This document shows positions 1 to 64,000 of a DNA stretch of 64,000 nucleotides, one piece after another. Source of the DNA: Acidimicrobiia bacterium. Its GTDB lineage: Bacteria > Actinomycetota > Acidimicrobiia > Spongiisociales > ZC4RG35. The position numbers were made by a program, and so were the translations under genes. The stretch spans positions 3,133 through 67,132 of the forward strand of contig JBHHWH010000001.1 in NCBI GenBank assembly GCA_046756405.1. Direction: 5' to 3'. The notes beneath the pieces were generated by a model that worked only from the letters and a program-made list of their open reading frames with translations, was not told where the DNA came from and ran no database searches. Each line of letters opens with the position of its first letter. Position 1 is the first letter of the stretch.

Positions 1-61
1 TCTCGCTCATCGGTCTCTCTCACGCAAGGCGTCGAGCCTACCGACGGAGGGTACACGCCCC

Positions 62-1114
62 CTACAGGCCAGCGGAAGCGATCAGTGCTCCGCCGATGAC
101 CCGCTCGTCGTGATAGAAGGCAACAGTCTGGCCGGGAGCGATGGCCTTCTGGGGAGCAGCAAAGTGCACGGTGGTACCGTCGAGGACAGCCTCCACCGCC
201 TCCCCGTGGGCCCGGTACTGGGCTAGTACCTCCCCATGGGGGAACTGACCGTTGGTCCCTGTGAGCTGGACCAGCTCGATCTCGCTGACCTCTAAGTCTT
301 GGCGACCGCCCAGCACCACAGTGTTGGTCGCGGCGTCGATGCGGACCACGTAGCGGGGCTCGCCGATGGCGGGGATGCCGAGACCGCGGCGCTGACCGAC
401 GGTGAAATCGACGATCCCGCGGTGCTCCCCGAGAACGTTCCCGGTGGTGTCGACCAGCTTTCCGGGGGCGAACACCTCGGGAGCATTGCGGCGGAGGAAC
501 TCCCGGTAGTCACCGTTGCCGACGAAACAGATCTCCATCGACTCCGGCTTTGTGGCGGTGCGCAGCCCGAGTTCGCCTGCGATGCGCCGCACGTGCGCCT
601 TGGTGTATTCCCCTACCGGGAAGCGGATCCGGTCGAGCTCGCGCTGGGTGAGCATGGAGAGGACGTAGGACTGGTCCTTGGCCCTGTCAGCGCCCCGCAG
701 CAGCTCCCAGGTCCCTTCGATGTATCGGGTCCGAGCATGGTGGCCGGTCACCAAGACATCGCAGCCGAACTCGTCGAGACGGCGAAGGAGCCGGTCGAAC
801 TTGACGGTGCGATTGCACTCGATGCACGGGTTCGGGGTGCGCCCCGAGGCGTAGTCGCCAATGAACAGGTCCACCACGCCGGCGTGGAACTCCTCGGTGT
901 AGTCGAGCACGTAATAGGGGATGTCCAACACGGCGGCGACCCGCCGAGCATCCTCAGCGTCGGAGACGGTGCAGCACCCTGCCGTTGGCGCCTCCCCGTT
1001 GGGCCCGGACCACAGCTTGAGGGTGACGCCTATGACTTCGTGACCGGCATCCTTCATGAGCGCCGCCGCCACCGAGGAGTCCACGCCCCCTGACATGGCT
1101 ACCAGCACCTTCAT
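62..1114 (-). CDS. mnmA: tRNA 2-thiouridine(34) synthase MnmA. Likely start is the internal Met at MKVLVAMSGGVDSS; the ORF continues upstream to 1276.
   Basis: PP-loop motif SGGVDSS near the N-terminus, conserved Cys residues, and overall MnmA-like sequence. The ATG at 1114 overlaps the upstream iscS stop (ATGA). Confidence 0.88.
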   Translation of the reverse strand: MKVLVAMSGGVDSSVAAALMKDAGHEVIGVTLKLWSGPNGEAPTAGCCTVSDAEDARRVAAVLDIPYYVLDYTEEFHAGVVDLFIGDYASGRTPNPCIECNRTVKFDRLLRRLDEFGCDVLVTGHHARTRYIEGTWELLRGADRAKDQSYVLSMLTQRELDRIRFPVGEYTKAHVRRIAGELGLRTATKPESMEICFVGNGDYREFLRRNAPEVFAPGKLVDTTGNVLGEHRGIVDFTVGQRRGLGIPAIGEPRYVVRIDAATNTVVLGGRQDLEVSEIELVQLTGTNGQFPHGEVLAQYRAHGEAVEAVLDGTTVHFAAPQKAIAPGQTVAFYHDERVIGGALIASAGL

Positions 1115-2244
1115 CGCAGCTCCTCCACCAGCCCTACCACCATCCCGGCGGCCTGTTCCGCCTCTTCGGCGGTGGTGTTCCAACCGAAGCTGAACCGGAT
1201 ACTCTCCCGGGCCTCCTCGGCGCTGAGCCCCATCGCCTCGAGGACATGGGAGACGGTGGCCGCACCCGAGGCGCACGCTGACCCTGCCGAGGCCGCCACC
1301 CCGGCCTGATCGAGACGCATGAGCAGGCTCTCGTTGTGCACTCCGGGGAAACGAAGGTTGAGGTGGTGAGACGACCGGCCTTCAGCGGGGGTGTTCACCA
1401 CGGCGTCGGGAATGGCAGCGAGTAGCCGCTTCTCGAAGTCGTCGCGGATCGCCCCCACCTTGGCGCGGAACCGCTCCCGGTCGGCCACGGCGGCCTCGAG
1501 GGCAGTGGCGAACCCGACCGCACCGGCCACGTCGTGGGTGCCGGAGCGGCGGCCTAGCTCCTGACCTCCACCGTGGAGCACTGGCTCCAGAGGAGTGCCG
1601 GAGCGGACATAGAGGATCCCAGCTCCCTTGGGCCCACCAAACTTGTGGGCGGTGATCGAAGCCAGATCGACGCCTAGGGCCCCCACATCGATCTCTTCTG
1701 AGTTGACAGCTTGGACTGCATCGGTGTGAACCATCACCTCGGGGTCGGCCTCATGAACAGCGCGGGCGATGGCAGCCACGTCCTGGAGGGTGCCGGTTTC
1801 GTTGTTGACCAGCATCACCGACACCACCGCCGTGATCGGGGTGAGAGCCTCCACTACCCGATCAGGACTGACCCGACCTTCCGAGTCCACACCAACGATG
1901 GTGACAGGATGGCCGAGGCGATCGAGGAAGTAGGCGGTCTCCAGCACCGCCTCGTGCTCGGTAGCCACCGTCACCAGACCGGCACGCGGCAAAGAGCTGA
2001 ACACCACACCCTTGATAGCCAGGTTGTCCGACTCTGTGCCCCCGGAGGTAAAGACAACCTCCCGATGATCGGCGCCGATGAGGGCAGCGATCTGCTCCCG
2101 GGCCTCCTCCAGGGCGTTCTTGGCCCGTCTGGAGATCCCGTGAATCCCCGACGAGTTGCCGAAGACGTCGGAGGCGTAGGGGGACATCGCCTCCCAGACA
2201 CCGGGACGCATCGGAGTGGTGGCGGCGTGGTCAAGGTAGATCAT
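1111..2244 (-). CDS. iscS: Cysteine desulfurase (IscS/NifS class V aminotransferase).
   Basis: MIYLDHAATTP N-terminus, PLP-lysine region SITAHKFGGPKG, and the SSGSACASG active-site loop. Translationally coupled to mnmA, the typical actinobacterial pair. Start taken at the Met of MIYLD. Confidence 0.85.
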   Translation of the reverse strand: MIYLDHAATTPMRPGVWEAMSPYASDVFGNSSGIHGISRRAKNALEEAREQIAALIGADHREVVFTSGGTESDNLAIKGVVFSSLPRAGLVTVATEHEAVLETAYFLDRLGHPVTIVGVDSEGRVSPDRVVEALTPITAVVSVMLVNNETGTLQDVAAIARAVHEADPEVMVHTDAVQAVNSEEIDVGALGVDLASITAHKFGGPKGAGILYVRSGTPLEPVLHGGGQELGRRSGTHDVAGAVGFATALEAAVADRERFRAKVGAIRDDFEKRLLAAIPDAVVNTPAEGRSSHHLNLRFPGVHNESLLMRLDQAGVAASAGSACASGAATVSHVLEAMGLSAEEARESIRFSFGWNTTAEEAEQAAGMVVGLVEELR

Positions 2245-2710
2245 GGTGACAAGACCAATTGTCGCACCGGTTAGGCGTTGGGGACAGTCGGATCCGCCGC
2301 CGGCACCTTTGATTCGGTGGTTTTCTCTCCACCGTTTCTCAAGAGGAGCCCGCAGGATGACCACCGAGATGCCCCTTCCTCCCCGAGTCGCGGCCACCTG
2401 GTGGTGATGCGGGCGTCGAACGCCGGAGACTTTCTCCAGGACTGTCAGTCCCGGGACTCGTCGGTCCAGACTCTGGACCGGAGGCTGCCGAGATCCGGGC
2501 CATGGAGGAGTCCCTGGAACTCTGGGGATACGTGGTTCAGGGTGACTACCTGAGCTGGCACCTATTCGGGTGGCTGGCCGTCAGCGGAAGCGTCTCCCCG
2601 GACGCCCTAGAGGAGTACGGGAAAGACCTTGGGGACCGCCTCCTCGAAGCCCAACCCTGAAACGACTCGTCGGCCTCTCTCTCCAAGGCGAGGGAGGCGT
2701 CCCCGGCCTG

Positions 2711-2760
2711 GTTCATAGTTCACCCAGCGGTTACCTACCCGAAGGGTGGCGGTTACCTGC
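2711..2760 (+). promoter_or_regulatory. Candidate PHO-box-like direct repeats upstream of pstS.
   Basis: GTTCATA-GTTCACC-cagc-GGTTACC-(15 nt)-GGTTACC lies 45-95 nt upstream of the pstS GTG start. The 7-nt units resemble the actinobacterial PhoP-box GTTCACC repeat with roughly 11-nt phasing (2729 and 2751 are 22 nt apart). Confidence 0.35.
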
Positions 2761-2804
2761 CCTCCGTACCGTTTCCATTAACAGCAAATGGGAGAACGGT
2801 TCGA

Positions 2805-3797
2805 GTGAAAGCAACGGTAGGAATCCTTGTCACGGCCCTGCTCGTGGCTGCGTGTGGAGGCAGCAGTGCTCCGGAGACAGGGGACCAGGCTGGCGGCGCC
2901 ATCGTCATCTCCGGCTCGTCGACTGTGGAGCCGGTGTCGGCTCGCGTCGCCGAAACCTATGGAAGCGAGCGCCCCGAACTCAGCATCTCCGTGGACGGTC
3001 CGGGCACTGGAGACGGCATGAAGGTGTTCTGCGCCGGCCAAGCCGACATAACGGGCGCTTCCCGGCCCATCAAAGAGCCCGAGATCGAGACCTGCAACCA
3101 GAACGGGGTGACGTTCATCGAGATCCCGGTGGCGATCGACGGCCTCAGCGTTCTCACCTCGCATGACAACGACCTGGTTGCATGCCTCGCCCCGGCCGAC
3201 CTCTACGCTCTCGTGGGCCCCGAGTCCATCGGATTCGGAACCTGGGGCGACGCCAACGACCTGGCTGCCGAGCTGGGTGCCGCCAACGCCCCCTATCCGG
3301 ACGTCCCGTTGGTGATCACTGGACCGGGTGAGGAGTCGGGCACTTACGATGCCTTCGTGGAGATGGTCCTAGAGGACATCGCCGAAGAACGCAGCCAGGA
3401 AGCGGCTACCCGTCCGGATTACACCGCCTCGGCCAACGACAACGTCATCATCGAGGGAATCTCAGGCTCCGACACTTCCCTCGGCTGGGTGGGCTACGCC
3501 TTCTACATTGCCAACCAGGACAGGGTGAAGGCCCTGGCCATCGCCGGTGGCGAGGGCTGCGTGGAGCCCACGCCGGAGACGATCGCCGATGGCAGCTACC
3601 CGCTCTCCCGGACCCTATACATCTACGTGAGCGTGGAGAAGGCACAGTCGAAGCCGGAAGTGGCCGACTTCGTCGACTTCTACCTCTCCGACGAGGGCCT
3701 GAAGGCGGTGGACGACGCCGGATACGTCCGCCTAGACGACTATGACCCCTCCCGCCAAGTTTGGGAGACCCGGACCCCCGGCCACCGCGAAGGATGA
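2805..3797 (+). CDS. pstS: Phosphate ABC transporter substrate-binding lipoprotein PstS.
   Basis: Lipobox LVAAC-GGSS, then ISGSSTVEP, GTGDG and the overall PstS fold signature. GTG start, with a GGGAG SD 10 nt upstream. Confidence 0.9.
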   Translation: MKATVGILVTALLVAACGGSSAPETGDQAGGAIVISGSSTVEPVSARVAETYGSERPELSISVDGPGTGDGMKVFCAGQADITGASRPIKEPEIETCNQNGVTFIEIPVAIDGLSVLTSHDNDLVACLAPADLYALVGPESIGFGTWGDANDLAAELGAANAPYPDVPLVITGPGEESGTYDAFVEMVLEDIAEERSQEAATRPDYTASANDNVIIEGISGSDTSLGWVGYAFYIANQDRVKALAIAGGEGCVEPTPETIADGSYPLSRTLYIYVSVEKAQSKPEVADFVDFYLSDEGLKAVDDAGYVRLDDYDPSRQVWETRTPGHREG

Positions 3798-4729
3798 GCC
3801 GAGAGGCCCCCAGCAAACCCTTGCTAGCCTCCTCCCTGGCAGGGGATCCGAGGCGGACCCGCCGAGAACAGCGGGTTCGCCTCATGCTGGTGATGGCCGC
3901 CGCAGCGTCGGTCATGGTCTCGGGGGCGATCCTGGTCACCCTCGCGGGGAAGGCCTGGGACTTCTTTCGCGCCGTCGACCCGGCAGCCCTGTGGACGGTC
4001 GGCTGGTTCCCCCGCCGTGACCTCTACGACCTCCTGACCCTCGTGTCGGCGACGGCCCTGATCGCCGGGGTGGCCATGGTGGTGGCAACGCCGCTGGGCT
4101 TGGGCTCGGCCATCTACCTCTCGGAGTACGCCCGGCCAGCCGCCCGGAGGGTGTTGAAGCCTTCCCTCGAAGTGCTGGCCGGCGTCCCTTCGGTGGTGCT
4201 GGGATACTTCGCCCTCACCTGGATCAGCCCTGAAATCATCCAGCGGCTCTTCGGTGGTGGAGTCTTCTCCATGGCCGCCGCCGGCCTCGGCGTCGGGGTA
4301 TTGGTGACCCCGCTGGTGGCCTCGGTCTCAGAAGACGCCATGGGGGCCGTCCCCTCCGACCTCCGCAACGCCGGATTCGGCCTCGGGGCTCGACGGTCGG
4401 CGGTCGTGCGGCGGGTGGTCGTACCAGCCGCCCTTCCCGGCATCGTCGCCTCGCTGATCCTCGGCGTCTCCCGGGCTATAGGAGAGACGATGGTCGTGTT
4501 CATGGCCGCGGGCGCGGTAGGGGGAGCCCTTCGAAGCTTCGACCTGTTGGGACCGGGCCAGTCGATGACGGCGGCCATGGCTGCCCTGGCCGTGGGCACA
4601 GATCAGGTCGCCGGATCTGGGCTTGCCTTCGAGAGCCTCTTCTTCGTGGGGCTCCTTCTGTTCGTGATGACCCTGGGGCTCAACATGGCAAGCAACCGCT
4701 TGGTCCGCAGGATGAGGGACCGCTACTGA
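3794..4729 (+). CDS. pstC: Phosphate ABC transporter permease PstC.
   Basis: Multi-TM permease with an EAA-like loop, immediately downstream of pstS. ATG overlaps the pstS stop (ATGA). Confidence 0.88.
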   Translation: MSREAPSKPLLASSLAGDPRRTRREQRVRLMLVMAAAASVMVSGAILVTLAGKAWDFFRAVDPAALWTVGWFPRRDLYDLLTLVSATALIAGVAMVVATPLGLGSAIYLSEYARPAARRVLKPSLEVLAGVPSVVLGYFALTWISPEIIQRLFGGGVFSMAAAGLGVGVLVTPLVASVSEDAMGAVPSDLRNAGFGLGARRSAVVRRVVVPAALPGIVASLILGVSRAIGETMVVFMAAGAVGGALRSFDLLGPGQSMTAAMAALAVGTDQVAGSGLAFESLFFVGLLLFVMTLGLNMASNRLVRRMRDRY

Positions 4730-5688
4730 TGGCGCTCCGCACACCCGCCGTGGACTCCACCGAAGCTGTAGGCGCCGCCCTGAGGGGCCGCCGCACGCGC
4801 ATCGGCGAAGTCGGCTTCCAACTACTGCTTCTCAGCACACTTCTGGCAGCGCTGCTGATCCTCGTGGTGTTGATCGTCGATGTGGTAGTCGGTGCCATAC
4901 CGGTGTTCGCCGAACGGGGACTCGGGTTCATCACTAATCCCCTGTCCCTGGATCCCACCTCCGCCGGCGTCTACACCGCCGTCCTCGGCTCCCTCGGACT
5001 CAGTGCCGTCGTAATTCTGGTGTCCTTCCCCGTCGGCATCGGCGCCGCCATCTACCTGGCGGAATATGCTCCCGACAACCGGCTCACCCGGTTCATCGAC
5101 ACCAATATCCGCAATCTGGCAGGAGTCCCCTCCATCGTCTACGGCCTCTTGGGCCTGGCCATCTTCGTTCCCTTGGTGGCTGCCGTCGGCCTGGGGGGAC
5201 CTCCGGGGGTGGAGGGCAGGAACCTGTTCGCCGGAGGGCTGGCCCTGGCCACGCTGGTGCTCCCCATCGTGATCATCACCAGCGTGGAGGCCCTCCGGGC
5301 CGTTCCTTCAGACCTTCGCATGGCCGCCTACGGCGTCGGTGCCACCCAGTGGGAGGTGATCCGACACCATGTGCTCCCAGTCGCTGCCCCGGGGATCCTC
5401 ACCGGGACGGTGCTCACCCTGGCCCGAGCCTTCGGTGAGACCGCCCCGCTGCTGATGGTCGGGGTAACTACCGGGTACTTTCAGGCGGGTACCGGTGTGG
5501 GTCTCTTGGACAGGCTCACCGGGAAGTACACCGCACTGCCCGTCACCGTGCTCTCTTGGTCACGCCAGCCGGGGGGAGGTTTTCAGGACCATCTGGCCCC
5601 GGCCGCCATCGTCGTCCTGCTTGTCGTGTTGCTGGGAGCCAACGCAACGGCGATCATCCTGCGCAATCGCTACGAGAGGAAAGGGTGA
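4729..5688 (+). CDS. pstA: Phosphate ABC transporter permease PstA.
   Basis: Second permease of the pst operon. The start overlaps the pstC stop by 1 nt (TGATG). Confidence 0.88.
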
Positions 5689-6554
5689 GCTTGAACACGA
5701 GGACTAACCCGCCGATTCGGCCGGACGCGCCGCCCGAAGAGGATCAAGCGGCTCACCACACAGAGGGCAACGAGGGCCGCGAGGTCGTCTTCGACATCGA
5801 GAACCTCACCGTCTACTACGGCGACTTCCGCGCGGTCGCCGAGGTGAGCCTCCCGGTCTACGCCCGGGAGATCACAGCCCTCATCGGGCCCTCGGGATGC
5901 GGCAAGAGCACGGTCCTTCGCTCCCTCAACCGGATGAACGACCTGATCGAAGTCGCCCGGGTCGAGGGTCGGGTTCTCTACCACGGGGTAAATCTCTACG
6001 ACCCCAAGGTTGACGCGGTAGAGGTCCGCCGGCACATCGGCATGGTCTTCCAGAAGCCCAACCCGTTCCCCAAGTCGATCTATGAAAACGTTGCTTTCGG
6101 GCCCAAGATCGCAGGCCACAAAGGCAACCTCGACGACGTCGTAGAAGACTCGCTGCGCAAGGCAGCCCTGTGGGAAGAGGTGAAAGACCAACTCGACGGC
6201 CATGCCTACGCTCTCTCGGGAGGCCAGCAGCAGCGACTCTGCATCGCCAGGGCGATAGCCACCAGCCCCGACGTTCTGCTCATGGACGAGCCAGCCTCCG
6301 CCCTAGACCCCATAGCTACCCTTCGCATCGAAGAACTGATGCTCGAGCTGAGGCGTCACTACTCCATCGTGATCGTGACCCACAACATGCAACAGGCCGC
6401 CCGGGTAAGCGACCGCACCGCATTCCTCAACGTCGACGTGGGAGAGGACGGCCAGCGCACCGGCCGCCTAGTGGAGTATTCCGAGACTGACCGCCTGTTC
6501 ACGAACCCCTCCGAGAAGGCCACCGAGGACTACATCACGGGGCGGTTCGGATGA
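5685..6554 (+). CDS. pstB: Phosphate ABC transporter ATP-binding protein PstB.
   Basis: Walker [13 protein letters not shown] signature LSGGQQQRL, and Walker B LLMDEP. GTG start overlaps the pstA stop (GTGA). Confidence 0.9.
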
Positions 6555-7240
6555 GCGAAGTTCGCAGCCAGTTCCATGCTGCCATGGAGGAGCTGGAGAC
6601 CAGGCTCGTAGAGATGGCAGAACTTGCCACCCACCAGATCAAGGAGGCCGTGGCCTCCCTGATATCCGGAGACGTGGACCGCGCCGAAGCGGTGGTGGCC
6701 TCCGACGATGAGATAGACGAGATCTACCTCGAAGTAGAGAACCGCTGGCATGAGGTCATGGCCCGCCAAACGCCGGTGGCGTCGGATCTCCGTCGGATGA
6801 CCCTGATCCTCTCCGCCAACCACAGTCTGGAACGCATTGGCGACCAGTCGGTCAACATCGCCCAGGTGGTCAAGGCCACCGCCGGGCTCCCCCGCCGAGA
6901 GACCATCCTGTTACACATCCGGGAGATGGCAGCCATGGTGACCGACATGCTGGCTGTGGCGATGGAGGCTCTGGCCAGACGGGAGCTGTCCCTGGCCCTT
7001 CGCCTCCCTGAGATGGACGACCCGGTGGACTTGCTCAACCGCAACATGTATCGGGAAGTAGCCGACTGTGGTGAAGATCACGATCTACTGGAGTGGGCCC
7101 TGCGGATGCTGCTCGTAGCCCGGGCCCTGGAACGTGTCGGCGACAGGGCTGTGGACATTGGCGAACAGGTAGCGTTCCTGCTGACCGGCGTCTTCCGGGA
7201 GTTCTCCAACGACAGTTCCATCAATCTCGATGCCGGCTGA
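6551..7240 (+). CDS. phoU: Phosphate signalling complex protein PhoU.
   Basis: Two PhoU repeats (E..R.GD motifs: [10 protein letters not shown] and [10 protein letters not shown]). ATG overlaps the pstB stop. Confidence 0.9.
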
Positions 7241-7922
7241 GGTCCGCGTTCTGGTCGTCGAAGACGAAGAGTCCCTCGCCGAGTCGATCGCTTACAACCT
7301 TCGCCGCGAGGGATTCACCCCGCAGATCGTCACCGACGGCAGTCAGGTGCTCGGTGCCGTGCGGGTTGACCCTCCCAGCCTGATCCTGCTGGACCTGATG
7401 CTGCCAGGGATGAACGGGCTCGACGTGCTGCGCGCCCTCCGCGCCGAGAAGTCAGCCGTCCCGGTGATAATCGTCACCGCCAAGGACACCGAAGCCGACG
7501 TGGTGGCCGGCCTGGAATTAGGCGCCGACGACTACGTCACCAAACCCTTTTCCATGAGAGAACTCCTCTCCCGGATCCGGGCCCTCCTCCGTCGCACCAG
7601 ACCGCCCGAGAGAAGGCGGATGGTGCTGAGGGGCGGACCCGTGGTGATGGATCTCGACCGCCACGAGGTGACGGTCCATGGAGATCCGGTGAAGCTCCGC
7701 CCCAAGGAGTTCGAGCTTCTCGAGGCGCTGCTGACCCGCAAGGGAGACTTGGTACCGCGGGATGTGCTATTGGAGGAGGTATGGGGATACACCTTCTTTG
7801 AGGACACCAAGACCCTCGATGTCCATGTGAAACGGCTCCGATCGAAGATCGAAGAGGACCCGGCGAACCCGATCCACATCGTCACCGTGAGGGGTTTCGG
7901 CTACAAGTTCGTCGATGACTGA
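7230..7922 (+). CDS. OmpR-family response regulator (PhoP/PhoB/RegX3-like).
   Basis: Receiver domain (VLVVEDEESL, the phospho-Asp in LILLDLMLPGMNG, and KP in VTKPF) plus a winged-helix trans_reg_C C-terminus (GYKFV). Overlaps the phoU stop. Confidence 0.85.
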   Translation: MPAEVRVLVVEDEESLAESIAYNLRREGFTPQIVTDGSQVLGAVRVDPPSLILLDLMLPGMNGLDVLRALRAEKSAVPVIIVTAKDTEADVVAGLELGADDYVTKPFSMRELLSRIRALLRRTRPPERRRMVLRGGPVVMDLDRHEVTVHGDPVKLRPKEFELLEALLTRKGDLVPRDVLLEEVWGYTFFEDTKTLDVHVKRLRSKIEEDPANPIHIVTVRGFGYKFVDD

Positions 7923-9606
7923 CCGCGTCCGGCCGTTCCGCCGCCGTCTCGTGGCCTGGTATGCAGGCATGCTCATCCTGCTCCTGGCGAGCTTCGGCGT
8001 CATGCTCTCCCGCTCTCTGGAGCGGATGCTCCTGGACCAACTCACAGAGTCCCTGGTAGGCGAGGCCAAAGCGGTGAGCCTGGCCCTACCCAGAGAAGAC
8101 TCCGCCCTTCAGGCGTCTGTCATCAACCTGGGCGAGAACCTCAGCATCAGGATCACGGTCATCGCGCCCGACGGGACCGTGCTCGCCGACTCCGACGCCG
8201 ACCCTTCGACCATGGAGAATCACGCCGGCCGCCCTGAGGTCGCTGGGGCTATCTCCGGGGACATCGGCGTAGCTTCCCGTACCAGCGCCACGGTCGGTGA
8301 GGCGCTCCGATACGTGGCGCTTCCGGTTTCCCAGGGCCGGATAGTGAGGGTGGCGGTGGCGGAGACGGACGTTGAAGCCCGGATGGCCTCGCTGCGAAGC
8401 ATATTGGTGGTTGGGGGCGTGATTACCGGCCTGGTCGGATTGGTGGGAATCGACCTGGTGGGTCGTGCGGTGACCCGACCCCTGGAACAGCTCACAAGCG
8501 CGGTGAGTGAGGTTGCGGAGGGTGTCGAAGCGACGACGGCCATCGCCTCGTCGGGAGTAGCGGAGTTGGATCGCTTGGGGGAAGCAGTGAAGCGTCTCGC
8601 CTCGGAGGTGGCCCGCCGGGTAGACCAGCTCAGCCGGGAGCGAGAACTGCGGGATGTGGTCCTTTCGGCCCTAGACGTGGGCGTCGTGCTGGTGGAAGAA
8701 GCAACAGTCGTCTACACCAACCCGGCGGCCCGGGAGATTCTCGGCACCGAACCTGCAAACGTCTCCCAACTTCATCCGGCACTCCTCCAGGAGTTGATTC
8801 GGCTCGCCTCGTCGCAGGACACCGGGGGAAGCGGAGAGTTTGAGACCCCGACCGGTGTCGTCGTGGCCTCGGCTCTGCCGCTCTCCGAGACGGACCAGAT
8901 CCTCCTCACCCTCACCGACGTGACCGAGGCCCGCAGGGCTGACGCCGTTCGCCGCGACTTCGTCTCCGCCGCCTCCCACGAGCTCAAGACCCCTGCGGCG
9001 GCGATCCAGGCCGGAGCTGAGACGGTGATACGGGCCTTGGAGGACGACCCCGAGGCCGCCGACTACTTCGCCCGCAGGATCGAGGCGGACGCCCTGCGGC
9101 TCTCCCGGATCGTGGCGGACCTACTCGACCTGTCCCGATTGGAAACCCAGCACCTCATAAGGGAGCCGGTGGCGCTGGACGGGGTGATCCGGGATGAGGC
9201 GGAGAGGCTGGGCTCGGTACCCGTGGATTTGGCCGTCGACGCCGAGGAGCACCTGGTCGTTGAAGGGAATGCGTCGGACCTGGGCCTTGCCGTGCGCAAC
9301 CTCTTGGACAACGCCGTCCGCTACACCCAAGCGGGAGGCCATGTCCAGGTGAGACTGACCTCCAGTAACGGCGAGGCGATCGTCGAAGTCATCGACAACG
9401 GGGCCGGGATTCCCGCTGCCGACCTGCCTCGCATCTTCGAGCGCTTCTACCGGGTGGACGAGGCCCGCTCCCGCCGCACCGGAGGGACCGGGCTGGGACT
9501 GGCCATCGTCAAGCACGTGGCTGAGCAGCACGGCGGCCGGGTGGAGGCGGAGAGCGTCCTCGGCCAAGGGTCTACGTTCCGCATCATCCTGCCCATTGCG
9601 GAATAA
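7915..9606 (+). CDS. Sensor histidine kinase (PhoR/SenX3-like), partner of the preceding regulator.
   Basis: N-terminal TM helices, the HisKA H-box ASHELKTPAAAI, and HATPase_c N/G boxes (DNAVRYT, DNGAGIP, GGTGLGLAIV). Start overlaps the regulator stop. Confidence 0.85.
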   Translation: MTDRVRPFRRRLVAWYAGMLILLLASFGVMLSRSLERMLLDQLTESLVGEAKAVSLALPREDSALQASVINLGENLSIRITVIAPDGTVLADSDADPSTMENHAGRPEVAGAISGDIGVASRTSATVGEALRYVALPVSQGRIVRVAVAETDVEARMASLRSILVVGGVITGLVGLVGIDLVGRAVTRPLEQLTSAVSEVAEGVEATTAIASSGVAELDRLGEAVKRLASEVARRVDQLSRERELRDVVLSALDVGVVLVEEATVVYTNPAAREILGTEPANVSQLHPALLQELIRLASSQDTGGSGEFETPTGVVVASALPLSETDQILLTLTDVTEARRADAVRRDFVSAASHELKTPAAAIQAGAETVIRALEDDPEAADYFARRIEADALRLSRIVADLLDLSRLETQHLIREPVALDGVIRDEAERLGSVPVDLAVDAEEHLVVEGNASDLGLAVRNLLDNAVRYTQAGGHVQVRLTSSNGEAIVEVIDNGAGIPAADLPRIFERFYRVDEARSRRTGGTGLGLAIVKHVAEQHGGRVEAESVLGQGSTFRIILPIAE

Positions 9607-9634
9607 CGGCCGGACACACGCGTTCGCTCGCTAG

Positions 9635-10540
9635 ATGAGCCAGCCCCTCAACGAAGAACGCCCCACCTTGGGACGATTGGACGCGGTCACCACCCGCGAA
9701 GGTGCCGGGTTTCTGGTCCACCGCCCCTTCCCCACCGCCCGCCTCGACCACATCGGGCCTTTCCTGCTGCTCGATGAGATGGGGCCGGTGGACAACGCCC
9801 CCGGGGAGGCCAAGGGAGCGCCGGATCATCCCCACCGCGGCTTCGAGACGGTCACTTATGTCCTCGCCGGGGAGATCGAACACAAGGACTCCCAGGGCAA
9901 CAAGGGCCTGATCACCCCAGGGGACGTGCAGTGGATGACGGCCGGAGCGGGGATCGTCCATTCGGAGATGCCGTCACAGAAGATCCTCAGCCGGGGCGGG
10001 AAGGCCCACGGTTTCCAGTTGTGGGTGAACCTGCCCAAGAAGGCGAAATGGAACCGGCCCCGGTATCAGGACCTCCACGCCGAGGACATGCCGGTGGTGG
10101 AGTTCGATGGCGGGTCGGCGGTGGTGATCGCCGGACACACCCACGGGGCGGACGGTGTGGCCGACACCTACCTACCCATCACCTACTTCCACCTCAAGGT
10201 CTACCCCGAAGAAGAGGTGACCCTGGAGATCGAACCGGACCACCTGGTCTGGATCTACTTCTTTCGGGGTGGTGGGTTGATCGGAGCCAACCGGGTGCCC
10301 TCAGACCGGGGTCAGATAGCGGTCTTCGAGCCCAGAGCCGGAAAGCTCACGCTGATCGGCGGCACCGAGGGCCTGGAGGCGATGGTGGGAAGTTCGCAGC
10401 CCCTCAACGAGCCGGTGGCCCGCTACGGACCCTTCGTGATGAACACCCGGGAGGAGATCATCCAGGCCTTCGAGGACTATCACTCGGGCAAGATGGGCTC
10501 CATCGAACCCGAACTCAGCCCCAGCATGAGGGGGGAGTGA
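9635..10540 (+). CDS. Pirin family protein.
   Basis: Cupin metal-site motif HPHRGFETVTY with downstream conserved E/H residues, and a bicupin-length protein (301 aa). Confidence 0.85.
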   Translation: MSQPLNEERPTLGRLDAVTTREGAGFLVHRPFPTARLDHIGPFLLLDEMGPVDNAPGEAKGAPDHPHRGFETVTYVLAGEIEHKDSQGNKGLITPGDVQWMTAGAGIVHSEMPSQKILSRGGKAHGFQLWVNLPKKAKWNRPRYQDLHAEDMPVVEFDGGSAVVIAGHTHGADGVADTYLPITYFHLKVYPEEEVTLEIEPDHLVWIYFFRGGGLIGANRVPSDRGQIAVFEPRAGKLTLIGGTEGLEAMVGSSQPLNEPVARYGPFVMNTREEIIQAFEDYHSGKMGSIEPELSPSMRGE

Positions 10541-10610
10541 ACGATCCGCCGATAGCCGATACAGCTATCATGTCAACGGTGTCAGGTATCACGTCGGTGG
10601 AGAACAGCAG

Positions 10611-10928
10611 GTGACGGACCGCCAACGCCGAACCTGGACCTTTCTCACCAATCACGCCAGGGTCCTCATCCTCATCGCGCAATCTCCCGGAATTCGGCTG
10701 CGTGACCTCGCAGCACAAATCGGCATCACCGAACGTGCCGCCCAGCGGATCGTCTCCGAGCTGGAGTCGGCCGGATATCTCTCCCACGAAAAGGAGGGGC
10801 GCCGCAACCGCTACCACCTCCACCCCGAGGCCCATCTCCGCCACCCCCTGGAACAGGACATCGAGGTAGGCCAGCTCCTCGATCTGTTCGTCGACCGCTC
10901 ACCGTCGCGACCGATCGACCTCAGCTGA
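10611..10928 (+). CDS. Winged-helix transcriptional regulator (ArsR/MarR-like HTH).
   Basis: 105 aa; helix-turn-helix segment LRDLAAQIGITERAAQRIVSELESAGYL. Confidence 0.55.
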   Translation: MTDRQRRTWTFLTNHARVLILIAQSPGIRLRDLAAQIGITERAAQRIVSELESAGYLSHEKEGRRNRYHLHPEAHLRHPLEQDIEVGQLLDLFVDRSPSRPIDLS

Positions 10929-11005
10929 GGCACGGCGTGACGGTGTAGAGACCACCTCCCGCTCGGCTCCAACGGCGGGCGAGACTCACCGCAGGATCGA
11001 TACGG

Positions 11006-13198
11006 TCAATACCGGCTTTGGCTGGGGAGAGTGACAACGGCCACCGGAATCTGGGTTCTCTCCAGGATGTAGTTGACGCGGTGACCGAAGAAGGGCCGCC
11101 CGGTGACAGCCCTACTCGATGCTCCAATGGCCAGGAGGTCAAAACCGCCCTGGTTGGCGAGGGCGACGATCTCGGCCTCCGGGTTAGCAGCGATCTTCAC
11201 TATTCCCTCCACCGTGGCGCCGAGTCGAGAACCCAATGCGGCCGACTCCGCTACCAGCTCCTGACCGGTGAGCAGCGCATCGTTGGAAGTGAGGGTGTCG
11301 AACATGGCACCGCTACCGGTGGGTCGATTCACGAAGTGAACCGCGGCCGCGCTGCCCGAACTCCCCGCCGCGATAGAGAACCCCAGCTCAGCGGCGGCAC
11401 GCGAGGTTCGGCTGGCTACCACAGGCACCAGCACGCGATTCGGCAAGCCCTCGGCGACCGAAGCTCTTTCGGGAAGTCGCACCACCAAGGTCGGCAGGTC
11501 GACGAGGCTGAGAATCCTGTCGACCACATTTGAGAACACACCCGCCGATCGCCGCTCGTCGGCCGAAGCTCCCACTACCAGTAAGTCGTATCCAAGACGG
11601 GACTCCCTGGCAATGGCGGCCGCCGGATCCGTTGACACCACACGCAACACCCGGTGTCGGATCGAGCCCAGATCTAAATCGACCTGAGTGGGATCGGAGC
11701 TGGAAGCCTTACGGCGCCGGCCCCACATCGAACGGCCAGCAGGCACATCAACGGCGAGGACAGTGACATCCGGGTCTTCGAAGACGCTGGAGATTATCCG
11801 CGCCGCGTACCGACTGTTGGCACCACCCCTCGTAGGCAAGAGTATCCGGCGGCTACCGAGGATCTCCGAAGCCTCCTGCATTGCCTCCCGTTCGAGTCTT
11901 CCTGCCTCCTCAACGGGGATCTCCCAGCCGCTGACCACGGCCCGAAGGAGCTGCGGTGCCAGCAGCGACGTTGCGATCGCGGCCACCACCAGCACCGTGT
12001 ACCCGGTCTGGCTGATCACCGACAGGTTCAGGGCCACCAGGGCGACCACGATGCCCATCGCACCCAGGGCGGAGAGACCAGAGCCGAGGGCCAGAGCCTC
12101 GCGCCCTCGCACACCTCCGAACCGGCCTCCGACAATCGTCCCCGCGAGCTTGGCAGCTACGGCAAGGAAGATCAGACCCACGGCTAACAGGGCGGGGGTA
12201 GGAGAGGCAAGGAGACCGACGTCGACCTGGAGACCGCTGAAGGCGAAGAAAATGGGGGCGAAGATCGCTGCGGTCACAGTCTCCAGAGTTCGGCGGACCT
12301 CGGGTAACTGGTGCCTTGTAGAGGCGAGGAGAATCCCGACCACGAAGGCTCCGAGTATCGCTTCAAGCTGGAGCACCTGGGTAATCCCTGCTCCAATGAG
12401 CGCTGCCACGACGCTAACGGTCAACGCGGCGTTGAGTCCCGATCCGCGATCGAGGATGACCCGCATCACGCGGTCAAGAATCCATCGTCCCGCGGTCGCT
12501 GCCAGCACCAACAGCAGGACCAAGCCACCGAACGAGCGCGCCAGAAGATCTGGTCGGAACCCGTCCAGGGCAACTCCGGTCAAGCCGGCCAGGACCAGCC
12601 AGCCAACAGCGTCCATGGCCATCCCGGCGGCCAGGGTGATCTGACCGAAGTTGCGCCGCAGCAACCCCATGTCCTGAAGGATCTTGGCCACCACCGGTAG
12701 GGCAGAAACGGAGAGGGCCAGGGCGAAGAAACCGACAAACGTCGGACGGTCGCCCAGTTCGCCGACGAAAGAGTCCGGAACCAAGAACGCCACCGCTCCC
12801 ATGGCCGCCAGCGGTACCAGGAAACCCCCCGCCGACACCCAGGCGGTCGCCCTGCGGAACCTGGCGATAATCGCCAGATCTGTCTCGTAGCCGATCACCA
12901 CCAAAAGCAGGATCACACCGATCCAGGCGAGGGCAAATACGATCGATGTCACGACCTCGTCGCCGAAGATCCAGTCGTAGAGATCGGGGGCGGCACGACC
13001 GAGAATGCTCGGTCCGAGAATCACACCCGCTACCAGCTCCCCCACCACCGCCGGCTGGCCGGCTCTTTTCATCAGCCCGCCCAGGGCCCGGGCGATACCG
13101 ATGAGGGCTACTAACTGCACCAGCAGCACCAGGATCTGGTGTTCGCTGAGGGGTGGTGCGGTACCCCCTGAAACCTGTCCGAGGAGGCTCGGATACAT
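11006..13198 (-). CDS. CPA2-family cation/proton antiporter fused to C-terminal universal stress protein (USP) domains.
   Basis: N-terminus QPAVVGELVAGVILGPS and about 12 TM helices typical of Kef/Nha CPA2. The roughly 300-aa C-terminus has tandem USP-like alpha/beta segments (RILLPTRGGANS..., VLVPVVASRTSRAAA...). Confidence 0.8.
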   Translation of the reverse strand: MYPSLLGQVSGGTAPPLSEHQILVLLVQLVALIGIARALGGLMKRAGQPAVVGELVAGVILGPSILGRAAPDLYDWIFGDEVVTSIVFALAWIGVILLLVVIGYETDLAIIARFRRATAWVSAGGFLVPLAAMGAVAFLVPDSFVGELGDRPTFVGFFALALSVSALPVVAKILQDMGLLRRNFGQITLAAGMAMDAVGWLVLAGLTGVALDGFRPDLLARSFGGLVLLLVLAATAGRWILDRVMRVILDRGSGLNAALTVSVVAALIGAGITQVLQLEAILGAFVVGILLASTRHQLPEVRRTLETVTAAIFAPIFFAFSGLQVDVGLLASPTPALLAVGLIFLAVAAKLAGTIVGGRFGGVRGREALALGSGLSALGAMGIVVALVALNLSVISQTGYTVLVVAAIATSLLAPQLLRAVVSGWEIPVEEAGRLEREAMQEASEILGSRRILLPTRGGANSRYAARIISSVFEDPDVTVLAVDVPAGRSMWGRRRKASSSDPTQVDLDLGSIRHRVLRVVSTDPAAAIARESRLGYDLLVVGASADERRSAGVFSNVVDRILSLVDLPTLVVRLPERASVAEGLPNRVLVPVVASRTSRAAAELGFSIAAGSSGSAAAVHFVNRPTGSGAMFDTLTSNDALLTGQELVAESAALGSRLGATVEGIVKIAANPEAEIVALANQGGFDLLAIGASSRAVTGRPFFGHRVNYILERTQIPVAVVTLPSQSRY

Positions 13199-13280
13199 CA
13201 GTGCAGCGCCCAGCTGGATGCGATCCGCCAGCGGCGCGCTGGACGGCTACGAGAGCGCCGCCTACCTGGTCGGCCGCTTA

Positions 13281-13335
13281 CATACGAATGACTATTGACG
13301 ATATAGATGTCGTGATACTACTGTCGGCTGATGTT
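13281..13335. promoter_or_regulatory. AT-rich island in a divergent intergenic region (candidate bidirectional promoter).
   Basis: About 55 nt at roughly 40% GC in a roughly 70% GC genome (catacgaatgactattgacgatatagatgtcgtgatactactgtcgg), containing TTGACG and TATAGAT-like hexamers. It lies between the divergently oriented antiporter and USP/CBS genes. Confidence 0.3.
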
Positions 13336-13395
13336 GAACCGGGACTTGCCATCCCGAGGCCCAGCAAGCCTACTCAGCCCTTCGGGGACCATGAG

Positions 13396-14364
13396 ATGAC
13401 AAGCGGACCCGACGGCCGTGCAGAGGCTGGAGACGGGCTTCCGAGCGACGGATTCGACTCGATTCCCTTCCCCTTCCGGGTCGTCTGGGCCGGTACCGCC
13501 CCAGCCCGAGACCTGGCGCGAGCCCTTGGCGGAGGCTTCGCATCCCAGGCTGAGCACAATCTTGCAGCATCGTGTGTCAAAGCTCGAGCCACCTTGGTGG
13601 TAACCCGGGCCATCACCCCTTCGAACCTCTGCTCGATGGCGGCGCCGTACGAGTTCACGCCCTCGCAGACTCGGCTGATCGTCGCCGCTGTAGCGGGAGG
13701 ACCCCACTCTCTGCTGGCCGCCAGGGTGGCACAGCGCCTCTCCGAACAGCTAGGCGTCCCCGCCTATGCCGTCTGCGGATACGGGCCGGCCAGCCTCCGG
13801 CGAGAAGCCGAGGATGTCCTCGCCGGCATCACTGCTCGGATACCCGACCTCGAGGTCAGGGCCATACGGGTCCCGCGCCCGGCGGCCATCGTTGAACGAC
13901 TACCGGCGAGCGCCCTGGTCGTCGTAGGCGCTCCCGGCGGCAACTGGCTGGAACGCCGGTTCTTGGGGCCTGGGGCACGAATACATTCCCGAGCTCCCGG
14001 CGGGGTGATCGTCGTAAAGGAAGCCCCGGCTCGTGTCTTTCAGGTCATGCGCCCTGCCCCGGCCTTCAGCCCCGACATGAGTGCGTCCGATGCTGCTTTC
14101 CTCGCCGGAAACCGAAGCGTCATCGTCGCCGACGGCGAACGTCTCCTCGGGGTGGCGCCAGTCCAGGCGCTGGCTGAGGCACCGAAGGAAGCCGCACTGC
14201 GAGAGCTCGCCGAGCACCCCGTCTTCTTGATGGCTACGGACCTCACCGAACGAATCGCGGAGATAGCCAGTCGTTGTGGCAGCGGCCCCATCCCGGTGGT
14301 CGACGCCAGCGGTCATCTGGTCGGAGCCGTGGAGGCTTCGGACACATCGAGGCGCTGGATGTAG
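13396..14364 (+). CDS. USP-like plus CBS-pair domain protein. Start is uncertain; alternatives are 13288 or 13636.
   Basis: Central USP-like segment (LIVAAVAGGPHS...LVVVGAPGGNWLERRF) and a C-terminal CBS-like pair (PVFLMATD..., IPVVDASGHLVGAV). GGGGA lies 7 nt upstream of the ATG at 13396. The ORF-track N-terminal extension runs through the AT-rich promoter-like DNA. Confidence 0.45.
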   Translation: MTSGPDGRAEAGDGLPSDGFDSIPFPFRVVWAGTAPARDLARALGGGFASQAEHNLAASCVKARATLVVTRAITPSNLCSMAAPYEFTPSQTRLIVAAVAGGPHSLLAARVAQRLSEQLGVPAYAVCGYGPASLRREAEDVLAGITARIPDLEVRAIRVPRPAAIVERLPASALVVVGAPGGNWLERRFLGPGARIHSRAPGGVIVVKEAPARVFQVMRPAPAFSPDMSASDAAFLAGNRSVIVADGERLLGVAPVQALAEAPKEAALRELAEHPVFLMATDLTERIAEIASRCGSGPIPVVDASGHLVGAVEASDTSRRWM

Positions 14365-14425
14365 CGGGCCCGAAGTTACAGCCTCCCCCTCTCACCGGAC
14401 ATCCCAGCAACAACCCTCACGCGCT

Positions 14426-14454
14426 GAGGAGCCCGGGAAGGGACCGGGCTCCTC
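14426..14454. terminator. Putative bidirectional terminator hairpin between convergent genes.
   Basis: Perfect 11-bp stem GAGGAGCCCGG / CCGGGCTCCTC with a 7-nt loop, sitting between the convergent USP/CBS gene and the anti-sigma gene. There is no U-tract, which is common in high-GC actinobacteria. Confidence 0.4.
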
Positions 14455-14471
14455 GGCGTGGTGAGGCGCGA

Positions 14472-15146
14472 TTACGGCTTGTAGTCGTCGGCCTGGTCGG
14501 GGATTGTGGTGTCGGCGCTGTCGGCCTCGTCCGGCAGCACGGTGTCAGGATCGGCCTGGTCCGGTACGACCTCCTCTGGGACGATCTCGGCGTTGTCGTC
14601 GGCAGTGTCCAGACCCTCCGAGGCCTTGCCGTCGGAAGCAGTATCGGCCACGTCCGATCCGAAGTCTTCGCCGGTGGTGGGATCCGAGTTTTCGATCACA
14701 TCGGTCACCGCCTTCGCGACATCGTCGGCGGCGTCGTCGGGTCCCGGTATCTCGACACCGATGAAGTCGAAAGCCTGGGCCGCCCAGGCTTGTGCCGGGT
14801 CGGGCAAGTTGCCGGTGGCAGCGAAACCGCCGGCCGTCGTGGCGAGGGCCACGGAGCCGATCAGCAGCTTCCCGAGGAAGGACGAAAGGATTGTGCTCAG
14901 CATGATGCGTCGCCTCCATCTCATGGGTAGGGGTCTTCCGGCCCGGAACCTGGTCCGGGTCGGGACGCCAGAAGCACGGGTCACCTCGACGGCCAGAGAG
15001 GCCGGGAGACCGGTGTCGTAACCGGTCACCGTCGAGTCCGACAGGGTCCCGAGCAGGTTTGTCACCTGATCATCGAGATCAGGAACGGATTCGCCGGCGA
15101 GAAACCGGTCGATCGTTTCGTCGAGTTGTCGCTTCGAGCGTCTCAA
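14472..15146 (-). CDS. Putative membrane anti-sigma factor with an acidic repeat-containing extracytoplasmic tail.
   Basis: Its start overlaps the stop of the upstream ECF sigma gene by 4 nt. It has an N-terminal cytoplasmic segment of about 80 aa, one TM helix (IMLSTILSSFLGKLLIGSVALATTAGG) and a D/E-rich C-terminus with degenerate PDxAD repeats. No zinc HxxxCxxC motif is present. Confidence 0.5.
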   Translation of the reverse strand: MRRSKRQLDETIDRFLAGESVPDLDDQVTNLLGTLSDSTVTGYDTGLPASLAVEVTRASGVPTRTRFRAGRPLPMRWRRRIMLSTILSSFLGKLLIGSVALATTAGGFAATGNLPDPAQAWAAQAFDFIGVEIPGPDDAADDVAKAVTDVIENSDPTTGEDFGSDVADTASDGKASEGLDTADDNAEIVPEEVVPDQADPDTVLPDEADSADTTIPDQADDYKP

Positions 15147-15823
15147 TTCACCTCCGTTACCGACGGAGACGACGAAATCCCTACGCCTTTGGTGAGATTC
15201 TTTCTCAGACGGCGGATCGCCCGATGCTGTAGCGATTGCACCGCCCCGGGGGTCTTTCCCATGATCGCGGCGATCTCGGTTATACCGAACCCCCCGAGAA
15301 CGCGCAGGACCATGACTTCCCTCTGGTCCCTTGAGAGGGTGGAGAGGATCGCGTCAACCTCCTCTCGGTCGAAGGTCTCCATGGCGGCGGATTCGGCAGA
15401 CTCGACGGGAGTGTCTGCTGCGTCGAGGAACTCGATGGCGGTTGGGTCTTCACGACGCCTTCCCCGCCTGCGGCGCTCGTCAATGATCCGATGGTGAGCG
15501 ATGGTGAACACCCAGGAGCGGAATCCCGAATACTCACCCGAGAAGCGTCCAATGCTGCGAGCCACCTGAAGCCAGATCTCCCCAGCAAGGTCGTCCGGAT
15601 CCGCCGCCCCCTGACGCCGCAGATACCCCCTGAGGACCGGGTCGATCTCGGCCACCAGCAGCTCCCAGGCCCACTCGGCTCCGGCCCGGGCCGCCTCCAG
15701 GACGGCACCGAACACCTCGCTGGACAGCGAGGGTGGAGTCCTGGCCTTGCCGGAGTCGGTCACGGTCACCTGAGTAACCGACGCGACCGGCCCTCTCCTT
15801 ACGGGGTCTCCGGGAGCACCCAC
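15143..15823 (-). CDS. ECF-family RNA polymerase sigma-70 factor.
   Basis: Region 2 (EIWLQVARSIGRF...FRSWVFTIAHHRIID) and region 4 HTH (LSRDQREVMVLRVLGGFGITEIAAIMGKTPGAVQSLQHRAIRRLR). Confidence 0.85.
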   Translation of the reverse strand: MGAPGDPVRRGPVASVTQVTVTDSGKARTPPSLSSEVFGAVLEAARAGAEWAWELLVAEIDPVLRGYLRRQGAADPDDLAGEIWLQVARSIGRFSGEYSGFRSWVFTIAHHRIIDERRRRGRRREDPTAIEFLDAADTPVESAESAAMETFDREEVDAILSTLSRDQREVMVLRVLGGFGITEIAAIMGKTPGAVQSLQHRAIRRLRKNLTKGVGISSSPSVTEVN

Positions 15824-15995
15824 GCCCTTGGAATCGGCGCGCCTACGGCGTTGACTGAGGGGTTTGTGGTGTTATCCGACCCCCAGGTACGGGTAGGCAT
15901 CGATCGGGCCGGAACTGAGCGCCAGGACGCGGACTCGGGGACAGGCAGAGCCGGGACCGTTGGTAGCCTCCGGCCTCCGGCGAATTGGAAGGATC

Positions 15996-16973
15996 ATGGA
16001 GTACGTGCGTCTCGGCGCGTCGGGCCTCAAGGTGTCCCGCATCTGTTTGGGAATGATGTCCTATGGCGACCCCGGATGGAGAGACTGGGTGCTCCCCGAG
16101 GACGAGGCCGAGCCTCTGGTGCGGGCAGCGGCCGACGCCGGTGTCACCTTTTTCGACACCGCCGACATGTACTCCCGGGGAGTCAGCGAGGAGGTAACAG
16201 GACGTCTTCTTCGCCGCGTCTTTGATCGCCGGGAAGATTACGTAGTGGCCACCAAGGTTCGCTTTCCCATGGGTGAGGGGCCCAACGACAGTGGCCTCTC
16301 CCGGGGACACATCCTTGACGCGGTGGACGCATCCCTGCGCAGGCTCGGCGTCGACCACATCGACCTCTACCAGATCCATCGTTGGGACGACTCCACGCCA
16401 ATCGAAGAGACGATGCAAGCCCTCGACGATTGCATCAGGTGGGGAAAGGTCCGCTATATCGGAGCCTCCTCCATGGCGGCATGGCAGTTCGCCAAGGCCC
16501 AGCACACCGCCGACCGTGGCGGTTGGACCCGGTTCATCACCATGCAGAACCACTACAACCTCCTCTATCGGGAGGAAGAGAGGGAGATGATCCCCCAGTG
16601 TCTGGACATGGGAGTGGGCCTGCTCCCCTGGAGCCCCCTCGCCCGGGGCCTTCTCGCCCGGCCCGTCGCGGAGCGGGCAGCCACCAAGCGCGGTGCCATC
16701 GACCAGTTCACGCCCCAGTGGTATCCCGACGACGAAGCCGGCCGGGCCATCATCGGCGCCGTGGGAGAGGTGGCGGCGAACAGGGAGATCAGCCGAGCCC
16801 GGGTGGCTCTGGCCTGGCTGCTCTCCAAGCCAGCGGTGACGGCACCTATCGTCGGGGTCACCAAGATGTCCCACCTGGAGGATGCGGTCGCCGCCGTCGA
16901 GCTGACCCTGGAGGGTGAGGAGATCGAACGGCTGGAGTCGCCCTATCGAACCAGGCAGGTAGCCGGCCACTGA
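15996..16973 (+). CDS. Aldo/keto reductase family oxidoreductase.
   Basis: MEYVRLGASGLKVSRICLGMMSYG N-terminus, DTADMY, and conserved K (VVATK) and H (LYQIHRWD) catalytic-tetrad positions. Start chosen at the Met of MEYVRLG. Confidence 0.85.
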   Translation: MEYVRLGASGLKVSRICLGMMSYGDPGWRDWVLPEDEAEPLVRAAADAGVTFFDTADMYSRGVSEEVTGRLLRRVFDRREDYVVATKVRFPMGEGPNDSGLSRGHILDAVDASLRRLGVDHIDLYQIHRWDDSTPIEETMQALDDCIRWGKVRYIGASSMAAWQFAKAQHTADRGGWTRFITMQNHYNLLYREEEREMIPQCLDMGVGLLPWSPLARGLLARPVAERAATKRGAIDQFTPQWYPDDEAGRAIIGAVGEVAANREISRARVALAWLLSKPAVTAPIVGVTKMSHLEDAVAAVELTLEGEEIERLESPYRTRQVAGH

Positions 16974-17183
16974 GCCTTACGCTCGGTGCCTCCGGCGGTG
17001 CAGGCCGACAACTCAGCCATCAGCAGTCGAGGGGCGGCGACACCCACCAACACTGAGACGGTGAAAGTCTGCCTATTCATAGGCGCGTAGCGGATCGCCG
17101 GCCCTGGAGCATCAGGCGAGCCTAGACCCGGAGCGTGGGTCTCACCCTTACTCCGGCAGGATTGGCTGGACGGAAGCGACCGG

Positions 17184-18776
17184 CTACTCCGACGATCGAA
17201 TCCCGGCTCGGCTCGGCGACCTGACGGCGTGGAGATCGCAGGCGAACGCCCACCTCTCCCCGTCCCGCTCGAACCGAAGAGCACCTCCCGCGGCAGCAGC
17301 GACGGTGCAGGCATAGCTGATGCCGAGGCGGTCGCCTGCCTCCGGGGGCATCACATCGGGCCGCACCAGAAGACTCCACGTCCTATCGAGGGGGGTCTCC
17401 GAATCGATGTCAGGTCCCGGACCTAGGTCCCACAAGCGAAGACGGACCCCTTCGCCGACCCGCTCGGCGGAAAGGGTGACAGGAGGGGTGCCGTGCTTGA
17501 GCCCGTTATCGATCAGCTCGCTTAGGGCCACAGCAAGAAGTTCCGGTTCACAGCGAACAGTCGAGTCGAGCTCCCCCTCGATCACCAACACCGAGCTCAA
17601 GCCAGGGCGAGCCGGAATCACATGCTCGTCGATCAGCTCCCGGACCGTCACCATCGTCTCCGGCCACTCAGGAGCCCGTTGCAGCCTCAGCATCGAGCTG
17701 ATCCTGTTGAGAAGCCTTTCAATCCGAGCCCCGCCTTCCCGTATGGCCTCAGCAGCCTCTCGCAGCTCCTCGTCCTCCAAGTCCCCTTTGGCTATCAACT
17801 CTGAATAGGCGATGACCGGCGACAGAGGGGTCCTGAACTGGTGGTTGGCCGACTCCAAGAACCGCCGGTGCTGCTCTCCGGCCACCACCTGACTGGTCAC
17901 ATCCTCGGCGTACACCATCAGCATTGGAGGCTCGCTCGCAATCCGATCATGGGACATTCCAATCCGCAGGAACGTCTGGCGACCGTTGGCAGACCTCGTC
18001 ACATAGAGAGAAGGCGACCCCGGGTCTCCCGATGCCCCTACCCGCCGCAGTACTTCTCTCAAGTTCTGTGGGGGTCCATCCGAAGGTGTGGCCTCTGTGA
18101 CCGACGAGAGATCGGGCTCAGTGAGGCCAAAGCGTCGCGCCGTCTCATTGGCAAATAGGCAGCTCAGTGATTCGCAGTCGTACAGGGCGAAACCAATTGA
18201 CGCCTCCTCGGCGATCCGCGCTGCAAGGGTAAGGGCCCGAACTGACTCCTCTTGCCAGTGCTCGGAGAGGGCACGACTCCACAGCAGCAACCCTATGAAG
18301 GCCAGAAAGACGCCCAGCCTGACGACACTCGTGCCGGTCACATCATCGGCCAACGCGATCACTCCCAGATAGGAGACCGTGGCGGCCATCGTGAGTCCGA
18401 TGAGCCTTCGCACCGGACCGGTCACCGTCTCCCAGACGACCACGATCAGCATGGAGAAGAAGAGCGGGCTCTCCGTGCCCCCATCCAGCGCCACCAGAGC
18501 GCCCGCCAGCCCCAGCGACCCCGCTCCTCGAAACATGCATACGTGTCCCCTAAGCCCCGACTTCACCCGTCCAGCAAGAACGTTCAAACTCGCTCGCCAC
18601 GCCCACAGAGCCCCGGCTACCACCAGTACGCCGACGGGCCGCAGCACGTCACCGAACACGACGAGCGCCAGGACATGCATGGAGACGATCGGTCCGACAG
18701 GATCAAACCGCTCGATCCACGACTGCCAGCGGGGTCTTCGGGCTTCGATAATCGAAAAGCGACCCTCTGGATGCAT
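17184..18776 (-). CDS. Membrane-associated sensor histidine kinase (orphan; no adjacent response regulator).
   Basis: Several N-terminal TM helices and a PAS-like linker. HisKA H-box NHQFRTPLSPV and HATPase_c boxes (LIDNGLKHG, DLGPGPD). Start chosen at the ATG at 18776 (MHPEGRF...), because the further upstream ORF translation is Arg/Pro-rich junk. Confidence 0.8.
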   Translation of the reverse strand: MHPEGRFSIIEARRPRWQSWIERFDPVGPIVSMHVLALVVFGDVLRPVGVLVVAGALWAWRASLNVLAGRVKSGLRGHVCMFRGAGSLGLAGALVALDGGTESPLFFSMLIVVVWETVTGPVRRLIGLTMAATVSYLGVIALADDVTGTSVVRLGVFLAFIGLLLWSRALSEHWQEESVRALTLAARIAEEASIGFALYDCESLSCLFANETARRFGLTEPDLSSVTEATPSDGPPQNLREVLRRVGASGDPGSPSLYVTRSANGRQTFLRIGMSHDRIASEPPMLMVYAEDVTSQVVAGEQHRRFLESANHQFRTPLSPVIAYSELIAKGDLEDEELREAAEAIREGGARIERLLNRISSMLRLQRAPEWPETMVTVRELIDEHVIPARPGLSSVLVIEGELDSTVRCEPELLAVALSELIDNGLKHGTPPVTLSAERVGEGVRLRLWDLGPGPDIDSETPLDRTWSLLVRPDVMPPEAGDRLGISYACTVAAAAGGALRFERDGERWAFACDLHAVRSPSRAGIRSSE

Positions 18777-18983
18777 CTTCGTTACCCCACTTGCCGCCAA
18801 AACCAGATGACCGGCGACTCCGAGACGCGCCAGGCCCGGCCTCCCCCGTCGGCGACGCCGGCTCCACCTTCCTGGCACGCCGGCCGCCGACGGGTTCGGT
18901 CGGACAGGACACCCCTCCTCGCGGTCGCCCGGAGAAAGCTGGAGACCCATGCCTGCCCTTCGCCCGCGCCACCGGGATTCGGG

Positions 18984-19076
18984 TCAGCTCATGTCGCTGA
19001 TGGAAGCGAGGGCGGGAAGAGCGACTGAAAGTGCGCTGGCAAGAGCAAGCACAAACACGGTGACACGGCGTCGCAT
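18984..19076 (-). CDS. Candidate 30-aa small membrane peptide (MRRRVTVFVLALASALSVALPALASISDMS).
   Basis: ATG preceded by a canonical SD AAGGAGGTG at 7-nt spacing. The peptide has an Arg-rich N-terminus and one hydrophobic helix. It lies between the large SARP regulator and the orphan histidine kinase on the same strand. Confidence 0.3.
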   Translation of the reverse strand: MRRRVTVFVLALASALSVALPALASISDMS

Positions 19077-19177
19077 TGGGGCACCTCCTTGAGTCCGGCT
19101 GTTTTTCACAGCCGAGTATGCGGAGACCCCGTCTCCCAGATGTCTCACATTTCAGGGCGGACCGCCAAGACCTTCCG

Positions 19178-22100
19178 TCACGAGGCCCGATATCTGGTCC
19201 CCCGGGTGGCGAGGCGGCAACCAGCCTCGCGCAGCGCCTTCAAGTCGCGTCCCACCGTCGAGGCACTCACCCCTAGTGCCTCGGCGAGCTGTTCGATCGA
19301 GGGCAGTGCCCCCTGGTTACGGGCTTCGGTCACGAGCCTCTGCAGTCGGCGGCGCCGCCGCTCCACGGGCGACGGAATCTCCTCGTCATCGGGGTGGGCA
19401 ACGGTCCAGATGACATGCACCAGCTCGCCGGCGGCGAGGGGTCGACCCAGGGGGCTTCCCATCGCGGGCAGCATCACCTCGATCTGTCGGGGTGAGACCC
19501 GCTTCCAGGTCTCGACGATCTCAGCATGCTCTGGGACTCGCTCCAGCGCCTTCGCTCGCTCGTCGTCCGTAAGCCCTTCCAGGGTGGCAAGGAGTAAGCG
19601 GTGGGCCTTCTCGGCAGCACGCCGGGCTTCCTTGACCTCACCGGCCGCCGCGGCGGCGACGGAATGCCGGTGGTGTACCAGATGGGCACGCTCGACCCCC
19701 GGCACGAGCTGGTCGACTGCTTGGCGGGCAGTGGCGAGGGCGGTGTCTACGTCTCCGATGGCCAACAGGACTGCCCCGCGGATAGAGAGCAGCTCCACGC
19801 CCAGGGAAGCTTGAGCGGTCTCCCGGCACACGACATCAGCTTGGTCGAGGACGGCCAGGGCCTCCTGGTGCCTTCCTGAGCCCAGATACAACAAGGCCAG
19901 GGAACGAAGGTGCTGACCCTCGAGGGAACGGTTGCCGCTCCCGCGAAGCTTGTCCAGGCTCTCGGCGAGGAGTTGGCCTGCTTCGTCGTTCCGACCCTCG
20001 AGGAGGGCTGCCCCGGCCAGGATCTCCAAGCATTGGGCCTCTCGGGCGGGATCACCGATGCTCACGAATTGGTTCATCGCCCGCCGTGCATCGGCTCGGG
20101 CCCGTTCAGCGTCGCCGAGGAGGCTGAGACGGACCGATGCTGCGTTGACAAGCACCATCGATTCACCGCGACGGTCGCCGAGATCGGAGAAGACGTGCGC
20201 CGCCTGCCCATAGCTGGAGAGGGCCTCCGCTACCTGACCCATGTAGTAGTGGAGGTTGGCTTGGTTCACCAGATTTACACCCTCGCCATGGCGATAGCCG
20301 ATCTTCCGGCAGATCTCGATAGCAGTCCCGTAGCGGGCCAGCGATCCCGAGGCGTCGCCCAGCTGGCGAAGGGCGCGCGCCTCGATGCCCAAAACCTCTG
20401 CTTCACCGCGGAGATCGTCGAGTTCCCCGAAGAGAGAACGCGCACCGGTCAGATGCGGAAGCGCATCGGTGCACCGCTGCACTTCGACCAGAGTGCTACC
20501 CAACTCGGTGTGGGCCTGAGCTCGTATCTGATCGTCGTCGGCTGCTGAAGCCACCGCCGCTTCCAACTGGGATACCGCACGCAGGGGGTGCCCCGACCAG
20601 CGCAGACAGGTACCCAATGCCACCAGGGCCGCCGCCAACGCACCTTGGTCACCCCGGAGACGCTCCACCTCCACGGCGTGGCGAGCCGCCTCTTCGGCCT
20701 CGGCGAAACGGCCCAAATGAGCAAGGAACCAAGCCCTTCGCCGTTCGAGATCGCCCTCCAAAGCGGGGTTGGTCTCGACGAGGGTCATCATCTCCTCAAT
20801 CACCTCGCCCTGTTCGCTGCGAAGGCCCAACACGTCAAGGACGAACTCCAGGTGGCCAGCCACTCGGTATCGTTCCTCCGGCGCCCACATCGCCCGCGTT
20901 GCTGCCAGATGGGCTGCCCGGAAGTGCTGGCGGGCGGTCGCAAAGGCGTGAAGCTCCTCGGCCCGGAGGCCCGCATCGAGTAGGAACCGAGCTGCCCGCT
21001 CAGGGATCCCGCCCTCCCAATAGTGGTGGCCCAGGGCCGCCACATCTTCTGAGCTGATTTCGACCAATGCCTCCGCCACCCGGCGATGCAACTCGGTGCG
21101 GAGACCCTCCTCGAGACCCTCGTAGACGACCTGGCGTACTAGGTCGTGGGCTATCCGATAGAGGCCAGGACCCGCCTCTTCGAGGAGCCCACGATGAACG
21201 AGATCCTCGACGGCATCCAGCAGCGAAACCCGGGGGGATCCACTGACCGTCTCCAGTACTGCCAGGTCGGCGACACCACCGCACACCACGGCGACCTCGA
21301 AAACTGCTCGGGCGTCTTGGCCGAGCAGTGAGACGCGAGAGTCGACGACCGACCTCACCCGGGGGGCGACCGGGACCCTTCGGCCGGCGAACTCCTTCTC
21401 GAGAACTTCGCCTGGATCACCACCGGTCTCGAATAGACCCTGGTCACGGAGGGTCAGCAACGTCTCCAACGTGAATAAGACGTTCCCGCCGGTCTGGCGG
21501 TGCAGGCGGACTGCCACCGTCGGATCCAAGTTGGTCAAGCCCAGGATGGTCTTGACCATGTCGCCAAGCTCGAAAACGGACAAAGGCGAGAGCACGACTC
21601 TCCCCAGGCCTGCAACACGGTCCAGATCGCGGAGGAGGTCCCACACCTCCATGTCACTTCGACCTTCCTCGCTCCTGTAGAGCAGGAGCAGCAGGACGCG
21701 CGAACCGGGAAGCCGAGAGCCGAGCTGGGCGAGCACACCGAGTGTGTCCCGGTCGACCCAATGCACATCATCGAGAATCACCAGATGCGGGGCGATCCGG
21801 CCCAAGGCTCCGATCGTGGTGACGAGCGCCTCCTGCATCCGCGTCGACTCCTCCGCCGGACGCAGCGGGGTCGATCGAGAAGACGCTGGCTGCCGTCCCC
21901 CGAGGAAGGGGGCGAGTCGCATGGCCTCTCCAAGCCAGACCGGCTCGAGTTCCTCGGCGAGCTGCTCAGCCCTGAGAGGGCTGATTGACTCCAATACCTC
22001 AGCCAGCGGACCGAAGGGGCGAACGGTCCCCTCATCGCAAGTACCCCAACTGACTTCGAATCCACGCCAGCGGGCGGCGTCTGCCGCCTCCAGGGCCAGC

Positions 22101-23074
22101 CGGGTCTTGCCGATGCCGGGTTCCCCCTCCACCAGCACCACGCCGCCATGGCCGGCGAGCACCCGCTCCATGGCGCTGACGATGGTGCGCCGCTCCTCTT
22201 CTCGCCCGACAAAGGGAGTGCCGGACCGAGCACCCAACACGGAGGCGCGTTCCTCACCGCCCAGCGGCCGGATCGCGGCTCGCCGCTGCTTGAGGATTCG
22301 CCGGTACAGATCCACAGTGGGCTGGGAGGGCTCGGCACCCAGCTCCTCGGCCAGCACCGACCTGCACCGTTCGAACTGCTGCACCGCTTCGCTGGTACGC
22401 CCCAGAAGAAAGCAGAGCCGCATGACCTCCTGGTGTGCTTCTTCGCGAAGGGGATCGTGGTGGGTGAGCCGTCGAGCGTGGGCCAGAGCCTCTTCGTAGT
22501 CACCGTGGGCTTTGGTCACTTCAACGAGACGGCTCAGAGCCGCAAGGTAGCGCTGTCGGTAATGGTCCTGTTCGACGGTCACCCAGTCGTCGAAGAACCC
22601 TGCAAGGAAGTCGCCTCGATACAGCTCAACACAGGTACGCAGGGCCGCGGCGTCTCCGGAGCGGCTCAGGACGGAGTCACGCCGTGATATCTGGAGAGAC
22701 TCAAAGATCACATCGAATTCCTCGACGTCCAGCCAGTAGGGGACCGAAGTGTCGAAGCTGAGAGTGTCCGCCGTGGTCACCAAATGTGCCTCTTGATCGC
22801 CGCCCACCGTGTCCTGTATCTGCCACAGAGTGTGGCTGAGCCGACGCCGCGCCCGCCCCTCAGGAAGATCGGGCCAGAACAGACCGGCGAGGAAGTCTCT
22901 TTGTAGAGGTCGGCCCCGGTGCATTGCGAGATAGGCGAATAGCGATCTCCCAGAACGTGAGGCAATCGGCGCCAACGGCCTGCCCCCGCGTTCCAAGAAG
23001 AAGCCACCGAATAGGTATACCCGCAGCGGATCCATGACATCCATCCTGGCCGTCGGCCGAGCCGGGCCCAGCAC
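19178..23074 (-). CDS. Large multidomain transcriptional regulator: N-terminal SARP/BTAD (OmpR-type winged helix), P-loop NB-ARC/AAA ATPase, TPR repeats, and a C-terminal DeoR-like HTH.
   Basis: N-terminus LRVYLFGGF...LFAYLAMHRG...YRGDFL (SARP, AfsR/DnrI-like). Walker A GEPGIGKTRLALEAA, and a long TPR-like alpha-helical region. The C-terminal segment PSIEQLAEALGVSASTVGRDLKALREAG is HTH-like. GTG start. My hand indexing near the start codon was off by 1 nt. Confidence 0.8.
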   Translation of the reverse strand: MLGPARPTARMDVMDPLRVYLFGGFFLERGGRPLAPIASRSGRSLFAYLAMHRGRPLQRDFLAGLFWPDLPEGRARRRLSHTLWQIQDTVGGDQEAHLVTTADTLSFDTSVPYWLDVEEFDVIFESLQISRRDSVLSRSGDAAALRTCVELYRGDFLAGFFDDWVTVEQDHYRQRYLAALSRLVEVTKAHGDYEEALAHARRLTHHDPLREEAHQEVMRLCFLLGRTSEAVQQFERCRSVLAEELGAEPSQPTVDLYRRILKQRRAAIRPLGGEERASVLGARSGTPFVGREEERRTIVSAMERVLAGHGGVVLVEGEPGIGKTRLALEAADAARWRGFEVSWGTCDEGTVRPFGPLAEVLESISPLRAEQLAEELEPVWLGEAMRLAPFLGGRQPASSRSTPLRPAEESTRMQEALVTTIGALGRIAPHLVILDDVHWVDRDTLGVLAQLGSRLPGSRVLLLLLYRSEEGRSDMEVWDLLRDLDRVAGLGRVVLSPLSVFELGDMVKTILGLTNLDPTVAVRLHRQTGGNVLFTLETLLTLRDQGLFETGGDPGEVLEKEFAGRRVPVAPRVRSVVDSRVSLLGQDARAVFEVAVVCGGVADLAVLETVSGSPRVSLLDAVEDLVHRGLLEEAGPGLYRIAHDLVRQVVYEGLEEGLRTELHRRVAEALVEISSEDVAALGHHYWEGGIPERAARFLLDAGLRAEELHAFATARQHFRAAHLAATRAMWAPEERYRVAGHLEFVLDVLGLRSEQGEVIEEMMTLVETNPALEGDLERRRAWFLAHLGRFAEAEEAARHAVEVERLRGDQGALAAALVALGTCLRWSGHPLRAVSQLEAAVASAADDDQIRAQAHTELGSTLVEVQRCTDALPHLTGARSLFGELDDLRGEAEVLGIEARALRQLGDASGSLARYGTAIEICRKIGYRHGEGVNLVNQANLHYYMGQVAEALSSYGQAAHVFSDLGDRRGESMVLVNAASVRLSLLGDAERARADARRAMNQFVSIGDPAREAQCLEILAGAALLEGRNDEAGQLLAESLDKLRGSGNRSLEGQHLRSLALLYLGSGRHQEALAVLDQADVVCRETAQASLGVELLSIRGAVLLAIGDVDTALATARQAVDQLVPGVERAHLVHHRHSVAAAAAGEVKEARRAAEKAHRLLLATLEGLTDDERAKALERVPEHAEIVETWKRVSPRQIEVMLPAMGSPLGRPLAAGELVHVIWTVAHPDDEEIPSPVERRRRRLQRLVTEARNQGALPSIEQLAEALGVSASTVGRDLKALREAGCRLATRGTRYRAS

Positions 23075-23263
23075 CGGCCCGCGCTACCCAAGGACTCTAC
23101 CCATCCAGGGGTGGCCGGCAAGAGACTGGCAGGTGATCCGCCCGGGGGCCCTCTCACCACCAGGTCATGTCGACGGCTAAGAGCCCTACCGACCTCGTAC
23201 AGACGAGAGTCCAAGGCGGAGCCGACTGGATAGCGATTCCGGGCTGGTTGGGTAATCGCCCCG

Positions 23264-24043
23264 TCAGTCCGTAGCCCAGAACTCCTCGAGGCGAGCAACA
23301 AACCGGTCGGGGTCGACCAGATGGGGGTAGTGGCCGAGACCGTCCCACACCTCCACCGTCGCCGAAGAGACGAGTCCGGTCAGCCATGAGGCGTAGCCAG
23401 GACCGGGATCGATGCCATGGATCGCCAGGTAGGGGCAGGCAATGGGCGCCAGTGCCTCCTCCACCATGGCGGACACCTCCTGGGCAGGGGACTCGAGGAT
23501 CGGTGTCCAGATCCCCAATACGACCTCCTGGTCTGGGTTGCGGTTGGTCTCGAGTCGTGCCCTCTCCTCGTCGGGGAGAGCATCCCCGTAGAGCTGGCCG
23601 AAGAGACCAGCGATCACCATGGGGAAGGACTCCGGATCCGCCAGAGCCGGAGCCACCTCGGCTAGCTGCGCCTGGAACTCGTCGAGCTTGAGCGGCTGGT
23701 CGACGTTCACCACCGAGCGAGCGGGGAACCCTCCCGCCAGGGCGCTCACCACCGCCCCACCCAGAGAGTGGCCCACCAGGCGGGGATTAGAGATACCCTC
23801 GGCCATTGCCACCGAGGCAACATCACCGGCCATAGAACCCAGGTCGTAGGAGGGCCCTTTGTCAGAAGCGCCATGACCGCGTAAGTCTGGAACGATCACC
23901 CGATATCGGTCGGCGAGGCGGGCAGTGACAGGATCCCAGCTCCGACCCGACTCGGTGATCCCGTGGACCAGGATCACCGGATCTCCGACACCTCCAACCT
24001 CGTAGTGGATGGTGGTCCCGTCCGGGGACGTTGCGATCGGCAT
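23264..24043 (-). CDS. Alpha/beta hydrolase fold protein.
   Basis: ILVHGITESGRSW, the nucleophile elbow GHSLGG, and the overall alpha/beta hydrolase pattern. Confidence 0.8.
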   Translation of the reverse strand: MPIATSPDGTTIHYEVGGVGDPVILVHGITESGRSWDPVTARLADRYRVIVPDLRGHGASDKGPSYDLGSMAGDVASVAMAEGISNPRLVGHSLGGAVVSALAGGFPARSVVNVDQPLKLDEFQAQLAEVAPALADPESFPMVIAGLFGQLYGDALPDEERARLETNRNPDQEVVLGIWTPILESPAQEVSAMVEEALAPIACPYLAIHGIDPGPGYASWLTGLVSSATVEVWDGLGHYPHLVDPDRFVARLEEFWATD

Positions 24044-24090
24044 CAGTTCCTCCTAATCAGTCTGGCGGGAACCCTATTCGCGGCGGGCGA

Positions 24091-24594
24091 TCAACGCTTC
24101 CAATCACGCCAGTCGCGCCACGTAGGTTCGGAACAGCTCCCCGGCCTCGGGGTCGGCGATGGAAGCAAGGAGCGCCGCGGCGTCATCTCTCGGGTCGAAC
24201 ACACCGGGATCCAGAAACGGGCATCCTCTGCGGCGACACGGAGATCACAGGCGGCAGCCAGCACCACCGCACCACCAACGCAGTGCCCTCGAATGGAGGC
24301 CACGGTGATTTGGGGCAACGCGGCCAGGGAGTCGGCGGCCACTCGACCCAAGTCGGCGGTCTCATCGGGCGTCGATTCGAACTCTTCTGCGAAGGCAGGC
24401 AGGTCGGCACCCGCCGAGAAGTTGGGTCCGGAGCCCTCCAGGACTACCACCCCCACCTGGTCCTCGGCGTTCAGGCTGGTACACACTGCAATCAACTCGC
24501 GAAGGAGATCAGGCGAGAGGGCGTTTAGCTTGTCGGGTCGGTTCAACATGACCCGGGCAACCCGTCCTTCCACGTTGAACTCAACCAGGGACAT
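24091..24594 (-). pseudogene. Truncated enoyl-CoA hydratase/isomerase (crotonase) remnant.
   Basis: The first roughly 135 aa are crotonase-like (VARVMLNRPDKLNAL...NFSAGADL...IRGHCVGGAVVLAAACDLRVAAEDARF). The frame then runs into non-protein-like sequence, and only about 150 nt remain before the next gene, so the C-terminal half of the fold is missing. Compare the intact paralogue at 28781-29572. Confidence 0.5.
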
Positions 24595-24644
24595 CGACCC
24601 TCCTCACGTTCCCAATGGCCAACCACCCTAGAAGACACCGCGCC

Positions 24645-25613
24645 TCAGACGGTGATGACGACCTTGCCCCGGGCGTGGCCCTCCTCCAGATAGCGGATCG
24701 CCTCAGGCACCTCCGCGAGGGTGTAGACACGATCGATGACCGGAGCCAGCTCACCGGAAGCCATCCAACCGGCCAGGGTCTCGAGATCCTCGCGCCTCGC
24801 CTGGGCCAGCATGGGAACCATGCGCGGCGATCCGATCAGTGAGCCAACAGCAACCTTGGCCAGGTGGACGATCGGCCCGATCCAGTCGCCCATCTCGACG
24901 GCGCCCACCGCCACATACACCCCGTCCGGCTTCAGTACCCGCCGGTAAGCCGAGAGGGTCTTCGTGAAGACGGTGTCGAAGATGACGTCGTAACGACGGT
25001 CGGTCGCAGTGAAATCGTCCCGGGTGTAGTCGATGACCTCGTCGGCACCGATCGACCGCACCATTTCTAGGTTTCGAGTGCTGGTCACCCCGGTGACTTG
25101 GGCACCTAGCGCCTTGGCGATCTGCGTGGCACAGGTCCCAACCCCGCCGGAGGCACCATTTACCAAAACCCGCTGACCCGGTCGGAGACGGGCCTTGTCC
25201 CTCAATCCCTGGAGGGCCGTAAGGCCCGCCACCGGCACCGCGGCCGCAGCTTGGAACGAAATCCCGACGGGTTTGATCGCCAGCGCGTGCTCGGACGCTG
25301 CTACGTACTCGGCGAGGCTGCCCGCCACTTCACCGAAGACCTCGTCGCCCGGTTGGAACCGACTTACATCCCGGCCCACCGCCTCGACGACCCCGGACAT
25401 GTCGGCGCCGCGACGTTGCCGTTTCGGCCTTCCGAGTCCGGTCTGGAGCCGGACCAGGCGGGGCAAGCCCCTCATGTAGTGCCAGTCGAGGGGGTTCACT
25501 GAGGCGGCCCTAACCTTCACGAGCACCTGGTCATCGCCCACACCCGGCGGGTCCACCTCCTGGAGGCGGAGCACATCGGGAGAGCCGTACTCGGAATGGA
25601 CTATCGCCTTCAA
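24645..25613 (-). CDS. Zinc-independent MDR-family NAD(P)H quinone oxidoreductase / alcohol dehydrogenase-like protein.
   Basis: GroES-like N-terminus (MKAIVHSEYGSPDVLRLQEV...VLVKVRAASVNPLD) and the Rossmann motif VLVNGASGGVGTCATQIAKALGAQV. Confidence 0.85.
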   Translation of the reverse strand: MKAIVHSEYGSPDVLRLQEVDPPGVGDDQVLVKVRAASVNPLDWHYMRGLPRLVRLQTGLGRPKRQRRGADMSGVVEAVGRDVSRFQPGDEVFGEVAGSLAEYVAASEHALAIKPVGISFQAAAAVPVAGLTALQGLRDKARLRPGQRVLVNGASGGVGTCATQIAKALGAQVTGVTSTRNLEMVRSIGADEVIDYTRDDFTATDRRYDVIFDTVFTKTLSAYRRVLKPDGVYVAVGAVEMGDWIGPIVHLAKVAVGSLIGSPRMVPMLAQARREDLETLAGWMASGELAPVIDRVYTLAEVPEAIRYLEEGHARGKVVITV

Positions 25614-25704
25614 GGACTCTCCTGGTACCGGTGAGGTGCTGGACCGACCCTACCCGGGCCCGTCCCTTGACGGGACCGATGATCTCAGGGATACTCCCCG
25701 CTTC

Positions 25705-25743
25705 ATGAAGTTCCACGGTCCAGCCCTCATCATCATTCCGTAG
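25705..25743 (+). CDS. Candidate Ile-rich leader peptide MKFHGPALIIIP (12 aa) for attenuation control of cimA.
   Basis: ATG...TAG mini-ORF ending in three consecutive Ile codons (ATC ATC ATT). It runs directly into overlapping alternative hairpins and a terminator-like stem-loop about 100 nt upstream of the cimA start. Confidence 0.45.
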   Translation: MKFHGPALIIIP

Positions 25744-25778
25744 GCGCATACGTCGTCCTACGGCGTGTGCGCCGCCCC

Positions 25779-25810
25779 AGCCCTTCGGAAGACCCGGAGG
25801 GCTTTCTGTT
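25779..25810 (+). terminator. Putative attenuator terminator upstream of cimA.
   Basis: 10-bp stem AGCCCTTCGG / CCGGAGGGCT (one mismatch) with a 5-nt loop, followed by TTCTGTT. It is preceded by the overlapping alternative stems CCGTAGG...CCTACGG and GGCGCATACG...CGTGTGCGCC (25738-25772). Confidence 0.45.
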
Positions 25811-25839
25811 ACCCCTCCGACCTCCCCAGGAACCACACG

Positions 25840-27468
25840 ATGTATGACAAACGCACCATCGAGATCTACGACACCACCCTCCGCGACGGCACCCAACAGG
25901 AGGGTATTTCGCTGACGGTTGGCGACAAGCTGGCCGTGGCCCGCCTCCTCGACGAACTCGGCGTCGCCTACATCGAAGGCGGCTGGCCCGGTGCCAACCC
26001 TAAAGACGACGAGTTTTTCGCCCGTGCCCGCCGCGAGCTCGGGCTCGAGAACGCAACCCTGGTGGCCTTCGGCTCCACCCGCCGACCCCGAAGTCACGCT
26101 GATGACGACCCCCAGCTTGCCGCCCTTCTCGCCGCTGATACCGAGGTGATCTGCCTGGTCGGCAAGGCCTGGGACTACCACGTCGAACACGCTCTACGGG
26201 CCAGCCGGGATGAGGCGCTGGCCATGGTGGAGGACTCTGTGGCCTATCTACGCGGTCAGGGAAAGCGGGTGTTCTTCGACGCCGAGCACTTCTTCGACGG
26301 GTACCGCTCCGACTCCGACTTCGCACTAGCCGTCCTCCGAGCCGCGCGCGATGCCGGAGCCGAGAGGATCATCCTCTGCGACACCAACGGTGGCTTCCTC
26401 TCCCACGAGGTGCAGCGCATCGTAGGCGAAGTGGGCGAGGCCCTGGGTGATGCCACCCTGGGATGCCATTTCCACAACGACACCGGCATGGCGGTAGCCA
26501 ACTCCATCACCGCGGTCCTCGAAGGAGTCCACCAAGTCCAGGGATGCATCAACGGCTACGGGGAACGCACCGGCAACGCCGACCTGTGCTCACTGATCCC
26601 CAACTTGGCGGTGAAGATGGGCCTTGAGGCCCTTCCCGAAGATCGCCTGGCCAAGCTGACCATGATCTCCCACCACGTGGCCGAGATCGTCAACCAGACC
26701 CTCGACCCTCACCTTCCCTATGTCGGCGCCTCGGCCTTCACCCACAAGGCGGGGCTGCACACCTCAGCGCTGGCGAGGCGGCGTGATGCCTACGAGCACC
26801 TCGACCCGGCAGTGGTCGGTAACGGCACCAGGGTGGTGGTCTCCGAGCTTGCGGGACGGTCGACGGTGCTGGCCAAGGCCGAAGCCCAGGGTCTCGAGCT
26901 CAGCCCCGGAACAGCACAGCAGCTCGTCGACAGGATCAAAGAGCTGGAACACGAGGGATACCAGTTCGAAGCCGCCGACGGATCCTTCGAGCTTCTCCTC
27001 CGCGAAGCCCAGGGATGGAGCCAGGACTTCTTCCAACTGGAGTCCTACCGGGTTTTCGTGGAGCATCGCAACGGCGAGGTGGTGGCCGAGGCCACCATCA
27101 AAGTCCGTGTCAATGGTGAAAGGGTTGTCGCCACCCGGGAGGGAGACGGGCCGGTGAGCGCCCTCGACCGGGCCCTTCGGGCAGCCCTGGGCGACGCCTA
27201 CCCTGAACTTGAGGGCATCCGGCTGATCGACTACCGAGTCCGGGACCTCGACTCCTCCGACGGCACCAGCGCCCGGGTACGGGTCCTCTGCCAGCACTCC
27301 GACGGCCTCCGAACCTGGGGCACCGTCGGAGTCCATGAGAACATCATCGACGCCTCCTGGGAAGCCCTCGTCGACGGAGTCGTCCTCGGTCTGCTCTATG
27401 GGAGGAACGGCCAGTCTGTTGGCCAGCGCTCAGGCAACCAGAGCCGGCCAGGACGGAAGATCTCATAA
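25840..27468 (+). CDS. cimA: (R)-citramalate synthase (CimA; LeuA/HCS family).
   Basis: IEIYDTTLRDGTQQEGISL...IEGGWPGANPKDDEFF closely matches the N-terminus of characterised CimA-type enzymes. TIM-barrel HxH metal site (CHFHNDTGMA) and a C-terminal LeuA-dimer regulatory domain. AGGAA SD 8 nt upstream of the ATG. Confidence 0.85.
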   Translation: MYDKRTIEIYDTTLRDGTQQEGISLTVGDKLAVARLLDELGVAYIEGGWPGANPKDDEFFARARRELGLENATLVAFGSTRRPRSHADDDPQLAALLAADTEVICLVGKAWDYHVEHALRASRDEALAMVEDSVAYLRGQGKRVFFDAEHFFDGYRSDSDFALAVLRAARDAGAERIILCDTNGGFLSHEVQRIVGEVGEALGDATLGCHFHNDTGMAVANSITAVLEGVHQVQGCINGYGERTGNADLCSLIPNLAVKMGLEALPEDRLAKLTMISHHVAEIVNQTLDPHLPYVGASAFTHKAGLHTSALARRRDAYEHLDPAVVGNGTRVVVSELAGRSTVLAKAEAQGLELSPGTAQQLVDRIKELEHEGYQFEAADGSFELLLREAQGWSQDFFQLESYRVFVEHRNGEVVAEATIKVRVNGERVVATREGDGPVSALDRALRAALGDAYPELEGIRLIDYRVRDLDSSDGTSARVRVLCQHSDGLRTWGTVGVHENIIDASWEALVDGVVLGLLYGRNGQSVGQRSGNQSRPGRKIS

Positions 27469-27731
27469 CCCAGGACCACCGATAGGGTCGGCGGTGGAAC
27501 CCTGGAGGAGACCACGACCGACCACAAAGCGAGCCCCAACCCCACGGGCATCGGGCCGAAGTTGGCCACCGGCACCCTCATCGGCACTGCGCTCGGTGCC
27601 ATTTTCGGCGTGACCATCGGCGATCTGAGCGCAGGGGTCCTGCTCGGAGGCATGATCGGGCTGGGCTCGGTGCTCCTCTGGAACGCGGTCGAAGACGACT
27701 GAACTCCCCCGGCCCTGCACGAACCCAGAGG

Positions 27732-28145
27732 CTAGGGCGCGGAGCTGAGCTGCTGGATAAGTCCGTAGATGTCCCCCAGGACCCAGACTTCACGGATCAG
27801 CCCATCCTCGATGGTGAACACCGCGGCACCGGCATACTCGAATCGCCTTCCGGTAGGCGCCAGGCCAAACACCTCCCCTTCGTGAGTGCCGGTGTAGGAG
27901 AGCAGAGCGAAGGTCTTATCACCCTCGCTAATGGTCTCGGTGACCTCATTGTGGAAGTCGGACGAGAACGACTGGATGAAGTCCACATAGTCCCCGAGCT
28001 GGTCGAATCCCACCTTGACCTGGCCGAGAGACCCCCGGAACCGGATGTCGGGGTGGAGGAACTCGGAGAAGACCGTCTTGTCGAATCGGTTCCACATGTC
28101 TTCGTAGAACCGTTCGATCAAGGCGAGGTGCTGGGGGTTCGCCAC
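27732..28145 (-). CDS. SnoaL-like / NTF2-fold (ester cyclase-like) protein.
   Basis: 137 aa with the typical SnoaL-like N-terminus (LIERFYEDMWNRFD) and a cone-shaped alpha+beta length. Confidence 0.55.
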   Translation of the reverse strand: MANPQHLALIERFYEDMWNRFDKTVFSEFLHPDIRFRGSLGQVKVGFDQLGDYVDFIQSFSSDFHNEVTETISEGDKTFALLSYTGTHEGEVFGLAPTGRRFEYAGAAVFTIEDGLIREVWVLGDIYGLIQQLSSAP

Positions 28146-28184
28146 CCGCCGAGTCTACGGGTGTACCCCCCTAGATCGGATCTC

Positions 28185-28222
28185 GAGGCCTTTTCCCCTA
28201 CGCGCGTAGGGTAAAAGGCCTC
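28185..28222. promoter_or_regulatory. 38-bp imperfect palindrome in a divergent promoter region (candidate operator).
   Basis: GAGGCCTTTTCCCCTACGCG|CGTAGGGTAAAAGGCCTC, with one mismatch in 19 bp per arm, centred on GCGC. It lies between the divergently transcribed SnoaL-like gene and the membrane-protein gene. Confidence 0.35.
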
Positions 28223-28277
28223 TGGTCGACCGGCTCACCGTCGCCGACGATGGCATCGAAGCGAAAGATAGGGTCAC

Positions 28278-28760
28278 ATGACGACAGGGGCTTTGATTCT
28301 GCGGTGGATACACATCGTCGCCGGAGGTGCCTGGCTGGGCGCTGTGGTGATGGTCGTGTTCGTCCTCGTGCCTTCTATAAACCAGCTCGGTGAGCCGCGA
28401 CGCGGATGGTTCACGGACGCTGTGTTTCCGAAGGTCTTTCGGCTCGCCTCGGTACTTTCGGTGACGGTGGTCATCACCGGGCTGGCGTCATACCTGGAGC
28501 GGGTCGGGTGGCAGCTCGAGCTGAGACCGTTGACGTCGGGCCGGTGGGGATGGTCCATCCTCATCGGCGGTCTGCTGGCTTTGCTCCTGACGGTGTTCCA
28601 CTTCGTCGCCGAAGGCCGGCTCGCCCCTCACATCAGAGGCACAGGGTCCGCGCCGATGAGCCCGCGTGGGCTGACGGTGTTACGGATCGCCCCCCGGGTA
28701 GGTCTGGCGATCCTCCTGACCGTCGTCTTCCTGATGACGTACGCCGTCCACGGAACCTGA
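28278..28760 (+). CDS. Hypothetical integral membrane protein (4 predicted TM helices).
   Basis: Hydrophobic segments IHIVAGGAWLGAVVMVVFVLV, LASVLSVTVVITGL, ILIGGLLALLLTVF and VGLAILLTVVFLM. No recognisable catalytic motif. Confidence 0.55.
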   Translation: MTTGALILRWIHIVAGGAWLGAVVMVVFVLVPSINQLGEPRRGWFTDAVFPKVFRLASVLSVTVVITGLASYLERVGWQLELRPLTSGRWGWSILIGGLLALLLTVFHFVAEGRLAPHIRGTGSAPMSPRGLTVLRIAPRVGLAILLTVVFLMTYAVHGT

Positions 28761-28780
28761 AGTGGCGGACCGCCGTCCGT

Positions 28781-29572
28781 TCAACGCCCTTTGAACTCGG
28801 CCTGGCGCTTCTCCACGAAGGCGCGGACCCCCTCGACCGCGTCCTCGGAGGCGAAGGAGACGGCGAAAGCCTCCTTCTCCACCTCGAGGGCCTCTTCCAT
28901 CGGCCGGCCCCATCCGTCGTTGAGGGCCCGCTTGGCCGCGCCCAGGGCAACCGTGGCCTTGGTGGCCCAGTCGGCGGCGTCGTTGAGGGCCACTTCGAGC
29001 AGCTCGTCGGGGGTGGTCACCTTGTCGGCGTATCCGATGGCAAAGGCCTCCTCGGCGTCGATGTGACGTCCGCTCATCACCAGCTCCTTGGCCCGTTGAA
29101 ACCCAACAACCCGGCCCAGCCGCTGGGTACCCCCGGCACCAGGGATGATCCCCAGCAGAATCTCGGGCTGGCCCACCTTGGCGTCGTCGGCCATATAGCG
29201 GAAGTCGCAGCCCAGCGACAACTCACAACCACCGCCCAGCGCATATCCGTGGACGGCAGCGATGGTGGGCTTGGGGAGTCGCTCCAGAGTGGCGATGGAT
29301 TGGAGAAGGGCGTAGGCGGTCATCTCCCTGCCGCCCGCGTCCATGACCGCTTTGAAGCCCTTGATATCCGCTCCGGCGGCGAAGTGGGGTTGGCCGGTGA
29401 CCACCACCGCCCGGATGGCGGGGTCCTGGCAGGCCTCGAAGGCCTCCCCAAGCTCCGAGGCGAGCTGTTCGTTGAGAGCGTTCACCGGAGGCCGGTCGAG
29501 GCGGACCAGGGCTACCGCCCCTTCCACCGTGACCGACACGTATTTCAAACCGAGGATTTCTGTCCATGTCAT
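28781..29572 (-). CDS. Enoyl-CoA hydratase/isomerase family protein.
   Basis: Full-length crotonase fold with the oxyanion-hole region FAAGADIKGF...HGYALGGGCELSLGCDFR and catalytic-acid region ILLGIIPGAGGTQRL. Start taken at the Met of MTWTEILGL. Confidence 0.85.
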   Translation of the reverse strand: MTWTEILGLKYVSVTVEGAVALVRLDRPPVNALNEQLASELGEAFEACQDPAIRAVVVTGQPHFAAGADIKGFKAVMDAGGREMTAYALLQSIATLERLPKPTIAAVHGYALGGGCELSLGCDFRYMADDAKVGQPEILLGIIPGAGGTQRLGRVVGFQRAKELVMSGRHIDAEEAFAIGYADKVTTPDELLEVALNDAADWATKATVALGAAKRALNDGWGRPMEEALEVEKEAFAVSFASEDAVEGVRAFVEKRQAEFKGR

Positions 29573-29582
29573 GGAGACGAAT

Positions 29583-32318
29583 CTAGACGGCTGGTGCCGG
29601 CCGGGCGGCGGGAAGGTCTCGCATCGCCGGTTGACGTTCCGGGGGGAGGGGTTCGATGCGCATCCTGGCATCCACCACGCTCACTCCTCGCCCGGGTTCG
29701 AGCACCTTGACCGGGTTGAGGTCCATCTCCGCCAACTCAGGCACTTCGGCGATCAGCGCCGATACCCGACACAGGGTCTCTACCAGGGCGTCGACGTCGC
29801 CCTTCGGCTGGTTGCGATAACCCTCCAACAGCTTCGACCCCCGGGTTTCGGCGATCATCTCGGCGGCGTCGGTGTTGGTGATGGGATGGGCGCGGAAGGC
29901 GACATCTCCCAACAGCTCCACGTAGATGCCGCCCAACCCGTACACGACCAGGGGACCGAAGTTGGGATCGAGGGTCATCCCGATCAGGGCCTCGTGTCCA
30001 CCTTCGACGAACTCCTGGACCAGCACCCCTTCAGCGTCTTCCACCGCCGAGATGACCCGCTGGTAGGCATCCGCCACCGCCTGGTCGCCCTCTACGCCGA
30101 TTACCACCCCACCTACATCTGACTTGTGCGTGGCCGCAACGGAGATCACCTTCAGCACTACAGGGCCGCCGATCTCTCCAGCCGCGGCCACTGCCTCCTC
30201 CGGACTGTGAGCAACCCGGGAAATAGGCCTGCGGAGTCCGGCGGAGGCCAGGATCTCTTCCACTTCCGCCGGCTCCAACCATCCCCCCGCTTCTCCGAGA
30301 CGCTCCAGGGCCTGGTCCACTACCCGACGGATCACTTCTACGGCCTCGGGGTCGAGTCGCCGCTCCTCGCCGGGATCCCGCCGCCGCCAGCGCCCATAGC
30401 GGACCGCCCGGGCCAGGGCCAGGGCGGCGTCCTCGGGAAAGACGTAGGTAGGAATGGAACGGGCCTTCCCTTCCCCTGCCAGAGCTTGAGCAGCCTCACC
30501 GCTCATGAAGACCGACAGCAGGGTCACCGGACCGTCGTATCTGGCCTGACAGTCCCGCAGCACAGCAGCAACCGCGTCGGAGCCTTCGGGCGAGGTAGGG
30601 ACGTAGATGACCATCACCGAATCCACCTCGTCCGAGCGGAGAAGGAGATCCGTGGCGTGACGAAACTCGTCGGGACCTCCCGAGGCAATCAGATCCACCG
30701 GGTTGGCGATGGACGCCTCTGCGGGCAAGGCGGCGCCGATGGCCTCGCCGAGGGCGGGAGACAAGGAAGGCAGCACCAGCCCGCTGGCCTCCAGAGCGTC
30801 GGCGGCCAGGATCCCCGGACCGCCGGCGTTGGTCACGATCCCCACCCGGACACCCCGGGGCACCGGCTGGTTGGCGAGCAGGTTGGCGGCGCCGAACAGC
30901 TCCTCGATGGTGTCCACCCTGATGACTCCTGCCTGACGGAACACGGCATCCACCGCTACGTCCGAGGAGGCCAGGGCCCCCGTATGCGACGATGCCGCCC
31001 GGCTCCCTGCCTGGGTACGGCCGGCCTTCACCGCCACGATGGGCTTGCGGCGACCGATACGCCGGGCGATGCGACTGAACTTACGCGGAGCGCCAAAGGA
31101 CTCCAGGTAGAGGGTGATCACGTCGGTCTGGGGATCGTCCTCCCAGGCGAGAAGCAGATCGTTGCCGCTGACGTCGGCCTTGTTCCCCACGGAGACGAAC
31201 TGAGAGATGCCGATGTTGTTGCGGCTGGCGTAGTCAAGGATCGCCACACCGAGGGCACCGGACTGGCTGGACATCGCTACGTTGCCTGCCGGGGGGTAGA
31301 TCGGTGAGAAGGTGCCGTTGAGTCGTACCGAAGGAGCGGTGTTGATCAGCCCCATGCAGTTGGGTCCCACCATGCGCATCCCGTACCGGCGCACGATATC
31401 GACCAGCTCAGCCTCCCGAGCCACCCCCTCCTCACCCACCTCGGAGAAGCCGGCGGAGATGACCACGATGCCTCGAACTCCCGCCTCGCCGCACTGGCGG
31501 GCCACCTCGAGGACAGACCCCTGGGGGATGACGATGAAGGCCAGGTCGACCTGGTCGGGAACGTCACCGATGGTGGGGTAGGCCCGTACCGACCGCACCA
31601 CCGGAGAGCGCGGGTTGACCGGGTAGAGGGGCCCGGTGAAGCCCGAGCTCAGCAGATTGCCGAAGAGCTTACCGCCGATGGAGTCGGGGTCGTTGGAGGC
31701 GCCGATGACCGCCACCGCCCGGGGGAAGAAGAGGGGTAGCACCGAAGCCGCCACCGCCCGCCGCTCCCGCTCCGCTTCAGCGGCCACGGCCCTCTCCGAG
31801 GGCTCAACAGGGAAGTCGACGGAATACACGCCTTCCTCCACGGTGCGGTGAAGCTCGTAGCCCGAGTTGCGGAAGACCCGCATCATCTGCCGGTTCTCGG
31901 CCAGGACATAGGCCTTGAACCGCTCGATCCCCTGGTCGCGGGCGTAGGTGGTGAGCAGTTCCAGGAGTTTCGTGCCCAGGCCCCGCCCCTGATGGTCGTC
32001 GGCCACTGCGAAGGCCACCTCGGCTACGAGAGAGTCGGGATCCTCCCGGTCGTAACGGCCCACGGCAACGATCTCCCCTTCGATCTCGGCTACCAGGGCC
32101 ATACGGTCCTCGTAGTCGACGTTGGTGAAGTGGGCCACTTCCCCGGGGTCGAGGGAATGTTTGATCCGGAAGAAACGGAAGTATCGGGACTGGGGGCCGA
32201 GACGCTCGAAGAAGGAGACGATGCCGTCTGCGTCGGTGGGGCGGATGGGACGGACCCGGGCGCCGCCTCCGTCACGGAGGACCACGTCGAGCTGGTACGC
32301 GGAGGGGTATTCGGCCAT
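29583..32318 (-). CDS. Bifunctional protein: N-terminal GNAT acetyltransferase fused to an ADP-forming acyl-CoA synthetase (CoA-binding, succinyl-CoA-synthetase-like and ATP-grasp domains); Pat/PatZ-like protein lysine acyltransferase.
   Basis: The N-terminal roughly 190 aa is GNAT (VADDHQGRGLGTKLLE). It is followed by CoA-binding AVIGASNDPDSIGGKLF, the ligase-CoA domain, and a C-terminal ATP-grasp (VVLKVISVAATHKSDVGGVVIGVEG). 911 aa. Confidence 0.8.
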   Translation of the reverse strand: MAEYPSAYQLDVVLRDGGGARVRPIRPTDADGIVSFFERLGPQSRYFRFFRIKHSLDPGEVAHFTNVDYEDRMALVAEIEGEIVAVGRYDREDPDSLVAEVAFAVADDHQGRGLGTKLLELLTTYARDQGIERFKAYVLAENRQMMRVFRNSGYELHRTVEEGVYSVDFPVEPSERAVAAEAERERRAVAASVLPLFFPRAVAVIGASNDPDSIGGKLFGNLLSSGFTGPLYPVNPRSPVVRSVRAYPTIGDVPDQVDLAFIVIPQGSVLEVARQCGEAGVRGIVVISAGFSEVGEEGVAREAELVDIVRRYGMRMVGPNCMGLINTAPSVRLNGTFSPIYPPAGNVAMSSQSGALGVAILDYASRNNIGISQFVSVGNKADVSGNDLLLAWEDDPQTDVITLYLESFGAPRKFSRIARRIGRRKPIVAVKAGRTQAGSRAASSHTGALASSDVAVDAVFRQAGVIRVDTIEELFGAANLLANQPVPRGVRVGIVTNAGGPGILAADALEASGLVLPSLSPALGEAIGAALPAEASIANPVDLIASGGPDEFRHATDLLLRSDEVDSVMVIYVPTSPEGSDAVAAVLRDCQARYDGPVTLLSVFMSGEAAQALAGEGKARSIPTYVFPEDAALALARAVRYGRWRRRDPGEERRLDPEAVEVIRRVVDQALERLGEAGGWLEPAEVEEILASAGLRRPISRVAHSPEEAVAAAGEIGGPVVLKVISVAATHKSDVGGVVIGVEGDQAVADAYQRVISAVEDAEGVLVQEFVEGGHEALIGMTLDPNFGPLVVYGLGGIYVELLGDVAFRAHPITNTDAAEMIAETRGSKLLEGYRNQPKGDVDALVETLCRVSALIAEVPELAEMDLNPVKVLEPGRGVSVVDARMRIEPLPPERQPAMRDLPAARPAPAV

Positions 32319-32467
32319 GACACAAACCTAATGGGTGCGGGTTCTCATCAACACCCACCCCAAGCGCCAGCCAGCGGTAGACTTAGCGAGGAATTATGGG
32401 GGAGTCACGAGGGTTCCCCCTAAGTCAGCGGGGAGGCGCTTAGGAGACTTCGTTCACCACCCGTCGT

Positions 32468-32519
32468 GGGGCCCGGGCCCGGTTCCTCGCCCCTCCCCCA
32501 CCCCCCCGGCTCGGGCCCC
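32468..32519 (-). terminator. GC-rich hairpin immediately 3' of tRNA-Leu (candidate tRNA terminator or processing structure).
   Basis: GGGGCCCGGGCC ... GGCTCGGGCCCC (11 of 12 bp) with a C-rich loop. It starts 17 nt downstream of the tRNA CCA end on the minus strand. Confidence 0.3.
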
Positions 32520-32535
32520 ACGACTTCTTCGCGTC

Positions 32536-32626
32536 TGGTGCCCGGGGTGGGTCTCGAACCCACACGGGCCGGTGAGGGCCCAAGGGGGTTTAAGCCCCTC
32601 GCGTCTACCGATTCCGCCACCCGGGC
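32536..32626 (-). tRNA. tRNA-Leu (anticodon UAA), class II with a long variable arm and an encoded CCA.
   Basis: The reverse complement reads GCCCGGGTGGCGGAATCGGTAGACGCGAGGGGCTTAAACCCCCTTGGGCCCTCACCGGCCCGTGTGGGTTCGAGACCCACCCCGGGCACCA. It has a 7-bp acceptor stem, a D-arm identical in pattern to bacterial tRNA-Leu (UGGCGGAAU.GGUAGACGCG), an anticodon loop CUUAAAC, and a T-arm GGTTCGAGACC. Confidence 0.8.
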
Positions 32627-32633
32627 ACGGGTC

Positions 32634-33512
32634 TCAGCGTAGATCGAGAAGACGATTGGCCGCACCGTCGAGGGTGTCCCGCTCCGATATCACCGCCTCT
32701 TTGGCGTCCAACGCGAGCATCACCCCCTCGGCGACCAACGCTCCACCCAGAATCACCGGCGCCCGGGCCGGGTCCAGGCTGGGGATCTTCCTCGTCTCCT
32801 CCAAGGTCAGGGTGGCTAGGCCTTCGACCAGGCCCACCAGCCGCTCCCGCCTAATGCGGTGGCCATGGACCGTCTCCCGCTCGTAGACGGTGAGTTGGAG
32901 GTCGATGGCGGCCAGGGAAGTCCAGGTCCCCGCCACCCCCACCAGGGTTCCCGGCGGGCGAAGTTCGAGAGGGGAGAGAAGCCCGGCTAGGTGACGGCGA
33001 GCGACGGCCAGCTCCTCCGGGGTGGCGGGACGGTGGGGCAGATGGGTCTCGGTGAGGCGAACCGACCCCACATCCACCGAGAACTCGGCATCGGCGGTGA
33101 CCAGCTCGGTGCTCCCCCCACCGATGTCGCACACCACCACAGGCGGCTCTAGATCCCAGCCGGCGGTGGCGCCCTCATAGGCGAGACGGGCCTCCTCTTC
33201 GCCCGTTATGAGAGTGGGCCGCACCCCAAGGGCCTTCTCGGCTAAGTCGAAGAACTCCTCCCGGTTGGTAGCGTCCCGACAGGCCGAGGTGGCGATGGCC
33301 TTGCGTACCTCCACCCCATGGGTATCCATGAGGATCCCGTAGCGGCGTAGTACGGGGACGGTGCGGCCAATCGCCTCCGCGGACAGCCGACCGCTGGCGT
33401 CCACCCCCCTACCCAGCCCGGTTACCTCCACCCAACGGCCGGTCTCGGTGCCTCCCCCCGTGATAAGGAGCCGCATCGAGTTGGTGCCTATGTCGACGAC
33501 ACCCACCCTCAT
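32634..33512 (-). CDS. ppx: Exopolyphosphatase / guanosine pentaphosphate phosphohydrolase (Ppx/GppA family).
   Basis: ASKHA-fold N-terminus MRVGVVDIGTNSMRLL and a second phosphate-binding motif VVCDIGGGSTELV. Confidence 0.85.
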   Translation of the reverse strand: MRVGVVDIGTNSMRLLITGGGTETGRWVEVTGLGRGVDASGRLSAEAIGRTVPVLRRYGILMDTHGVEVRKAIATSACRDATNREEFFDLAEKALGVRPTLITGEEEARLAYEGATAGWDLEPPVVVCDIGGGSTELVTADAEFSVDVGSVRLTETHLPHRPATPEELAVARRHLAGLLSPLELRPPGTLVGVAGTWTSLAAIDLQLTVYERETVHGHRIRRERLVGLVEGLATLTLEETRKIPSLDPARAPVILGGALVAEGVMLALDAKEAVISERDTLDGAANRLLDLR

Positions 33513-34027
33513 GACCGCCTCACCCACTTCGGGTTCTGCTCGCCATCGACGACGCAGAGCTCCTCGCAGTCGAGGGGCTCGATCCAGGCTGCCACCAACT
33601 CCCCCACCGGGTTCTCCCTACCTGCCCGGGTGTGGGCGTAGTGAGCGTGGAGGCACTTCACCCCCGAAGTCGTACCCCCGACTCCGCCGCGAGGTGTGGG
33701 TCCATCTCCTTCGGGAAGGAGGCCGTCCCGTTCGGCGGCGTAGCTGCGATGGGCATCGTCGAGGGCTGCGGCGAAGGCCCGGTCGGCCTCGGCTTTCGCC
33801 TCCATCCGCTTCACACCCCCGGCAGCCTCGAGACGGCCGATACGGAAAGACGCCAGGGGGCAGGTCAGCCAGTAGAGGGTGGGGAACGGGGTCCCATCGT
33901 CGAGGAGGGGCGGAACCCTAACCACCACGGGTAAGCCCAGATGGCAGCGGGAGACCACCTCGGAGGAGGCCCGCAACGGGCGTCCGATCTGGACTTCGAC
34001 GACCAGGCGGTCGTCAGGGACGGTCAC
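33509..34027 (-). CDS. DUF501-family protein (Rv1025-like).
   Basis: 172 aa. Conserved Cys/His cluster (CHLGLP...YWLTCP...KCLHAHYAH...CEELC). Its position between ftsB-like and ppx mirrors the mycobacterial eno-Rv1024-Rv1025-ppx arrangement. Confidence 0.7.
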   Translation of the reverse strand: MTVPDDRLVVEVQIGRPLRASSEVVSRCHLGLPVVVRVPPLLDDGTPFPTLYWLTCPLASFRIGRLEAAGGVKRMEAKAEADRAFAAALDDAHRSYAAERDGLLPEGDGPTPRGGVGGTTSGVKCLHAHYAHTRAGRENPVGELVAAWIEPLDCEELCVVDGEQNPKWVRRS

Positions 34028-34029
34028 GG

Positions 34030-35807
<1,778 letters not shown>

Positions 35808-37139
35808 TCAGGTCCCGGCCGACGACTCGAAGCGAGCTATCGCCCGTCGCAGGGCGATTTCGGGGTCGACGCCGAGGTGACGGCCCAAGTCCACCACGGC
35901 TAAGAGCAGTTCTCCCAGACCCGACTCGGGCACCTGGTCGAGCGTCGCTTCGACGACAGCAAGGCGCTCTTTCACCGTCGCCAGCGCCTCGGCTACTCCC
36001 CCAGTGTCGAGGCCTGCCTTGGCTAACCGGTTCTGAATCTTCGCTGCCCGGTGCAGGGCAGGCATCCCCTCGGGGACGCCTTCGAAAAGGGGCCACTCCC
36101 CCGCATCTCCCCGCTCCTCGGCTTTGATCCGATCCCAGTTCGACTTGACCTCGGCCGCCGAGCCCACCTCCACGTCCCCGAACACGTGGGGGTGGCGGCG
36201 TACCAGCTTGCGCCGCATCACTTCGGCGGCGTCGTCGATGTCGAAGGCACCTGCCTGACGGGCGATCACGGAATGGAAGAGCACTTGGAGGAGCACATCT
36301 CCCACTTCGTCCTCCACGGCGGCGTAGGCGACCCAGTCGGGGTCCTCGTCGTCGAGCCGGCTGATGGCTTCCACAAGCTCGTAGGCCTCCTCCACCAGGT
36401 TCTTCACCAGGCTGTGGTGGGTCTGTTCCCGGTCCCAGGGACACTCCTCCCGCAGCCGCCGCATCACCTGCACTGCCCCGATCAGACCCCCGGGCTCAGC
36501 GTCGATGAAAAGCGAAGTGCGCGGCCCTGCCAGGGACGGATCCACCTCTCCGGGAGCGACCTCCAGCACCTGTTGGGTCGAGGTTCCCACATCGACCAGG
36601 ACTCGTATCTTCGCCTCCTCGTCCACCACCCGGCCTACGGCGATGCAGGCGTCGGCGAGCACTTCGGGGCTGTCGACATGACCTATGACGGTCGGCACCG
36701 CCAGTACCAGCGGGTCGGGGAGGCGCTGCCCGTTGAGCACCTGGAGGCCCCGGTCTAAGGGGTCGTAGCCCACCTCGGCGACCGCCGCGTCGACGAAGCT
36801 CTCTGCTGGGATCACCTCTACCTCCTCGACGGCGTCGAGGAGTTTCCTCACCGCGAACTCACCCACCAGCGGGCTGCCAGGAACGGCGTAGACCACGGGG
36901 CCTTTGCGGGACAGCTCCACTACCCGTTCCACGATCGCCCGGTAGACGTCCTCGAAGCTGTCATGGGCCTGGTAGAGGTCGTCGCAGGTAATGACCGGGC
37001 GGAGAGCGGCGAGCTGCGCCGCGGCTGGATGGTCGTCCGTTCGCAGCACCACGGTGCGGTCGAGATCGGCCAGTAGCTCCCGCACCGATTCGGGAAGACG
37101 GTCGAGGTCGCCCGGCCCGAGGCCGGTGACCGTGATCAT
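35808..37139 (-). CDS. mazG: MazG nucleoside triphosphate pyrophosphohydrolase with an N-terminal tetrapyrrole-methylase-like domain (YabN-like architecture).
   Basis: C-terminal MazG motifs (MRRLREECPWDREQTHHSL...EAYELVEAI...EVGDVLLQV...RRHPHVF, duplicated). The N-terminal roughly 220 aa is a TP_methylase-like fold (ITVTGLGPGD). It is adjacent to eno, as mazG is in mycobacteria. Confidence 0.85.
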   Translation of the reverse strand: MITVTGLGPGDLDRLPESVRELLADLDRTVVLRTDDHPAAAQLAALRPVITCDDLYQAHDSFEDVYRAIVERVVELSRKGPVVYAVPGSPLVGEFAVRKLLDAVEEVEVIPAESFVDAAVAEVGYDPLDRGLQVLNGQRLPDPLVLAVPTVIGHVDSPEVLADACIAVGRVVDEEAKIRVLVDVGTSTQQVLEVAPGEVDPSLAGPRTSLFIDAEPGGLIGAVQVMRRLREECPWDREQTHHSLVKNLVEEAYELVEAISRLDDEDPDWVAYAAVEDEVGDVLLQVLFHSVIARQAGAFDIDDAAEVMRRKLVRRHPHVFGDVEVGSAAEVKSNWDRIKAEERGDAGEWPLFEGVPEGMPALHRAAKIQNRLAKAGLDTGGVAEALATVKERLAVVEATLDQVPESGLGELLLAVVDLGRHLGVDPEIALRRAIARFESSAGT

Positions 37140-38068
37140 GCCTCCGGTGGGATCACCCGGGGCTGCGGCACCGCCTCCCAGGTGCCATAGCTCTCGTCGA
37201 CGCTGACCTCGGCCTGAGCAACCCTGTCCAGGAACCAGGCATTGATCTGGCCACCCACCGCTTGGTCCTTGAGGAAGGTGACGACCTCCTCCACGGAAGG
37301 CATATCGTCCGGATTGGGGTCGGTGCGTTCACTGACGAAGATGATGTGGTAGCCGAACTGGCTCTGCACCGGCGTGTCGTACACCTCGCCGACGGGTGCA
37401 ACCATCAGGGCCTGGGCAAACTCTTCCACATAGCGGGAGGGAGTGTCGCAGCCCAGATCGCCGCCGCTGGCGCCACTGGCCGTGTCGAGGGACAGCTCCT
37501 GGGCGAGGGCTGCGAAGTCCTCACCGTCAGCCAGCCGGTCGAGAACCGTCTGAGCCTCTTCTTCCGTCTCCGCCAGGATGTGGGAGGCGCAGACGTTGGT
37601 GAAGTTGAGGGCCGCGGTCTGGAACTCGGCCTCCACCTGCTCCTCGGTGGGCTCGGGAGCGTCAGTGAGGAAGACCGCCCGGAGGGCGTTGTTGATGACA
37701 CCCTGTTCGGCGACTCTCCTCAGGAACTCCTCGGTGACGCCGCGGGTGGCCACGAAGTCTTCGCGGCTCTCTCCCGGGGCAGCGGCCTGGGCGAAGATGT
37801 TGTCGGCCTCGGCGCTGATCTCGTCCTCGGAGACAGCTATGCCGAACTCCTCTTCGGCAGCCTGGGCGATGATCTCCCATTGAATGAGAAAACCGAGGAA
37901 CTGGGCGAACTGGTCTTTGGCGATGGTGGCTTCCTCACTGTTTATGAGGGATTCCACTTCACCGACGGTTATCTCGGCTCCGTTGACAGTGGCGGCGAGG
38001 GCGTTGGAGCCACCACAGGCGGCGACGACGAGGCCGAAGACGGCTAGGAGGAGGGTGAGCTTCTTCAA
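37136..38068 (-). CDS. Parvulin-type peptidyl-prolyl cis-trans isomerase lipoprotein (SurA/PrsA-like).
   Basis: Lipoprotein signal MKKLTLLLAVFGLVVAAC (TTG start with an AAGGA SD). The C-terminal rotamase motif is ...SQFGYHIIFV. The ORF-track start at 38146 (GTG) would overlap mfd by 16 nt, so the internal TTG was chosen. Confidence 0.65.
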   Translation of the reverse strand: MKKLTLLLAVFGLVVAACGGSNALAATVNGAEITVGEVESLINSEEATIAKDQFAQFLGFLIQWEIIAQAAEEEFGIAVSEDEISAEADNIFAQAAAPGESREDFVATRGVTEEFLRRVAEQGVINNALRAVFLTDAPEPTEEQVEAEFQTAALNFTNVCASHILAETEEEAQTVLDRLADGEDFAALAQELSLDTASGASGGDLGCDTPSRYVEEFAQALMVAPVGEVYDTPVQSQFGYHIIFVSERTDPNPDDMPSVEEVVTFLKDQAVGGQINAWFLDRVAQAEVSVDESYGTWEAVPQPRVIPPEA

Positions 38069-38130
38069 CAGGGGATCCTTTACCAAGGGGGACGCGACGA
38101 TGGTAGGGGTGGGCCGGGATTTAGGGAAGA

Positions 38131-41100
38131 TCACTCCTCCGGCCACATCTGGCGGATGAACCCGATCAGGTCTTCCACCAGGGGCTCACCGGCGTGGATG
38201 AACAGCACCCCCTCTTTGGCCCGGAGCACAGCCTGGCCGCGGAGGCGGGCGAGCCGCACCTCCTGGGAGGGTTTGAGATCCACCGGGGAAAGCCGGATCT
38301 CGTGACGGAGCTTGACGATCTCGGACAGCCCCACACGGATCGCCTCCACCCGGAGCCGGGCCAGCTCCACCAGGGCCTGAGCCGCAGGAGGAAGAGGCCC
38401 GTAGCGATCCTCCCATTCGGCGGCCACATCGTCTACCTCGGGATGGGTGGTGGCCACCGCCAGGCGCCGGTAGGCCTCGAGCCGCTGCTCTTGGTCGGTG
38501 ACGTAGTCGTGGGGCAGGTGGGCGTCGACGGGGAGGTCGATGCGGATCTCCACCGGCTCCGCCTTCTCGATCGTGTTACCGGACATCTCCGCCACGGCCT
38601 CGGCCACCAGCTCGGCGTAGAGGTCAAAGCCCACCGCGGCAATGTGCCCGGACTGCACCTCGCCGAGAATCGACCCGGCCCCGCGAATCTCCAGATCTCT
38701 GAGGGCGAGCTGGAATCCCGAGCCCAGATCAGTCGCCTCCCCGATGGCCTCCAGACGCCGGTAGGCGTCCTCGGTTAGGGACCGGTCGGCGGGGTGAAAC
38801 AGGTAGGCGTAGGCCCGCTGGCTGGACCGGCCCACCCGACCCCGAAGCTGGTAGAGCTGAGCCAGGCCCAGCAGGTCGGCCCGTTCCACGATGAGGGTGT
38901 TCACCTTGGGCAGGTCGAGACCCGACTCGATGATGGTGGTGGCCACCAGCACGTCGTACTCGCCCGCCCAGAAGTCGATCATCACCTGCTCTAGCTGGCC
39001 TTCGGACATCTGACCGTGGGCCACGGCATACCGGGCGCCGGGGACGAGTTGTCGGAGCCGGGCCACCGCCCGGTCTATGGATTGGACCCGGTTGTGGACG
39101 TAGAAGACCTGGCCCTCCCGCAGCAGCTCCCGGCGGATCGCCGCCGAGACCGCCTGCTGGTCGTAGGGACCCACGTAGGTGAGGATGGGATGGCGGTCTT
39201 CGGGTGGGGTGCGGATGTGGGAGACGTCCCGGATTCCGGTGAGGGCCAGCTCCAGGGTGCGGGGTATGGGCGTCGCCGTCAGGGTGAGCACATCCACCCC
39301 TACCTTGAGCCGCTTCAAGGCATCTTTGGCGGCGACACCGAAACGCTGCTCCTCATCGATGACCAACAGACCGAGGCGGCGGAAGGTGATGTCGTCGGAG
39401 AGGAGGCGGTGGGTTCCGATGACGATGTCCACCTCCCCGGTGGCCAGCCCGGCGACCACCTTCCGCTGCTGGGCGGGGGTGAGGAACCGGGACAGCACCT
39501 CCACCCGCACCGGGTAGGGGGCGAACCTCTCGGTGAAGGTCTGGTGGTGCTGCTGGGCGAGGAGGGTGGTGGGGCAGAGCACCGCCACCTGGAAGCCATC
39601 CTGGACCGCCTTGAAGGCGGCGCGCAGCGCCACCTCGGTCTTGCCAAAGCCGACGTCCCCGAAGATGAGACGGTCCATCGGCTTCGGAGATTCCATGTTC
39701 GCCTTGACTTCAGCGATGGCCCGTAGTTGGTCGGGGGTCTCCTCGTAGGGAAAGGCAGCGTCCAGCTCCTGCTGCCAGGGGGTGTCCGGGGGGAAGGCGT
39801 GACCTTCAGCCAGGGCTCGTTTGCGGTGCAGCTCCACGACCTCAGCAGCTACCGCCGCCACCGCCTGGCGCACCCGTGACTTCTGCTCCGACCAGTCCTT
39901 TCCCCCCATCCGGGAGATGCGGGGAGCCTCGCCGCCGGTGTACTTCTTCACCGCGGCGAGTTGGTCGACAGGCACATATAGCTTGTCGCCACCGGCATAG
40001 GCGATCACCAGATAGTCCCGCTCCACTCCCACGATGGTCCGGGTCACCAACCCTTCGAAGCGGCCGATGCCGTGCTGGTAATGGACCACATAGTCGCCTT
40101 CGACCAGGTCGGCGTACTGCTCCCGGGGTCGGGCGACGGCCCTTCCCGCTCGACGGTGGGCGCGGCGCCTGCCGGCAATCTCCCGCTCTCCCAGCACCGC
40201 CACCCCTAGGTCGGGGGCGACGAAGCCCCGGTGGATACCCCCGGGGATCACTGCCGGACGTCGGTTGAGGAGCCCTTCGAGCCGCTCCAGGACCAGGCCC
40301 TGTTCGGCGAGGACGGAGGCAACACGATCTGCGGCGACTCCTCCGTCCATCGCCACCACCGGGGTGACGCCCTTCTCCTGGAGTCTCTTCAGTCCCACAG
40401 CCACCGACTCCGGCTCGCCGGCAACGGCGTCGAAACCGGTGATCCGCACCACGGGGTCGGCGGGACCCGTGGGCGCGGATGGCACACCCAGAAAGCGGCG
40501 ACGGTCAAGAATGTTCTCCAGGTCGAGGAAGAGGGCCGGGTGCTCTCCCGCCTCCGGTGCCGACTCCCCCCAGGTGGGCGCGAGGGCGGCGGCCAGTTCC
40601 GACTCCTCCTTGATCAGGTCCCGGCTGCGGTCTACGGATCGACTGGGTTCTATCACCACCAGGTGGGCGGTGGCCGGTAGCTCGTCTACCAGCGTGTGCT
40701 CTCCAGCGAGCCAAGGCAGCCAGGACTCAATCCCGGGGAAGAACTGGCCTTCGACAATCCGGTCCCAGGTGGAAGCGGCCCAGGGCTCGGCTGCCACCAG
40801 GTCCTGGGCCCGTTCCCGGACGAAGGGGTCAGGTCGTAGCTCCCGCGCCGGATAGGCAACTAGCTCCTCGACGATCTGCTCGGAGCGCTGGGTGGCCACA
40901 GAGAAGCGGCGGATCTCCTCGATCTCGTCACCCCAGAAGTCGAGACGCAGAGGGTGGTCCGCCTGGGCGGGGAAGACATCCACTATTCCGCCTCGGATGG
41001 CGAACTCGCCCCGGGCCTCGACCCGATCGGTGCGGTGGTAGCCGGCGGCAGCCAGGACCCGGGCCAGCTCGCCGAGGTCCACTTCGTCGCCGGGCCGGAG

Positions 41101-41487
41101 CCGGAGCGGGGCGACGGGCGAGGGGCTGAGACGCTGCACCGCGGCCCGGGTGCTCGCCACCACGATCACTGGCTCCCCTGAAGCGAGGAGATGACGGGCG
41201 CGGGCGCGGCGGGCCATGGTGGTGGTATTGGGCGAGACGTGCTCAAAGGGGAGCGTCTCCCAAGCAGGGGCCGGGACCACCCGGTTGGTGAACAGGGCCA
41301 GATCGTCCACCAGCTCCTCGGCTTCAACCTCTCCCGGGGCAACGACGAGCATGGTCTCCTCGATCTGACTGAACAGCCCGGCCAGGGCGAAGGCGCGTCC
41401 GGAAGGCGCCACCGCCCACACCGAACCCATCTCCGGCAAGGGCGCAGCGCGCCACACCTCGAGAAGGGGAGCTAACGGAGCCCTCAT
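38131..41487 (-). CDS. mfd: Transcription-repair coupling factor Mfd.
   Basis: 1118 aa. UvrB-homology N-terminus and the RNAP-interacting CarD/TRCF domain (HGIGRFEGLVTRTIVG). SF2 helicase motifs are DRLIFGDVGFGKTEVAL, DEEQRFG, LTLTATPIPRT and QLRGRVGR. A TRG motif and the C-terminal TRCF domain are also present. Confidence 0.95.
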   Translation of the reverse strand: MRAPLAPLLEVWRAAPLPEMGSVWAVAPSGRAFALAGLFSQIEETMLVVAPGEVEAEELVDDLALFTNRVVPAPAWETLPFEHVSPNTTTMARRARARHLLASGEPVIVVASTRAAVQRLSPSPVAPLRLRPGDEVDLGELARVLAAAGYHRTDRVEARGEFAIRGGIVDVFPAQADHPLRLDFWGDEIEEIRRFSVATQRSEQIVEELVAYPARELRPDPFVRERAQDLVAAEPWAASTWDRIVEGQFFPGIESWLPWLAGEHTLVDELPATAHLVVIEPSRSVDRSRDLIKEESELAAALAPTWGESAPEAGEHPALFLDLENILDRRRFLGVPSAPTGPADPVVRITGFDAVAGEPESVAVGLKRLQEKGVTPVVAMDGGVAADRVASVLAEQGLVLERLEGLLNRRPAVIPGGIHRGFVAPDLGVAVLGEREIAGRRRAHRRAGRAVARPREQYADLVEGDYVVHYQHGIGRFEGLVTRTIVGVERDYLVIAYAGGDKLYVPVDQLAAVKKYTGGEAPRISRMGGKDWSEQKSRVRQAVAAVAAEVVELHRKRALAEGHAFPPDTPWQQELDAAFPYEETPDQLRAIAEVKANMESPKPMDRLIFGDVGFGKTEVALRAAFKAVQDGFQVAVLCPTTLLAQQHHQTFTERFAPYPVRVEVLSRFLTPAQQRKVVAGLATGEVDIVIGTHRLLSDDITFRRLGLLVIDEEQRFGVAAKDALKRLKVGVDVLTLTATPIPRTLELALTGIRDVSHIRTPPEDRHPILTYVGPYDQQAVSAAIRRELLREGQVFYVHNRVQSIDRAVARLRQLVPGARYAVAHGQMSEGQLEQVMIDFWAGEYDVLVATTIIESGLDLPKVNTLIVERADLLGLAQLYQLRGRVGRSSQRAYAYLFHPADRSLTEDAYRRLEAIGEATDLGSGFQLALRDLEIRGAGSILGEVQSGHIAAVGFDLYAELVAEAVAEMSGNTIEKAEPVEIRIDLPVDAHLPHDYVTDQEQRLEAYRRLAVATTHPEVDDVAAEWEDRYGPLPPAAQALVELARLRVEAIRVGLSEIVKLRHEIRLSPVDLKPSQEVRLARLRGQAVLRAKEGVLFIHAGEPLVEDLIGFIRQMWPEE

Positions 41488-41495
41488 AACCGCGT

Positions 41496-41523
41496 ACCTA
41501 ATGCACCAGGGCCCCTATATGGA
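41496..41523. repeat. Copy 1 of a repeated roughly 30-nt motif, core CCCTGGTGCATTAGGTACG read on the minus strand, ending 7 nt before the mfd ATG.
   Basis: Minus-strand read: CCATATAGGGGCCCTGGTGCATTAGGTACGCGGTTATGAGGGC. It shares 19 identical contiguous nt plus flanking similarity with 48675-48715. Confidence 0.4.
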
Positions 41524-41551
41524 CCTTTGCGAAAAAAGGAAGGCCTCTCCC

Positions 41552-42523
41552 TCACTCCAGCAGCCCTTCGAAGCGGAACCACTCCAATGTCCGACGCAGG
41601 GTCTCCTCGATTGGGGTGTACACGAGGCCCAGCTCCCGGGTAGCCAGCGATCCGTCGTAACGGTGCCCGAACCGGATCACCCGGACCATCTCCCGGCACA
41701 GCGGCGCCGTCCGCCCCAGCAGCCCGAACACCCCTCCTACCAGCGTCCCCACCACCGACAGCGCCGCGGGAGGTATCCGCCGGGGACGCAGCTCTCTGCC
41801 CATCACCTTCGACAGCAGGTCCACCGCCTCCTCCATCGATAGGCTCACCCCAGAGAGCAGGTAGCGAGCACCGGGCCGTCCCCGCTCCGCGGCAAGGAGA
41901 TGGCCCCGGGCGCAGTCGTCGATGTCCACCAGGGAGAGATGGGTGTCGATGACAAAGCGGAGCCGGCCCCGGGCCGCGGCGAGGAGTATCGACCCGGTGC
42001 CGGTGGCGCGGCCGGGCCCCTGCACCGATGACGGGTTCACCACCACCACCTCCAGCCCGTCTGCCCCAGTGAGAGCGACCCGCTCGGCAGCATGTTTGGA
42101 GCGTTCGTATTCGGAGAGATACCAGCCTCGATGGCGGCTGTGCTCGGCCCCCAGGGTCCCCTGCTCCTCCCCAATGGTGACCGCCGAGGAGGTGTGGACC
42201 AGCCTCGCCACACCTGCTTGCCGACAGGCCTCCACCACCCGCCGGGTTCCCTCCACGTTCACCTGCCACATCAAATCCGAATCCCCGGTGCATAGCTCGT
42301 TGATCCCGGCGATGTGAAACACCCATTCCGCTCCGTCGACCAGAGCATCAACTGCGTCCCCGTCGAACAGATCGCCGGACACGGTCTGAGCCCCTAGCTC
42401 CTCCAACTTCGCCGAGGCTTCGCCCGAGCGGGCCAGTCCCGCCACCTCGTGACCGCCAGCTACCAGGTGTCTCACCACCGCCGTTCCGACCACTCCGGTG
42501 CCGCCGGTGACGGCGACCCTCAC
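41552..42523 (-). CDS. NAD-dependent epimerase/dehydratase (SDR family).
   Basis: Rossmann motif VAVTGGTGVVGTAVVRHL, and YxxxK in YERSKHAAE. Confidence 0.8.
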   Translation of the reverse strand: MRVAVTGGTGVVGTAVVRHLVAGGHEVAGLARSGEASAKLEELGAQTVSGDLFDGDAVDALVDGAEWVFHIAGINELCTGDSDLMWQVNVEGTRRVVEACRQAGVARLVHTSSAVTIGEEQGTLGAEHSRHRGWYLSEYERSKHAAERVALTGADGLEVVVVNPSSVQGPGRATGTGSILLAAARGRLRFVIDTHLSLVDIDDCARGHLLAAERGRPGARYLLSGVSLSMEEAVDLLSKVMGRELRPRRIPPAALSVVGTLVGGVFGLLGRTAPLCREMVRVIRFGHRYDGSLATRELGLVYTPIEETLRRTLEWFRFEGLLE

Positions 42524-43101
42524 GTCTTGATCTCGCTGGGCTCAGACCGGGTCACGTACCAGAACGAGGACAGGTATCCCCAAGCGGAGCCCAGGGTCAC
42601 AATCACTGCTAGGAGCATCACGTACTGGTCCAGATACCACAGGCCCCACCGCTCGGGAAGACGGAGGAAGGCCAGGAAGAGGGCAAGGAACTGGAAAACG
42701 GCCTTGAGCTTGCCCCAGGTGGAAGGCTTGATCAGCCCTCCTCCGTGGGCGGCGACGCCGCGGAGGGCCATGACGATGAACTCCCGGAAGATGATGACCG
42801 CCGCGGCCCAGATCGAGACCCGGTCCACCGAGACCAGCGCGATCAGGGTTCCGGTGACCAGCACCTTGTCGGCGGTGGTGTCCAGGAAGGCCCCCAGGGT
42901 GGTGCCCCCCGTGGTGCGACGGGCCAGGTAGCCGTCGAGGAAGTCGGTGAACACCGCCACGGCGAAGAGGGCAGCGGCATAACCGAAGCGGTGTTCGATC
43001 TGCTCGGCGCGGGCCAGCGCCATTATCGGTACCACCACGACGATTCTCGACAGGGCGAGCGCGTCAGGAACGGAGATTCTGCTCCTCCTCGACTTGGACA
43101 T
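42520..43101 (-). CDS. CDP-alcohol phosphatidyltransferase (PgsA-like).
   Basis: CDP-OH_P_transf motif DFLDGYLARR...GAFLDTTADKV on a multi-TM protein. Start at the Met of MSKSRRS. The TGA stop overlaps the downstream epimerase start. Confidence 0.75.
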   Translation of the reverse strand: MSKSRRSRISVPDALALSRIVVVVPIMALARAEQIEHRFGYAAALFAVAVFTDFLDGYLARRTTGGTTLGAFLDTTADKVLVTGTLIALVSVDRVSIWAAAVIIFREFIVMALRGVAAHGGGLIKPSTWGKLKAVFQFLALFLAFLRLPERWGLWYLDQYVMLLAVIVTLGSAWGYLSSFWYVTRSEPSEIKT

Positions 43102-43142
43102 GCCGATGATAAGCCGCCGGCAGGCCCATGGCCGAAGCCGTC

Positions 43143-44618
43143 TCAGGCCCAGTCGAAGGAACGCTTTAGGGCCTCCGTCCACCGGCCGTGGAGGTGGTCC
43201 CTTTCGGTTTCCTCCATTTCTGGCGTCCAGCGCCGATCCGCCTCCCAAAGGCTGCGCAGCTCGTCGGTTCCCGACCAGAACCCGACCGCCAGGCCAGCGG
43301 CGTAGGCCGCACCCAGAGCGGTGGTCTCAGCGACTTTGGGACGCACTACATCGACGCCCAGCAGGTCGGCCTGGAACTGCATGAGAAGCTCGTTGGCCGT
43401 CATCCCCCCGTCCACCCTCAGCTCCGCCAGCTCCACCCCCGAGTCGGAGACCATGGCGTCGAGGACGTCCTTGGTCTGATAGGCGGTGGCCTCCAGGGCG
43501 GCTCGGGCGATGTGGCCTTTGTTGGTGAACCGGGTGAGGCCGACGATCACACCCCGGGCGTCGGCCCTCCAGTGGGGGGCGAACAGCCCGGAGAAGGCAG
43601 GGACGAAGTAGACGTCACCGTTGTCCTCGACGCTGGCTGCTAGTTCCTCCACCTGGGGGGAGGTCTCGATGATCCCCAGGTTGTCCCGCAGCCACTGGAC
43701 GAGAGATCCGGTCACCGCTACCGAACCTTCCAAGGCGTAGACCGCCGGCTCATCTCCGAGGCGGTAGGCGACCGTTGAGAGCAAACCCGAAGTGGAGGGG
43801 ACCGGGGAGGACCCGGTGTTCAGCAGCATGAAGTTGCCGGTGCCGTAGGTGTTCTTAACCTCTCCGGGATCGAAGCAGACCTGACCGAACAGGGCCGCCT
43901 GCTGGTCGCCAAGCACCGCGGCGAGAGGAACTCCTTCCAGCGGTCCGGTGCAGTTTCCGATCACCCCCGACGAAGAGACGATCTCGGGCAGCATCGCCGT
44001 GGGAACTCCGACCTCCAGTGCCAGGTCCGAATCCCAGGTGGCGGTGGCCAGGTCCATGAGCAGGGTGCGGGAGGCGTTGGTGATGTCGGTGACGTGGCGG
44101 CCGGTCAGATTCCATACCAGCCAGGAGTCGATGGTGCCGAAGGCGAGCTCGCCCCGAGCCGCCCGGTCGTGGAGATCAAGGTGGTCGAGGAGCCAACGCA
44201 CCTTGGGCCCGGAGAAGTAGGTGGCCAGGGGCAGCCCGGTGCGGGAGCGGAACCGGTCGGGTCCCTCGTCTCCCTCGAGTTCTCGGCAAAGCTCCGCGGT
44301 GCGGGTGTCCTGCCAGACGATGGCGTTGCCCACCGGCTCCCCGCTGGCCCGGTCCCAAATGACGGTGGTCTCCCGCTGGTTGGTGATCCCGACCGCCGCC
44401 AGGTCGCCGGGGCCGACACCGGCCTTCTCCAGGGCGGCTACAACCACCTCGGTGGTCCGGGTCCAGATCTGAGCCGGGTCGTGCTCCACCCACCCGGGCT
44501 GGGGGAAGATCTGGTCGTGCTCCCGCTGGTCGACGGCCACCACCCGTCCGGCATGGTCGAAGATCATGAATCGGGTGGAGGTGGTGCCCTGGTCGAGGGC
44601 GCCTACCAACTCAGGCAT
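43143..44618 (-). CDS. glpK: Glycerol kinase.
   Basis: N-terminus [16 protein letters not shown], plus [13 protein letters not shown] and the FGGY C-terminal domain. 491 aa. Confidence 0.95.
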
Positions 44619-45189
44619 CCTTGCCCCTTCTGGCCGCCATCTCGACGGCCTTCTCCCGATCCTCGAGCCACTGCTCCACCACCGCAGCCGCGTCTGACAC
44701 CATGGCCTCCACCTCCGATCGTTCGCTCGGTTTGAAGTGGCTGAGAACGTAGTCGGCAGGGTCCATGCCGCGGGGAGGGCGACCCACCCCCACCTTGAGG
44801 CGCGAGAACTCGTTACTTCCCAGAGCCTTTTCCAATGAGCGGATTCCGTTGTGGCCTCCGCTCCCCCCGTCCACCTGGAGGCGGAGACGGCCGAAGGGCA
44901 GGTCGATATCGTCGTGGACTACGAGCAGGTCCTCGAGGGCTATCCCGTAATAGTCGAGGGCGGCCTTCACCGGCCCGCCCGACTCGTTCATGAAGCTGTT
45001 GGGAACGAAGAACAGGGTCCGGTCCGGTCCCGAACCCCAGCGAGCCTCGAAGCCCCGGAGACGCCGGGGTGACCGACCCAGAGCCTCCCCCAGGTGGTCA
45101 AGGACACGGCGGACCACCTCGTAGCCGAGATTGTGCCGGGTGCCTTCGTAGTCGGCTCCAGGGTTGCGGAGGCCGACGACGGCCCGCAC
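44611..45189 (-). CDS. pth: Peptidyl-tRNA hydrolase.
   Basis: [19 protein letters not shown] (catalytic His) and [11 protein letters not shown] start at 45189, just after the rplY stop; the ORF-track upstream extension is Arg/Lys-rich junk. Confidence 0.88.
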
Positions 45190-45193
45190 CGGG

Positions 45194-45865
45194 CTACTCG
45201 CCGCCTTCGCCTTCTGCCTCTTCCCCGGCAGGCTCCTCGCCCTCCGCGGCCTCTTCGCCTTCCGCAAGCTCCTCCTCCTCGAGTTCCTCGGCTTCCTCTT
45301 CGACCTCGGCCATGGGATGGGAGACGGAGACGACCACCGCGTCGGGATCTTCGAGGTAGGTGACACCTTCGATCTCGGGAAGGTCAGAGATGCGCAGCGA
45401 ATCACCGATCTCCAACTCGGAGACGTCGAGCTCGATGAAAGCGGGGATCTCCGTGGGCAGGGCTTCGATGCTGACCTGGCTCCGGGAGGGGCTTAAGATC
45501 CCACCCTCGCGCACTCCCACCGGGGTGCCTTCGAAGTGGACAGCCACCTCGGCGGTGACCCTCTGGGTCAGGTCGATGGTGACAAAGTCGATGTGGCGGT
45601 ACTCGTTGCGGTAGGGATGGCGGTCAATGACTCGGGCCATGGTGGTCAGCGTTTTGCCACCTTCGACCTCGAGTCTGATGATGGCGTTGGTCCCGGCCTC
45701 GGTGTGGAGAGCGACGTGGAGGTCGTGGGCATCCACCGCCACCGGGATCGGCTCGACGTCCTTGCCGTAGACGACGGCAGGCACCAGACCTTGGCGCCGG
45801 ATCCGGCGGGACTCCCGGGAACCCGGGGTGCGACCCACCTGGGCGCGCAGGCTGACTTCCGACAT
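45194..45865 (-). CDS. rplY: 50S ribosomal protein L25 / general stress protein Ctc, with an acidic C-terminal tail.
   Basis: L25 N-domain (LRAQVGRTPGSRESRRIRRQGLVPAVVYG) and Ctc beta-barrel C-domain, followed by an E/A-rich tail. Confidence 0.9.
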   Translation of the reverse strand: MSEVSLRAQVGRTPGSRESRRIRRQGLVPAVVYGKDVEPIPVAVDAHDLHVALHTEAGTNAIIRLEVEGGKTLTTMARVIDRHPYRNEYRHIDFVTIDLTQRVTAEVAVHFEGTPVGVREGGILSPSRSQVSIEALPTEIPAFIELDVSELEIGDSLRISDLPEIEGVTYLEDPDAVVVSVSHPMAEVEEEAEELEEEELAEGEEAAEGEEPAGEEAEGEGGE

Positions 45866-45902
45866 GAAACAGCTCCTTGGAGAAAGATGGGGTGGAAGTC
45901 AA

Positions 45903-46517
45903 TTATCGCGCCCGCGCCTCGGTTCCGCCAGACGAGAGCCGGCTGATCCAGGCGATGGTGCCATCCACGTAGCGGTCGGAGAGGGACTCAAGGGCCCATC
46001 CTCCACCCTTCAACCCGTGGCCGGCCCCTTCGAGGATCTCCACATCGGCGTTACGAAGGGAAGCAATGTGCTCCTCAAAGAGGTCCATGCGAGCCAAGGC
46101 GTCCCGTGTGCCCTGGAAGAAGAGCATCGGCACCTGGATTCGGGGCAGGTGCTCGATACGCAGCTTCTCCGGCTTCCCTGGGGGATGGAGGGGATAGGCG
46201 TAGAGGATCACTCCGTCGCAGGGATAGCCCTCGGCGGCGAGGCGGGTGCCGATCCGCCCTCCCATGGACCGCCCGGCGAGGAACAGGCGGTCGACCTTTG
46301 GCGCCAGTTCGTCGGCGGCGTCCCGGTGAGCCTCTAGGAGCTTGTTCACATGATCGGGGCGCTTCGACCCCCGTTCGACGTAGGGGTAATTGAAGGCGTG
46401 GACCGTATAACCCGCGGCCTCCAGCCCTTCCCTTATCCGCGCAATGAGGGGATGGTCCTTGTTGGTGCCCGCCCCGTGGGCGAGGAGGATTCCTGTAGCT
46501 GGGGTTTCGGTTTCCAT
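45903..46517 (-). CDS. Alpha/beta hydrolase (dienelactone-hydrolase-like / KANL3-type).
   Basis: LLAHGAGTNKDHP and the nucleophile elbow GRSMGG. Start at the Met of METETP. Confidence 0.7.
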   Translation of the reverse strand: METETPATGILLAHGAGTNKDHPLIARIREGLEAAGYTVHAFNYPYVERGSKRPDHVNKLLEAHRDAADELAPKVDRLFLAGRSMGGRIGTRLAAEGYPCDGVILYAYPLHPPGKPEKLRIEHLPRIQVPMLFFQGTRDALARMDLFEEHIASLRNADVEILEGAGHGLKGGGWALESLSDRYVDGTIAWISRLSSGGTEARAR

Positions 46518-46579
46518 GTGTGGCCATTCTGGCGCGGGGAACGGGCACACAAGCGCCAGCCGCCGTTACCGTCCCCTCG

Positions 46580-47257
46580 ATGCAGCTCGTCGTCCACAAC
46601 ACCCCCGAGGAGTTGGCCCGCGCCACGGCCGATCGCATCGCCTCGCTGATCCGCGGGGCCGGCGACGCCTTCTCCCTGGGCCTGGCCGGAGGAAGCACTC
46701 CGGCCGCCACCTACCGGCGCCTCGCCGAGGAGTCCCTTGAGTTGGGCCACGTCCAGGCCTGGCTGTCGGACGAGCGCTGGGTTCCGCCGGACGACGAGCG
46801 CTCCAACGGACGTATGGCCGCGATGACCCTCATCGATCGTGTGGGGGTCACCTTCCACCGGCCCCCTTGGGGTGCCGGGATGTCGCCCGCCGAGTCCGCC
46901 GCGGAATACGAGGCGGTGCTCCGCAGCATCCATCGGGCCGGCCCTCCTCATCTGGTGCTCCTAGGCCTGGGCGAGGATGGGCATACGGCTTCGCTGTTCC
47001 CCGGGACCCAAGCCCTCGAGATGGCGGAGCGCTGGTTCGTGGCCAACAAAGTTCATCAGCTTGGGGAGACCCGGCTCACCGCTACCTATCCGTTGCTGTG
47101 GTCGGCACGGCGGCTGATGGTGCTGGCCGTCGGCGAGCGGAAGGCCGAGGCGTTGAAAGAGTCCCTGGACGGGACCACCCCCGCCGGACGATTGATGGAA
47201 GGAGAAGCAGAAGTCGAATGGCACGTCGACACCGCCGCCGCATCCCTCATCTCCTGA
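46580..47257 (+). CDS. pgl: 6-phosphogluconolactonase.
   Basis: SLGLAGGSTP and LLGLGEDGHTASLFPG motifs. Start at the Met of MQLVVHN. Confidence 0.8.
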   Translation: MQLVVHNTPEELARATADRIASLIRGAGDAFSLGLAGGSTPAATYRRLAEESLELGHVQAWLSDERWVPPDDERSNGRMAAMTLIDRVGVTFHRPPWGAGMSPAESAAEYEAVLRSIHRAGPPHLVLLGLGEDGHTASLFPGTQALEMAERWFVANKVHQLGETRLTATYPLLWSARRLMVLAVGERKAEALKESLDGTTPAGRLMEGEAEVEWHVDTAAASLIS

Positions 47258-48066
47258 CGGCCTTTGCCCTGGTCCTCGCTGCCTGTGCGGGGAGTTCCCA
47301 GGCAACCACGACCACCTTTCCCCCGTCGACCACCACGGGTCCCGGCTACGAGGTCGGTGAACCCTTGGGAGGTATCGACGCCGAGATCCTGATCCCAGAG
47401 GGGGAAGGCCCCTTCCCCACGGTGGTCCTCGTCCACGGCGGGGGGTGGATCAGCGGGGAGCCCGCCTTCATCCGAGGGCTGGCGCTGTTCCTGACCGAAG
47501 CCGGCTATCTGACCATCAACACCGCCTACCAGCTCTCCAGCTTCGACAACCCCGGCTATCCGGCTGCCGTCGACGATGTGGCCTGCGCGGTCCGCAACGC
47601 CGCCGTGTACCCGCAGGGAGACGGGACAGTCACCCTGGTCGGCTACTCCGCGGGGGCTCAGATAGGTGCTCTGGTCGCCCTGACCGGAGACCGGTACGGG
47701 GCCGACTGCCCGGTGGAAGGGAGCGGTCTGCCCGACCGCTTCGTGGGGCTCGCAGGGCCGTACGACACCGACCGGATCGGCCGAGCGATCCTCCCCTTCT
47801 TCGGCGACAGTCCCACCAACCTCCCCCAGGCCTGGGAGGACGGCAACCCGCGGCGCCAGACCGCCGAGAACCCTGACCTGAAGGCGCTGATCGTCTACGG
47901 GGATATCGACCGGCTCGTCCACCCGGCCCTGGCCGTCGATTTCTATGAAGGACTCCTCGAAGGAGGGGTCGACGCCACCCTCCAGGAGGTCGAGGGAGCC
48001 GAACACTCCGACATGAGCGACCCGGAGGTGGTGGGCGACATCATCCTCTCCTGGCTGGAGGGCTAG
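47218..48066 (+). CDS. Secreted alpha/beta hydrolase lipoprotein (esterase/lipase-like).
   Basis: Lipoprotein signal MARRHRRRIPHLLTAFALVLAAC. Oxyanion HGGGW and nucleophile elbow GYSAGA. This start overlaps the pgl 3' end by about 40 nt, so the true start could be slightly different. Confidence 0.7.
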   Translation: MARRHRRRIPHLLTAFALVLAACAGSSQATTTTFPPSTTTGPGYEVGEPLGGIDAEILIPEGEGPFPTVVLVHGGGWISGEPAFIRGLALFLTEAGYLTINTAYQLSSFDNPGYPAAVDDVACAVRNAAVYPQGDGTVTLVGYSAGAQIGALVALTGDRYGADCPVEGSGLPDRFVGLAGPYDTDRIGRAILPFFGDSPTNLPQAWEDGNPRRQTAENPDLKALIVYGDIDRLVHPALAVDFYEGLLEGGVDATLQEVEGAEHSDMSDPEVVGDIILSWLEG

Positions 48067-48075
48067 CCTGGCGGT

Positions 48076-48447
48076 GTGCTGAGACGGATCGGTCTCACCT
48101 TTGGTCGCTTTGTCGGACTGGCGGTGACGCTGTATGGCTTGTGGTTGTTGGGGGTGACGGTTTTTCACCTCCTCACCGGCCCGGCCGATTACGAATCGAG
48201 CCTGATCGTGGTACTCATTCTGGGCTCTGGCGCTTTGTCGGCAGCGGGTGGCATCATCTACCTCCTGAGCTTCGACGGCTCACCCGCTTGGCGCAGCCGT
48301 AGGATCCGAGCCTGGGCGGTGGCATCGATGATCGTCGGAACCCTGCTCCCCAATAGCCTCAGCTTCTTCCTCTTCCCGATGACGCTGTTGGTCACAGCGA
48401 CGGTGGTATTCGACCGTTCCCTTATGGGTACGGATCAGGCGGCATAA
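48076..48447 (+). CDS. Hypothetical small membrane protein (3-4 TM helices).
   Basis: Hydrophobic helices FVGLAVTLYGLWLLGVTVF, LIVVLILGSGALSAAGGIIYLL and LSFFLFPMTLLVTATVVF. Confidence 0.5.
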   Translation: MLRRIGLTFGRFVGLAVTLYGLWLLGVTVFHLLTGPADYESSLIVVLILGSGALSAAGGIIYLLSFDGSPAWRSRRIRAWAVASMIVGTLLPNSLSFFLFPMTLLVTATVVFDRSLMGTDQAA

Positions 48448-48524
48448 CGCCAGCCGGGATCGCGTTCCCCATCCCACCACATCCGAATGTGATTGACAGC
48501 AGCGTCAGCAAAAGGAGGAGAGCC

Positions 48525-48608
48525 GTGGCGAGAGTGATCATCGTGGGAGACGGAGCGGGGGGACTGTCCGCGGCATTGTTCCTGGCCAAGAACGGCCACG
48601 AGGTCTAA
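48525..48608 (+). pseudogene. Remnant N-terminus (27 codons) of an FAD/NAD(P)-binding oxidoreductase.
   Basis: Intact SD AAAGGAGGAG, then a GTG start 7 nt later, then VARVIIVGDGAGGLSAALFLAKNGHEV followed by a stop. This is the GxGxxG Rossmann dinucleotide-binding start only; no downstream domain is present. Confidence 0.4.
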
Positions 48609-48674
48609 GTCTTCGGACGTCCCACAAACCCTCCTCAAGGTCAGGATGTCGCGATCACCACTTGAAACCACCCC

Positions 48675-48703
48675 CATATCCGGACCCTGGTGCATTAGGT
48701 ACG
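48675..48703. repeat. Copy 2 of the repeated motif CCCTGGTGCATTAGGTACG, read on the plus strand.
   Basis: Plus-strand read: CCATATCCGGACCCTGGTGCATTAGGTACGAGGGTTAGAGGCC. It aligns with the minus-strand read of 41496-41535, lying just past the FAD-oxidoreductase remnant and antisense to the 3' end of the short ALDH gene. Confidence 0.4.
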
Positions 48704-48707
48704 AGGG

Positions 48708-49553
48708 TTAGAGGCCCTTGGGGTGCCAGACCGTCTTGGTCTCGGTGAAGGCGGCGATCAGGTAGGGGCTTTGGTCGGGGACGTTGCTCGGGGCCACCAC
48801 CCGCTTCACGTTGTGGACCGCACCCTCCTGGATCCGCAGTAGCTGTTCCGGAGTGGCCCCGGAAGCGTCGATGGCATTCACATCCATGTGGTCGGCGAGG
48901 ACTGGCACCAGCTCCTCCTTGAAGCCGGTGAGGATGTTCACCACACCTCCGGGCACATCCGAGGTGTCCAGCACCTCGGCCAGGTCAACCGCCGCCATCG
49001 GTGCCTCCTCGGAGGCCAGCACCACCACCGTGTTTCCCGGGACCAGGATCGGTGCCAGGCGGGAGATGAGACCCAAAAGCGCCGGACGTTCCGGTGCCAC
49101 CAGTCCCACCACCCCGGTCGGCTCGGGTGAGGAGATGTTGAAGAAGGGCCCTGCCACCGGGTTCAGGTTCCCGTAAATCTGGGCGAACTTGTCACACCAG
49201 CCGGCGTACCAGACCAGCCGGTCGACCGATTCGGTCACCTCGCGGCGGGCGGCCGCCGGGGTGGCGCCCAGGTCCCGGAGGTGGTCGACGAAGGTTCCTC
49301 GCCGGTCCTCCAAGGTCTCGGCGATCCGGTAGAGGATCTGGCCCCGGTTGTAGCCGGTGCGTCCTGCCCAGCCCTCCTGGGCCTTTCGGGCGGTGCGGAC
49401 CGCGTCCCTCAGGTCCTTGCGGCTGGCCTGGGCGACCCGGGCCAGCACCTGACCGTCGGCGCCCAGGGCTGGATAGGACCTGCCCGACTCGGAGCGAGGG
49501 AACTTGCCCCCGATGTAGAGCTTGTAGGTCTTCTTGACCGCCAACCGGGCCAT
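48708..49553 (-). CDS. Truncated aldehyde-dehydrogenase-like protein (NAD-binding half only; lacks the catalytic Cys/Glu region).
   Basis: Aligns to the N-terminal and cofactor-domain half of the adjacent ALDH (WYAGWCDK matches YYAGWADK; PGNTVVVLASEE matches AGNTVVLKPAET) but ends before the ELGGK and Cys motifs. Its ATG overlaps the upstream ALDH stop (ATGA). Confidence 0.7.
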   Translation of the reverse strand: MARLAVKKTYKLYIGGKFPRSESGRSYPALGADGQVLARVAQASRKDLRDAVRTARKAQEGWAGRTGYNRGQILYRIAETLEDRRGTFVDHLRDLGATPAAARREVTESVDRLVWYAGWCDKFAQIYGNLNPVAGPFFNISSPEPTGVVGLVAPERPALLGLISRLAPILVPGNTVVVLASEEAPMAAVDLAEVLDTSDVPGGVVNILTGFKEELVPVLADHMDVNAIDASGATPEQLLRIQEGAVHNVKRVVAPSNVPDQSPYLIAAFTETKTVWHPKGL

Positions 49554-51025
49554 CAGTGCACCCCGTCCAGGTAGGCAAGGAGACCGTGACGGCCGCCCTC
49601 GCGTCCGAAGCCCGACTCCTTGTAGCCACCGAAGGGCGAGGTGGGGTCGAACTTGTTGTAGGTATTGGCCCACACCACACCGGCCTTCATCCGGTCGGCC
49701 ATCCACAGGATGCGGGAGCCCTTCGTAGTCCACACCCCAGCGGACAGGCCGTACGGGGTGTTGTTGGCCTTCTGTACCGCCTCGTCGGGGGTGCGGAAGG
49801 TAAGTATGGAGAGCACCGGACCGAAGATCTCCTCCTGGGCGATACGATGCGACTGGGACACCCCGGTGAACAGGGTGGGCCTAAACCAGAATCCCCGCCG
49901 GGGAAGGGGACAGTCTGGCTGGTACATCTCAGCGCCCTCGGCCTTGCCCGCCTCCACCAGCTCGGAGATCTTTTCCAACTGGGCGCGGCTGTTGATCGCT
50001 CCGATGTCGGTGTTCTTGTCCAGGGGGTCGCCCACCCGAAGGGTGGAGAGACGCCGTTTCAGCTTCTCCACGAACCGGTCGTGGATGTTCTCCTGGACGA
50101 AGAGGCGGCTGCCGGCACAGCAGACATGGCCCTGGTTGAAGAAGATCCCGTTTATCACCCCTTCGATGGCCTGGTCAAGGGGGGCGTCTTCGAAGATGAC
50201 GTGGGCGGCTTTGCCTCCCAGCTCCAGGGTGAGGCTCTTGGAGGTGCCGGCGAGGCGCGACTGGATGATCTTTCCCACCTCCGTCGATCCGGTGAAGGCG
50301 ACCTTGTCCACATCGGGGTGGCCCACCACCGCGGCACCGGTGGCGCCGGCGCCGGTGACAACGTTCAGCACTCCGGGGGGCAGACCGGCCTCGGTGGCGA
50401 TCTGAGCGAAGAGTAGGGCAGTCAGGGGGGTGGTCTCGGCGGGCTTGAGCACCACAGTGTTCCCAGCGGCCAGGGCAGGAGCCACCTTCCAGGCCAGCAT
50501 CATCAACGGGAAGTTCCACGGGATGACCTGGCCCGCCACCCCGAGGGGTCTCGGATTCAGGCCGGGGAAGGCGTACTCCAACTTGTCGGCCCACCCGGCG
50601 TAGTAGAAGAAGTGGGCGGCCACCAGGGGAAGGTCCACATCCCGGGACTCCTTGATCGGCTTGCCACCGTCGAGGGTCTCCAACACCGCCAGTTCCCGGG
50701 ACCGCTCCTGGATCATTCGGGCGATGCGGAACAGGAACTTGGCCCGCTCCTTCGGTGGCATCGGGCCCCACACCTCGGTGAAGGCTCGCCGGGCGGCGGC
50801 CACGGCGTCGTCCACGTCGGCGGGGCCCGCCTCTGCCACCTCGGCGAGGGTCTCCTCGGTGGCCGGGTTGATGGTGGGGAAGTACTTCCGCGACCGGGGA
50901 CGGCGGAATTCGCCGTCGATGAACAGCCCGTAGCGGTCGTCCACCGAAACGACGGCGGTGGACTCCTTCGACTCCGCATACTCCCAGAGGAGGGGCTCGT
51001 GGCGGGTGGTGGGAACTTTGGGCAT
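49553..51025 (-). CDS. NAD(P)-dependent aldehyde dehydrogenase.
   Basis: PWNFP, GNTVVLKPAE, LELGGK and FFNQGHVCCAGSR (catalytic Cys) motifs. 490 aa. Confidence 0.9.
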   Translation of the reverse strand: MPKVPTTRHEPLLWEYAESKESTAVVSVDDRYGLFIDGEFRRPRSRKYFPTINPATEETLAEVAEAGPADVDDAVAAARRAFTEVWGPMPPKERAKFLFRIARMIQERSRELAVLETLDGGKPIKESRDVDLPLVAAHFFYYAGWADKLEYAFPGLNPRPLGVAGQVIPWNFPLMMLAWKVAPALAAGNTVVLKPAETTPLTALLFAQIATEAGLPPGVLNVVTGAGATGAAVVGHPDVDKVAFTGSTEVGKIIQSRLAGTSKSLTLELGGKAAHVIFEDAPLDQAIEGVINGIFFNQGHVCCAGSRLFVQENIHDRFVEKLKRRLSTLRVGDPLDKNTDIGAINSRAQLEKISELVEAGKAEGAEMYQPDCPLPRRGFWFRPTLFTGVSQSHRIAQEEIFGPVLSILTFRTPDEAVQKANNTPYGLSAGVWTTKGSRILWMADRMKAGVVWANTYNKFDPTSPFGGYKESGFGREGGRHGLLAYLDGVH

Positions 51026-51027
51026 GG

Positions 51028-51981
51028 TCAGGCCTCGGTGAAGTAGTCGGGGGACGGATACCGACCCGTCTCCAGCCAGCGAATCTGCATCAGCACGTCG
51101 TTGAGGAGCGACGAGGCGCCGAACCGAAACAGGTCAGGCGTCATCCAGGCGGCGCCCAGGGTCTCGTGGAGAACAAGGAGATATTTGATGGCGTCCTTCG
51201 AGGTCCGGATCCCCCCGGCCGGCTTCATCCCCACCAACACCCCGGAGGCGTCGTGGAAGTCGCGGATCGCCTCCAGCATCACCAGCGTCACCTCCAGGGT
51301 GGCGGCCGGGGAGACCTTTCCGGTGGAGGTCTTGATGAAGTCGGCTCCGGCGGCCATGGCCAGCATCGCCGCCCGGCGCACGCTGTCCAGAGTCCCCAGC
51401 TCCCCGGTCTCGAGGATCACCTTCAGATGGGCTTCACCGCAGGCCTCCTTGACCCGGCGGATCTCGTCGAAGACCTTGAAGTAATTGCCGCCGAGGAACG
51501 CACCGCGGTCGATGACCATGTCGATCTCATGGACCCCTAGGGCCGCCACCCGCTTCGCCTCCTCCACCTTCAGGTCGGTGTCGGCCATCCCGGAGGGGAA
51601 GTAGGTGGCGACACTGGCCACCTTGACGCCGGAGCCCTCCGTGGCGTGGAGGGCGTAGGGGACCATCGCCGGGTAGACACACACCGCGGCCACCGGCGGC
51701 ACCGAAGGGTCGGTGGGGTCGGGCCGGATCGCCTTCGCCGCCAACTGGGCCACCTTGCCCGGGGTGTCCTTTCCCTCCAGGGTGGTCAGATCCATCATCC
51801 GCACGATGAGGTCGAGGGCAGCCCGCTTCGAATCTCGCTTGATGGATCGCCGGGAAAGGGCGGCTACCCGTTCGGCCACCCCGACTTCGTCCACGGAGGG
51901 AACGCTACGGAGAAAGGTGCGAAGGGTGGGCGTGGTGATCCGATCCGGCAGGATCGAGGTGCGAGTCTGGGCGAGGGTCAC
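51028..51981 (-). CDS. deoC: Deoxyribose-phosphate aldolase (long type-2 DeoC).
   Basis: Schiff-base lysine region ADFIKTSTGK and the TIM-barrel DERA pattern (VAAVCVYP...). The TGA stop overlaps the ATG of the downstream ALDH. Confidence 0.85.
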   Translation of the reverse strand: MTLAQTRTSILPDRITTPTLRTFLRSVPSVDEVGVAERVAALSRRSIKRDSKRAALDLIVRMMDLTTLEGKDTPGKVAQLAAKAIRPDPTDPSVPPVAAVCVYPAMVPYALHATEGSGVKVASVATYFPSGMADTDLKVEEAKRVAALGVHEIDMVIDRGAFLGGNYFKVFDEIRRVKEACGEAHLKVILETGELGTLDSVRRAAMLAMAAGADFIKTSTGKVSPAATLEVTLVMLEAIRDFHDASGVLVGMKPAGGIRTSKDAIKYLLVLHETLGAAWMTPDLFRFGASSLLNDVLMQIRWLETGRYPSPDYFTEA

Positions 51982-52009
51982 GGCACCTTCAATGCTAGGG
52001 AGTCCGCCG

Positions 52010-53095
52010 TCAGGCGCCAGCGGAGCCCAAGTAGCGGAGGGTCAGATCCTGGTTGAGGGTCATGTCCATGGTGAATTCGACCAGCTCGTTAATGGTCTCG
52101 TCGGGCATGGCCACGTCCATGGTGAAGTGAATCGAGCTAGTGATCTCCGCACGCTGCACGATCCCGCTCTCCGGGTCGAGCCGGCTCGTCGACGCGGAGC
52201 GGCTCGGGTCGATGGTGAAGAGAAACTTCATCGCCTCGGTTAGTGCGGTCATCTCCGCTTCCTCCTCCTCGGTGGCGTCCTCGGGGAGGAACGCCTCGAA
52301 GAACCCGGCCAAGAACTCGCCCAGGTCGAACTGGATCTGAGAGGTGAAGGTGTTGGCCTCGATGACGAAGACCTCGACACCGTCGACCTCGTCTGTGCCG
52401 ATTACCCGACCTTCGATGGTGGTAACCACCGGCTCGTCGCCGAAGGGCATCGGGGTTTCGATCGTCTCGGTCCACGTGTCGCCGACCGTCACTTCGTCGT
52501 CGGGAAGGGGTGGACCGAAGAAGCTCTCGATCTGAGCCCCTGGCATCGAACCTCCCCCCAGAAAGTCCATTCCTCCCAGCAGGTCATCGCTGCCGCCGGG
52601 ATCAGGGATCACGTTGCCCTTCTCATCAATGATGATCGTGGCCTCGACCGGTTCCAGGACGGCGAAGTCGGGCGCCTGGTCGGGATCGACGAGCTCACCG
52701 TCAACAGTTCCGCTCACTTCGACGCCTTTGAACTCGCCAGTGATGGTGATGGCGTAGGTTCCCGGCTCCGGTCCGGCGGCGACGTCGTAGGCGAAGGTGG
52801 CAGTCGCCTCCATGCGCAGATCAGCCTCTCCGGGGAGCTCGTCGCCGTCCACGGCGGACGGATCGCCTGAAGAGGTCATGGCGATGTCCTGAACCAGGAT
52901 GACTTCGTACGTGAACGTATCCCCCGCCTCGAGTGAGTAGCTGAGCCGTATCGCCTCGGGAACAGCCGCTTCCGAGGACGATGATGGCCGGTCCCCTCCA
53001 GAGGGAGGCGTCGTTGCCGTGGTCCCACCCGCACCGCAAGCGGTGAGAACCAGGGCAAGGGCGACAGCAGAGCGGGTAAGTGGGGAATTCACCAC
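52010..53095 (-). CDS. Hypothetical secreted lipoprotein (acidic, Thr/Asp/Glu-rich).
   Basis: Lipobox LVLTAC-GAGG. No recognisable enzymatic motifs. It heads the minus-strand run lipoprotein-deoC-aldH-aldH'. Confidence 0.55.
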   Translation of the reverse strand: MVNSPLTRSAVALALVLTACGAGGTTATTPPSGGDRPSSSSEAAVPEAIRLSYSLEAGDTFTYEVILVQDIAMTSSGDPSAVDGDELPGEADLRMEATATFAYDVAAGPEPGTYAITITGEFKGVEVSGTVDGELVDPDQAPDFAVLEPVEATIIIDEKGNVIPDPGGSDDLLGGMDFLGGGSMPGAQIESFFGPPLPDDEVTVGDTWTETIETPMPFGDEPVVTTIEGRVIGTDEVDGVEVFVIEANTFTSQIQFDLGEFLAGFFEAFLPEDATEEEEAEMTALTEAMKFLFTIDPSRSASTSRLDPESGIVQRAEITSSIHFTMDVAMPDETINELVEFTMDMTLNQDLTLRYLGSAGA

Positions 53096-53118
53096 TCCAG
53101 GTTATCGGCGATCCGGAG

Positions 53119-54060
53119 ATGAACCCTGAACCCGGTTATGTTGTCGCCTCCGTGAATCCGTGGACACCCCTTGTGGCAGCCACCATCGGCTGGGCTTCGT
53201 CGGCGGTGCTCACCCGCACCCTCCTTTTGCGGGGAGTTGATGCCCTGACGGTGGTGCCGTTACGAATGGTGTTCGCCATAACTGCCCTGGGCGTCGTGAT
53301 CGCTCTCACCGGAAGGTTCGGCACCCGGGATCTACGAGCATGGAGGCGGGGGGCGATCCTCGGTGTGGTAGGCATGGCCATCCCGATGCTGCTGATGACC
53401 TTCGGCCTGGAGGACCTGCCGGTGAGTATCGGTGGGCTTCTCATCGCTCTGATCCCCTTGGCAACGGTGGGCGCAGCTCACTTCCTGGTCGACGGTGAGC
53501 GTTTTGTTGCCCGCTCCCTGCCGGGGTTGTTGCTGGCCCTGGTCGGCTCCGGCGTCCTGGTGGGCCTTGGGGGGAACACGATCGAAGGGGTAGGCAATCT
53601 GTGGAGGGGAGTTCTGCTCACCGTTGTCGGGGTGATCAGTGCGGGCTTCGGGGGTGCGCTGAGCCGCCGGTATGCCATGGAGATATCCAGCGACGAGTTG
53701 GTCCTGCCCCAGTTCGCTGTCGCCGCGGTGGTGCTCCTCACCCTGACCCCACTTTTCGGCATACAGGAGGTCTCGTCCATCGGCGCCGTCAACTGGCTGC
53801 TGGTGGCCGGTGTCGGTGTGGTGGGGACCACCCTCCCGTTCACCTCGCTCCTCATCGGAGCGGCCATAAATCCAGCGTCGCGCCTGGCCCTCATCGGGTA
53901 TGCGGTTCCGGTGGGGGCGGTGCTTTTGGCGGTGATCTTCCTCGGCGAGTCGCTCACCATCGAGGTGGTGGTGGGAGCAGTGCTGATAATCGGCGGGGTG
54001 GTACTGGCCGAGAAGTACGGCAAACACGTGCCAGCTCCAGGAGTGGCGACCGCCCGCTGA
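53119..54060 (+). CDS. DMT-superfamily (EamA-like) transporter.
   Basis: Ten predicted TM helices in two EamA-like halves. The start is uncertain: Met at 53119, or a GTG a few codons later. Confidence 0.75.
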   Translation: MNPEPGYVVASVNPWTPLVAATIGWASSAVLTRTLLLRGVDALTVVPLRMVFAITALGVVIALTGRFGTRDLRAWRRGAILGVVGMAIPMLLMTFGLEDLPVSIGGLLIALIPLATVGAAHFLVDGERFVARSLPGLLLALVGSGVLVGLGGNTIEGVGNLWRGVLLTVVGVISAGFGGALSRRYAMEISSDELVLPQFAVAAVVLLTLTPLFGIQEVSSIGAVNWLLVAGVGVVGTTLPFTSLLIGAAINPASRLALIGYAVPVGAVLLAVIFLGESLTIEVVVGAVLIIGGVVLAEKYGKHVPAPGVATAR

Positions 54061-54172
54061 GGCGGTCGGTGGACGGAACGCTCCCTATGGCAGTGCGGCG
54101 TAGAGTTCCCACTCGCCGGTCGGCGACAACTCCGCCCAACTCGGCTCCGACAAACTCTACCCTACGCCCTCC

Positions 54173-55831
<1,659 letters not shown>

Positions 55832-55899
55832 TCGTATCCGGGCAGCATCAGGGCAAACCCCTATTCCCGTGACCCTCGCGGTGCAATAGGGTCCCTCAT

Positions 55900-56109
55900 A
55901 TGCAACGAACAGGCAGGGTCATAACCGGATTCGCCCTGGTGGCGGCGGGCGTAGCCATGCTGGCGCTGCCCGGACCGGGCCTGGTGACCATCGCCGCCGG
56001 GCTGGCTCTGTTAGCTCGCGACCTCCGCTGGGCGGATCGCCTCCGCCAGCGGCTAGGAGCCGCCGAGTCCTACAGGCGGACGAGCCCTCAGGATCAGGAG
56101 GGCGGATAG
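55900..56109 (+). CDS. PGPGW-motif small transmembrane protein.
   Basis: 69 aa with a hairpin pair of TM helices around LALPGPGLVTIAAGLALLARDLRWADRL. Its 3' end overlaps the convergent sodN end by 16 nt. Confidence 0.5.
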   Translation: MQRTGRVITGFALVAAGVAMLALPGPGLVTIAAGLALLARDLRWADRLRQRLGAAESYRRTSPQDQEGG

Positions 56110-56501
56110 ACCCCCATCCCCTTGGCCTTTTCGGTCTGCCAGAAGATGTCGGCGATCTCGTCGATCAGAGCGATCAGCTTCTCCCCTTCGGCGGGGTCCA
56201 TCGACTTCTTGGCATCACCGGCCTGGTGGATGGCCCGCCAGAAGAGATCATCAAGCTGGGGGAACTGCTCCCGATGCTCAGCGGTGAAAAAGTCGGCCCA
56301 CAGCACCATCAGATGGTGTTTGACCTCCTCCGCACGCTGCTCTTTGATGAAGACGGCCCGGTCCCTGAAGACCGGATCGTCAGAGGCCTGGTATTTCTGG
56401 GCGACCTTGAGGACCGACATGGCCTCGATTTTCGCCTGGGCCGGGTCGTAGACCCCGCAGTAGAGGTCACAGTGGGCATGGGCAATCGTGACTTGGCGCA
56501 T
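56094..56501 (-). CDS. sodN: Nickel-containing superoxide dismutase precursor (NiSOD).
   Basis: Ni-hook motif HCDLYCGVYDP immediately after a 9-aa propeptide MRQVTIAHA, and a 4-helix-bundle length (135 aa). AGGAG SD 5 nt upstream of the ATG. Confidence 0.85.
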   Translation of the reverse strand: MRQVTIAHAHCDLYCGVYDPAQAKIEAMSVLKVAQKYQASDDPVFRDRAVFIKEQRAEEVKHHLMVLWADFFTAEHREQFPQLDDLFWRAIHQAGDAKKSMDPAEGEKLIALIDEIADIFWQTEKAKGMGVYPPS

Positions 56502-56553
56502 CTCTTCTCCTTCCCTTATGGCCGACGGCGGAGACCATACTCCGCCTCCGACC

Positions 56554-57498
56554 ATGACGATGAGACGCTTCCGGGTGGCCGAGCAATCGATGCTGCCCAC
56601 CCTCCGCCCCGGCGAGGAGATAGTCGCCACCGACTCCAGGCCGGCCCGCCCCGGCGACCTGGTGGTGTTTTCCCATCCTGACCGAAACCACTTCTGGATG
56701 GTGAAGCGGATGGTCTCCCCACGAGAGCCGCTGGAGCAGGGACTGGCCTGGGTGGTCTCGGATAATCCGGAGGTCACCCGGGCCGACTCCCGCACCTTGG
56801 GACCGGTACCGCTGGCATCGCTGATGCCGGTGGTCACCCGTCTCGATGAGGGAACCTTCGTCGAGGCCTGCCGGCTCCTGGAAGCCGAAGACCAGGCCCT
56901 GGCGAAGGCCCTGGAGGTGTATGGGATCCCTGAGTTCTGGCGGCGTCGGGAAGGGCTTCCAACCCTGGTGTGGCTGATCCTTGAACAGCAGGTCTCCCTG
57001 GCCTCGGGTCTGGCTACTTACCGGCGTCTCGGGGAGGCCCTCGGAGAGATGACCGCCGAAGCCCTCGCCGGCCTCGACGTGGACGGCCTCCGTGCCCTCG
57101 GTATCACCCGCCAGAAGGCCGCCTACCTGGTGGAACTGGCTGGAGGCGTGATTCGCGGAGAGGTAGATCCGGACTCATGGGGAAAGCTCTCCTATCCCGA
57201 AGCCCGGGAGCGTCTACTGGCCCTGCGCGGTGTCGGTCCCTGGACCGCCGACACCTACCTCCTCTCGGTGGCTGGCCATCCGGACGTCTTTCCCACCGGG
57301 GACCGGGCGCTCCAGGTGGGGACAGCCGAGGTTATGGGTCTGAGTTCGGTACCCGACGTTGAGGAGCTGGAGATCCTGTCCCAACCCTGGCGGCCGGTGC
57401 GGGCGGTCGCAGCGCGGATCATTTGGCATGCCTACCTGGCAGCACGGGGGAAGGCCGAACCCGCCGACCCTGTGCACGGGCCTTCGAAAACGGCGTAG
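56554..57498 (+). CDS. Fusion protein: SodX-type S26 signal-peptidase-like domain (NiSOD maturation protease) plus an AlkA/Mag-like HhH-GPD domain. Start is uncertain within 56518-56560.
   Basis: The N-terminal roughly 100 aa carry the S26 Ser/Lys dyad pattern (SMLPTLRPGE...VKRMV...SDNP...DSRTLGPVP). Residues about 120-336 match the AlkA C-terminal HhH-GPD fold (LRGVGPWTADTYLL...DVFPTGDRAL, ARIIWHAY). Divergent from sodN with only about 50 bp between the start codons. Confidence 0.7.
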   Translation: MTMRRFRVAEQSMLPTLRPGEEIVATDSRPARPGDLVVFSHPDRNHFWMVKRMVSPREPLEQGLAWVVSDNPEVTRADSRTLGPVPLASLMPVVTRLDEGTFVEACRLLEAEDQALAKALEVYGIPEFWRRREGLPTLVWLILEQQVSLASGLATYRRLGEALGEMTAEALAGLDVDGLRALGITRQKAAYLVELAGGVIRGEVDPDSWGKLSYPEARERLLALRGVGPWTADTYLLSVAGHPDVFPTGDRALQVGTAEVMGLSSVPDVEELEILSQPWRPVRAVAARIIWHAYLAARGKAEPADPVHGPSKTA

Positions 57499-57511
57499 AG
57501 TCGGTTATGTG

Positions 57512-57925
57512 ATGACCGAGTTCATCGTCACGATGGAGAACCGCCCCGGGCGTCTGGCCAGCTTGGCTGAAGCCCTGGCGGCCTTCGGGGTCAACATCGA
57601 AGCGCTGGCGGCCTACGCCAACGACGGCACCGGAACGGTGCGCCTCATCGTGAGCGACGCCCCCACCACCCGTCACGTCCTCGACGACGCCGGCCTCCAC
57701 TTCGAGGAGAACACGGTCCTCACCGCCCACCTCCCCCACCGGCCCGGCGAGCTGGCCCGACTAACCCGCTCCCTGGCCGACGCCGGGGTGAATATTGAGG
57801 CCCTGTACATCCTCAAATCGAATCACGACGGAGTGGAGCTGGCCATCTCCCTGGACCAGCCTCCTTCGGCGGTCCCCGAGCTCGAAGTGACGGGGGGAGT
57901 GCTCTCCCTGCCCAACTCCGGGTAG
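57512..57925 (+). CDS. ACT-domain-containing protein (tandem ACT repeats).
   Basis: 137 aa with two segments of the form ...ENRPGRLASLAEALAAFGVNIEAL... and ...LPHRPGELARLTRSLADAGVNIEAL.... Confidence 0.6.
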   Translation: MTEFIVTMENRPGRLASLAEALAAFGVNIEALAAYANDGTGTVRLIVSDAPTTRHVLDDAGLHFEENTVLTAHLPHRPGELARLTRSLADAGVNIEALYILKSNHDGVELAISLDQPPSAVPELEVTGGVLSLPNSG

Positions 57926-57952
57926 CCGGGGTCCGTTCGTAAACTGCCGTCG

Positions 57953-59047
57953 ATGCGCATCGCCATTGCCAGCGTGGTTGCGCTCGGGCTCCTCGTGTCG
58001 GCGTGTTCCCCAGCAGCGACGGAGACCTCCGTAGCAGCCACCGGGACCCAGGCGCCGACCACCACTACCACCAGCACCACTGTCCCGCCGACCACCACCT
58101 CAGCGCCGGCCACCTCCACGACCACCACTCTCCCGCCGGGCGACGTCTCCCCTATCAACGGCCTCGAGGTGGAAGACGAGGCGCTGATGAATCGTCGGGT
58201 GCTGGCGGTGAAGATCGACAACCACCCCAGGGCCAACCCCCAGTCGGGCATCGACCAGGCGGACATGGTCATCGAGCTGATGGTGGAGGGGATCACCCGC
58301 TTCATCTCAGTGTGGCTCCAAAGTGATGCCGAGTATCTGGGTCCGATCCGCTCGGCGCGTCCCACCGATCCGACCCTGCTCCGGGCCTTCAACGAGCCGA
58401 CCTTCGCCATTTCGGGTGCCCAACAGTGGGTCCAGATCTTGGTCCGAAGCAAAGATGTTCGCCTCATAGGCGAGGTCAGGCCAGCCATGTTCCGGATCTC
58501 GTCGCGGAAGGCGCCGCACAACCTCTACGGGGACACCAACCTGATCCGCGAATACGCCGACCAACTCGGCTACCCAGACGAACCGCCGACGGAACCGATC
58601 TGGAGCTTCGGGCCGGTGCCCGAGGACGCAGCCGTGGCCACCTCGGTGCGGATCGACTTCCTGGGCCAGATCGTCCGCTGGACCTGGGACGAGGAAAGCG
58701 GCCTCTACCTGAGGACCGCCTACAACCGCGAGTCGACGTACCGCAATGAGGATGGCACCGAGGGGCGTGTCGGAGTGCCGGTGCTGGTAGCCCTCTACGT
58801 GGAGCAGTACACCGCCTACCCGCCCGCGGGCCAGAGCGGAACCCCCCTTCCCGCCTCCCGAACCCTCGGCTCGGGCAAGGCCTTCGTCTTCGCCAATGGC
58901 AAGGTCGTCGAAGGGACCTGGACGCGGGGGTCGGAGGACGAGTGGTTCCGCCTCACCTACCCCAACGGCGAAGAACTGTCCGTCCCGCCGGGGAAGGTGT
59001 GGGTCTCCCTGGTCCCTGTCACGCGAGGCCTCACCTACTCCGACTAA
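57953..59047 (+). CDS. DUF3048-domain lipoprotein.
   Basis: Lipobox LLVSAC, a Thr/Pro-rich linker, then DUF3048 N/C-domain hallmarks (RVLAVKIDNHP...ADMVIELMVEGGITRF...). Confidence 0.7.
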   Translation: MRIAIASVVALGLLVSACSPAATETSVAATGTQAPTTTTTSTTVPPTTTSAPATSTTTTLPPGDVSPINGLEVEDEALMNRRVLAVKIDNHPRANPQSGIDQADMVIELMVEGITRFISVWLQSDAEYLGPIRSARPTDPTLLRAFNEPTFAISGAQQWVQILVRSKDVRLIGEVRPAMFRISSRKAPHNLYGDTNLIREYADQLGYPDEPPTEPIWSFGPVPEDAAVATSVRIDFLGQIVRWTWDEESGLYLRTAYNRESTYRNEDGTEGRVGVPVLVALYVEQYTAYPPAGQSGTPLPASRTLGSGKAFVFANGKVVEGTWTRGSEDEWFRLTYPNGEELSVPPGKVWVSLVPVTRGLTYSD

Positions 59048-59049
59048 CT

Positions 59050-59098
59050 TTTCTGTGCGGGTTTACGGCTGGTTTTGGCCTGAAGATCCGCACAGAAA
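59050..59098. repeat. Inverted repeat / hairpin IR-A (TTTCTGTGCGG-27 nt-CCGCACAGAAA) in the leader of SBP gene A.
   Basis: 11-bp perfect stem with a 27-nt loop. It starts 3 nt after the DUF3048 stop and ends 17 nt before the SBP-A ATG. It is nearly identical to IR-B. Confidence 0.6.
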
Positions 59099-59115
59099 GG
59101 TCTTGAGAGGGCGAG

Positions 59116-60852
59116 ATGCGACTGAGCGTGGCGGGGTTGGCACTGATAGTGGCGTGCACCGCGGTGCCGGCGCCGGAGACCACCATCTCCACCGAGGCGG
59201 CATCGACGACGGTGGCGCCGACGACCACCACCACGATCCGGCCGGTGCCCGACCCGGAGTTCACCATGCGGGTCTCGGTGGGTTGCATGCCTTTGTTCGA
59301 CTTGATCATCGCCGAGCTGTCGATTGTGGAGTGTCCCGAATGGGGTATGCCCCTCCAGCCCTCCCTCTACCGGCTGGTCCCTCCCACCGCCACCTTGGTC
59401 CCCCTCCTCGCCGCCGACCCGACCCCTCCCCTGGGCCAGGCCACCGACGACGGCTGGGAGATCGTGGTGACCTTGCGCCAGGGGGTCACCTGGAGCGACG
59501 GCACCGTCGTGGATGCCGAAGACGTCGTCTACACGTATCAAGTCTTGAGTGACCAAGCCCCCTGGCGTTTCTCTTACACCGTGGAGGCGATTGACGACTT
59601 CACCGTCCGCTATGTCTGGGAAGAGAGGCCTACCACAAACATCTGGCAGTTCGAGGCCGCCCTGGCCCCCATCTTCTCCGCCGACTTCTGGGGAGCCCAG
59701 CAGGAACGACCCGAAGGTGGTTTCGGCTTCACCCCCGACCTCGAGCCCACCGCGATCCCCACCACCGGCCCCTACCGTCTGGCCGAGGTAGACGACGACT
59801 TCGAAGGCTGGATCCTGGAGGCAGTCCCCGCCTGGTGGGAGGCAGGCTCGTCGTTCACCGTGTGGCGTAACGGGTCGGTCCGCTATCGCAATCCCAACCT
59901 CGGCCTCGACGAGACCTACGGAGAGCCGGAAGGCGATGTGATAGCCGAGTGGACCGTGGGTCCCTACGCCTCCCGGGTGGAGTACTCGGTGTTTGGTGGC
60001 GTAAACGCAGAGATAGATGCTTTCCGAGAAGGTGACATCGACCTGATGCTCAGGAGCGTGGACTTCCCCTCGGGCATCCCCGACCTGGGGGCAGCCGCGG
60101 GGCTGGTGAGAAGCGTTCTCGGTGTCGACGTAGTGGTCTTCGAGTTCGATGCTCCTCCCTTCGACAATGTCGCCGTCCGCCGGGCCGCCGCCTGCGCCTT
60201 CGACCCCCAAGTCCTGGTCGGGAAGGTCCTTCCCGGCAAGGTCCTTCCCCCCACCGGATGGGGTGTCGGCCTCGGACCCTGGTGGGAGGACGCGTCCCTC
60301 GACTGCGAAGGAGTGGGGACGGGGAACATCCTCGAGGGGGTTCCCGTGGCAGGAGTTCTGGTCCGGCCCCCGGAGTACTCCCCGATACCGGCTGCCGTGG
60401 CCGCGGCGGTCTACGACTGGCTGGCTGGCCTGGGTGCTGAGCCCATCGACGGTTTCATCGAAATGGGCAGCATCTTCGATGATGACAGCGTGGCCGAGTT
60501 CACCGTCTTCGGGCTCGGCATCGACCCCGTACGTTTGATCACCAACCCTCGCGTCCTCATCGACACGGACATCGGCTGGCAACCTCCTGAAGCGGTCGCC
60601 CTCCTCGACCAGATTCGCAGCGCCTACGACCTGGAGACCGAACAGGCCGCCTACCGGGAGCTCCAGCAACTCGTCGCCGACCAGATCCCAGCGGTTCCTG
60701 TGCTCCGGCAGACAATGGTGGAGGCCTTCAACACCCACACCATCCTCCCGCCCTTCGTCACACCCACCGAAGACGGCTACACCACACCCCTCATCGGCGG
60801 TCTCCGGAACTGGGAGTCATGGGTCGTCCCCGCCACCCGTCAAGCCCCCTGA
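59116..60852 (+). CDS. ABC transporter substrate-binding lipoprotein, family 5 (peptide/nickel/opine type), paralogue A.
   Basis: Lipobox LIVACTA. SBP_bac_5 hallmarks include VTWSDGTVVDAEDVVYTY, GPYRL and large bilobal size. No permease or ATPase genes are adjacent. Confidence 0.8.
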   Translation: MRLSVAGLALIVACTAVPAPETTISTEAASTTVAPTTTTTIRPVPDPEFTMRVSVGCMPLFDLIIAELSIVECPEWGMPLQPSLYRLVPPTATLVPLLAADPTPPLGQATDDGWEIVVTLRQGVTWSDGTVVDAEDVVYTYQVLSDQAPWRFSYTVEAIDDFTVRYVWEERPTTNIWQFEAALAPIFSADFWGAQQERPEGGFGFTPDLEPTAIPTTGPYRLAEVDDDFEGWILEAVPAWWEAGSSFTVWRNGSVRYRNPNLGLDETYGEPEGDVIAEWTVGPYASRVEYSVFGGVNAEIDAFREGDIDLMLRSVDFPSGIPDLGAAAGLVRSVLGVDVVVFEFDAPPFDNVAVRRAAACAFDPQVLVGKVLPGKVLPPTGWGVGLGPWWEDASLDCEGVGTGNILEGVPVAGVLVRPPEYSPIPAAVAAAVYDWLAGLGAEPIDGFIEMGSIFDDDSVAEFTVFGLGIDPVRLITNPRVLIDTDIGWQPPEAVALLDQIRSAYDLETEQAAYRELQQLVADQIPAVPVLRQTMVEAFNTHTILPPFVTPTEDGYTTPLIGGLRNWESWVVPATRQAP

Positions 60853-60857
60853 TGTAA

Positions 60858-60910
60858 CCTTTCTGTGCGGGTTTGCGGACCGTTTTGGCCTGAAGACCCG
60901 CACAGAAAGG
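60858..60910. repeat. Inverted repeat / hairpin IR-B (CCTTTCTGTGCGG-27 nt-CCGCACAGAAAGG) between SBP gene A and SBP gene B.
   Basis: 13-bp perfect stem with a 27-nt loop. The loop is 22/27 identical to that of IR-A. It is followed by an identical tcttgagagggcgagATG leader. Confidence 0.6.
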
Positions 60911-60925
60911 TCTTGAGAGGGCGAG

Positions 60926-62605
60926 ATGCGACTGAGCATGGCGGGGTTGGCACTGATAGTGGCGTGCACCGCGGTGCCGGCTCCCGAGACCACCACAACC
61001 ACCAAGGCGGCATCGACGACGGTGCCGCCCACCACCACGACGGTGGCGGTCACGACAGCGGTTTGGGCGGCGGATCCGGACTTCACCCTCCGGGTGGGTG
61101 TAGAGGCCGGAGAGGCCGACGCCTACGGCGTCCCCCAACAGCCCTCCCTCTACCGGCTGGTGCCCCCCACCGCCACCCTGATCCCTCTCCTCGCCGTCGA
61201 GGCCGAACCTCCCCTGGGTCACGCCACAGACGACGGCTGGGAGATCATCGTCCCCCTCCGTCCCTGGGTCACCTGGGACGACGGCACTCCCGTGATTGCC
61301 GGAGACGTCGTCGCCTCCTTTCAGCGAGGAGCCTACGCCCGTGGGCTGGACCTTCTCCGCGCCGTGGAAGCCGTGGACAACCACACCGTGCGCCTCCTCT
61401 GGGAGGAGCGGCCCACCATCGAGGAGTGGCAGCTAGGAGTGGCCCTGGCCCCCATCGTTCCCGCCGGCTACACACCGGAGGCGACCGACCTCCCCACCAC
61501 CGGCCCCTACCGCCTCGCCGAAGTCGACAGCGACGGCTGGGCTCTGGAAGCAGTGTCCGGGTGGTGGGAGGCGGGCTCCACAATCACCGTGTGGGAGAAC
61601 GCCGCCGTCGCCTACCGTAACCCCACCCTCGACCTCAAAGAGACCTACGGCGAGCCCGCGGGAGAGGTGGTAGCCGAATGGACCCTGGGCCCCTACGCCT
61701 CCCGGGTCGAGTACCGGGTGTTCGAGGACTTCAACGAGATCAGTGTCGCCGTAGTGAACGGCGACCTCGACCTCGTCCTCAGCAAGCAGACAATCTCTCG
61801 GGGTCTACAACTGAGCTTCCTCGAACTAGACGACTGGGCCTTCACCGGAGGTCCGAGCAGCACCCTCTACTGGGTCGCCTTCAATACGCTGAAGAGACCC
61901 TTCAACGATCTGGCCGCCAGACGGGCCGCAACCTGCAGCTTCGACCCCCAATTCCTGGGGGAGACGGTGCTGGCAGGCGCGGGTATCCCTGCGGGTTGGG
62001 GAACCGGTCTCGGCCCCTGGCAGACGACCGCTGAACCGGTATGCGGCGCACAACGAAACCCGGGCATCCTCGAGGACCACAAGGTGAAGACGATCTCGCT
62101 GGGACCCGGATACAACCCCCTCGCAGCAACTTCCGGACTCTGGGTTGGAAAGTGGCTCAGCGATCTCGGCGCCGATGTGCTTCCTTACCCAGGATCGGAC
62201 AGCTCCCCATGGCGGATGGCCGAACAGCTCGCCGATCCCGAGGCCTGGAATGTCGCCATCATAAGCACCGAGATCGACCCGATACGGCTAGTCATCGACC
62301 CCGAGGAAGTGTCACGGGTCACCGGCTGGCATCCACCCGGTGCCCGCCTCCTCGCCGAACTCACCCACAACGCCTACACCCTCGCCACTGCCCAGGAGGC
62401 CACGAGGAGGCTCCAGCAGCTCTGGGCAGAGGATGTGCCTTCGGTCCCCCTGTTCCAGTGGAGATTCATCGAGCTCTTCAACGTCTCCACGATCGCCCCG
62501 CCCTTCCTGAGCCGGGACGGCGACGGCTACACCACCCCCCTCCTCGACGGTCTGCAGGCCTGGGAGTCCTGGGTGATCCCCGCCACCCGTCCCGCAGGCG
62601 GCTGA
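60926..62605 (+). CDS. ABC transporter substrate-binding lipoprotein, family 5, paralogue B.
   Basis: The first roughly 45 codons (signal peptide plus Thr-rich linker) are nearly identical at the DNA level to paralogue A, then diverge. VTWDDGTPVIAGDVV and GPYRLAEVD motifs are present. Confidence 0.8.
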   Translation: MRLSMAGLALIVACTAVPAPETTTTTKAASTTVPPTTTTVAVTTAVWAADPDFTLRVGVEAGEADAYGVPQQPSLYRLVPPTATLIPLLAVEAEPPLGHATDDGWEIIVPLRPWVTWDDGTPVIAGDVVASFQRGAYARGLDLLRAVEAVDNHTVRLLWEERPTIEEWQLGVALAPIVPAGYTPEATDLPTTGPYRLAEVDSDGWALEAVSGWWEAGSTITVWENAAVAYRNPTLDLKETYGEPAGEVVAEWTLGPYASRVEYRVFEDFNEISVAVVNGDLDLVLSKQTISRGLQLSFLELDDWAFTGGPSSTLYWVAFNTLKRPFNDLAARRAATCSFDPQFLGETVLAGAGIPAGWGTGLGPWQTTAEPVCGAQRNPGILEDHKVKTISLGPGYNPLAATSGLWVGKWLSDLGADVLPYPGSDSSPWRMAEQLADPEAWNVAIISTEIDPIRLVIDPEEVSRVTGWHPPGARLLAELTHNAYTLATAQEATRRLQQLWAEDVPSVPLFQWRFIELFNVSTIAPPFLSRDGDGYTTPLLDGLQAWESWVIPATRPAGG

Positions 62606-62612
62606 TCCGACT

Positions 62613-62659
62613 TTCTGTGAGTGTTTTTGCGCGCCTACACGCGGAAAGCGCTCACAGAA
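62613..62659. repeat. Inverted repeat / hairpin IR-C (TTCTGTGAGTG-23 nt-CGCTCACAGAA) between SBP-B and the amidase gene.
   Basis: Stem of 9-11 bp sharing the TTCTGTG/CACAGAA core with IR-A and IR-B, but with an unrelated loop. It begins 8 nt after the SBP-B stop. Confidence 0.5.
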
Positions 62660-62682
62660 CAAAACCGGGTAGCGTCCTGGCC

Positions 62683-63978
62683 GTGTTTGGCGTCACAGCA
62701 ACCGATCGCGTGAGAGAAGCCCTGGAACGGGCCCATGCCACCCAGGAGACCCTCAACGCCTTCACCCACATCGACGACGAAGGCGCCCTGGGCCGGGCCG
62801 CCGAGATTGACCAACGGATCAACGAGGGCTCCTACGCCGGGCCTCTGGCCGGGATCCCAATCGCCCTCAAAGACCTGCTCGACCAAGAAGGCCAGGTCAC
62901 GACCTGCGGCTCCGCCTTCTACCGCCGCCATGCCGACAAGGACGCCGCCTGTGTCGAGGCCATCGAGGAGGCGGGCGGGATCATCATCGGACGAACCGGC
63001 CTCCACGAGTTCGCCTTCGGCTTCTCCTCGGAGAACCCCCACTGGGGCCCGGTGCGCAACCCGTGGGACCCCAACACCTCCTCGGGTGGTTCCTCGGGAG
63101 GGTCGGCGGTGGCGGTGGCCGCCGGGATCACTCCAATAGCCATTGGCACCGACACCGGCGGCTCGGTCCGCGTCCCCGCCGCCCTCTGCGGCACCTTCGG
63201 GCTCAAGGTCACCTACGGGCGGATCCCCCTCGACGGCGTCTTCCCTCTGGTGCCCTCGATCGACACCGTGGGTCCTCTGGCCGACTCGATAGAACATCTC
63301 GACCTCCCCTACAGGGCGATGTCAGGCGACGATACCCCTGAGCCGGAGCCCCGTTCCCTCAGGCTCGGGGTCCCCCAGCCCTGGTACGACGAGGCTCCCT
63401 TGGCCGAAGACGTATCCGCTGCCTTCGGCGCGGTCATCGCTGCCCTCCGAGAGATGGGCCACCAGGTCCACACCATCGAGATGACCGAGGCCGTCCCCTC
63501 GCAGAGGATCTGGAACGCCATCGCCGAAGAGGTCCGGGAGGTACACCGGCCCTTCCGTGAACGGGGTGAGCGGTACGGGGACGACGTCGCCCACCGTCTC
63601 GACGACGCCGAGCAGGTCACCCCCGAGGAAGCGGCCGAGGCCCGGACCTGGCGGCAGCGTCTGCGCGACCAGTTTGCCGACGCCTTCGCCACCGTGGACT
63701 TCCTCATCACCCCCACGGTTCCGGTGCGCCGCAAGGTGATCGGAGAGGAGCGCCTACTGGGCCGCCACTACCGGGCCGTACTCTCCTACTTCACCGCCCT
63801 GGTCAACCACTCCCTCCACCCCGCCATCGCCCTGCCCCTCACCGGGAGCGGGGCGCCACCGGCTTCCCTTCAAGTGATCGGGCCCCGCCACTCCGAGGCG
63901 GCTCTGCTCGGGTTCGCACGAGGGTTGGAGGCCGACGGAATCTCCCGGTTCACAACGCCCCCTGGGGAATACCCGTAG
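62683..63978 (+). CDS. Amidase-signature family enzyme (GatA-like amidase).
   Basis: Ser-cisSer-Lys triad region GGSSGGSAVAVAAG...GTDTGGSVRVPAALCG and lysine in IPIALKD. GTG start proposed at 62683. Confidence 0.8.
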   Translation: MFGVTATDRVREALERAHATQETLNAFTHIDDEGALGRAAEIDQRINEGSYAGPLAGIPIALKDLLDQEGQVTTCGSAFYRRHADKDAACVEAIEEAGGIIIGRTGLHEFAFGFSSENPHWGPVRNPWDPNTSSGGSSGGSAVAVAAGITPIAIGTDTGGSVRVPAALCGTFGLKVTYGRIPLDGVFPLVPSIDTVGPLADSIEHLDLPYRAMSGDDTPEPEPRSLRLGVPQPWYDEAPLAEDVSAAFGAVIAALREMGHQVHTIEMTEAVPSQRIWNAIAEEVREVHRPFRERGERYGDDVAHRLDDAEQVTPEEAAEARTWRQRLRDQFADAFATVDFLITPTVPVRRKVIGEERLLGRHYRAVLSYFTALVNHSLHPAIALPLTGSGAPPASLQVIGPRHSEAALLGFARGLEADGISRFTTPPGEYP

Positions 63979-64000
63979 AACCAGACGCGGATAGACTTTC

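What the first reader, a model, noticed from the sequence alone, without database searches (positions are those of the whole stretch)
18777..19177. Strongly SD-driven 30-codon hydrophobic peptide ORF between a giant SARP-ATPase-TPR regulator and an orphan PAS histidine kinase
On the minus strand, ctcAAGGAGGTGccccaATG opens MRRRVTVFVLALASALSVALPALASISDMS (18984-19076). This has a positively charged N-terminus followed by a single hydrophobic helix, like small membrane regulators of sensor kinases (MgrB-, SafA- or Sda-style) or a leader or signal-only peptide. It sits about 100 nt downstream of the regulator stop, after a GGAGAC-ggg-GTCTCC hairpin, and about 200 nt upstream of the kinase start. 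All three genes are on the same strand, and no response regulator is nearby. This could be an undescribed small-protein modulator of the orphan kinase.
Basis: inference. Interest (0 to 1): 0.55.

Follow-up and report, generated by a model that had tools for sequence, protein, structure and literature searches.

The report
Regulator-linked secreted hexapeptide precursor gene
The 30-codon ORF is a real, conserved gene that looks like an export signal followed by a six-residue peptide. It always sits just downstream of a large AfsR-like sensor-regulator, behind that regulator's own kind of promoter, so it is more likely an undescribed peptide-signalling cassette of Actinomycetota than a membrane modulator of the neighbouring kinase.

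Summary
A Shine-Dalgarno-led 30-codon ORF (19076..18984, minus strand) encodes MRRRVTVFVLALASALSVALPALA|SISDMS.

It is a genuine gene. A 30-32-codon ORF of the same design follows the orthologous regulator in all 16 regulator-anchored loci. Seven more loci found from the peptide sequence show the same pairing. Among seven orthologues dN/dS is 0.05-0.31, with synonymous sites saturated.

The invariant partner is the upstream 1298-aa regulator (SARP, STAND ATPase, TPR, C-terminal HTH), not the kinase. A kinase follows in about 15 of 23 loci. Its type varies (soluble PAS kinase or membrane kinase), and it is absent from a whole clade.

This is the published SARP/afsS geometry, and 22 of 23 loci have it.

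The peptide has a canonical Sec signal: an RRR n-region, a variable hydrophobic core and an invariant P-A-x-A. The six-residue tail is more conserved than the core.

Best reading: the regulator drives a secreted hexapeptide, possibly its own TPR ligand. That is RRNPP-like logic in an AfsR-afsS-like layout. Secretion, cleavage and sensing are inferred, not shown. No family or publication describing it was found.

The parts
19178..23074 (-). Regulator gene (1298 aa from the GTG; gene callers take 1285 aa). Domain order: SARP DNA-binding domain with BTAD, AAA_16/STAND ATPase (Walker A GEPGIGKT), TPR sensor region, and an extra C-terminal HTH_11/DeoR-like/DUF1670 domain.
   Evidence: Pfam. Residues 17-337 align to AfsR structures 8k60/8jke (E 2.7e-12) and to EmbR 2fez. 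The NCBIfam AfsR equivalog scores 88.7 bits against a cut-off of 1430, so it is AfsR-like but not an AfsR orthologue.
19170..19180 (-). Conserved element TGACGGAAGGT. It overlaps the regulator's stop codon and lies 23 nt upstream of repeat 1. Its function is unexplained; it is a candidate site for the extra C-terminal HTH.
   Evidence: The same element sits at the same offset (23-24 nt, or 13 nt) in most Actinomycetota loci, including loci where the stop codon lies elsewhere.
19125..19146 (-). SARP-type box made of two direct repeats with an 11-bp period: GAGACAT (19146-19140), ctgg, GAGACGG (19135-19129), ggtc.
   Evidence: It is the only exact match to GAGACA-N5-RAGAC in the 64-kb window. 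The pattern RAGACA-N5-RAGAC gives 15 hits in the 67 loci, 13 of them at this same spot. 22 of 23 loci have this geometry. It matches the published SARP rule (PMC10936776).
19115..19120 (-). -10-like hexamer CATACT, exactly 8 bp after the repeat-2 heptamer. There is no -35 match, so the promoter looks activator-dependent. The transcription start is inferred near 19108.
   Evidence: An xAxxxT hexamer lies exactly 8 bp after repeat 2 in every locus that has the box. No sigma-70-type promoter was found on this strand. Rule: the 3' repeat lies 8 bp from the -10 element.
19084..19090 (-). Shine-Dalgarno sequence AAGGAGG, 7 nt before the ATG.
   Evidence: A GGAG/GAGG-type motif is present at the same place in the loci listed, read by eye.
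19005..19076 (-). Codons 1-24 of the small ORF, a predicted Sec/SPase I signal peptide: n-region MRRR, h-region VTVFVLALASALSVAL, c-region P-A-L-A.
   Evidence: M-R-R-R, P21 and A24 are invariant, A22 is 13 of 14, and the h-region is hydrophobic but variable (1.19 bits). No SignalP run was possible.
18984..19004 (-). Codons 25-30 (SISDMS) plus the stop codon: the predicted released hexapeptide, calculated [M+H]+ 639.265.
   Evidence: S25, S27 and M29 are invariant in 14 distinct precursors, and tail entropy (0.61 bits) is lower than h-region entropy. All clades carry a 6-residue unit after A-x-A. Where a 7th residue exists it varies freely (L/H/G/P/I).
17184..18776 (-). Histidine kinase: about 4 membrane segments, then HisKA and a degenerate HATPase_c. 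It is a frequent but facultative neighbour of the cassette. The ORF is open from 18950, but the start is most likely 18776.
   Evidence: Pfam, hydropathy, composition and L077 homology from residue 58. Only 19-27% identical to the kinases of the other loci aligned.

Best explanation
The small ORF is the second gene of a two-gene cassette: an AfsR-like sensor-regulator followed by a pre-peptide gene.

Proposed mechanism:
1. The regulator's N-terminal SARP domain binds as a side-by-side dimer to the two 11-bp-spaced GAGACAx repeats. These replace the -35 element of the small gene's promoter. Binding switches on a short transcript, in the way AfsR switches on afsS.
2. The 30-aa product inserts into the membrane with its RRR end inside.
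3. Signal peptidase I cuts after P-A-L-A.
4. The C-terminal hexapeptide SISDMS is released outside the cell.
5. The most likely role of the hexapeptide is a diffusible signal. In the favoured version it is re-imported by an Opp/Dpp-type permease and bound by the TPR sensor domain of the same STAND regulator. That would close an autoinducing loop with Rap-Phr/AimR-AimP-like logic.

The adjacent histidine kinase is an accessory, possibly co-regulated, component and not the obligate partner.

Shown here: the gene is real and under purifying selection, the regulator-peptide pairing is invariant, and the promoter geometry is conserved.

Inferred: regulator binding to the box, export and cleavage, and import and TPR binding. 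The last step is the weakest.
For: 1. Coding. The ORF is 30-32 codons in 23 of 23 loci. Among 7 orthologues dN/dS is 0.05-0.31, pS is 0.51-0.81, and variable columns by codon position are 18/13/28. Gene callers call it in public data, where it is named only 'hypothetical protein'.

2. Pairing.
- Forward test: every Actinomycetota locus that holds the regulator's 3' end has the ORF 83-163 nt downstream on the same strand.
- Reverse test: peptides found by peptide sequence alone all lie behind a gene of this regulator type. Where Pfam data are on record, that gene is BTAD-AAA_16-TPR-DUF1670.

3. Promoter. Heptamer, 4 bp, heptamer, 8 bp, xAxxxT occurs in 22 of 23 loci. The pattern is almost never found elsewhere in about 650 kb of loci. 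This is the geometry stated for SARP targets and the afsS promoter (PMC10936776). The regulator's N-terminus aligns to the AfsR and EmbR SARP domains, and it is the regulator's best-conserved domain.

4. Signal peptide.
- The basic n-region, P at -4 and A at -1 are invariant, with a small residue at -3.
- The h-region is variable in sequence but always hydrophobic.
- The twin arginine is not conserved in other clades, which have KR, so a Tat signal is unlikely.

5. Functional tail. S-x-S-x-M-S is invariant at 3 of 6 positions while the core drifts. Other clades carry different 6-mers (GIDNMR, GTQYMG, SISNVS, SVRHVS...).

6. RRNPP signature. Small propeptide, Sec-type signal, TPR receptor, direct neighbours and a mature peptide formed by the last 4-10 residues are all met. 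Only receptor size is not.

7. AfsR-type sensors have no known activating ligand (bioRxiv 10.64898/2026.09.02.748808).

8. SBP_bac_5 (Opp/Dpp-type) binding proteins are encoded in the window. This is weak support because they are ubiquitous.
Against: - No experimental or transcript data exist for any step.
- SignalP and TM predictors were not available, so cleavage rests on motif rules. A 20-residue hydrophobic stretch could also stay in the membrane.
- A 30-aa pre-peptide is shorter than known Phr and AimP precursors (about 40 aa, from my own knowledge).
- Tail sequence divergence tracks all regulator domains equally, with no TPR-specific co-variation. With only 15 related sequences that test is weak.
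- The tail is rather conserved within Acidimicrobiia, unlike the rapid pherotype diversification of many Phr systems.
- The regulator is not homologous to RRNPP receptors.
- Recurrent kinase neighbours (about 15 of 23 loci) hint at a link that this model does not explain.
- L020 has the peptide but no recognisable repeat box.
Confidence: 0.55

Rival explanations
1. The regulator drives a secreted hexapeptide, but the peptide is an output only. It would be sensed by something else (for example the neighbouring kinase where that is membrane-bound, or another receptor) or would act extracellularly, with no feedback on the regulator's TPR domain.
For: - The precedent is one-way: AfsR activates afsS, and AfsS acts on other targets (PMC6988585).
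- A kinase follows the peptide gene in about 15 of 23 loci. In the window and in L011-L014 it has 2-4 membrane segments.
- There is no TPR-specific co-variation with the tail.
Against: - Kinases of the closest clade are soluble (L003, L007, L009, L017, L029, L078). Kinases are absent from a whole clade.
- The window kinase is an ordinary HisKA type. No AgrC/ComD-type family was reported in the scans.
- The only invariant neighbour with a ligand-sensing domain is the regulator.
Confidence: 0.2
2. One reading: the 30-mer is not cleaved. It stays as a single-pass membrane micro-protein that modulates the adjacent orphan histidine kinase, in the manner of MgrB or SafA.
For: - A basic N-terminus plus about 20 hydrophobic residues could span a membrane.
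- The window kinase has about 4 membrane segments.
- All three genes are on the same strand, with no convincing terminator between the ORF and the kinase in the window.
Against: - The pairing is with the regulator, not the kinase.
- In the closest clade the kinases are soluble, and strong hairpins (z -3.7 to -4.7) separate them from the ORF.
- The invariant P-A-x-A and the conserved exposed tail are not needed for a membrane anchor.
- Kinases of at least three unrelated N-terminal types follow the same peptide family.
Confidence: 0.12
3. The ORF is a cis-acting leader (upstream ORF) whose translation controls read-through into the kinase gene. The peptide itself would have no function.
For: - The ORF lies upstream of the kinase on the same strand.
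- In orthologues a strong hairpin starts within about 10-25 nt of the stop codon.
Against: - Purifying selection acts on specific residues: RRR, P-A-x-A and S-x-S-x-M-S.
- The ORF persists in loci with no downstream co-directional gene (L079 and L080, where the next gene is a convergent glyoxalase gene).
- No alternative structures or conserved 5'UTR fold were found, and there is no Rfam match.
Confidence: 0.05
4. The ORF encodes a type I toxin-like small hydrophobic membrane peptide (TisB- or Ibs-like).
For: Its size (30 aa) and hydrophobicity resemble type I toxins (from my own knowledge).
Against: - No antisense promoter or RNA signal overlaps the ORF.
- The strong Shine-Dalgarno sequence, the signal-peptidase motif and the strict pairing with a transcriptional activator are not features of type I toxin loci.
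- There is no hit in PADLOC.
Confidence: 0.04

Closest known systems
RRNPP peptide quorum-sensing cassettes of Bacillota and their phages (Rap-Phr, NprR-NprX, PlcR-PapR, AimR-AimP)
   Same: - A small Shine-Dalgarno-led pre-peptide gene lies directly next to, and co-directional with, a TPR-containing cytoplasmic regulator.
- The pre-peptide has a basic N-terminus, a hydrophobic core, and a short C-terminal stretch (the last 4-10 residues) as the presumptive mature signal (criteria quoted).
- AimP is also a C-terminal hexapeptide (PMC6458997 abstract).
   Different: - The receptor is a 1298-aa SARP-STAND-TPR-HTH protein, not a 250-500-aa RRNPP-fold protein, and no homology to RRNPP receptors was seen.
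- The phylum is Actinomycetota, where signals are described as typically small molecules made by enzymes rather than genetically encoded peptides (PMC10075063).
- The precursor is only 30 aa, with no pro-region.
- Export, import and binding are untested.
AfsR-afsS of Streptomyces coelicolor
   Same: - A large SARP-NOD-TPR regulator has a small gene as its direct target.
- The target promoter has two 11-bp direct repeats overlapping the -35 region, with the 3' repeat 8 bp from a weak -10 (afsS CACTGT, against CATACT/CACCGT-type hexamers here).
- From my own knowledge, afsS lies immediately downstream of afsR.
   Different: - AfsS is a 63-aa cytoplasmic protein without a signal peptide, and the peptide here is unrelated to it.
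- The regulator scores far below the AfsR equivalog cut-off (88.7 against 1430 bits) and carries an extra C-terminal HTH.
- The repeat sequence GAGACAx is read from these loci; it was not compared base by base with the afs box.
Small membrane-protein modulators of sensor kinases (MgrB-PhoQ, SafA-PhoQ)
   Same: A very small protein with one hydrophobic segment is encoded next to a histidine kinase in the window.
   Different: - Co-occurrence is with the regulator, not the kinase.
- Many partner kinases are soluble.
- A conserved signal-peptidase motif is present.
- There is no sequence similarity to any Pfam or NCBIfam family.
STAND transcription factors with repeat sensor domains (MalT type)
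   Same: The architecture is a DNA-binding domain, a STAND ATPase and a C-terminal helical-repeat sensor. There is a weak MalT-like TPR match (24 bits, below the cut-off of 45). From my own knowledge, a ligand bound to the sensor switches on ATP-dependent multimerisation.
   Different: MalT binds a sugar and has a LuxR-type HTH. Here the candidate ligand is a genetically encoded peptide and the DNA-binding domain is SARP-type. Ligand binding is untested.

Membership tests
RRNPP quorum-sensing systems (five-criteria signature, PMC10075063) | Small propeptide (10-100 aa) | tested here: met
   30-32 aa in all 23 loci.
RRNPP quorum-sensing systems (five-criteria signature, PMC10075063) | Propeptide carries a Sec/SPI secretion signal (SignalP) | tested here: inconclusive
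   The n/h/c-regions and an invariant A-x-A with P at -4 fit the rule. SignalP itself could not be run.
RRNPP quorum-sensing systems (five-criteria signature, PMC10075063) | Receptor 250-500 aa | tested here: not met
   The regulator is 1285-1298 aa. This alone would hide it from RRNPP_detector.
RRNPP quorum-sensing systems (five-criteria signature, PMC10075063) | Receptor harbours TPRs | tested here: met
   TPR_12 E 8.4e-21, plus TPR_1, TPR_2 and TPR_8.
RRNPP quorum-sensing systems (five-criteria signature, PMC10075063) | Receptor and propeptide genes are direct neighbours | tested here: met
   The gap is 83-163 nt on the same strand in all loci.
RRNPP quorum-sensing systems (five-criteria signature, PMC10075063) | Mature peptide re-imported (Opp) and bound by the receptor's TPR domain | not testable with these tools
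   SBP_bac_5 genes occur in the window, and the co-variation test was uninformative.
AfsR-type large SARP regulators | N-terminal SARP domain (OmpR-type DNA-binding domain plus BTAD), then an NB-ARC/STAND ATPase, then TPR | tested here: met
   Pfam BTAD, AAA_16 and TPR. Alignment to AfsR 8k60 over residues 17-337, with weaker NOD and TPR segments.
AfsR-type large SARP regulators | Orthology to AfsR (NCBIfam equivalog NF053617) | tested here: not met
   88.7 bits against a cut-off of 1430. There is also an additional C-terminal HTH_11/DUF1670 domain.
AfsR-type large SARP regulators | Target promoter with direct repeats at an 11-bp period, the 3' repeat 8 bp from the -10 | tested here: met
   Found in 22 of 23 loci. 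The rule is quoted. Actual binding was not tested.
AfsS small protein | Homology to the 63-aa cytoplasmic AfsS | not tested
   No AfsS sequence was compared. The peptide matched no Pfam or NCBIfam family. It is 30 aa with a signal-peptide-like N-terminus, against 63 aa for AfsS.
Sec/signal peptidase I signal peptides | Positive n-region, hydrophobic h-region, c-region with small residues at -3 and -1 | tested here: met
   The n-region is 2-3 K/R. The h-region is about 15-16 residues. P-A-x-A has A at -1 in all 16 aligned sequences, and A/V at -3 in the 14 Acidimicrobiia-type precursors. Cleavage itself is untested.
MgrB/SafA-like small membrane regulators of histidine kinases | Functional and genomic coupling to a membrane sensor kinase | tested here: not met
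   The kinase is absent in L010, L015, L020, L022, L079 and L080. It is soluble in L003, L007, L009, L017, L029 and L078.
Known RNA families or defence systems at this site | Match to an Rfam or PADLOC model | tested here: not met
   No Rfam hit at E<=1. PADLOC gave only generic TPR and HTH hits for the regulator.

The most novel reading that the evidence does not exclude
This would be the first peptide-pheromone system outside Bacillota in which the receptor is an AfsR-like STAND (NLR-type) transcription factor. The regulator would switch on a Sec-exported hexapeptide. The peptide, once re-imported, would bind the regulator's TPR sensor and trigger its ATP-dependent activation. That would make a genetically encoded peptide the ligand class for a branch of AfsR-like sensors, whose activating signals are otherwise unknown.
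Probability: 0.3. Interest if true: 0.85.

Novelty: new variant of a known kind. Interest (0 to 1): 0.7.

Why it matters
Peptide-based cell-cell signalling with cytoplasmic TPR receptors is regarded as a Bacillota trait. Actinomycetota are described as typically using enzymatically made small molecules (PMC10075063).

AfsR-type STAND regulators are central switches of antibiotic production, yet their native activating signals are unknown (bioRxiv 10.64898/2026.09.02.748808).

A conserved cassette that pairs such a regulator with a secretable, genetically encoded hexapeptide offers three things:
- a directly testable ligand hypothesis, using a synthetic 6-mer, a defined 22-bp operator and a defined sensor domain;
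- a possible communication system in Acidimicrobiia, Nitriliruptorales and related, largely uncultured lineages common in soils and waters;
- a reason why existing detectors miss such systems, since they filter receptors to 250-500 aa.

Even if the feedback step is wrong, this is an unannotated, strongly conserved 30-aa gene family with a defined promoter and regulator.

Tried and rejected
1. **Terminator reading of GGAGACgggGTCTCC.** Rejected: z -0.74, no T-run and not conserved.

5. **Co-variation of the tail with regulator domains.** It correlates with every domain (Spearman 0.57-0.70) with no TPR-specific signal, so it is uninformative at n=15.

6. **Conserved 5'UTR structure or Shine-Dalgarno sequestration.** Hairpins seen by eye did not hold up (z about 0 in most loci).

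7. **Rfam, PADLOC, Pfam and NCBIfam for the peptide or the intergenic region.** Nothing found.

8. **Tat signal.** Rejected because the twin arginine is replaced by KR in three clades.

9. **Sec-monitoring arrest peptide (SecM/MifM type).** Rejected on reasoning only. A 30-aa chain would still be inside the ribosome tunnel at termination, so no pulling force could be sensed.

10. **Kinase orthology.** The window kinase is only 19-27% identical to the kinases of the other loci aligned. Its true relatives are in L077 (66%) and, as a frameshifted remnant, in L021.
Full report
**Observation**

On the minus strand, AAGGAGG (19090-19084) precedes ATG 19076. The ORF ends at TGA 18986-18984 and encodes MRRRVTVFVLALASALSVALPALASISDMS.

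Upstream lies a 1298-aa ORF (23074-19178). Pfam finds BTAD, AAA_16, TPR and, at the C-terminus, HTH_11/HTH_DeoR/DUF1670. Its first 337 residues align with the SARP domain and the start of the NOD of AfsR (PDB 8k60, E 2.7e-12) and with EmbR. It scores far below the AfsR equivalog cut-off (88.7 against 1430 bits). It is therefore an AfsR-like large SARP with an extra C-terminal HTH, not AfsR itself.

Downstream lies a histidine kinase with HisKA and a sub-threshold HATPase_c and about four membrane segments. Its ORF is open from 18950. The first 58 codons look non-coding, and homology to its closest relative starts at residue 58 (L077, 66% identity).

No response regulator lies closer than 7230-7922, and that one belongs to a pst-phoU-phoPR-like cluster.

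**Is the ORF a gene?**

The exact 30-mer is a called gene on two independent Logan contigs with the same neighbours.

A scan of one genome per species with the regulator returned 65 loci. The closest are MAGs labelled mostly Acidimicrobiia, at 54-67% identity. Others are labelled Actinomycetota, Actinomycetes or Nitriliruptorales (38-46%), and Chloroflexota (26-35%).

In all 16 Actinomycetota loci that contain the regulator's 3' end, a 30-32-codon ORF of the same design starts 83-163 nt after the regulator's stop, on the same strand. The design is M, then 2-3 K/R, then about 16 hydrophobic residues, then P-A-x-A, then a 5-7-residue tail.

Among seven Acidimicrobiia-type orthologues, all exactly 30 codons long:
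- synonymous sites are saturated (pS 0.51-0.81) while pN is 0.12-0.35;
- dN/dS is 0.05-0.31;
- variable columns by codon position number 18, 13 and 28.

No Pfam or NCBIfam model covers the peptide. Public sources call it at most 'hypothetical protein'.

**Who is the partner?**

- Forward test: regulator followed by peptide in 16 of 16 loci.
- Reverse test: relatives of the peptide were found by peptide sequence alone (5 hits among 1.84 billion representatives; cluster members). All were traced to contigs where they lie behind a large gene of this regulator type. Where Pfam data are on record, that gene is BTAD-AAA_16-TPR-DUF1670.
- The kinase is not invariant. A kinase gene follows on the same strand in about 15 of 23 loci. 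It is a soluble 340-aa kinase in L003, L007, L009, L017, L029 and L078, and a membrane kinase of other types in the window, L077 and L011-L014. Only a remnant is left in L004 and L021. It is absent in L010, L015, L020, L022, L079 and L080, where the next gene is convergent.
- The window kinase is only 19-27% identical to the kinases of the other loci aligned.

A membrane peptide cannot be a dedicated modulator of kinases that are soluble or missing. The conserved unit is regulator plus peptide.

**The 'hairpin' is a promoter element**

Aligning the intergenic regions shows a rigid architecture:
- GAGACAx, 4 bp, [G/A/T]AGACxx: two heptamers with an 11-bp period;
- exactly 8 bp;
- an xAxxxT hexamer: CATACT or CATAGT in Acidimicrobiia, CACCGT, CACGCT or GACCAT elsewhere.

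22 of 23 loci have it; L020 is the exception. In the window these parts are 19146-19140, 19135-19129 and 19120-19115.

The strict pattern RAGACA-N5-RAGAC occurs 15 times in the 67 loci held, about 650 kb. Thirteen of those are at this spot; my estimate for chance is under one. It occurs once in the 64-kb window.

There is no -35 match and no sigma-70-type promoter on this strand.

This is the published rule for SARP targets. Direct repeats are 11 bp apart, the 3' repeat lies 8 bp from the -10, and the box overlaps the -35. In the AfsR-afsS promoter the -10 is CACTGT (PMC10936776). AfsR is required for afsS transcription (PMC6988585).

It folds no better than shuffles (z -0.74), lacks a T-run and is not conserved.

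The SARP domain is the best-conserved part of the regulator: 50-76% identity to the window protein, against 33-63% for the TPR region. That fits a conserved operator.

**What the peptide looks like**

In 14 distinct Acidimicrobiia-type precursors the mean column entropy is:

| Region | Entropy (bits) |
|---|---|
| n-region (MRRR) | 0.00 |
| hydrophobic core | 1.19 |
| c-region (P-A-x-A) | 0.42 |
| six-residue tail | 0.61 |

P21 and A24 are invariant in the c-region. In the tail, S25, S27 and M29 are invariant, while positions 26 and 28 vary (I/V/L/G and D/E/N/L).

Other clades keep the signal-like part but carry other 6-mers: GIDNMR, GTQYMG, GTAYMT, SISNVS, SVRHVS, GYANAS, AVVNIR and (A)IRNMH.

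In the GIDNMR clade a seventh residue is L, H, G, P or I in otherwise near-identical precursors. This marks the six residues after A-x-A as the constrained unit.

The pattern is what a cleavable Sec/SPase I signal followed by a functional short peptide predicts: a drifting core, a fixed cleavage motif and a constrained exposed tail. It is not what a mere membrane anchor or an enterococcal-type 'signal-peptide pheromone' predicts.

The twin arginine is replaced by KR in three clades, so a Tat signal is unlikely.

Cleavage and export remain inferences, because no signal-peptide predictor was available.

**Mechanism proposed**

1. The regulator's SARP domain binds the repeat box and activates the mini-gene. 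This is inferred from geometry, conservation and the AfsR-afsS precedent; I rate it about 0.8.
2. The 30-mer inserts with its N-terminus inside and is cut after P-A-L-A, releasing SISDMS (about 0.6).
3. The hexapeptide is a signal. It is most economically sensed, after Opp/Dpp-type import, by the TPR sensor of the same STAND regulator, which would give positive feedback (about 0.3-0.4).

This meets four of the five RRNPP signature criteria, failing only on receptor size. But the receptor is not an RRNPP homologue. The cassette may work like an RRNPP system without being a member of that family.

Tail-versus-domain co-variation was uninformative.

**Rivals**

- Output-only peptide sensed elsewhere (0.2).
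- A cis-acting leader ORF (0.05).
- A type I toxin (0.04).

In several orthologues a strong hairpin (z -3.7 to -4.7) follows the ORF's stop, which suggests a separate short transcript. The window lacks it, so co-transcription with the kinase is possible here.

**Novelty**

Searches of the paper library for peptide signalling with TPR or STAND receptors in Actinomycetota, and for SARP-linked signalling peptides, found nothing describing this.

The RRNPP literature treats such systems as a Bacillota feature. Its detector filters receptors to 250-500 aa, which would exclude this regulator.

A 2026 preprint on AfsR-like NLR-type regulators states that their activating signals are unknown. The section on AfsR-like regulators that I read does not mention adjacent peptide genes.

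I therefore rate this as a new variant of a known kind: a peptide-TPR-regulator cassette with AfsR-afsS-type wiring.

**Limits**

- All relatives are metagenome-derived.
- No expression, secretion or binding data exist.
- One metagenome scan was wasted by my spacer error.

Noticed in passing
L018:9757-10040, L025:10049-10270, L024, L028, L019:7904-7920: Chloroflexota relatives of the regulator (26-35% identity) also have a small gene directly downstream. In L018 and L019 a direct-repeat box (CGACACAtttaCGACAC) lies between them. The small gene here is a different, non-secreted 60-75-aa protein with the motif F-[IV]-[VL]-R-[IV]-W-x-E...W-R-[GA]-x-[VI]-Q-H-x-x-S-G. It has no Pfam match.
   Followed up: partly
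window 19170-19180 (-), and the same offset in L003, L004, L009, L017, L021, L029, L077, L078: A third conserved DNA element, TGAC(G/C)GAAGGT, overlaps or follows the regulator's stop codon. It lies 23-24 nt (13 nt in L007 and L011) upstream of repeat 1, so it shifts by about one helical turn. It might be the site of the regulator's extra C-terminal HTH, but it is unexplained.
   Followed up: partly
L003:6290-6345, L007:10069-10105, L009:10050-10104, L017:10072-10117: Strong GC-rich hairpins (10-17 bp stems, z -3.7 to -4.7, no T-run) lie directly after the mini-ORF's stop in orthologues with soluble kinases. The window has no equivalent (z +1.1 for 18850-18986).
   Followed up: partly
P0009-P0013, L015, L022, L079-L081: In the GIDNMR-x clade the last (7th) tail residue is L, H, G, P or I among precursors that are otherwise over 90% identical. 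It is either unconstrained (trimmed off) or under diversifying selection.
   Followed up: partly
L021:4354-4646, L004:5449-5547: Downstream of the peptide gene, L021 keeps only a C-terminal remnant of a window-type kinase, split over two reading frames (49-59% identity to residues 476-578). L004 keeps only a short 33-aa kinase-like fragment. This is either kinase decay in that lineage or an assembly error.
   Followed up: no
window 17184-18776 (-): The window kinase's HATPase_c match is below Pfam's threshold (21.0 against 26.4 bits). The region that holds the G-rich ATP-lid motif (GLGLGL) in the aligned orthologue kinases reads GDRLGISYA here. The kinase may be catalytically impaired.
   Followed up: no
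L009:4004-4019 (-): A second exact match to the repeat pattern RAGACA-N5-RAGAC lies about 6 kb upstream of the cassette, next to another histidine-kinase-like gene (tblastn hit at 4015-4761). It could be a second regulon member or chance.
   Followed up: no
window 59116-62605 (+): Two tandem SBP_bac_5 (OppA/DppA-type) solute-binding protein genes lie here. They are compatible with oligopeptide uptake in this organism, but such genes are ubiquitous.
   Followed up: no
window 2805-9606 (+): A phosphate-uptake and control cluster: a PstS-like binding protein, two permeases, an ABC ATPase, PhoU, an OmpR-family response regulator and a sensor kinase with Cache-like, HAMP and PAS-like matches. It holds the nearest response regulator to the finding. 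In Streptomyces, PhoP and AfsR compete at the afsS promoter (PMC6988585).
   Followed up: no
window 14472-15823 (-): An ECF-type sigma factor gene (15143-15823) is followed, with overlapping stop and start, by a 224-aa ORF without Pfam hits (14472-15146), possibly an anti-sigma factor. It lies about 1.4 kb beyond the kinase.
   Followed up: no

What the first reader, a model, noticed from the sequence alone, without database searches (positions are those of the whole stretch)
19178..23074. 1298-aa AfsR-like regulator carrying DNA-binding domains at both ends (N-terminal SARP/BTAD and C-terminal DeoR-like HTH)
The domain order is SARP winged helix + BTAD, then a P-loop NB-ARC ATPase (GEPGIGKTRLALEAA), then a long TPR array, then a terminal HTH (PSIEQLAEALGVSASTVGRDLKALREAG). 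AfsR-type proteins normally end with the TPR region, so a second, unrelated DNA-binding module at the C-terminus is atypical. Together with the downstream small peptide and orphan kinase it may form a signalling unit. STAND NTPases with this NB-ARC + TPR core are also used in some antiphage systems, though the SARP head argues for a transcriptional role.
Basis: partly seen in the sequence, partly recalled or inferred. Interest (0 to 1): 0.5.

Follow-up and report, generated by a model that had tools for sequence, protein, structure and literature searches.

The report
Giant regulator paired with secreted mini-peptide
A 1285-residue AfsR-like switch protein with DNA-binding domains at both ends is real, and in hundreds of uncultured Actinomycetota it sits beside a 30-residue secreted pre-peptide gene whose promoter carries its binding site, which suggests a peptide signalling system of a kind not yet described in this phylum.

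Summary
ORF 19178..23074(-) is intact; its likely start is the ATG at 23035 (1285 aa). Domain order is SARP winged helix + BTAD, STAND ATPase, about 12 TPR pairs, then a beta-hairpin plus an HTH_11/DeoR-type HTH. It is not a fusion artefact: more than 120 colinear homologues (42-100% identity) and 918 representative proteins carry the same C-terminal module, in Acidimicrobiia and Nitriliruptoria, including cultured Egicoccus halophilus.

The main new result lies outside the ORF. About 100 nt downstream, 56 of 65 loci encode a 29-34 aa peptide: M-RRR, a hydrophobic core, P-A-x-A, then a 5-8 residue clade-specific tail (here SISDMS). It has a strong Shine-Dalgarno site. Its promoter has a textbook SARP box: GAGAC-N6-GAGAC, then a -10-like hexamer 10 nt on. 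A second conserved element (TGACGGAAGGT) lies 34-36 nt upstream and overlaps the regulator's stop codon.

The histidine kinase follows in only about half of the loci.

Best reading: the regulator activates the gene for a secreted hexapeptide, much as AfsR activates afsS. The peptide may feed back through the TPR sensor, as in RRNPP quorum sensing. That last step is inferred, not shown.

The parts
19178..23035 (-). Regulator CDS, 1285 aa from ATG 23035. The longest ORF extends to GTG 23074, giving 1298 aa.
   Evidence: P0001 is 100% identical at 1285 aa. More than 120 colinear homologues.
22730..23035 (-). N-terminal OmpR/SARP-type winged-helix DNA-binding domain. The recognition helix RARRRLSHTLWQIQD is nearly invariant.
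   Evidence: Aligns to AfsR 8k60 (E 1e-11) and EmbR 2fez (E 2e-8). Invariant columns. No Pfam Trans_reg_C hit.
22292..22654 (-). BTAD (bacterial transcriptional activation) domain.
   Evidence: Pfam PF03704, E 1.2e-24.
21110..22237 (-). STAND/NOD ATPase (AAA_16). Walker A GEPGIGKT, Walker B LVILDD, TGGN.LF motif, H-D motif.
   Evidence: Pfam PF13191, E 5.9e-23. These motif residues are invariant, apart from the D of the H-D motif, which is E in some homologues. The HD switch is described for AfsR-like proteins in preprint 10.64898/2026.09.02.748808.
19496..20857 (-). TPR-like superhelix of about 12 helix pairs, the presumed sensor domain. It is the most variable part of the protein.
   Evidence: TPR_12 x4. 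AF2 model pLDDT 95. Foldseek best hits are peptide-binding TPRs: LGN/Pins, OGT, APPBP2. Mean pairwise identity 0.36-0.38, against 0.51 for SARP.
19226..19489 (-). C-terminal module: beta-hairpin with the conserved loop A-P-T-G-R-P-L, an arginine-rich helix, then a three-helix HTH. A disordered tail follows, with invariant T-R-G, running to the stop at 19178-19180.
19170..19180 (-). Distal conserved cis element TGACGGAAGGT. Its TGA is the regulator's stop codon. It lies 34 nt upstream of the first GAGAC repeat.
   Evidence: Present at a 34-36 nt offset in 26 of 28 loci with a detectable copy, and at 24-25 nt in the other two. 25 hits in the zone against 7 elsewhere in 1.48 Mb. Clade-specific versions sit at the same offset.
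19130..19147 (-). SARP box: direct repeats TGAGACA-TCTG-GGAGACG with an 11-bp period.
   Evidence: The only exact GAGAC-N6-GAGAC in the 64-kb window. 41 of 54 loci have it (at most 1 mismatch) upstream of the peptide, against 0.006 expected. The strict box plus -10 gives 24 hits, all at this promoter.
19115..19120 (-). -10-like hexamer CATACT, 10 nt after the second GAGAC (8 nt after the heptamer GAGACGG). There is no -35 consensus.
   Evidence: No sigma-70 consensus promoter was found by the scan, as expected for an activator-dependent promoter. The geometry matches the SARP rule quoted in PMC10936776.
19083..19090 (-). Shine-Dalgarno sequence AAGGAGGT of the peptide gene.
   Evidence: A GGAGG-type site lies 6-10 nt upstream of the start codon in nearly all loci.
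18984..19076 (-). 30-aa pre-peptide MRRRVTVFVLALASALSVALPALA|SISDMS. A Sec-type signal peptide with predicted signal-peptidase-I cleavage leaves a hexapeptide.
   Evidence: Position -1 is A in 50 of 50, -3 is A or V in 50 of 50, and -4 is P in 46 of 50. Tails are 5-8 aa, with 39 distinct tails in 50 loci.
17184..18950 (-). Histidine kinase (HisKA + HATPase_c) with about 4 predicted TM segments. It starts 33 nt after the peptide stop with no terminator between them. The true start is probably M59 (ATG 18776).
   Evidence: Pfam. Comparison with the 522-aa orthologue in L086. No terminator found. A kinase is present downstream in about half of related loci.

Best explanation
This is a conserved two-gene cassette, with a histidine kinase added in this lineage. 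It is built around an AfsR-like STAND transcription activator.

Shown by computation:
- The regulator has a SARP head, a NOD ATPase with intact switch motifs, a long TPR sensor, and an extra HTH_11-type DNA-binding module at the C-terminus.
- Directly downstream lies a translated 30-aa ORF with the anatomy of a Sec signal peptide followed by only six residues.
- The promoter of that ORF carries two 11-bp-phased GAGAC repeats at the canonical SARP distance from a -10 hexamer.
- A second conserved element sits three helical turns further upstream.

Inferred:
1. Two SARP heads bind the repeats in place of a -35 element and recruit RNA polymerase. The regulator thus switches on the peptide gene and, here, the co-transcribed kinase, as AfsR does for afsS. 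Probability about 0.75.
2. The pre-peptide is exported and cut after P-A-L-A, which releases SISDMS outside the cell. Probability about 0.65.
3. The C-terminal HTH reads the distal element and gives the oligomer a second anchor on the same promoter. Probability about 0.35.
4. The released peptide is a cell-to-cell signal that is taken up again and binds the TPR sensor. This releases NOD autoinhibition and closes a positive feedback loop, so the system works like an RRNPP quorum-sensing pair on a different receptor chassis. Probability about 0.35.

The confidence given below is for the core claim only: the regulator activates the adjacent secreted-peptide gene, and the pair is a signalling module.
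For: - Architecture.
- Cassette conservation: a peptide ORF lies within 330 nt of the regulator stop in 54 of 65 loci by a fixed rule. Two more were found by eye. The same rule hits 0.003 times per 330 nt elsewhere.
- Translation signal: a GGAGG Shine-Dalgarno site is present in nearly all loci.
- Flanking genes differ between loci, so only regulator and peptide travel together.
- Cleavage-site residues are almost invariant. Tails are conserved within clades (0.75 identity, against 0.59 for the h-region) but diverge between clades (0.12-0.21), while the c-region stays at 0.62-0.66.
- SARP box: 41 of 54 loci have it against 0.006 expected. All 24 strict matches lie at this promoter. It is the only exact match in the window.
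- The geometry equals the published SARP rule: heptamers with 4-nt spacers, and the 3' repeat 8 bp from the -10 (PMC10936776; PMC5930380).
- Clades with variant repeats (TAGATA/GAGAGAT or none) also have a variant SARP recognition helix...SQALWQxxT.
- The distal element sits at a fixed helical phase. It changes with the C-terminal module while the SARP helix and proximal repeats stay constant.
- The TPR is the most variable domain, and its divergence tracks tail divergence best (rho 0.52, partial coefficient 0.35).
- One MAG carries two paralogous cassettes with different tails (L045 AVVNMR, L054 DIAHMP).
- Four of the five RRNPP signature criteria are met.
Against: - Nothing is experimentally shown.
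- No SignalP run was possible, so cleavage rests on the -1/-3 rule. The 20-residue uncharged stretch could also serve as a membrane anchor.
- The TPR-tail correlation is weak and confounded by phylogeny; SARP gives rho 0.49.
- No peptide importer is linked to the cassette.
- Seven to nine loci show no peptide, including all bins labelled Chloroflexota.
- The TPR fold search gives generic TPR hits and no special likeness to RRNPP receptors.
- The receptor is 1285 aa, well outside the RRNPP range.
- In lineages with membrane kinases, the kinase could be the peptide sensor instead.
- The distal element shares TGAG with the SARP repeats at about 33 nt, three 11-bp steps, so it could be a third SARP site.
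Confidence: 0.55

Rival explanations
1. An AfsR-like regulator drives a small membrane protein, with no signalling peptide. The 30-aa product stays uncleaved as a single-pass membrane peptide (N-in). It acts as an effector or as a modulator of a membrane protein such as the kinase, like MgrB or SafA. It would be a functional analogue of AfsS as the regulator's small target. The TPR senses some unrelated metabolite or protein.
For: The SARP box on the peptide promoter supports 'target gene' and nothing more. The uncharged stretch is about 20 residues, long enough to span a membrane. In Nitriliruptoria the peptide stop overlaps the start of a kinase that has 2-4 TM helices and no large extracellular domain, which is typical of kinases that rely on membrane partners. 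AfsR->afsS is the precedent for a large SARP whose main target is the small ORF just downstream.
Against: An anchor does not need A at -1 in 50 of 50, A or V at -3 in 50 of 50, and P at -4 in 46 of 50. The tail is better conserved than the hydrophobic core within clades but switches between clades. The kinase is absent from about half of the loci. The soluble kinases of the close clade have no membrane part.
Confidence: 0.2
2. This is two-component-type peptide signalling (Agr/Com-like). The secreted peptide is sensed outside the cell by the downstream histidine kinase. The big regulator only controls production of the peptide and kinase.
For: The kinase is co-oriented directly after the peptide in about 25 of 53 loci. 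In the window it starts 33 nt after the peptide stop with no terminator. The window/L086 kinase and the Nitriliruptoria kinases have polytopic N-termini with short loops.
Against: About half of the loci have unrelated genes downstream instead: LigD, LacI, HAD, trypsin-like, S8 protease. The kinase of the close clade (L001, L003 and others, about 340 aa) has no TM segment. No response regulator is linked. Kinase N-termini are of three unrelated types even though the peptide family is one.
Confidence: 0.12
3. This is an antiphage STAND (Avs-like) sensor whose TPR recognises a phage protein. The HTH and SARP parts would be effector or regulatory add-ons.
For: There is a weak BrxC_BrxD Pfam hit, E 0.007, below its cut-off.
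Against: There is no PADLOC STAND/Avs hit, only a generic TPR model and weak HTH-type models. There is no nuclease, protease or other killing domain. The gene is usually one per genome, has constant length, and is spread across two classes, with housekeeping rather than defence neighbours. No relatives were found in viral contigs. A SARP box sits on the neighbouring promoter.
Confidence: 0.02
4. This is an artefact: two genes fused by a sequencing or assembly frameshift, or a chance ORF.
For: None was found.
Against: An identical 1285-aa protein occurs on an independent contig. More than 120 full-length colinear homologues exist, and 918 representatives carry the C-terminal module at the C-terminus. 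The AF2 model runs continuously from the TPR into the HTH at pLDDT 95.
Confidence: 0.01

Closest known systems
AfsR of Streptomyces coelicolor with its target afsS (large SARP / bacterial NLR-like activator)
   Same: Both have an N-terminal OmpR-type winged helix plus BTA domain, a NOD ATPase with an HD switch, and a C-terminal TPR sensor. Both are likely to bind 11-bp-phased direct repeats that replace the -35 element. In both, the main local target is a small ORF immediately 3' of the regulator gene.
   Different: This protein is not an orthologue: the NCBIfam AfsR model scores 88.7 bits against a cut-off of 1430. It has about 300 extra residues, with a longer TPR array plus a beta-hairpin/HTH module that AfsR lacks. 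Its small target is a Sec pre-peptide of 30 aa, whereas by my own knowledge AfsS is a 63-aa cytoplasmic protein. The repeat sequence is GAGAC rather than the afs box. A second distal element is present. No Ser/Thr kinase is linked.
SARP-LAL regulators (PimR, SanG, PolR)
   Same: These are large SARPs with an ATPase. They bind heptameric direct repeats with 4-nt spacers in the promoter of a single neighbouring target gene, and they have a main and a secondary operator.
   Different: PimR lacks a C-terminal HTH (PMC5930380). A 2026 preprint describes the class as carrying LuxR and lacking TPR. Here the TPR array is present and the C-terminal HTH is HTH_11/DeoR-like, not LuxR/GerE. The PimR operator lies upstream of the -35, whereas this box overlaps it.
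RRNPP(A) peptide quorum-sensing pairs of Bacillota and their phages (PlcR-PapR, NprR-NprX, Rap-Phr, AimR-AimP)
   Same: Both have a receptor with TPRs and an HTH next to a small Sec-exported pro-peptide gene. Both have a 5-8 residue C-terminal mature peptide that differs between lineages. The receptor probably activates the peptide gene, giving autoinduction. Four of the five signature criteria are met.
   Different: The receptor here is 1285 aa (RRNPP: 250-500 aa) and has a STAND ATPase and a SARP head. There is no sequence or special fold similarity to RRNPP receptors. The phylum is Actinomycetota. The mature peptide would be produced by signal peptidase alone, with no pro-region to trim. 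None of this is experimentally tested.
MalT / LAL regulators (STAND activators with a C-terminal HTH)
   Same: Both are STAND ATPases with a helical-repeat sensor and a C-terminal DNA-binding domain. There is a weak TPR_MalT hit.
   Different: The TPR_MalT score of 24 bits is below its cut-off of 45. MalT has a LuxR-type HTH and no N-terminal SARP domain.

Membership tests
SARP family (large, AfsR-like subgroup) | N-terminal OmpR-type winged-helix DNA-binding domain | tested here: met
   phmmer aligns residues 15-324 to AfsR 8k60 (E 1e-11) and 14-273 to EmbR 2fez (E 2e-8). The Pfam Trans_reg_C model itself does not hit, so the domain is divergent.
SARP family (large, AfsR-like subgroup) | BTAD / bacterial transcriptional activation domain | tested here: met
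   PF03704, 87.7 bits against a cut-off of 22.1.
SARP family (large, AfsR-like subgroup) | Central NOD/NB-ARC-type ATPase with Walker A, Walker B and an HD switch motif | tested here: met
   AAA_16, 82.6 bits. Invariant G-x-P-G-x-G-K-T, D-D and H630 (followed by D or E) in 15 homologues. The motif is described.
SARP family (large, AfsR-like subgroup) | C-terminal TPR sensor as the last domain | tested here: not met
   The TPR is present but is followed by a 100-residue beta-hairpin/HTH module.
SARP family (large, AfsR-like subgroup) | Target promoter with direct repeats at an 11-bp period, the 3' repeat 8 bp from the -10 | tested here: met
   TGAGACA-N4-GGAGACG-N8/9-CATACT at 19115-19147(-). 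Conserved in 41 of 54 loci. Actual binding is not testable with these tools.
AfsR orthologue (NCBIfam NF053617 equivalog) | Score at or above the curated cut-off of 1430 bits | tested here: not met
   88.7 bits.
SARP-LAL (PimR type) | SARP head plus a LAL-type ATPase half, with no TPR array and, per some authors, a LuxR-type C-terminus | tested here: not met
   The TPR array is present. No GerE/LuxR hit. The C-terminal HTH is HTH_11/DeoR-like.
RRNPP quorum-sensing pair (five-criterion signature of PMC10075063) | Small pro-peptide (10-100 aa) | tested here: met
   29-34 aa in 56 loci.
RRNPP quorum-sensing pair (five-criterion signature of PMC10075063) | Pro-peptide secreted by Sec (a SignalP call) | tested here: inconclusive
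   The n/h/c-region anatomy and the -1/-3 rule are met in 50 of 50. SignalP was not available.
RRNPP quorum-sensing pair (five-criterion signature of PMC10075063) | Receptor 250-500 aa long | tested here: not met
   1285 aa.
RRNPP quorum-sensing pair (five-criterion signature of PMC10075063) | Receptor carries TPRs | tested here: met
   TPR_12, 74 bits, and the AF2 solenoid.
RRNPP quorum-sensing pair (five-criterion signature of PMC10075063) | Receptor and pro-peptide genes are direct neighbours | tested here: met
   The gap is 58-291 nt (typically about 100 nt), on the same strand.
RRNPP quorum-sensing pair (five-criterion signature of PMC10075063) | Mature peptide binds the receptor's TPR and changes its activity | not testable with these tools
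   There is only a weak correlation of tail and TPR-B divergence.
DeoR family regulator | N-terminal DeoR HTH plus a C-terminal DeoR-type sensor/oligomerisation domain | tested here: not met
   Only the HTH matches (25-29 bits). It is C-terminal, and no DeoRC domain is present.
Pfam DUF1670 | Match above the gathering score | tested here: met
   31.9-38.0 bits against a cut-off of 25, but only profile positions 51-142 of 220 are covered. No paper in the library mentions the family.
Antiphage STAND (Avs and related, PADLOC) | Match to a defence STAND model and presence of an effector domain | tested here: not met
   One search gives no STAND/Avs model. One search shows no effector domain.

The most novel reading that the evidence does not exclude
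The cassette is a peptide-based cell-to-cell communication system of Actinomycetota (Acidimicrobiia and Nitriliruptoria). An NLR-like STAND ATPase with a SARP output domain acts as the cytoplasmic receptor for a self-made, Sec-exported hexa- or heptapeptide. Signal peptidase alone would produce the peptide. Clade-specific 'pherotype' tails would be read by a fast-evolving TPR sensor. The second, C-terminal HTH would clamp the activated oligomer to a distal site on the same promoter. This would be the first genetically encoded ligand for an AfsR-type regulator. It would also be a quorum-sensing receptor class unrelated to RRNPP, Agr or LuxR.
Probability: 0.33. Interest if true: 0.88.

Novelty: new variant of a known kind. 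Interest (0 to 1): 0.7.

Why it matters
Peptide pheromones with cytoplasmic TPR receptors are treated as a hallmark of Bacillota, while Actinomycetota are said to signal with small molecules (PMC10075063).

The activating signals of AfsR-type NLR-like regulators are still called unknown (preprint 10.64898/2026.09.02.748808).

Here a receptor-like large SARP sits next to a gene for a tiny secreted peptide that its own DNA-binding head appears to control. That makes both questions directly testable with a synthetic 6-7-mer, a purified TPR domain and a reporter. The cultured Egicoccus halophilus carries the cassette.

RRNPP_detector applies a 250-500 aa receptor length filter. That filter alone would exclude this receptor, whatever phylum the tool is run on.

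The pair of cis elements also offers a defined model for how a STAND oligomer with two kinds of DNA-binding domain engages one promoter.

Tried and rejected
- Frameshift or fusion artefact: rejected.
- Antiphage STAND: no PADLOC STAND model and no relatives in viral contigs.
- Known RNA family in the intergenic region: none in Rfam at E <= 1.
- Conserved 5'UTR hairpin: visible by eye in many close relatives and predicted for the window, but RNAalifold found no consensus. Left open.
- Sigma-70 promoter or intrinsic terminator between regulator, peptide and kinase: none on the gene strand.
- Kinase as an obligatory third partner: rejected, because it is absent in about half of the loci and its N-termini are heterogeneous.
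- Leader peptide or uORF for the downstream gene: rejected, because the downstream genes differ between loci.
- RiPP precursor: no conserved modifying enzyme nearby.
- My first pattern searches for the box used the wrong spacing and found nothing. They were corrected.
- Autoregulatory box upstream of the regulator gene: no GAGAC box or distal element there.
- Domain-by-domain correlation with the peptide tail: TPR-B ranks highest, but the margin over SARP is small and phylogeny is not controlled. It is treated as suggestive only.
- Literature searches for DUF1670, for SARP plus peptide signalling, and for peptide quorum sensing in Actinomycetota found no description of this cassette.

Full report
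**1. The observation**

The ORF at 19178..23074 on the minus strand exists as described: 1298 codons from a GTG. An identical protein in the public collection is called at 1285 aa.

At the far C-terminus three overlapping models pass their curated cut-offs: HTH_11 at 29.7 bits (cut-off 25), HTH_DeoR at 25.1 (21) and DUF1670 at 31.9 (25). Scanned alone, the last 114 residues score higher still.

The first 112 residues hit no Pfam model. A sequence search of solved structures nonetheless aligns residues 15-324 with the DNA-binding and BTA domains of AfsR (8k60, E 1e-11) and EmbR (2fez, E 2e-8). The SARP head is therefore real but divergent.

Walker A (GEPGIGKT), Walker B (LVILDD), a TGGN.LF motif and an H-D motif are invariant or nearly so in 15 homologues spanning 44-100% identity.

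**2. Not an artefact, and not rare**

More than 120 homologues cover 96-100% of the length at 1241-1329 aa and 42-100% identity. They are almost all from metagenome-assembled Acidimicrobiia.

A scan of one genome per species found 151 genomes with a relative. The 80 kept are Acidimicrobiia and Nitriliruptorales, plus a few bins with other labels.

The 114-residue C-terminal module alone finds 918 representative proteins at 50% clustering (512 at E <= 1e-10). It always lies at the extreme C-terminus. Full-length hits are 1181-1351 aa, and the short ones look like contig-edge fragments. The module is therefore essentially confined to this family.

One member is from a cultured organism, Egicoccus halophilus.

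JGI's automatic names already combine 'SARP family activator' with 'biotin operon repressor' or 'ArsR family'. No paper in the library describes the family.

**3. The neighbourhood: a constant peptide, an optional kinase**

In the window the regulator is followed by a 30-codon ORF (18984..19076) and a HisKA/HATPase_c kinase (17184..18950). The outer neighbours are unrelated housekeeping genes.

In two distant relatives (67% and 54% identity) the outer flanks differ completely, but the 30-aa ORF and a kinase are again present.

I then applied a fixed rule to the non-duplicate loci: 27-36 aa, at least two K/R in the first six residues, an uncharged core, small-x-small, and a 4-9 residue tail.
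- 54 of 65 loci have such an ORF within 330 nt of the regulator stop.
- The same rule hits 16 times in 1.71 Mb elsewhere, or 0.003 per 330 nt.
- Two more loci have the peptide with an acidic residue in the c-region.
- Nearly all have GGAGG 6-10 nt upstream of the start codon.

The kinase is found directly downstream in only about 25 of 53 loci. It has three different N-terminal designs: soluble, 2-4 TM, and the 4-5 TM type of the window. Elsewhere the next gene is a LigD, LacI, HAD, trypsin-like or S8 protease gene.

**4. Anatomy of the peptide**

The window peptide is MRRRVTVFVLALASALSVALPALASISDMS. Across 50 loci, position -1 is Ala in 50, -3 is Ala (45) or Val (5), -4 is Pro in 46, and -6 is Ala in 41. 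This is the classical signal-peptidase-I site (my own knowledge of the -1/-3 rule).

What remains after that site is 6 residues in 34 loci, 7 in 14, 5 in one and 8 in one. There are 39 distinct tails. Tail families include:
- S-[IVL]-S-[DEQN]-M-S in the window's clade
- x-x-x-N-[MIV]-x (GLDNMRP, AVVNMR, SVVNMHG, GIKNMGL)
- I-[LW]-[RK]-P-G-H-x
- G-T-[AT]-Y-M-[IG]

Among loci whose regulators are 60-90% identical, tails are 75% identical and the hydrophobic core 59%. Below 50% regulator identity, tails fall to 12-21% while the cleavage region stays at 62-66%.

This pattern fits a functional mature peptide that diversifies between lineages. It is not what I would expect of a mere membrane anchor.

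One MAG carries two cassettes with different tails (L045 and L054).

**5. The promoter between the two genes**

Aligning the roughly 100-nt spacer in 14 close relatives shows conserved blocks. In order, they are:
- TGACGGAAGGT, whose TGA is the regulator's stop codon
- about 22 variable bases
- TGAGACA-N4-(G/A)GAGACG
- about 8 bases
- CATA(G/C)T
- about 35 bases
- GGAGGT
- ATG

In window coordinates (minus strand):
- distal element: 19180..19170
- GAGAC repeats: 19146..19142 and 19135..19131
- -10: 19120..19115
- Shine-Dalgarno: 19090..19083
- ATG: 19076

GAGAC-N6-GAGAC with at most one mismatch lies within 130 nt upstream of the peptide in 41 of 54 loci, against 0.006 expected. The strict form with a -10-like hexamer 10 nt further on occurs 24 times in the loci, and all 24 are at this promoter. 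It is the only exact match in the 64-kb window.

This is the published SARP operator geometry: heptamer repeats with 4-nt spacers at an 11-bp period, with the 3' repeat 8 bp from the -10 (PMC10936776; PMC5930380). No -35 consensus is present, as expected for an activator-dependent promoter.

Clades whose repeats differ (TAGATA/GAGAGAT, or none) also differ at the end of the SARP recognition helix, with ...LSQALWQxxT instead of ...LSHTLWQIQD.

I infer that the SARP head of this regulator activates the peptide gene, exactly as AfsR activates afsS just 3' of afsR.

**6. The distal element and the second DNA-binding domain**

The element TGA(G)CG(C/G)AAGGT lies 34-36 nt upstream of the first GAGAC in 26 of 28 loci where it is recognisable. 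In the other two it lies at 24-25 nt, one helical turn less. There are 25 matches in this zone and 7 in the remaining 1.48 Mb, four of which are adjacent to the zone.

In one Nitriliruptoria clade a different motif, TGAYCACCYAG, occupies the same 35-nt offset. In that clade the SARP helix and the GAGAC repeats are unchanged, but the C-terminal module differs, with a two-residue deletion, D-E-R instead of R-R-R, and A-T-V-H-D-L.

A third SARP site is the alternative, because the element shares TGAG at about 33 nt. The evidence is comparative only, and clade structure confounds it.

**7. Does the peptide talk back to the regulator?**

In favour:
- The TPR region is the least conserved part of the protein: 0.36-0.38 mean pairwise identity, against 0.51 for SARP.
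- Its divergence correlates best with tail divergence: rho 0.52, and the largest partial coefficient at 0.35.
- Its fold is closest to peptide-binding TPR superhelices: LGN/Pins, OGT, APPBP2.
- The cassette meets four of the five criteria that define RRNPP systems: small peptide, Sec-type export, TPR receptor, adjacency.

Against:
- The correlation is weak, and SARP is close behind at 0.49.
- The fold hits are generic.
- The receptor is 1285 aa and not homologous to RRNPP receptors.
- No importer is linked.
- SignalP and co-folding could not be run.

I put this step at about one in three.

**8. Rivals**

The peptide could be an uncleaved membrane modulator. It could be the ligand of the membrane kinase where one is present. 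The cleavage-site conservation argues against the first. The kinase-less loci and the soluble kinases argue against the second as a general mechanism.

A defence role is not supported: there is no PADLOC STAND model, no effector domain and no viral relatives.

**9. Comparison and novelty**

The protein works like a large SARP of the AfsR type, and it passes the tests for the SARP head, NOD, TPR and operator geometry. It is not an AfsR orthologue (88.7 bits against a cut-off of 1430). It also fails the 'ends with TPR' feature.

It is not a SARP-LAL, because it has a TPR array and its HTH is not LuxR-type. The literature is itself inconsistent on whether SARP-LALs have a C-terminal HTH.

I file it as a new variant of a known kind. 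The most novel reading still open is a new receptor class for peptide quorum sensing in Actinomycetota.

Noticed in passing
window 2805-9606 (+): A complete phosphate-uptake and control cluster: PstS-like binding protein, two permeases, PstB ATPase, PhoU, an OmpR-type response regulator and a sensor kinase with Cache-like, HAMP, HisKA and HATPase_c domains. It lies about 10 kb from the AfsR-like regulator. In Streptomyces, AfsR and PhoP compete at shared promoters. No link was tested here.
   Followed up: partly
window 17184-18950 (-), first ~58 codons: The kinase ORF as called (588 aa) begins with an arginine-rich, low-complexity stretch. The 75%-related locus L086 has a 522-aa kinase that starts at the equivalent of residue ~67. 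The real start is therefore probably M59 (ATG 18776).
   Followed up: partly
window 19096-19114 (-) and the same position in relatives: A short hairpin (CGGCTG...CAGCCG) lies at the predicted 5' end of the peptide mRNA. Many close relatives have a hairpin of different sequence at the same place, but RNAalifold found no consensus.
   Followed up: partly
L001, L007, L009, L013, L015, L018, L025 and others, 5-8 nt upstream of the regulator ATG: Relatives share GGTAGCGTT immediately upstream of the regulator's start codon. This could be a -10 hexamer for a leaderless transcript. The window lacks this motif.
   Followed up: no
L087 10206-12275 (Egicoccus halophilus): In the cultured representative the gene after the peptide is a secreted-type subtilase (Peptidase_S8 with He_PIG Ig-like repeats) rather than a kinase. 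It could be an output or a processing enzyme.
   Followed up: no
L045 and L054 (same MAG, CAXMOO01): One genome bin carries two paralogous regulator-peptide cassettes with different predicted mature peptides, AVVNMR and DIAHMP, and different promoter repeats.
   Followed up: partly
window 14472-15823 (-): An ECF-type sigma factor (Sigma70_r2/r4) is followed by a 224-aa ORF with no Pfam hit that overlaps it by 4 nt. The second ORF is possibly its anti-sigma factor.
   Followed up: no
window 24091-24594 (-): The enoyl-CoA hydratase ORF is only 167 aa and matches just the first half of the ECH_1 profile (positions 4-123 of 251). The same short gene is called on the independent contig L005. It may be truncated or split.
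   Followed up: no
window 29583-32318 (-) and 38131-41487 (-): The other very large ORFs of the window are ordinary. One is a GNAT plus ADP-forming acyl-CoA synthetase-like protein (Pat-type architecture). The other is Mfd/TRCF.
   Followed up: yes
L034, L047, L081, L084 (bins labelled Anaerolineae/Chloroflexota) and L040, L042, L072: These relatives keep the full-length regulator, including the C-terminal module. They show neither the peptide ORF nor a GAGAC box in the DNA available downstream. This may be loss, relocation or a different partner.
   Followed up: partly

What the first reader, a model, noticed from the sequence alone, without database searches (positions are those of the whole stretch)
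25705..25842. Isoleucine-codon leader peptide and terminator hairpin upstream of citramalate synthase cimA (candidate Ile-responsive transcription attenuator)
A 12-codon mini-ORF, MKFHGPALIIIP, ends with three consecutive Ile codons (ATC ATC ATT, 25729-25737) and stops at TAG 25741-43. It runs straight into a set of mutually exclusive stems: CCGTAGG/CCTACGG at 25738-25763, GGCGCATACG/CGTGTGCGCC at 25743-25772, and then a 10-bp stem-loop followed by TTCTGTT at 25779-25810. The last hairpin sits only about 30 nt before the cimA ATG at 25840. CimA catalyses the first step of the threonine-independent (citramalate) route to isoleucine. Ile-codon-based ribosome-stalling attenuation is therefore the logically expected control. 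Leader-peptide attenuation is known for ilv, leu and trp operons. A cimA-specific Ile attenuator in an actinobacterium is, to my knowledge, not a standard annotation.
Basis: partly seen in the sequence, partly recalled or inferred. Interest (0 to 1): 0.8.

Follow-up and report, generated by a model that had tools for sequence, protein, structure and literature searches.

The report
Isoleucine-sensing leader peptide before cimA
A 12-codon mini-gene ending in three isoleucine codons, followed by two hairpins of which the second looks like a terminator, sits in front of the citramalate synthase gene and is conserved in over 60 Acidimicrobiia species, so it is very likely a real isoleucine-sensing switch, but it lacks the competing RNA stem that textbook switches of this kind use.

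Summary
Window 25705-25743 encodes MKFHGPALIIIP. A 14-bp hairpin (H1, 25743-25773) follows, then a 10-bp terminator-like hairpin with a U-rich tail (H2, 25779-25810), then cimA (TIGR00977, 677 bits).

A covariance model finds the same scaffold in 63 instances from Acidimicrobiia-type MAGs:
- a promoter;
- a start codon 8-10 nt after the -10 box, so apparently leaderless;
- a run of regulatory codons, one further codon, then the stop;
- H1 abutting the stop;
- a 0-7 nt gap, then H2 with its U-tract.

Both helices covary (18 of 20 pairs; 0 of 500 shuffles). The peptide is conserved only in its codon run, and that run tracks the genes downstream. It is Ile alone before cimA, Ile plus Val before leuB-ilvE-cimA, and Val-Leu-Leu-Ile before ilvB. 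This argues strongly for ribosome-mediated attenuation.

They do not compete with the terminator. No antiterminator was found by three tests that do recover the E. coli trp antiterminator. A ribosome stalled at the Ile codons leaves H1 folded. A ribosome at the stop codon melts it.

I favour a positional or steric switch acting through H1, but this is inference. Verdict: new variant of a known kind.

The parts
25667..25672 (+). -35-like promoter hexamer TTGACG
   Evidence: Found by the promoter scan. TTGAC[GA] is conserved at the same distance in the related loci. The combined pattern is expected 0.00 times in shuffles.
25690..25695 (+). -10-like hexamer GATACT, 17 nt after the -35 and 9 nt before the leader ATG. 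This implies a leaderless or near-leaderless transcript.
   Evidence: [CG]A[TCG]ACT lies 8-10 nt upstream of the start codon in nearly all loci, and no Shine-Dalgarno sequence lies between. The transcription start site itself is not mapped.
25705..25743 (+). Leader mini-ORF MKFHGPALIIIP plus TAG stop
   Evidence: Mini-ORFs of 9-16 codons ending in an Ile or Ile/Val run, one codon, then a stop were found in the loci next to cimA and, with the model, in 63 instances.
25729..25737 (+). Regulatory Ile codons ATC ATC ATT
   Evidence: Only Ile-Ile-Ile, one codon, stop in the window. ATT makes up 29% of leader Ile codons against 7% in cimA coding sequences, and ATA is never used. The run composition follows operon content.
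25743..25773 (+). Hairpin H1, 14 bp (25743-25756 with 25760-25773), starting at the last base of the stop codon
   Evidence: -24.3 kcal/mol. All 10 modelled pairs show compensatory changes across 62 distinct sequences. Its start lies -3 to +3 nt from the end of the stop codon in all 63 instances. It is melted by a ribosome placed at the stop codon but not by one at the first Ile codon.
25779..25810 (+). Hairpin H2 (10 bp, 25779-25788 with 25794-25803) plus U-rich tail TTCTGTT. Predicted intrinsic terminator.
   Evidence: Terminator scan. -18.0 kcal/mol. 8 of 10 pairs have compensatory changes and 96% of cells are paired. Median of 6 U in the 8-nt tail across the family.
25828..25832 (+). Probable Shine-Dalgarno sequence AGGAA of cimA
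   Evidence: Read from the sequence, 8 nt before the ATG. GGAG/GAGGA occupies the same place in related loci.
25840..27468 (+). cimA, (R)-citramalate synthase, 542 aa
   Evidence: TIGR00977 equivalog at 677 bits (cutoff 450), with all LeuA models below their cutoffs. 100% identical to a protein annotated as citramalate synthase from an Acidimicrobiia MAG.

Best explanation
This is a ribosome-mediated transcription attenuator that reports the supply of charged tRNA-Ile and controls cimA.

Proposed sequence of events:
1. Transcription starts at or within about 3 nt of the leader ATG. This is inferred from the promoter spacing.
2. A ribosome translates the 12-codon leader while RNA polymerase transcribes H1 and then H2.
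3. With enough Ile-tRNA, the ribosome runs to the TAG. There it unwinds most of H1 and is then released. H2 folds about 30 nt of unfolded RNA away from that ribosome, or after it has left. Transcription ends at the U-tract before cimA.
4. When Ile-tRNA is scarce, the ribosome parks on ATC ATC ATT, 6-12 nt upstream of H1. Polymerase then reads through into cimA. CimA makes 2-oxobutyrate without threonine and so restores isoleucine.

What is shown: the parts, their strict geometry, their covariation, and the match between codon run and operon content.

What is inferred: how the parked ribosome defeats H2. No stem competes with H2. My favoured sub-model, at about 0.3 on its own, is a positional (steric) switch. 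With the ribosome parked and H1 folded at its entry site, the base of H2 lies only about 10 nucleotide-equivalents from the ribosome. H2 then cannot close inside the polymerase exit channel unless the pre-formed, more stable H1 first unfolds.
For: Gene identity: TIGR00977 at 677 bits.

Conservation of the scaffold: 63 instances, with E-values from 1e-17 to 2e-5.

Covariation of H1 and H2:
- 92.2% of cells are paired, against 77.6% in shuffles and 38-60% in slid controls.
- 18 of 20 pairs show changes on both sides.
- 0 of 500 shuffles reach the observed values.

Peptide: conserved only in its codon run, the single following codon, and the stop. All three stop codons are used.

Codon run against regulated genes:
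- cimA alone: 73% Ile, essentially no Val.
- leuB-ilvE-cimA: 53% Ile plus 27% Val.
- ilvB: Val-Leu-Leu-Ile.

Codon choice: the rarer ATT is enriched four-fold in leaders, and ATA is absent.

Thr makes up 27% of the leader residues before the run. The threonine route is the other source of 2-oxobutyrate.

Promoter: conserved, with the -10 box 8-10 nt before the start codon.

Geometry across the 63 instances:
- Offset from stop codon to H1: median -1 nt.
- Gap between H1 and H2: median 4 nt (range 0-7).
- H1 -19.7 against H2 -16.5 kcal/mol.

A ribosome at the stop codon abolishes H1, and one at the first Ile codon does not.

Experimental precedent: a ribosome close to an intrinsic terminator represses it. 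Efficiency reaches its maximum only beyond about 30 nt, in a sequence-dependent way (PMC4824070).

Leaderless leader-peptide attenuators with hairpins and a U-stretch are known in other Actinobacteria (PMC8079986; PMC11857589).
Against: - No experimental data of any kind exist for this organism: no start-site mapping, no termination data, no Ile response.
- The defining antiterminator of classical attenuators is absent. In transcripts cut before the 3' arm of H2, the probability that the 5' arm of H2 is paired does not rise when a ribosome is placed on the Ile codons. Values are 0.33 with no ribosome, 0.18-0.31 at the Ile codons, and 0.39 at the stop. In the E. coli trpL control it rises from 0.17 to 0.62.
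- Segment-pair duplex energies are no better than shuffles.
- No third conserved helix exists.
- By nearest-neighbour thermodynamics H2 forms in every ribosome state. The model therefore rests on steric or kinetic effects that these tools cannot compute.
- Adjacent hairpins are common at ordinary terminators, so a folded H1 alone need not hinder H2.
- The window's own U-tract is imperfect (TTCTGTT).
Confidence: 0.7

Rival explanations
1. This is a classical four-segment attenuator whose antiterminator I failed to see. A weak, kinetic, pseudoknotted or species-variable pairing between the 3' arm of H1 (or the spacer) and the 5' arm of H2 forms when the stalled ribosome opens the base of H1.
For: All other parts of a classical attenuator are present. 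A ribosome at the last Ile codon can open the lowest 1-5 bp of H1. In Corynebacterium ilvB the on and off states share many paired bases and are hard to separate by comparative analysis (PMC11857589).
Against: - The duplex of the H1 3' arm plus spacer with the H2 5' arm plus loop averages only -5.0 kcal/mol, z = +0.6, and 0 of 29 loci are better than shuffles.
- Pairing of the H2 5' arm does not rise in the stalled state, while the trp control does.
- No additional covarying helix of 4 bp or more appears in 63 sequences.
- The Ile codons lie upstream of H1 rather than inside its 5' arm, so most of H1 survives a stall.
Confidence: 0.12
2. H1 by itself is the antiterminator. Whenever it is folded, directly upstream of H2, termination fails. 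Only a ribosome that reaches the stop codon and unzips H1 at the moment polymerase transcribes H2 allows termination. Untranslated transcripts would therefore read through.
For: A ribosome at the stop codon removes H1, and a ribosome at the first Ile codon leaves it intact. H1 abuts the stop codon in all 63 instances, and the single codon between run and stop keeps stalled ribosomes off H1. H1 is short enough (median 11 bp) to be largely unwound by a terminating ribosome. H1 could also act as a pause hairpin that synchronises the two machines.
Against: - There is no shared nucleotide between H1 and H2, and both fold together in every calculation.
- Hairpin clusters are common at functional terminators (title and abstract of PMC8355165).
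- The model needs very precise timing of ribosome dwell at the stop codon.
- The default state without translation would be 'on', unlike known attenuators.
Confidence: 0.1
3. Starved ribosomes shift frame or bypass the stop at the hungry AUC AUC AUU run. They then translate on through H1 and H2 and physically prevent the terminator from folding, as in pyrBI-type coupling.
For: All three reading frames stay open past H2 in most loci (+1: 24, -1: 27, frame 0 after the stop: 25, each of 29). In the window the leader is in frame with cimA, separated by the single TAG.
Against: Open frames are expected in DNA this GC-rich, and no one frame is favoured. The strictly conserved stop one codon after the run and the hairpin abutting it have no role in this model. 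There is no conserved slippery heptamer beyond the Ile codons themselves.
Confidence: 0.04
4. The element acts after or apart from termination. The parked ribosome protects the 5' end of a leaderless mRNA from 5'-end-dependent RNases, or H1 is bound by a protein, or the terminated short RNA acts in trans. H2 would be a fixed partial terminator.
For: The leader sits at the extreme 5' end, so a stalled ribosome would cover about nt 10-45. Attenuator-derived short RNAs with trans functions exist in Sinorhizobium (PMC6614838, listed).
Against: The strict spacing of stop, H1 and H2 is not needed for 5' protection. The H1 sequence differs between clades while its pairing is kept, which argues against a sequence-specific protein site. 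The tracking of operon content by the codon run still requires ribosome sensing.
Confidence: 0.04

Closest known systems
Enterobacterial leader-peptide attenuators (trpL, thrL, ilvL/ivbL, leuL, hisL, pheL)
   Same: A short ORF with tandem codons for the end-product amino acid, placed between promoter and biosynthetic gene and followed by an intrinsic terminator. The thr and ilv leaders also mix Thr/Ile or Ile/Val/Leu codons (own knowledge). Here the run changes with operon content and Thr is enriched in the leader peptides.
   Different: Those leaders have a Shine-Dalgarno-led ORF and an antiterminator (2:3) that shares bases with the terminator. Their regulatory codons lie inside segment 1. 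Here the ORF appears leaderless, the run lies 6-12 nt upstream of the first hairpin, the stop codon abuts that hairpin, and no antiterminator is detectable. The same test finds the trp one.
Corynebacterium ilvBNC attenuator (ilvB-II motif; Morbach 2000; Narunsky 2023, PMC10272879; Ryabchenko 2025, PMC11857589)
   Same: An actinobacterial leader peptide rich in branched-chain codons, with the transcript starting about 1 nt from the start codon, followed by hairpins and a U-tract terminator. The Acidimicrobiia scaffold also occurs before ilvB (L046).
   Different: In Corynebacterium the uORF spans the first hairpin, and an antiterminator overlaps the terminator (three-hairpin model). Here the ORF ends before H1, and H1 and H2 do not overlap. 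There is no Rfam match. The cimA and leuB-ilvE-cimA targets are not described there.
Leaderless leader peptides of Streptomyces (leuL, trpL, ilvL, thrL of S. lividans TK24, PMC8079986; Seliverstov 2005, PMC1262725)
   Same: Leaders of 12-18 codons, transcribed leaderless, with a run of three cognate codons (for example MRAVRLLLSEPR). They are followed by one or two hairpins and a uridine stretch. Seliverstov et al. already noted that components of attenuators are often missing in Actinobacteria.
   Different: None is upstream of a citramalate synthase, and neither paper mentions cimA or citramalate. In those leaders the run is followed by several codons. Here it is followed by exactly one codon and then the stop at the foot of H1, in 63 instances.
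Ribosome-proximity repression of intrinsic terminators (pyrBI attenuator; Li et al. 2016, PMC4824070)
   Same: Termination fails when a ribosome is physically close to the terminator hairpin, and efficiency recovers as the stop codon is moved about 30 nt away. In the window the stop codon lies 35 nt before H2 if H1 is unfolded. With H1 folded, the effective spacing from a stalled ribosome is only about 10 nt.
   Different: In those cases the ribosome acts at or near the stop codon through linear distance. Here the proposal needs a folded hairpin to shorten the distance, and this has not been demonstrated anywhere.

Membership tests
Ribosome-mediated (leader-peptide) transcription attenuators | Short translatable ORF between the promoter and the first structural gene | tested here: met
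   ATG 25705 to TAG 25743, 9 nt after a -10-like box. An equivalent ORF is present in the related loci.
Ribosome-mediated (leader-peptide) transcription attenuators | Tandem codons for the amino acid made by the regulated pathway | tested here: met
   ATC ATC ATT before cimA. The run is Ile-only before cimA, Ile plus Val before leuB-ilvE-cimA, and Val-Leu-Leu-Ile before ilvB. ATT is enriched.
Ribosome-mediated (leader-peptide) transcription attenuators | Intrinsic terminator between the leader ORF and the structural gene | tested here: met
   H2 at 25779-25803 plus its U-rich tail. It covaries and its U-rich tail is conserved. Actual termination was not measured.
Ribosome-mediated (leader-peptide) transcription attenuators | Antiterminator structure sharing bases with the terminator, favoured when the ribosome stalls | tested here: not met
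   Duplex tests give z of about 0. Truncated-transcript folding with ribosome masks shows no rise in pairing of the H2 5' arm, whereas the E. coli trpL control goes 0.17 to 0.62. No third conserved helix.
Ribosome-mediated (leader-peptide) transcription attenuators | Amino-acid-dependent read-through in vivo or in coupled in vitro systems | not testable with these tools
   Uncultured MAG.
Actinobacterial leaderless leader-peptide attenuators | Transcript starts at or within a few nt of the leader start codon, with no Shine-Dalgarno sequence | tested here: inconclusive
   Conserved TTGACG, 17-18 nt, [CG]ANACT, then 8-10 nt to ATG/GTG, with no Shine-Dalgarno sequence. No start-site mapping.
Actinobacterial leaderless leader-peptide attenuators | Hairpin(s) followed by a uridine stretch after the leader | tested here: met
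   H1 plus H2 with its U-rich tail.
Any curated RNA family in Rfam 15 (including T-box and amino-acid leaders) | Match to a family covariance model | tested here: not met
   Only chance-level hits: mir-601 and sR1 for the window (E 0.34 and 4.1), and nse_sRNA and SdsR for the ilvB copy in L046 (E of about 1).
Citramalate synthase CimA (TIGR00977), the regulated gene | Score above the curated equivalog cutoff, and below the cutoffs of the LeuA and homocitrate synthase models | tested here: met
   677.4 bits against a cutoff of 450. The best LeuA model scores 275 against 517. Enzyme activity was not tested.

The most novel reading that the evidence does not exclude
This would be a leader-peptide attenuator that works without any antiterminator pairing. 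A hairpin abutting the stop codon would act as a ribosome-position-dependent distance switch. Folded behind a ribosome parked on hungry Ile codons, it would bring ribosome and polymerase so close that the terminator hairpin 0-7 nt downstream cannot close. Unwound by a ribosome that reaches the stop codon, it would restore a spacer of about 30 nt, and termination would proceed. The scaffold would be a modular, lineage-wide device in Acidimicrobiia, re-targeted to different operons simply by changing the codon run.
Probability: 0.28. Interest if true: 0.8.

Novelty: new variant of a known kind. Interest (0 to 1): 0.6.

Why it matters
1. It gives independent, sequence-based support that the TIGR00977 homologue in Acidimicrobiia really serves isoleucine synthesis by the threonine-independent citramalate route. 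These organisms are abundant and mostly uncultured in soil, marine and wastewater settings. The evidence is that its private leader carries Ile codons only, whereas the same scaffold before ilvB or leuB-ilvE-cimA carries Val and Leu codons as well.

2. I found no description of a leader-peptide attenuator for cimA in the searchable literature or in Rfam.

3. In more than 60 species the scaffold lacks the overlapping antiterminator that defines textbook attenuation, yet keeps a very strict geometry. It is therefore a clean natural system for asking how a stalled ribosome can suppress an intrinsic terminator by position alone. That question is linked to current work on transcription-translation coupling.

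4. It is also a compact (about 110 nt) candidate part for amino-acid-responsive control in high-GC hosts.

Tried and rejected
- Rfam search of the window region and of the ilvB copy: only chance hits.
- Equilibrium folding with ribosome masks: the terminator persists in every state. A control showed this test would also miss the E. coli trp antiterminator, so I did not rely on it. I replaced it with folding of transcripts cut before the 3' arm of H2. That test recovers trp 2:3 but finds nothing here.
- Pairwise duplex tests against shuffles: no signal. The pairs tested were:
  - leader coding region against either arm of H2;
  - leader coding region against the 3' arm of H1;
  - the 5' arm of H1 against the 3' arm of H2;
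  - the 3' arm of H1 plus spacer against the 5' arm plus loop of H2, and against the 3' arm of H2;
  - Ile codons, following codon and stop against the U-tail.
- All-against-all column scan for further conserved helices in the 63-sequence alignment: only H1 and H2.
It is not a switch element.
- The window-specific repeat AGCCCTC (25722-25728), which can pair with the 3' arm of the terminator and lowers terminator probability to 0.64 in the unmasked fold: not conserved (z of about 0).
- H1 as a DNA operator palindrome: rejected. Its sequence differs between clades, loop length varies, and pairing is kept by compensatory changes.
- Frameshift or read-through idea: open frames are uninformative at this GC content.
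- RNAalifold on a plain MAFFT alignment missed H1 because its length varies. This was solved by building a covariance model and realigning.
- Literature searches for cimA or citramalate synthase together with leader peptide, attenuator or T-box found nothing relevant.
Full report
**1. What is in the sequence**

ATG 25705 opens a 12-codon ORF, MKFHGPALIIIP. Its Ile codons ATC ATC ATT lie at 25729-25737 and its TAG at 25741-25743.

The minimum-energy fold of 25690-25845 contains two strong hairpins. Its z-score is -3.96, and 0 of 200 shuffles fold as well.
- H1 is 25743-25756 paired with 25760-25773: 14 bp, -24.3 kcal/mol.
- H2 is 25779-25788 paired with 25794-25803: 10 bp, -18.0 kcal/mol. It is followed by TTCTGTT.

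A sigma-70-like promoter precedes the ATG: TTGACG at 25667, a 17-nt spacer, then GATACT at 25690-25695. It ends 9 nt before the ATG, and no Shine-Dalgarno sequence lies between.

The downstream ORF (25840-27468) scores 677 bits on the citramalate synthase equivalog TIGR00977 (cutoff 450). It scores far below the cutoff on every LeuA model. It is identical to a protein from an Acidimicrobiia MAG.

In 64 kb, on both strands, Ile-Ile-Ile followed by one codon and a stop occurs once, at this site.

**2. Conservation**

I fetched 80 loci encoding CimA relatives (55-80% identity) from different species. Nearly all are Acidimicrobiia-type MAGs.

In the loci where cimA stands alone, an ATG mini-ORF of 9-16 codons lies 60-100 nt upstream. 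It ends in an Ile run, one further codon, then a stop. Examples are MKNANTIIIL, MTTTDRLSGIIIT, MAHLATTIIIT, MNGPATSIIIII, MFDTTPTIIIN and MRGNQPASRIIIP. The rest of the peptide is not conserved.

The same promoter (TTGACG, 17-18 nt, [CG]ATACT) sits 8-10 nt before the start codon.

I built a covariance model from 29 of these regions. It finds 63 instances at E below 1e-4.

On the model-guided alignment, 92.2% of cells pair. The figure is 77.6% in column shuffles and 38-60% when partners are slid by 1-3 columns. 18 of 20 pairs show changes on both sides, and 0 of 500 shuffles reach the observed values. That alignment is fitted to the structure. Even so, the H1 sequence is plainly different in different clades (GCGCACACG, GCGCATACC, GGGGCCCGCGCC, GGAGCCGGC), and pairing is kept.

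**3. The element is a modular scaffold, not a cimA-only device**

In 29 more distant loci the model hit lies about 2 kb upstream of cimA. It sits in front of leuB (NF002898, 490 bits) and ilvE (TIGR01122, 426 bits), which form a leuB-ilvE-cimA operon.

There the run mixes Ile and Val. Examples of the last six codons are VIIIIV, RVIVIM, TVVIIP, PAIVIP and ALVVIL.

One locus (L046) has a second copy before ilvB, with the leader MTNTPLTTVLLIT.

Counting the four codons before the last codon:

| Regulated genes | Ile | Val | Leu |
|---|---|---|---|
| cimA alone | 73% | essentially none | 3% |
| leuB-ilvE-cimA | 53% | 27% | 2% |
| ilvB (one copy) | 25% | 25% | 50% |

One RNA scaffold whose codon run changes with the pathway downstream is the strongest available argument that the codons are read by a ribosome as a sensor.

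Further support:
- ATT is 29% of leader Ile codons against 7% in cimA coding sequences, and ATA never occurs.
- All three stop codons occur at the same position.
- Thr is 27% of the residues before the run in cimA-type leaders, against about 5% in CimA itself. This is sensible, because threonine is the alternative source of 2-oxobutyrate. The window's own leader has no Thr.

**4. Geometry**

Across the 63 instances:

| Feature | Median | Range |
|---|---|---|
| H1 start relative to end of stop codon | -1 nt | -3 to +3 |
| H1 length | 11 bp | 6-14 |
| H1 free energy | -19.7 kcal/mol | |
| Gap between H1 and H2 | 4 nt | 0-7 |
| H2 length | 10 bp | |
| H2 free energy | -16.5 kcal/mol | |
| U in the 8-nt tail | 6 | |

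With few exceptions, exactly one codon separates the run from the stop.

**5. How it might work**

A classical attenuator needs an antiterminator that shares bases with the terminator. I looked for one in three ways.
- First, I computed duplex energies between every plausible pair of segments and compared them with shuffles. There was no signal. The 3' arm of H1 plus spacer against the 5' arm of H2 plus loop averages -5.0 kcal/mol, z = +0.6.
- Second, I folded transcripts cut before the 3' arm of H2, with a ribosome footprint imposed. The 5' arm of H2 is paired with probability 0.33 with no ribosome, 0.18 at the first Ile codon, 0.31 at the last Ile codon and 0.39 at the stop. The same procedure on E. 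coli trpL gives 0.17, 0.62 and 0.01, so it recovers the known 2:3 antiterminator. Equilibrium folding of the full leader would miss even the trp case, so I do not rely for this point.
- Third, a scan of all column pairs in the 63-sequence alignment found no conserved helix other than H1 and H2.

The defining antiterminator is therefore tested and not met.

What does change with ribosome position is H1. A ribosome whose A site is on the stop codon removes H1. One on the first Ile codon leaves it intact, and one on the last Ile codon opens only its base. So the starved state has a ribosome parked just upstream of a folded H1. The replete state has H1 unwound, or, after release, no ribosome at all.

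My favoured reading is inference only:
- With the ribosome parked and H1 folded at its entry site, the base of H2 is about 10 nucleotide-equivalents from the ribosome (one codon, the stop and the gap).
- Closing H2 in the polymerase exit channel would force ribosome and polymerase into a space that also has to hold H1.
- H2 could then fold only if the pre-formed and more stable H1 unfolds, and polymerase escapes first.
- A ribosome at the stop codon has unwound H1, which puts about 30 nt between itself and H2. It is 35 nt in the window.

This is consistent with experiments in E. coli. There a terminator is almost fully repressed when a stop codon is a few nt upstream. It regains full efficiency beyond about 30 nt, with strong sequence dependence at 17-18 nt (PMC4824070).

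Alternatives are listed as rivals: a hidden classical antiterminator, H1 acting alone, frameshifting at hungry codons (all frames are open, which is uninformative), and post-transcriptional effects.

**6. Comparison with what is known**

Leader-peptide attenuation is textbook. Leaderless leader peptides followed by hairpins and a U-stretch are documented for the following:
- leuA, leuS, trpE, trpS, ilvB, thrS and others in Streptomyces lividans (PMC8079986);
- ilvB in Corynebacterium, where a three-hairpin model with overlapping antiterminator and terminator has mutational support (PMC10272879, PMC11857589).

Seliverstov et al. 2005 surveyed Actinobacteria and noted attenuators with missing components. 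They do not mention cimA or citramalate.

No paper in the searchable library links citramalate synthase with a leader peptide, attenuator or T-box. No Rfam family matches.

I therefore file this as a new variant of a known kind. Sensor logic and parts are the same. The gene target and lineage are new, and one defining part (the overlapping antiterminator) was tested and found absent.

**7. Limits**

- Everything rests on sequence. There is no start-site, termination or Ile-response evidence.
- The MAG-derived loci are related, so counts are not independent events. The shuffle controls do not remove phylogeny, although the slid-partner control does.
- Ribosome footprints were modelled as simple masks, 12-13 nt beyond the first base of the A-site codon.
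- The steric argument uses approximate dimensions from my own knowledge of ribosome and polymerase footprints and of collided expressome structures.

Noticed in passing
L046:6427-6572 (ilvB starts at 6590): A second copy of the same scaffold sits before ilvB. It has TTGACA, a spacer, CATACT, then the leader MTNTPLTTVLLIT (Val-Leu-Leu-Ile run, one codon, TAG), then H1 and H2 with a U-tail. The downstream protein starts [37 protein letters not shown], which I read as an acetolactate synthase large subunit from its N-terminus only.
   Followed up: partly
L027-L075 (29 loci), e.g. L038:756-832: In more distant Acidimicrobiales the scaffold precedes a leuB-ilvE-cimA operon, and its run mixes Ile and Val codons. 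cimA follows directly after ilvE, whose product ends ...RGEVDRYKDWLEHV.
   Followed up: yes
L056, L059, L073, L076, L078, L079: about 60-110 nt upstream of leuB: 13 leuB-ilvE-cimA loci lack the attenuator. Six of them share a conserved box resembling TTTAGCGTTCGCATTC in a short intergenic region next to a divergently oriented gene. This may be an operator for a protein regulator that replaces the leader.
   Followed up: no
cimA-type leaders in L001-L062: Thr is 49 of 179 residues (27%) before the Ile run and is the commonest residue immediately before it. This suggests combined Thr/Ile sensing. The window's own leader has no Thr.
   Followed up: partly
window:25705-25840: The leader ORF is in the same frame as cimA, and TAG 25741 is the only stop between them. 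All three frames stay open through H2 in most related loci. This is probably just a consequence of high GC content.
   Followed up: partly
window:25722-25728: AGCCCTC inside the leader copies the start of the terminator 5' arm and can pair with the 3' arm. It lowers the predicted terminator probability to 0.64 when no ribosome is present. It is not conserved in other loci.
   Followed up: yes
63 scaffold instances: The leader stop codon is TAG in 47 of 63, against 14 of 30 for the cimA genes of the same loci. The G of TAG is usually the first paired base of H1.
   Followed up: partly
L029, L030, L032, L034, L041, L043: Six MAGs labelled Acidobacteria or Acidobacteriota carry the same scaffold and a CimA about 60% identical to the window's. 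This points to mislabelled bins, or to the element and gene extending beyond Actinomycetota.
   Followed up: no
window:13295-13399: This is the only other match in the window to the promoter-plus-ATG pattern (TTGACG, a spacer, GATACT, 11 nt, ATG). It is followed by a 22-codon ORF (MLNRDLPSRGPASLLSPSGTMR) with no codon run, and it lies inside a longer ORF in another frame. Its meaning is unknown.
   Followed up: no
window:25833-25838: CACACG directly before the cimA ATG is complementary to CGTGTG in the 3' arm of H1. ACAC-rich spacers before the start codon recur in related loci. I did not test whether this pairing matters for translation.
   Followed up: no
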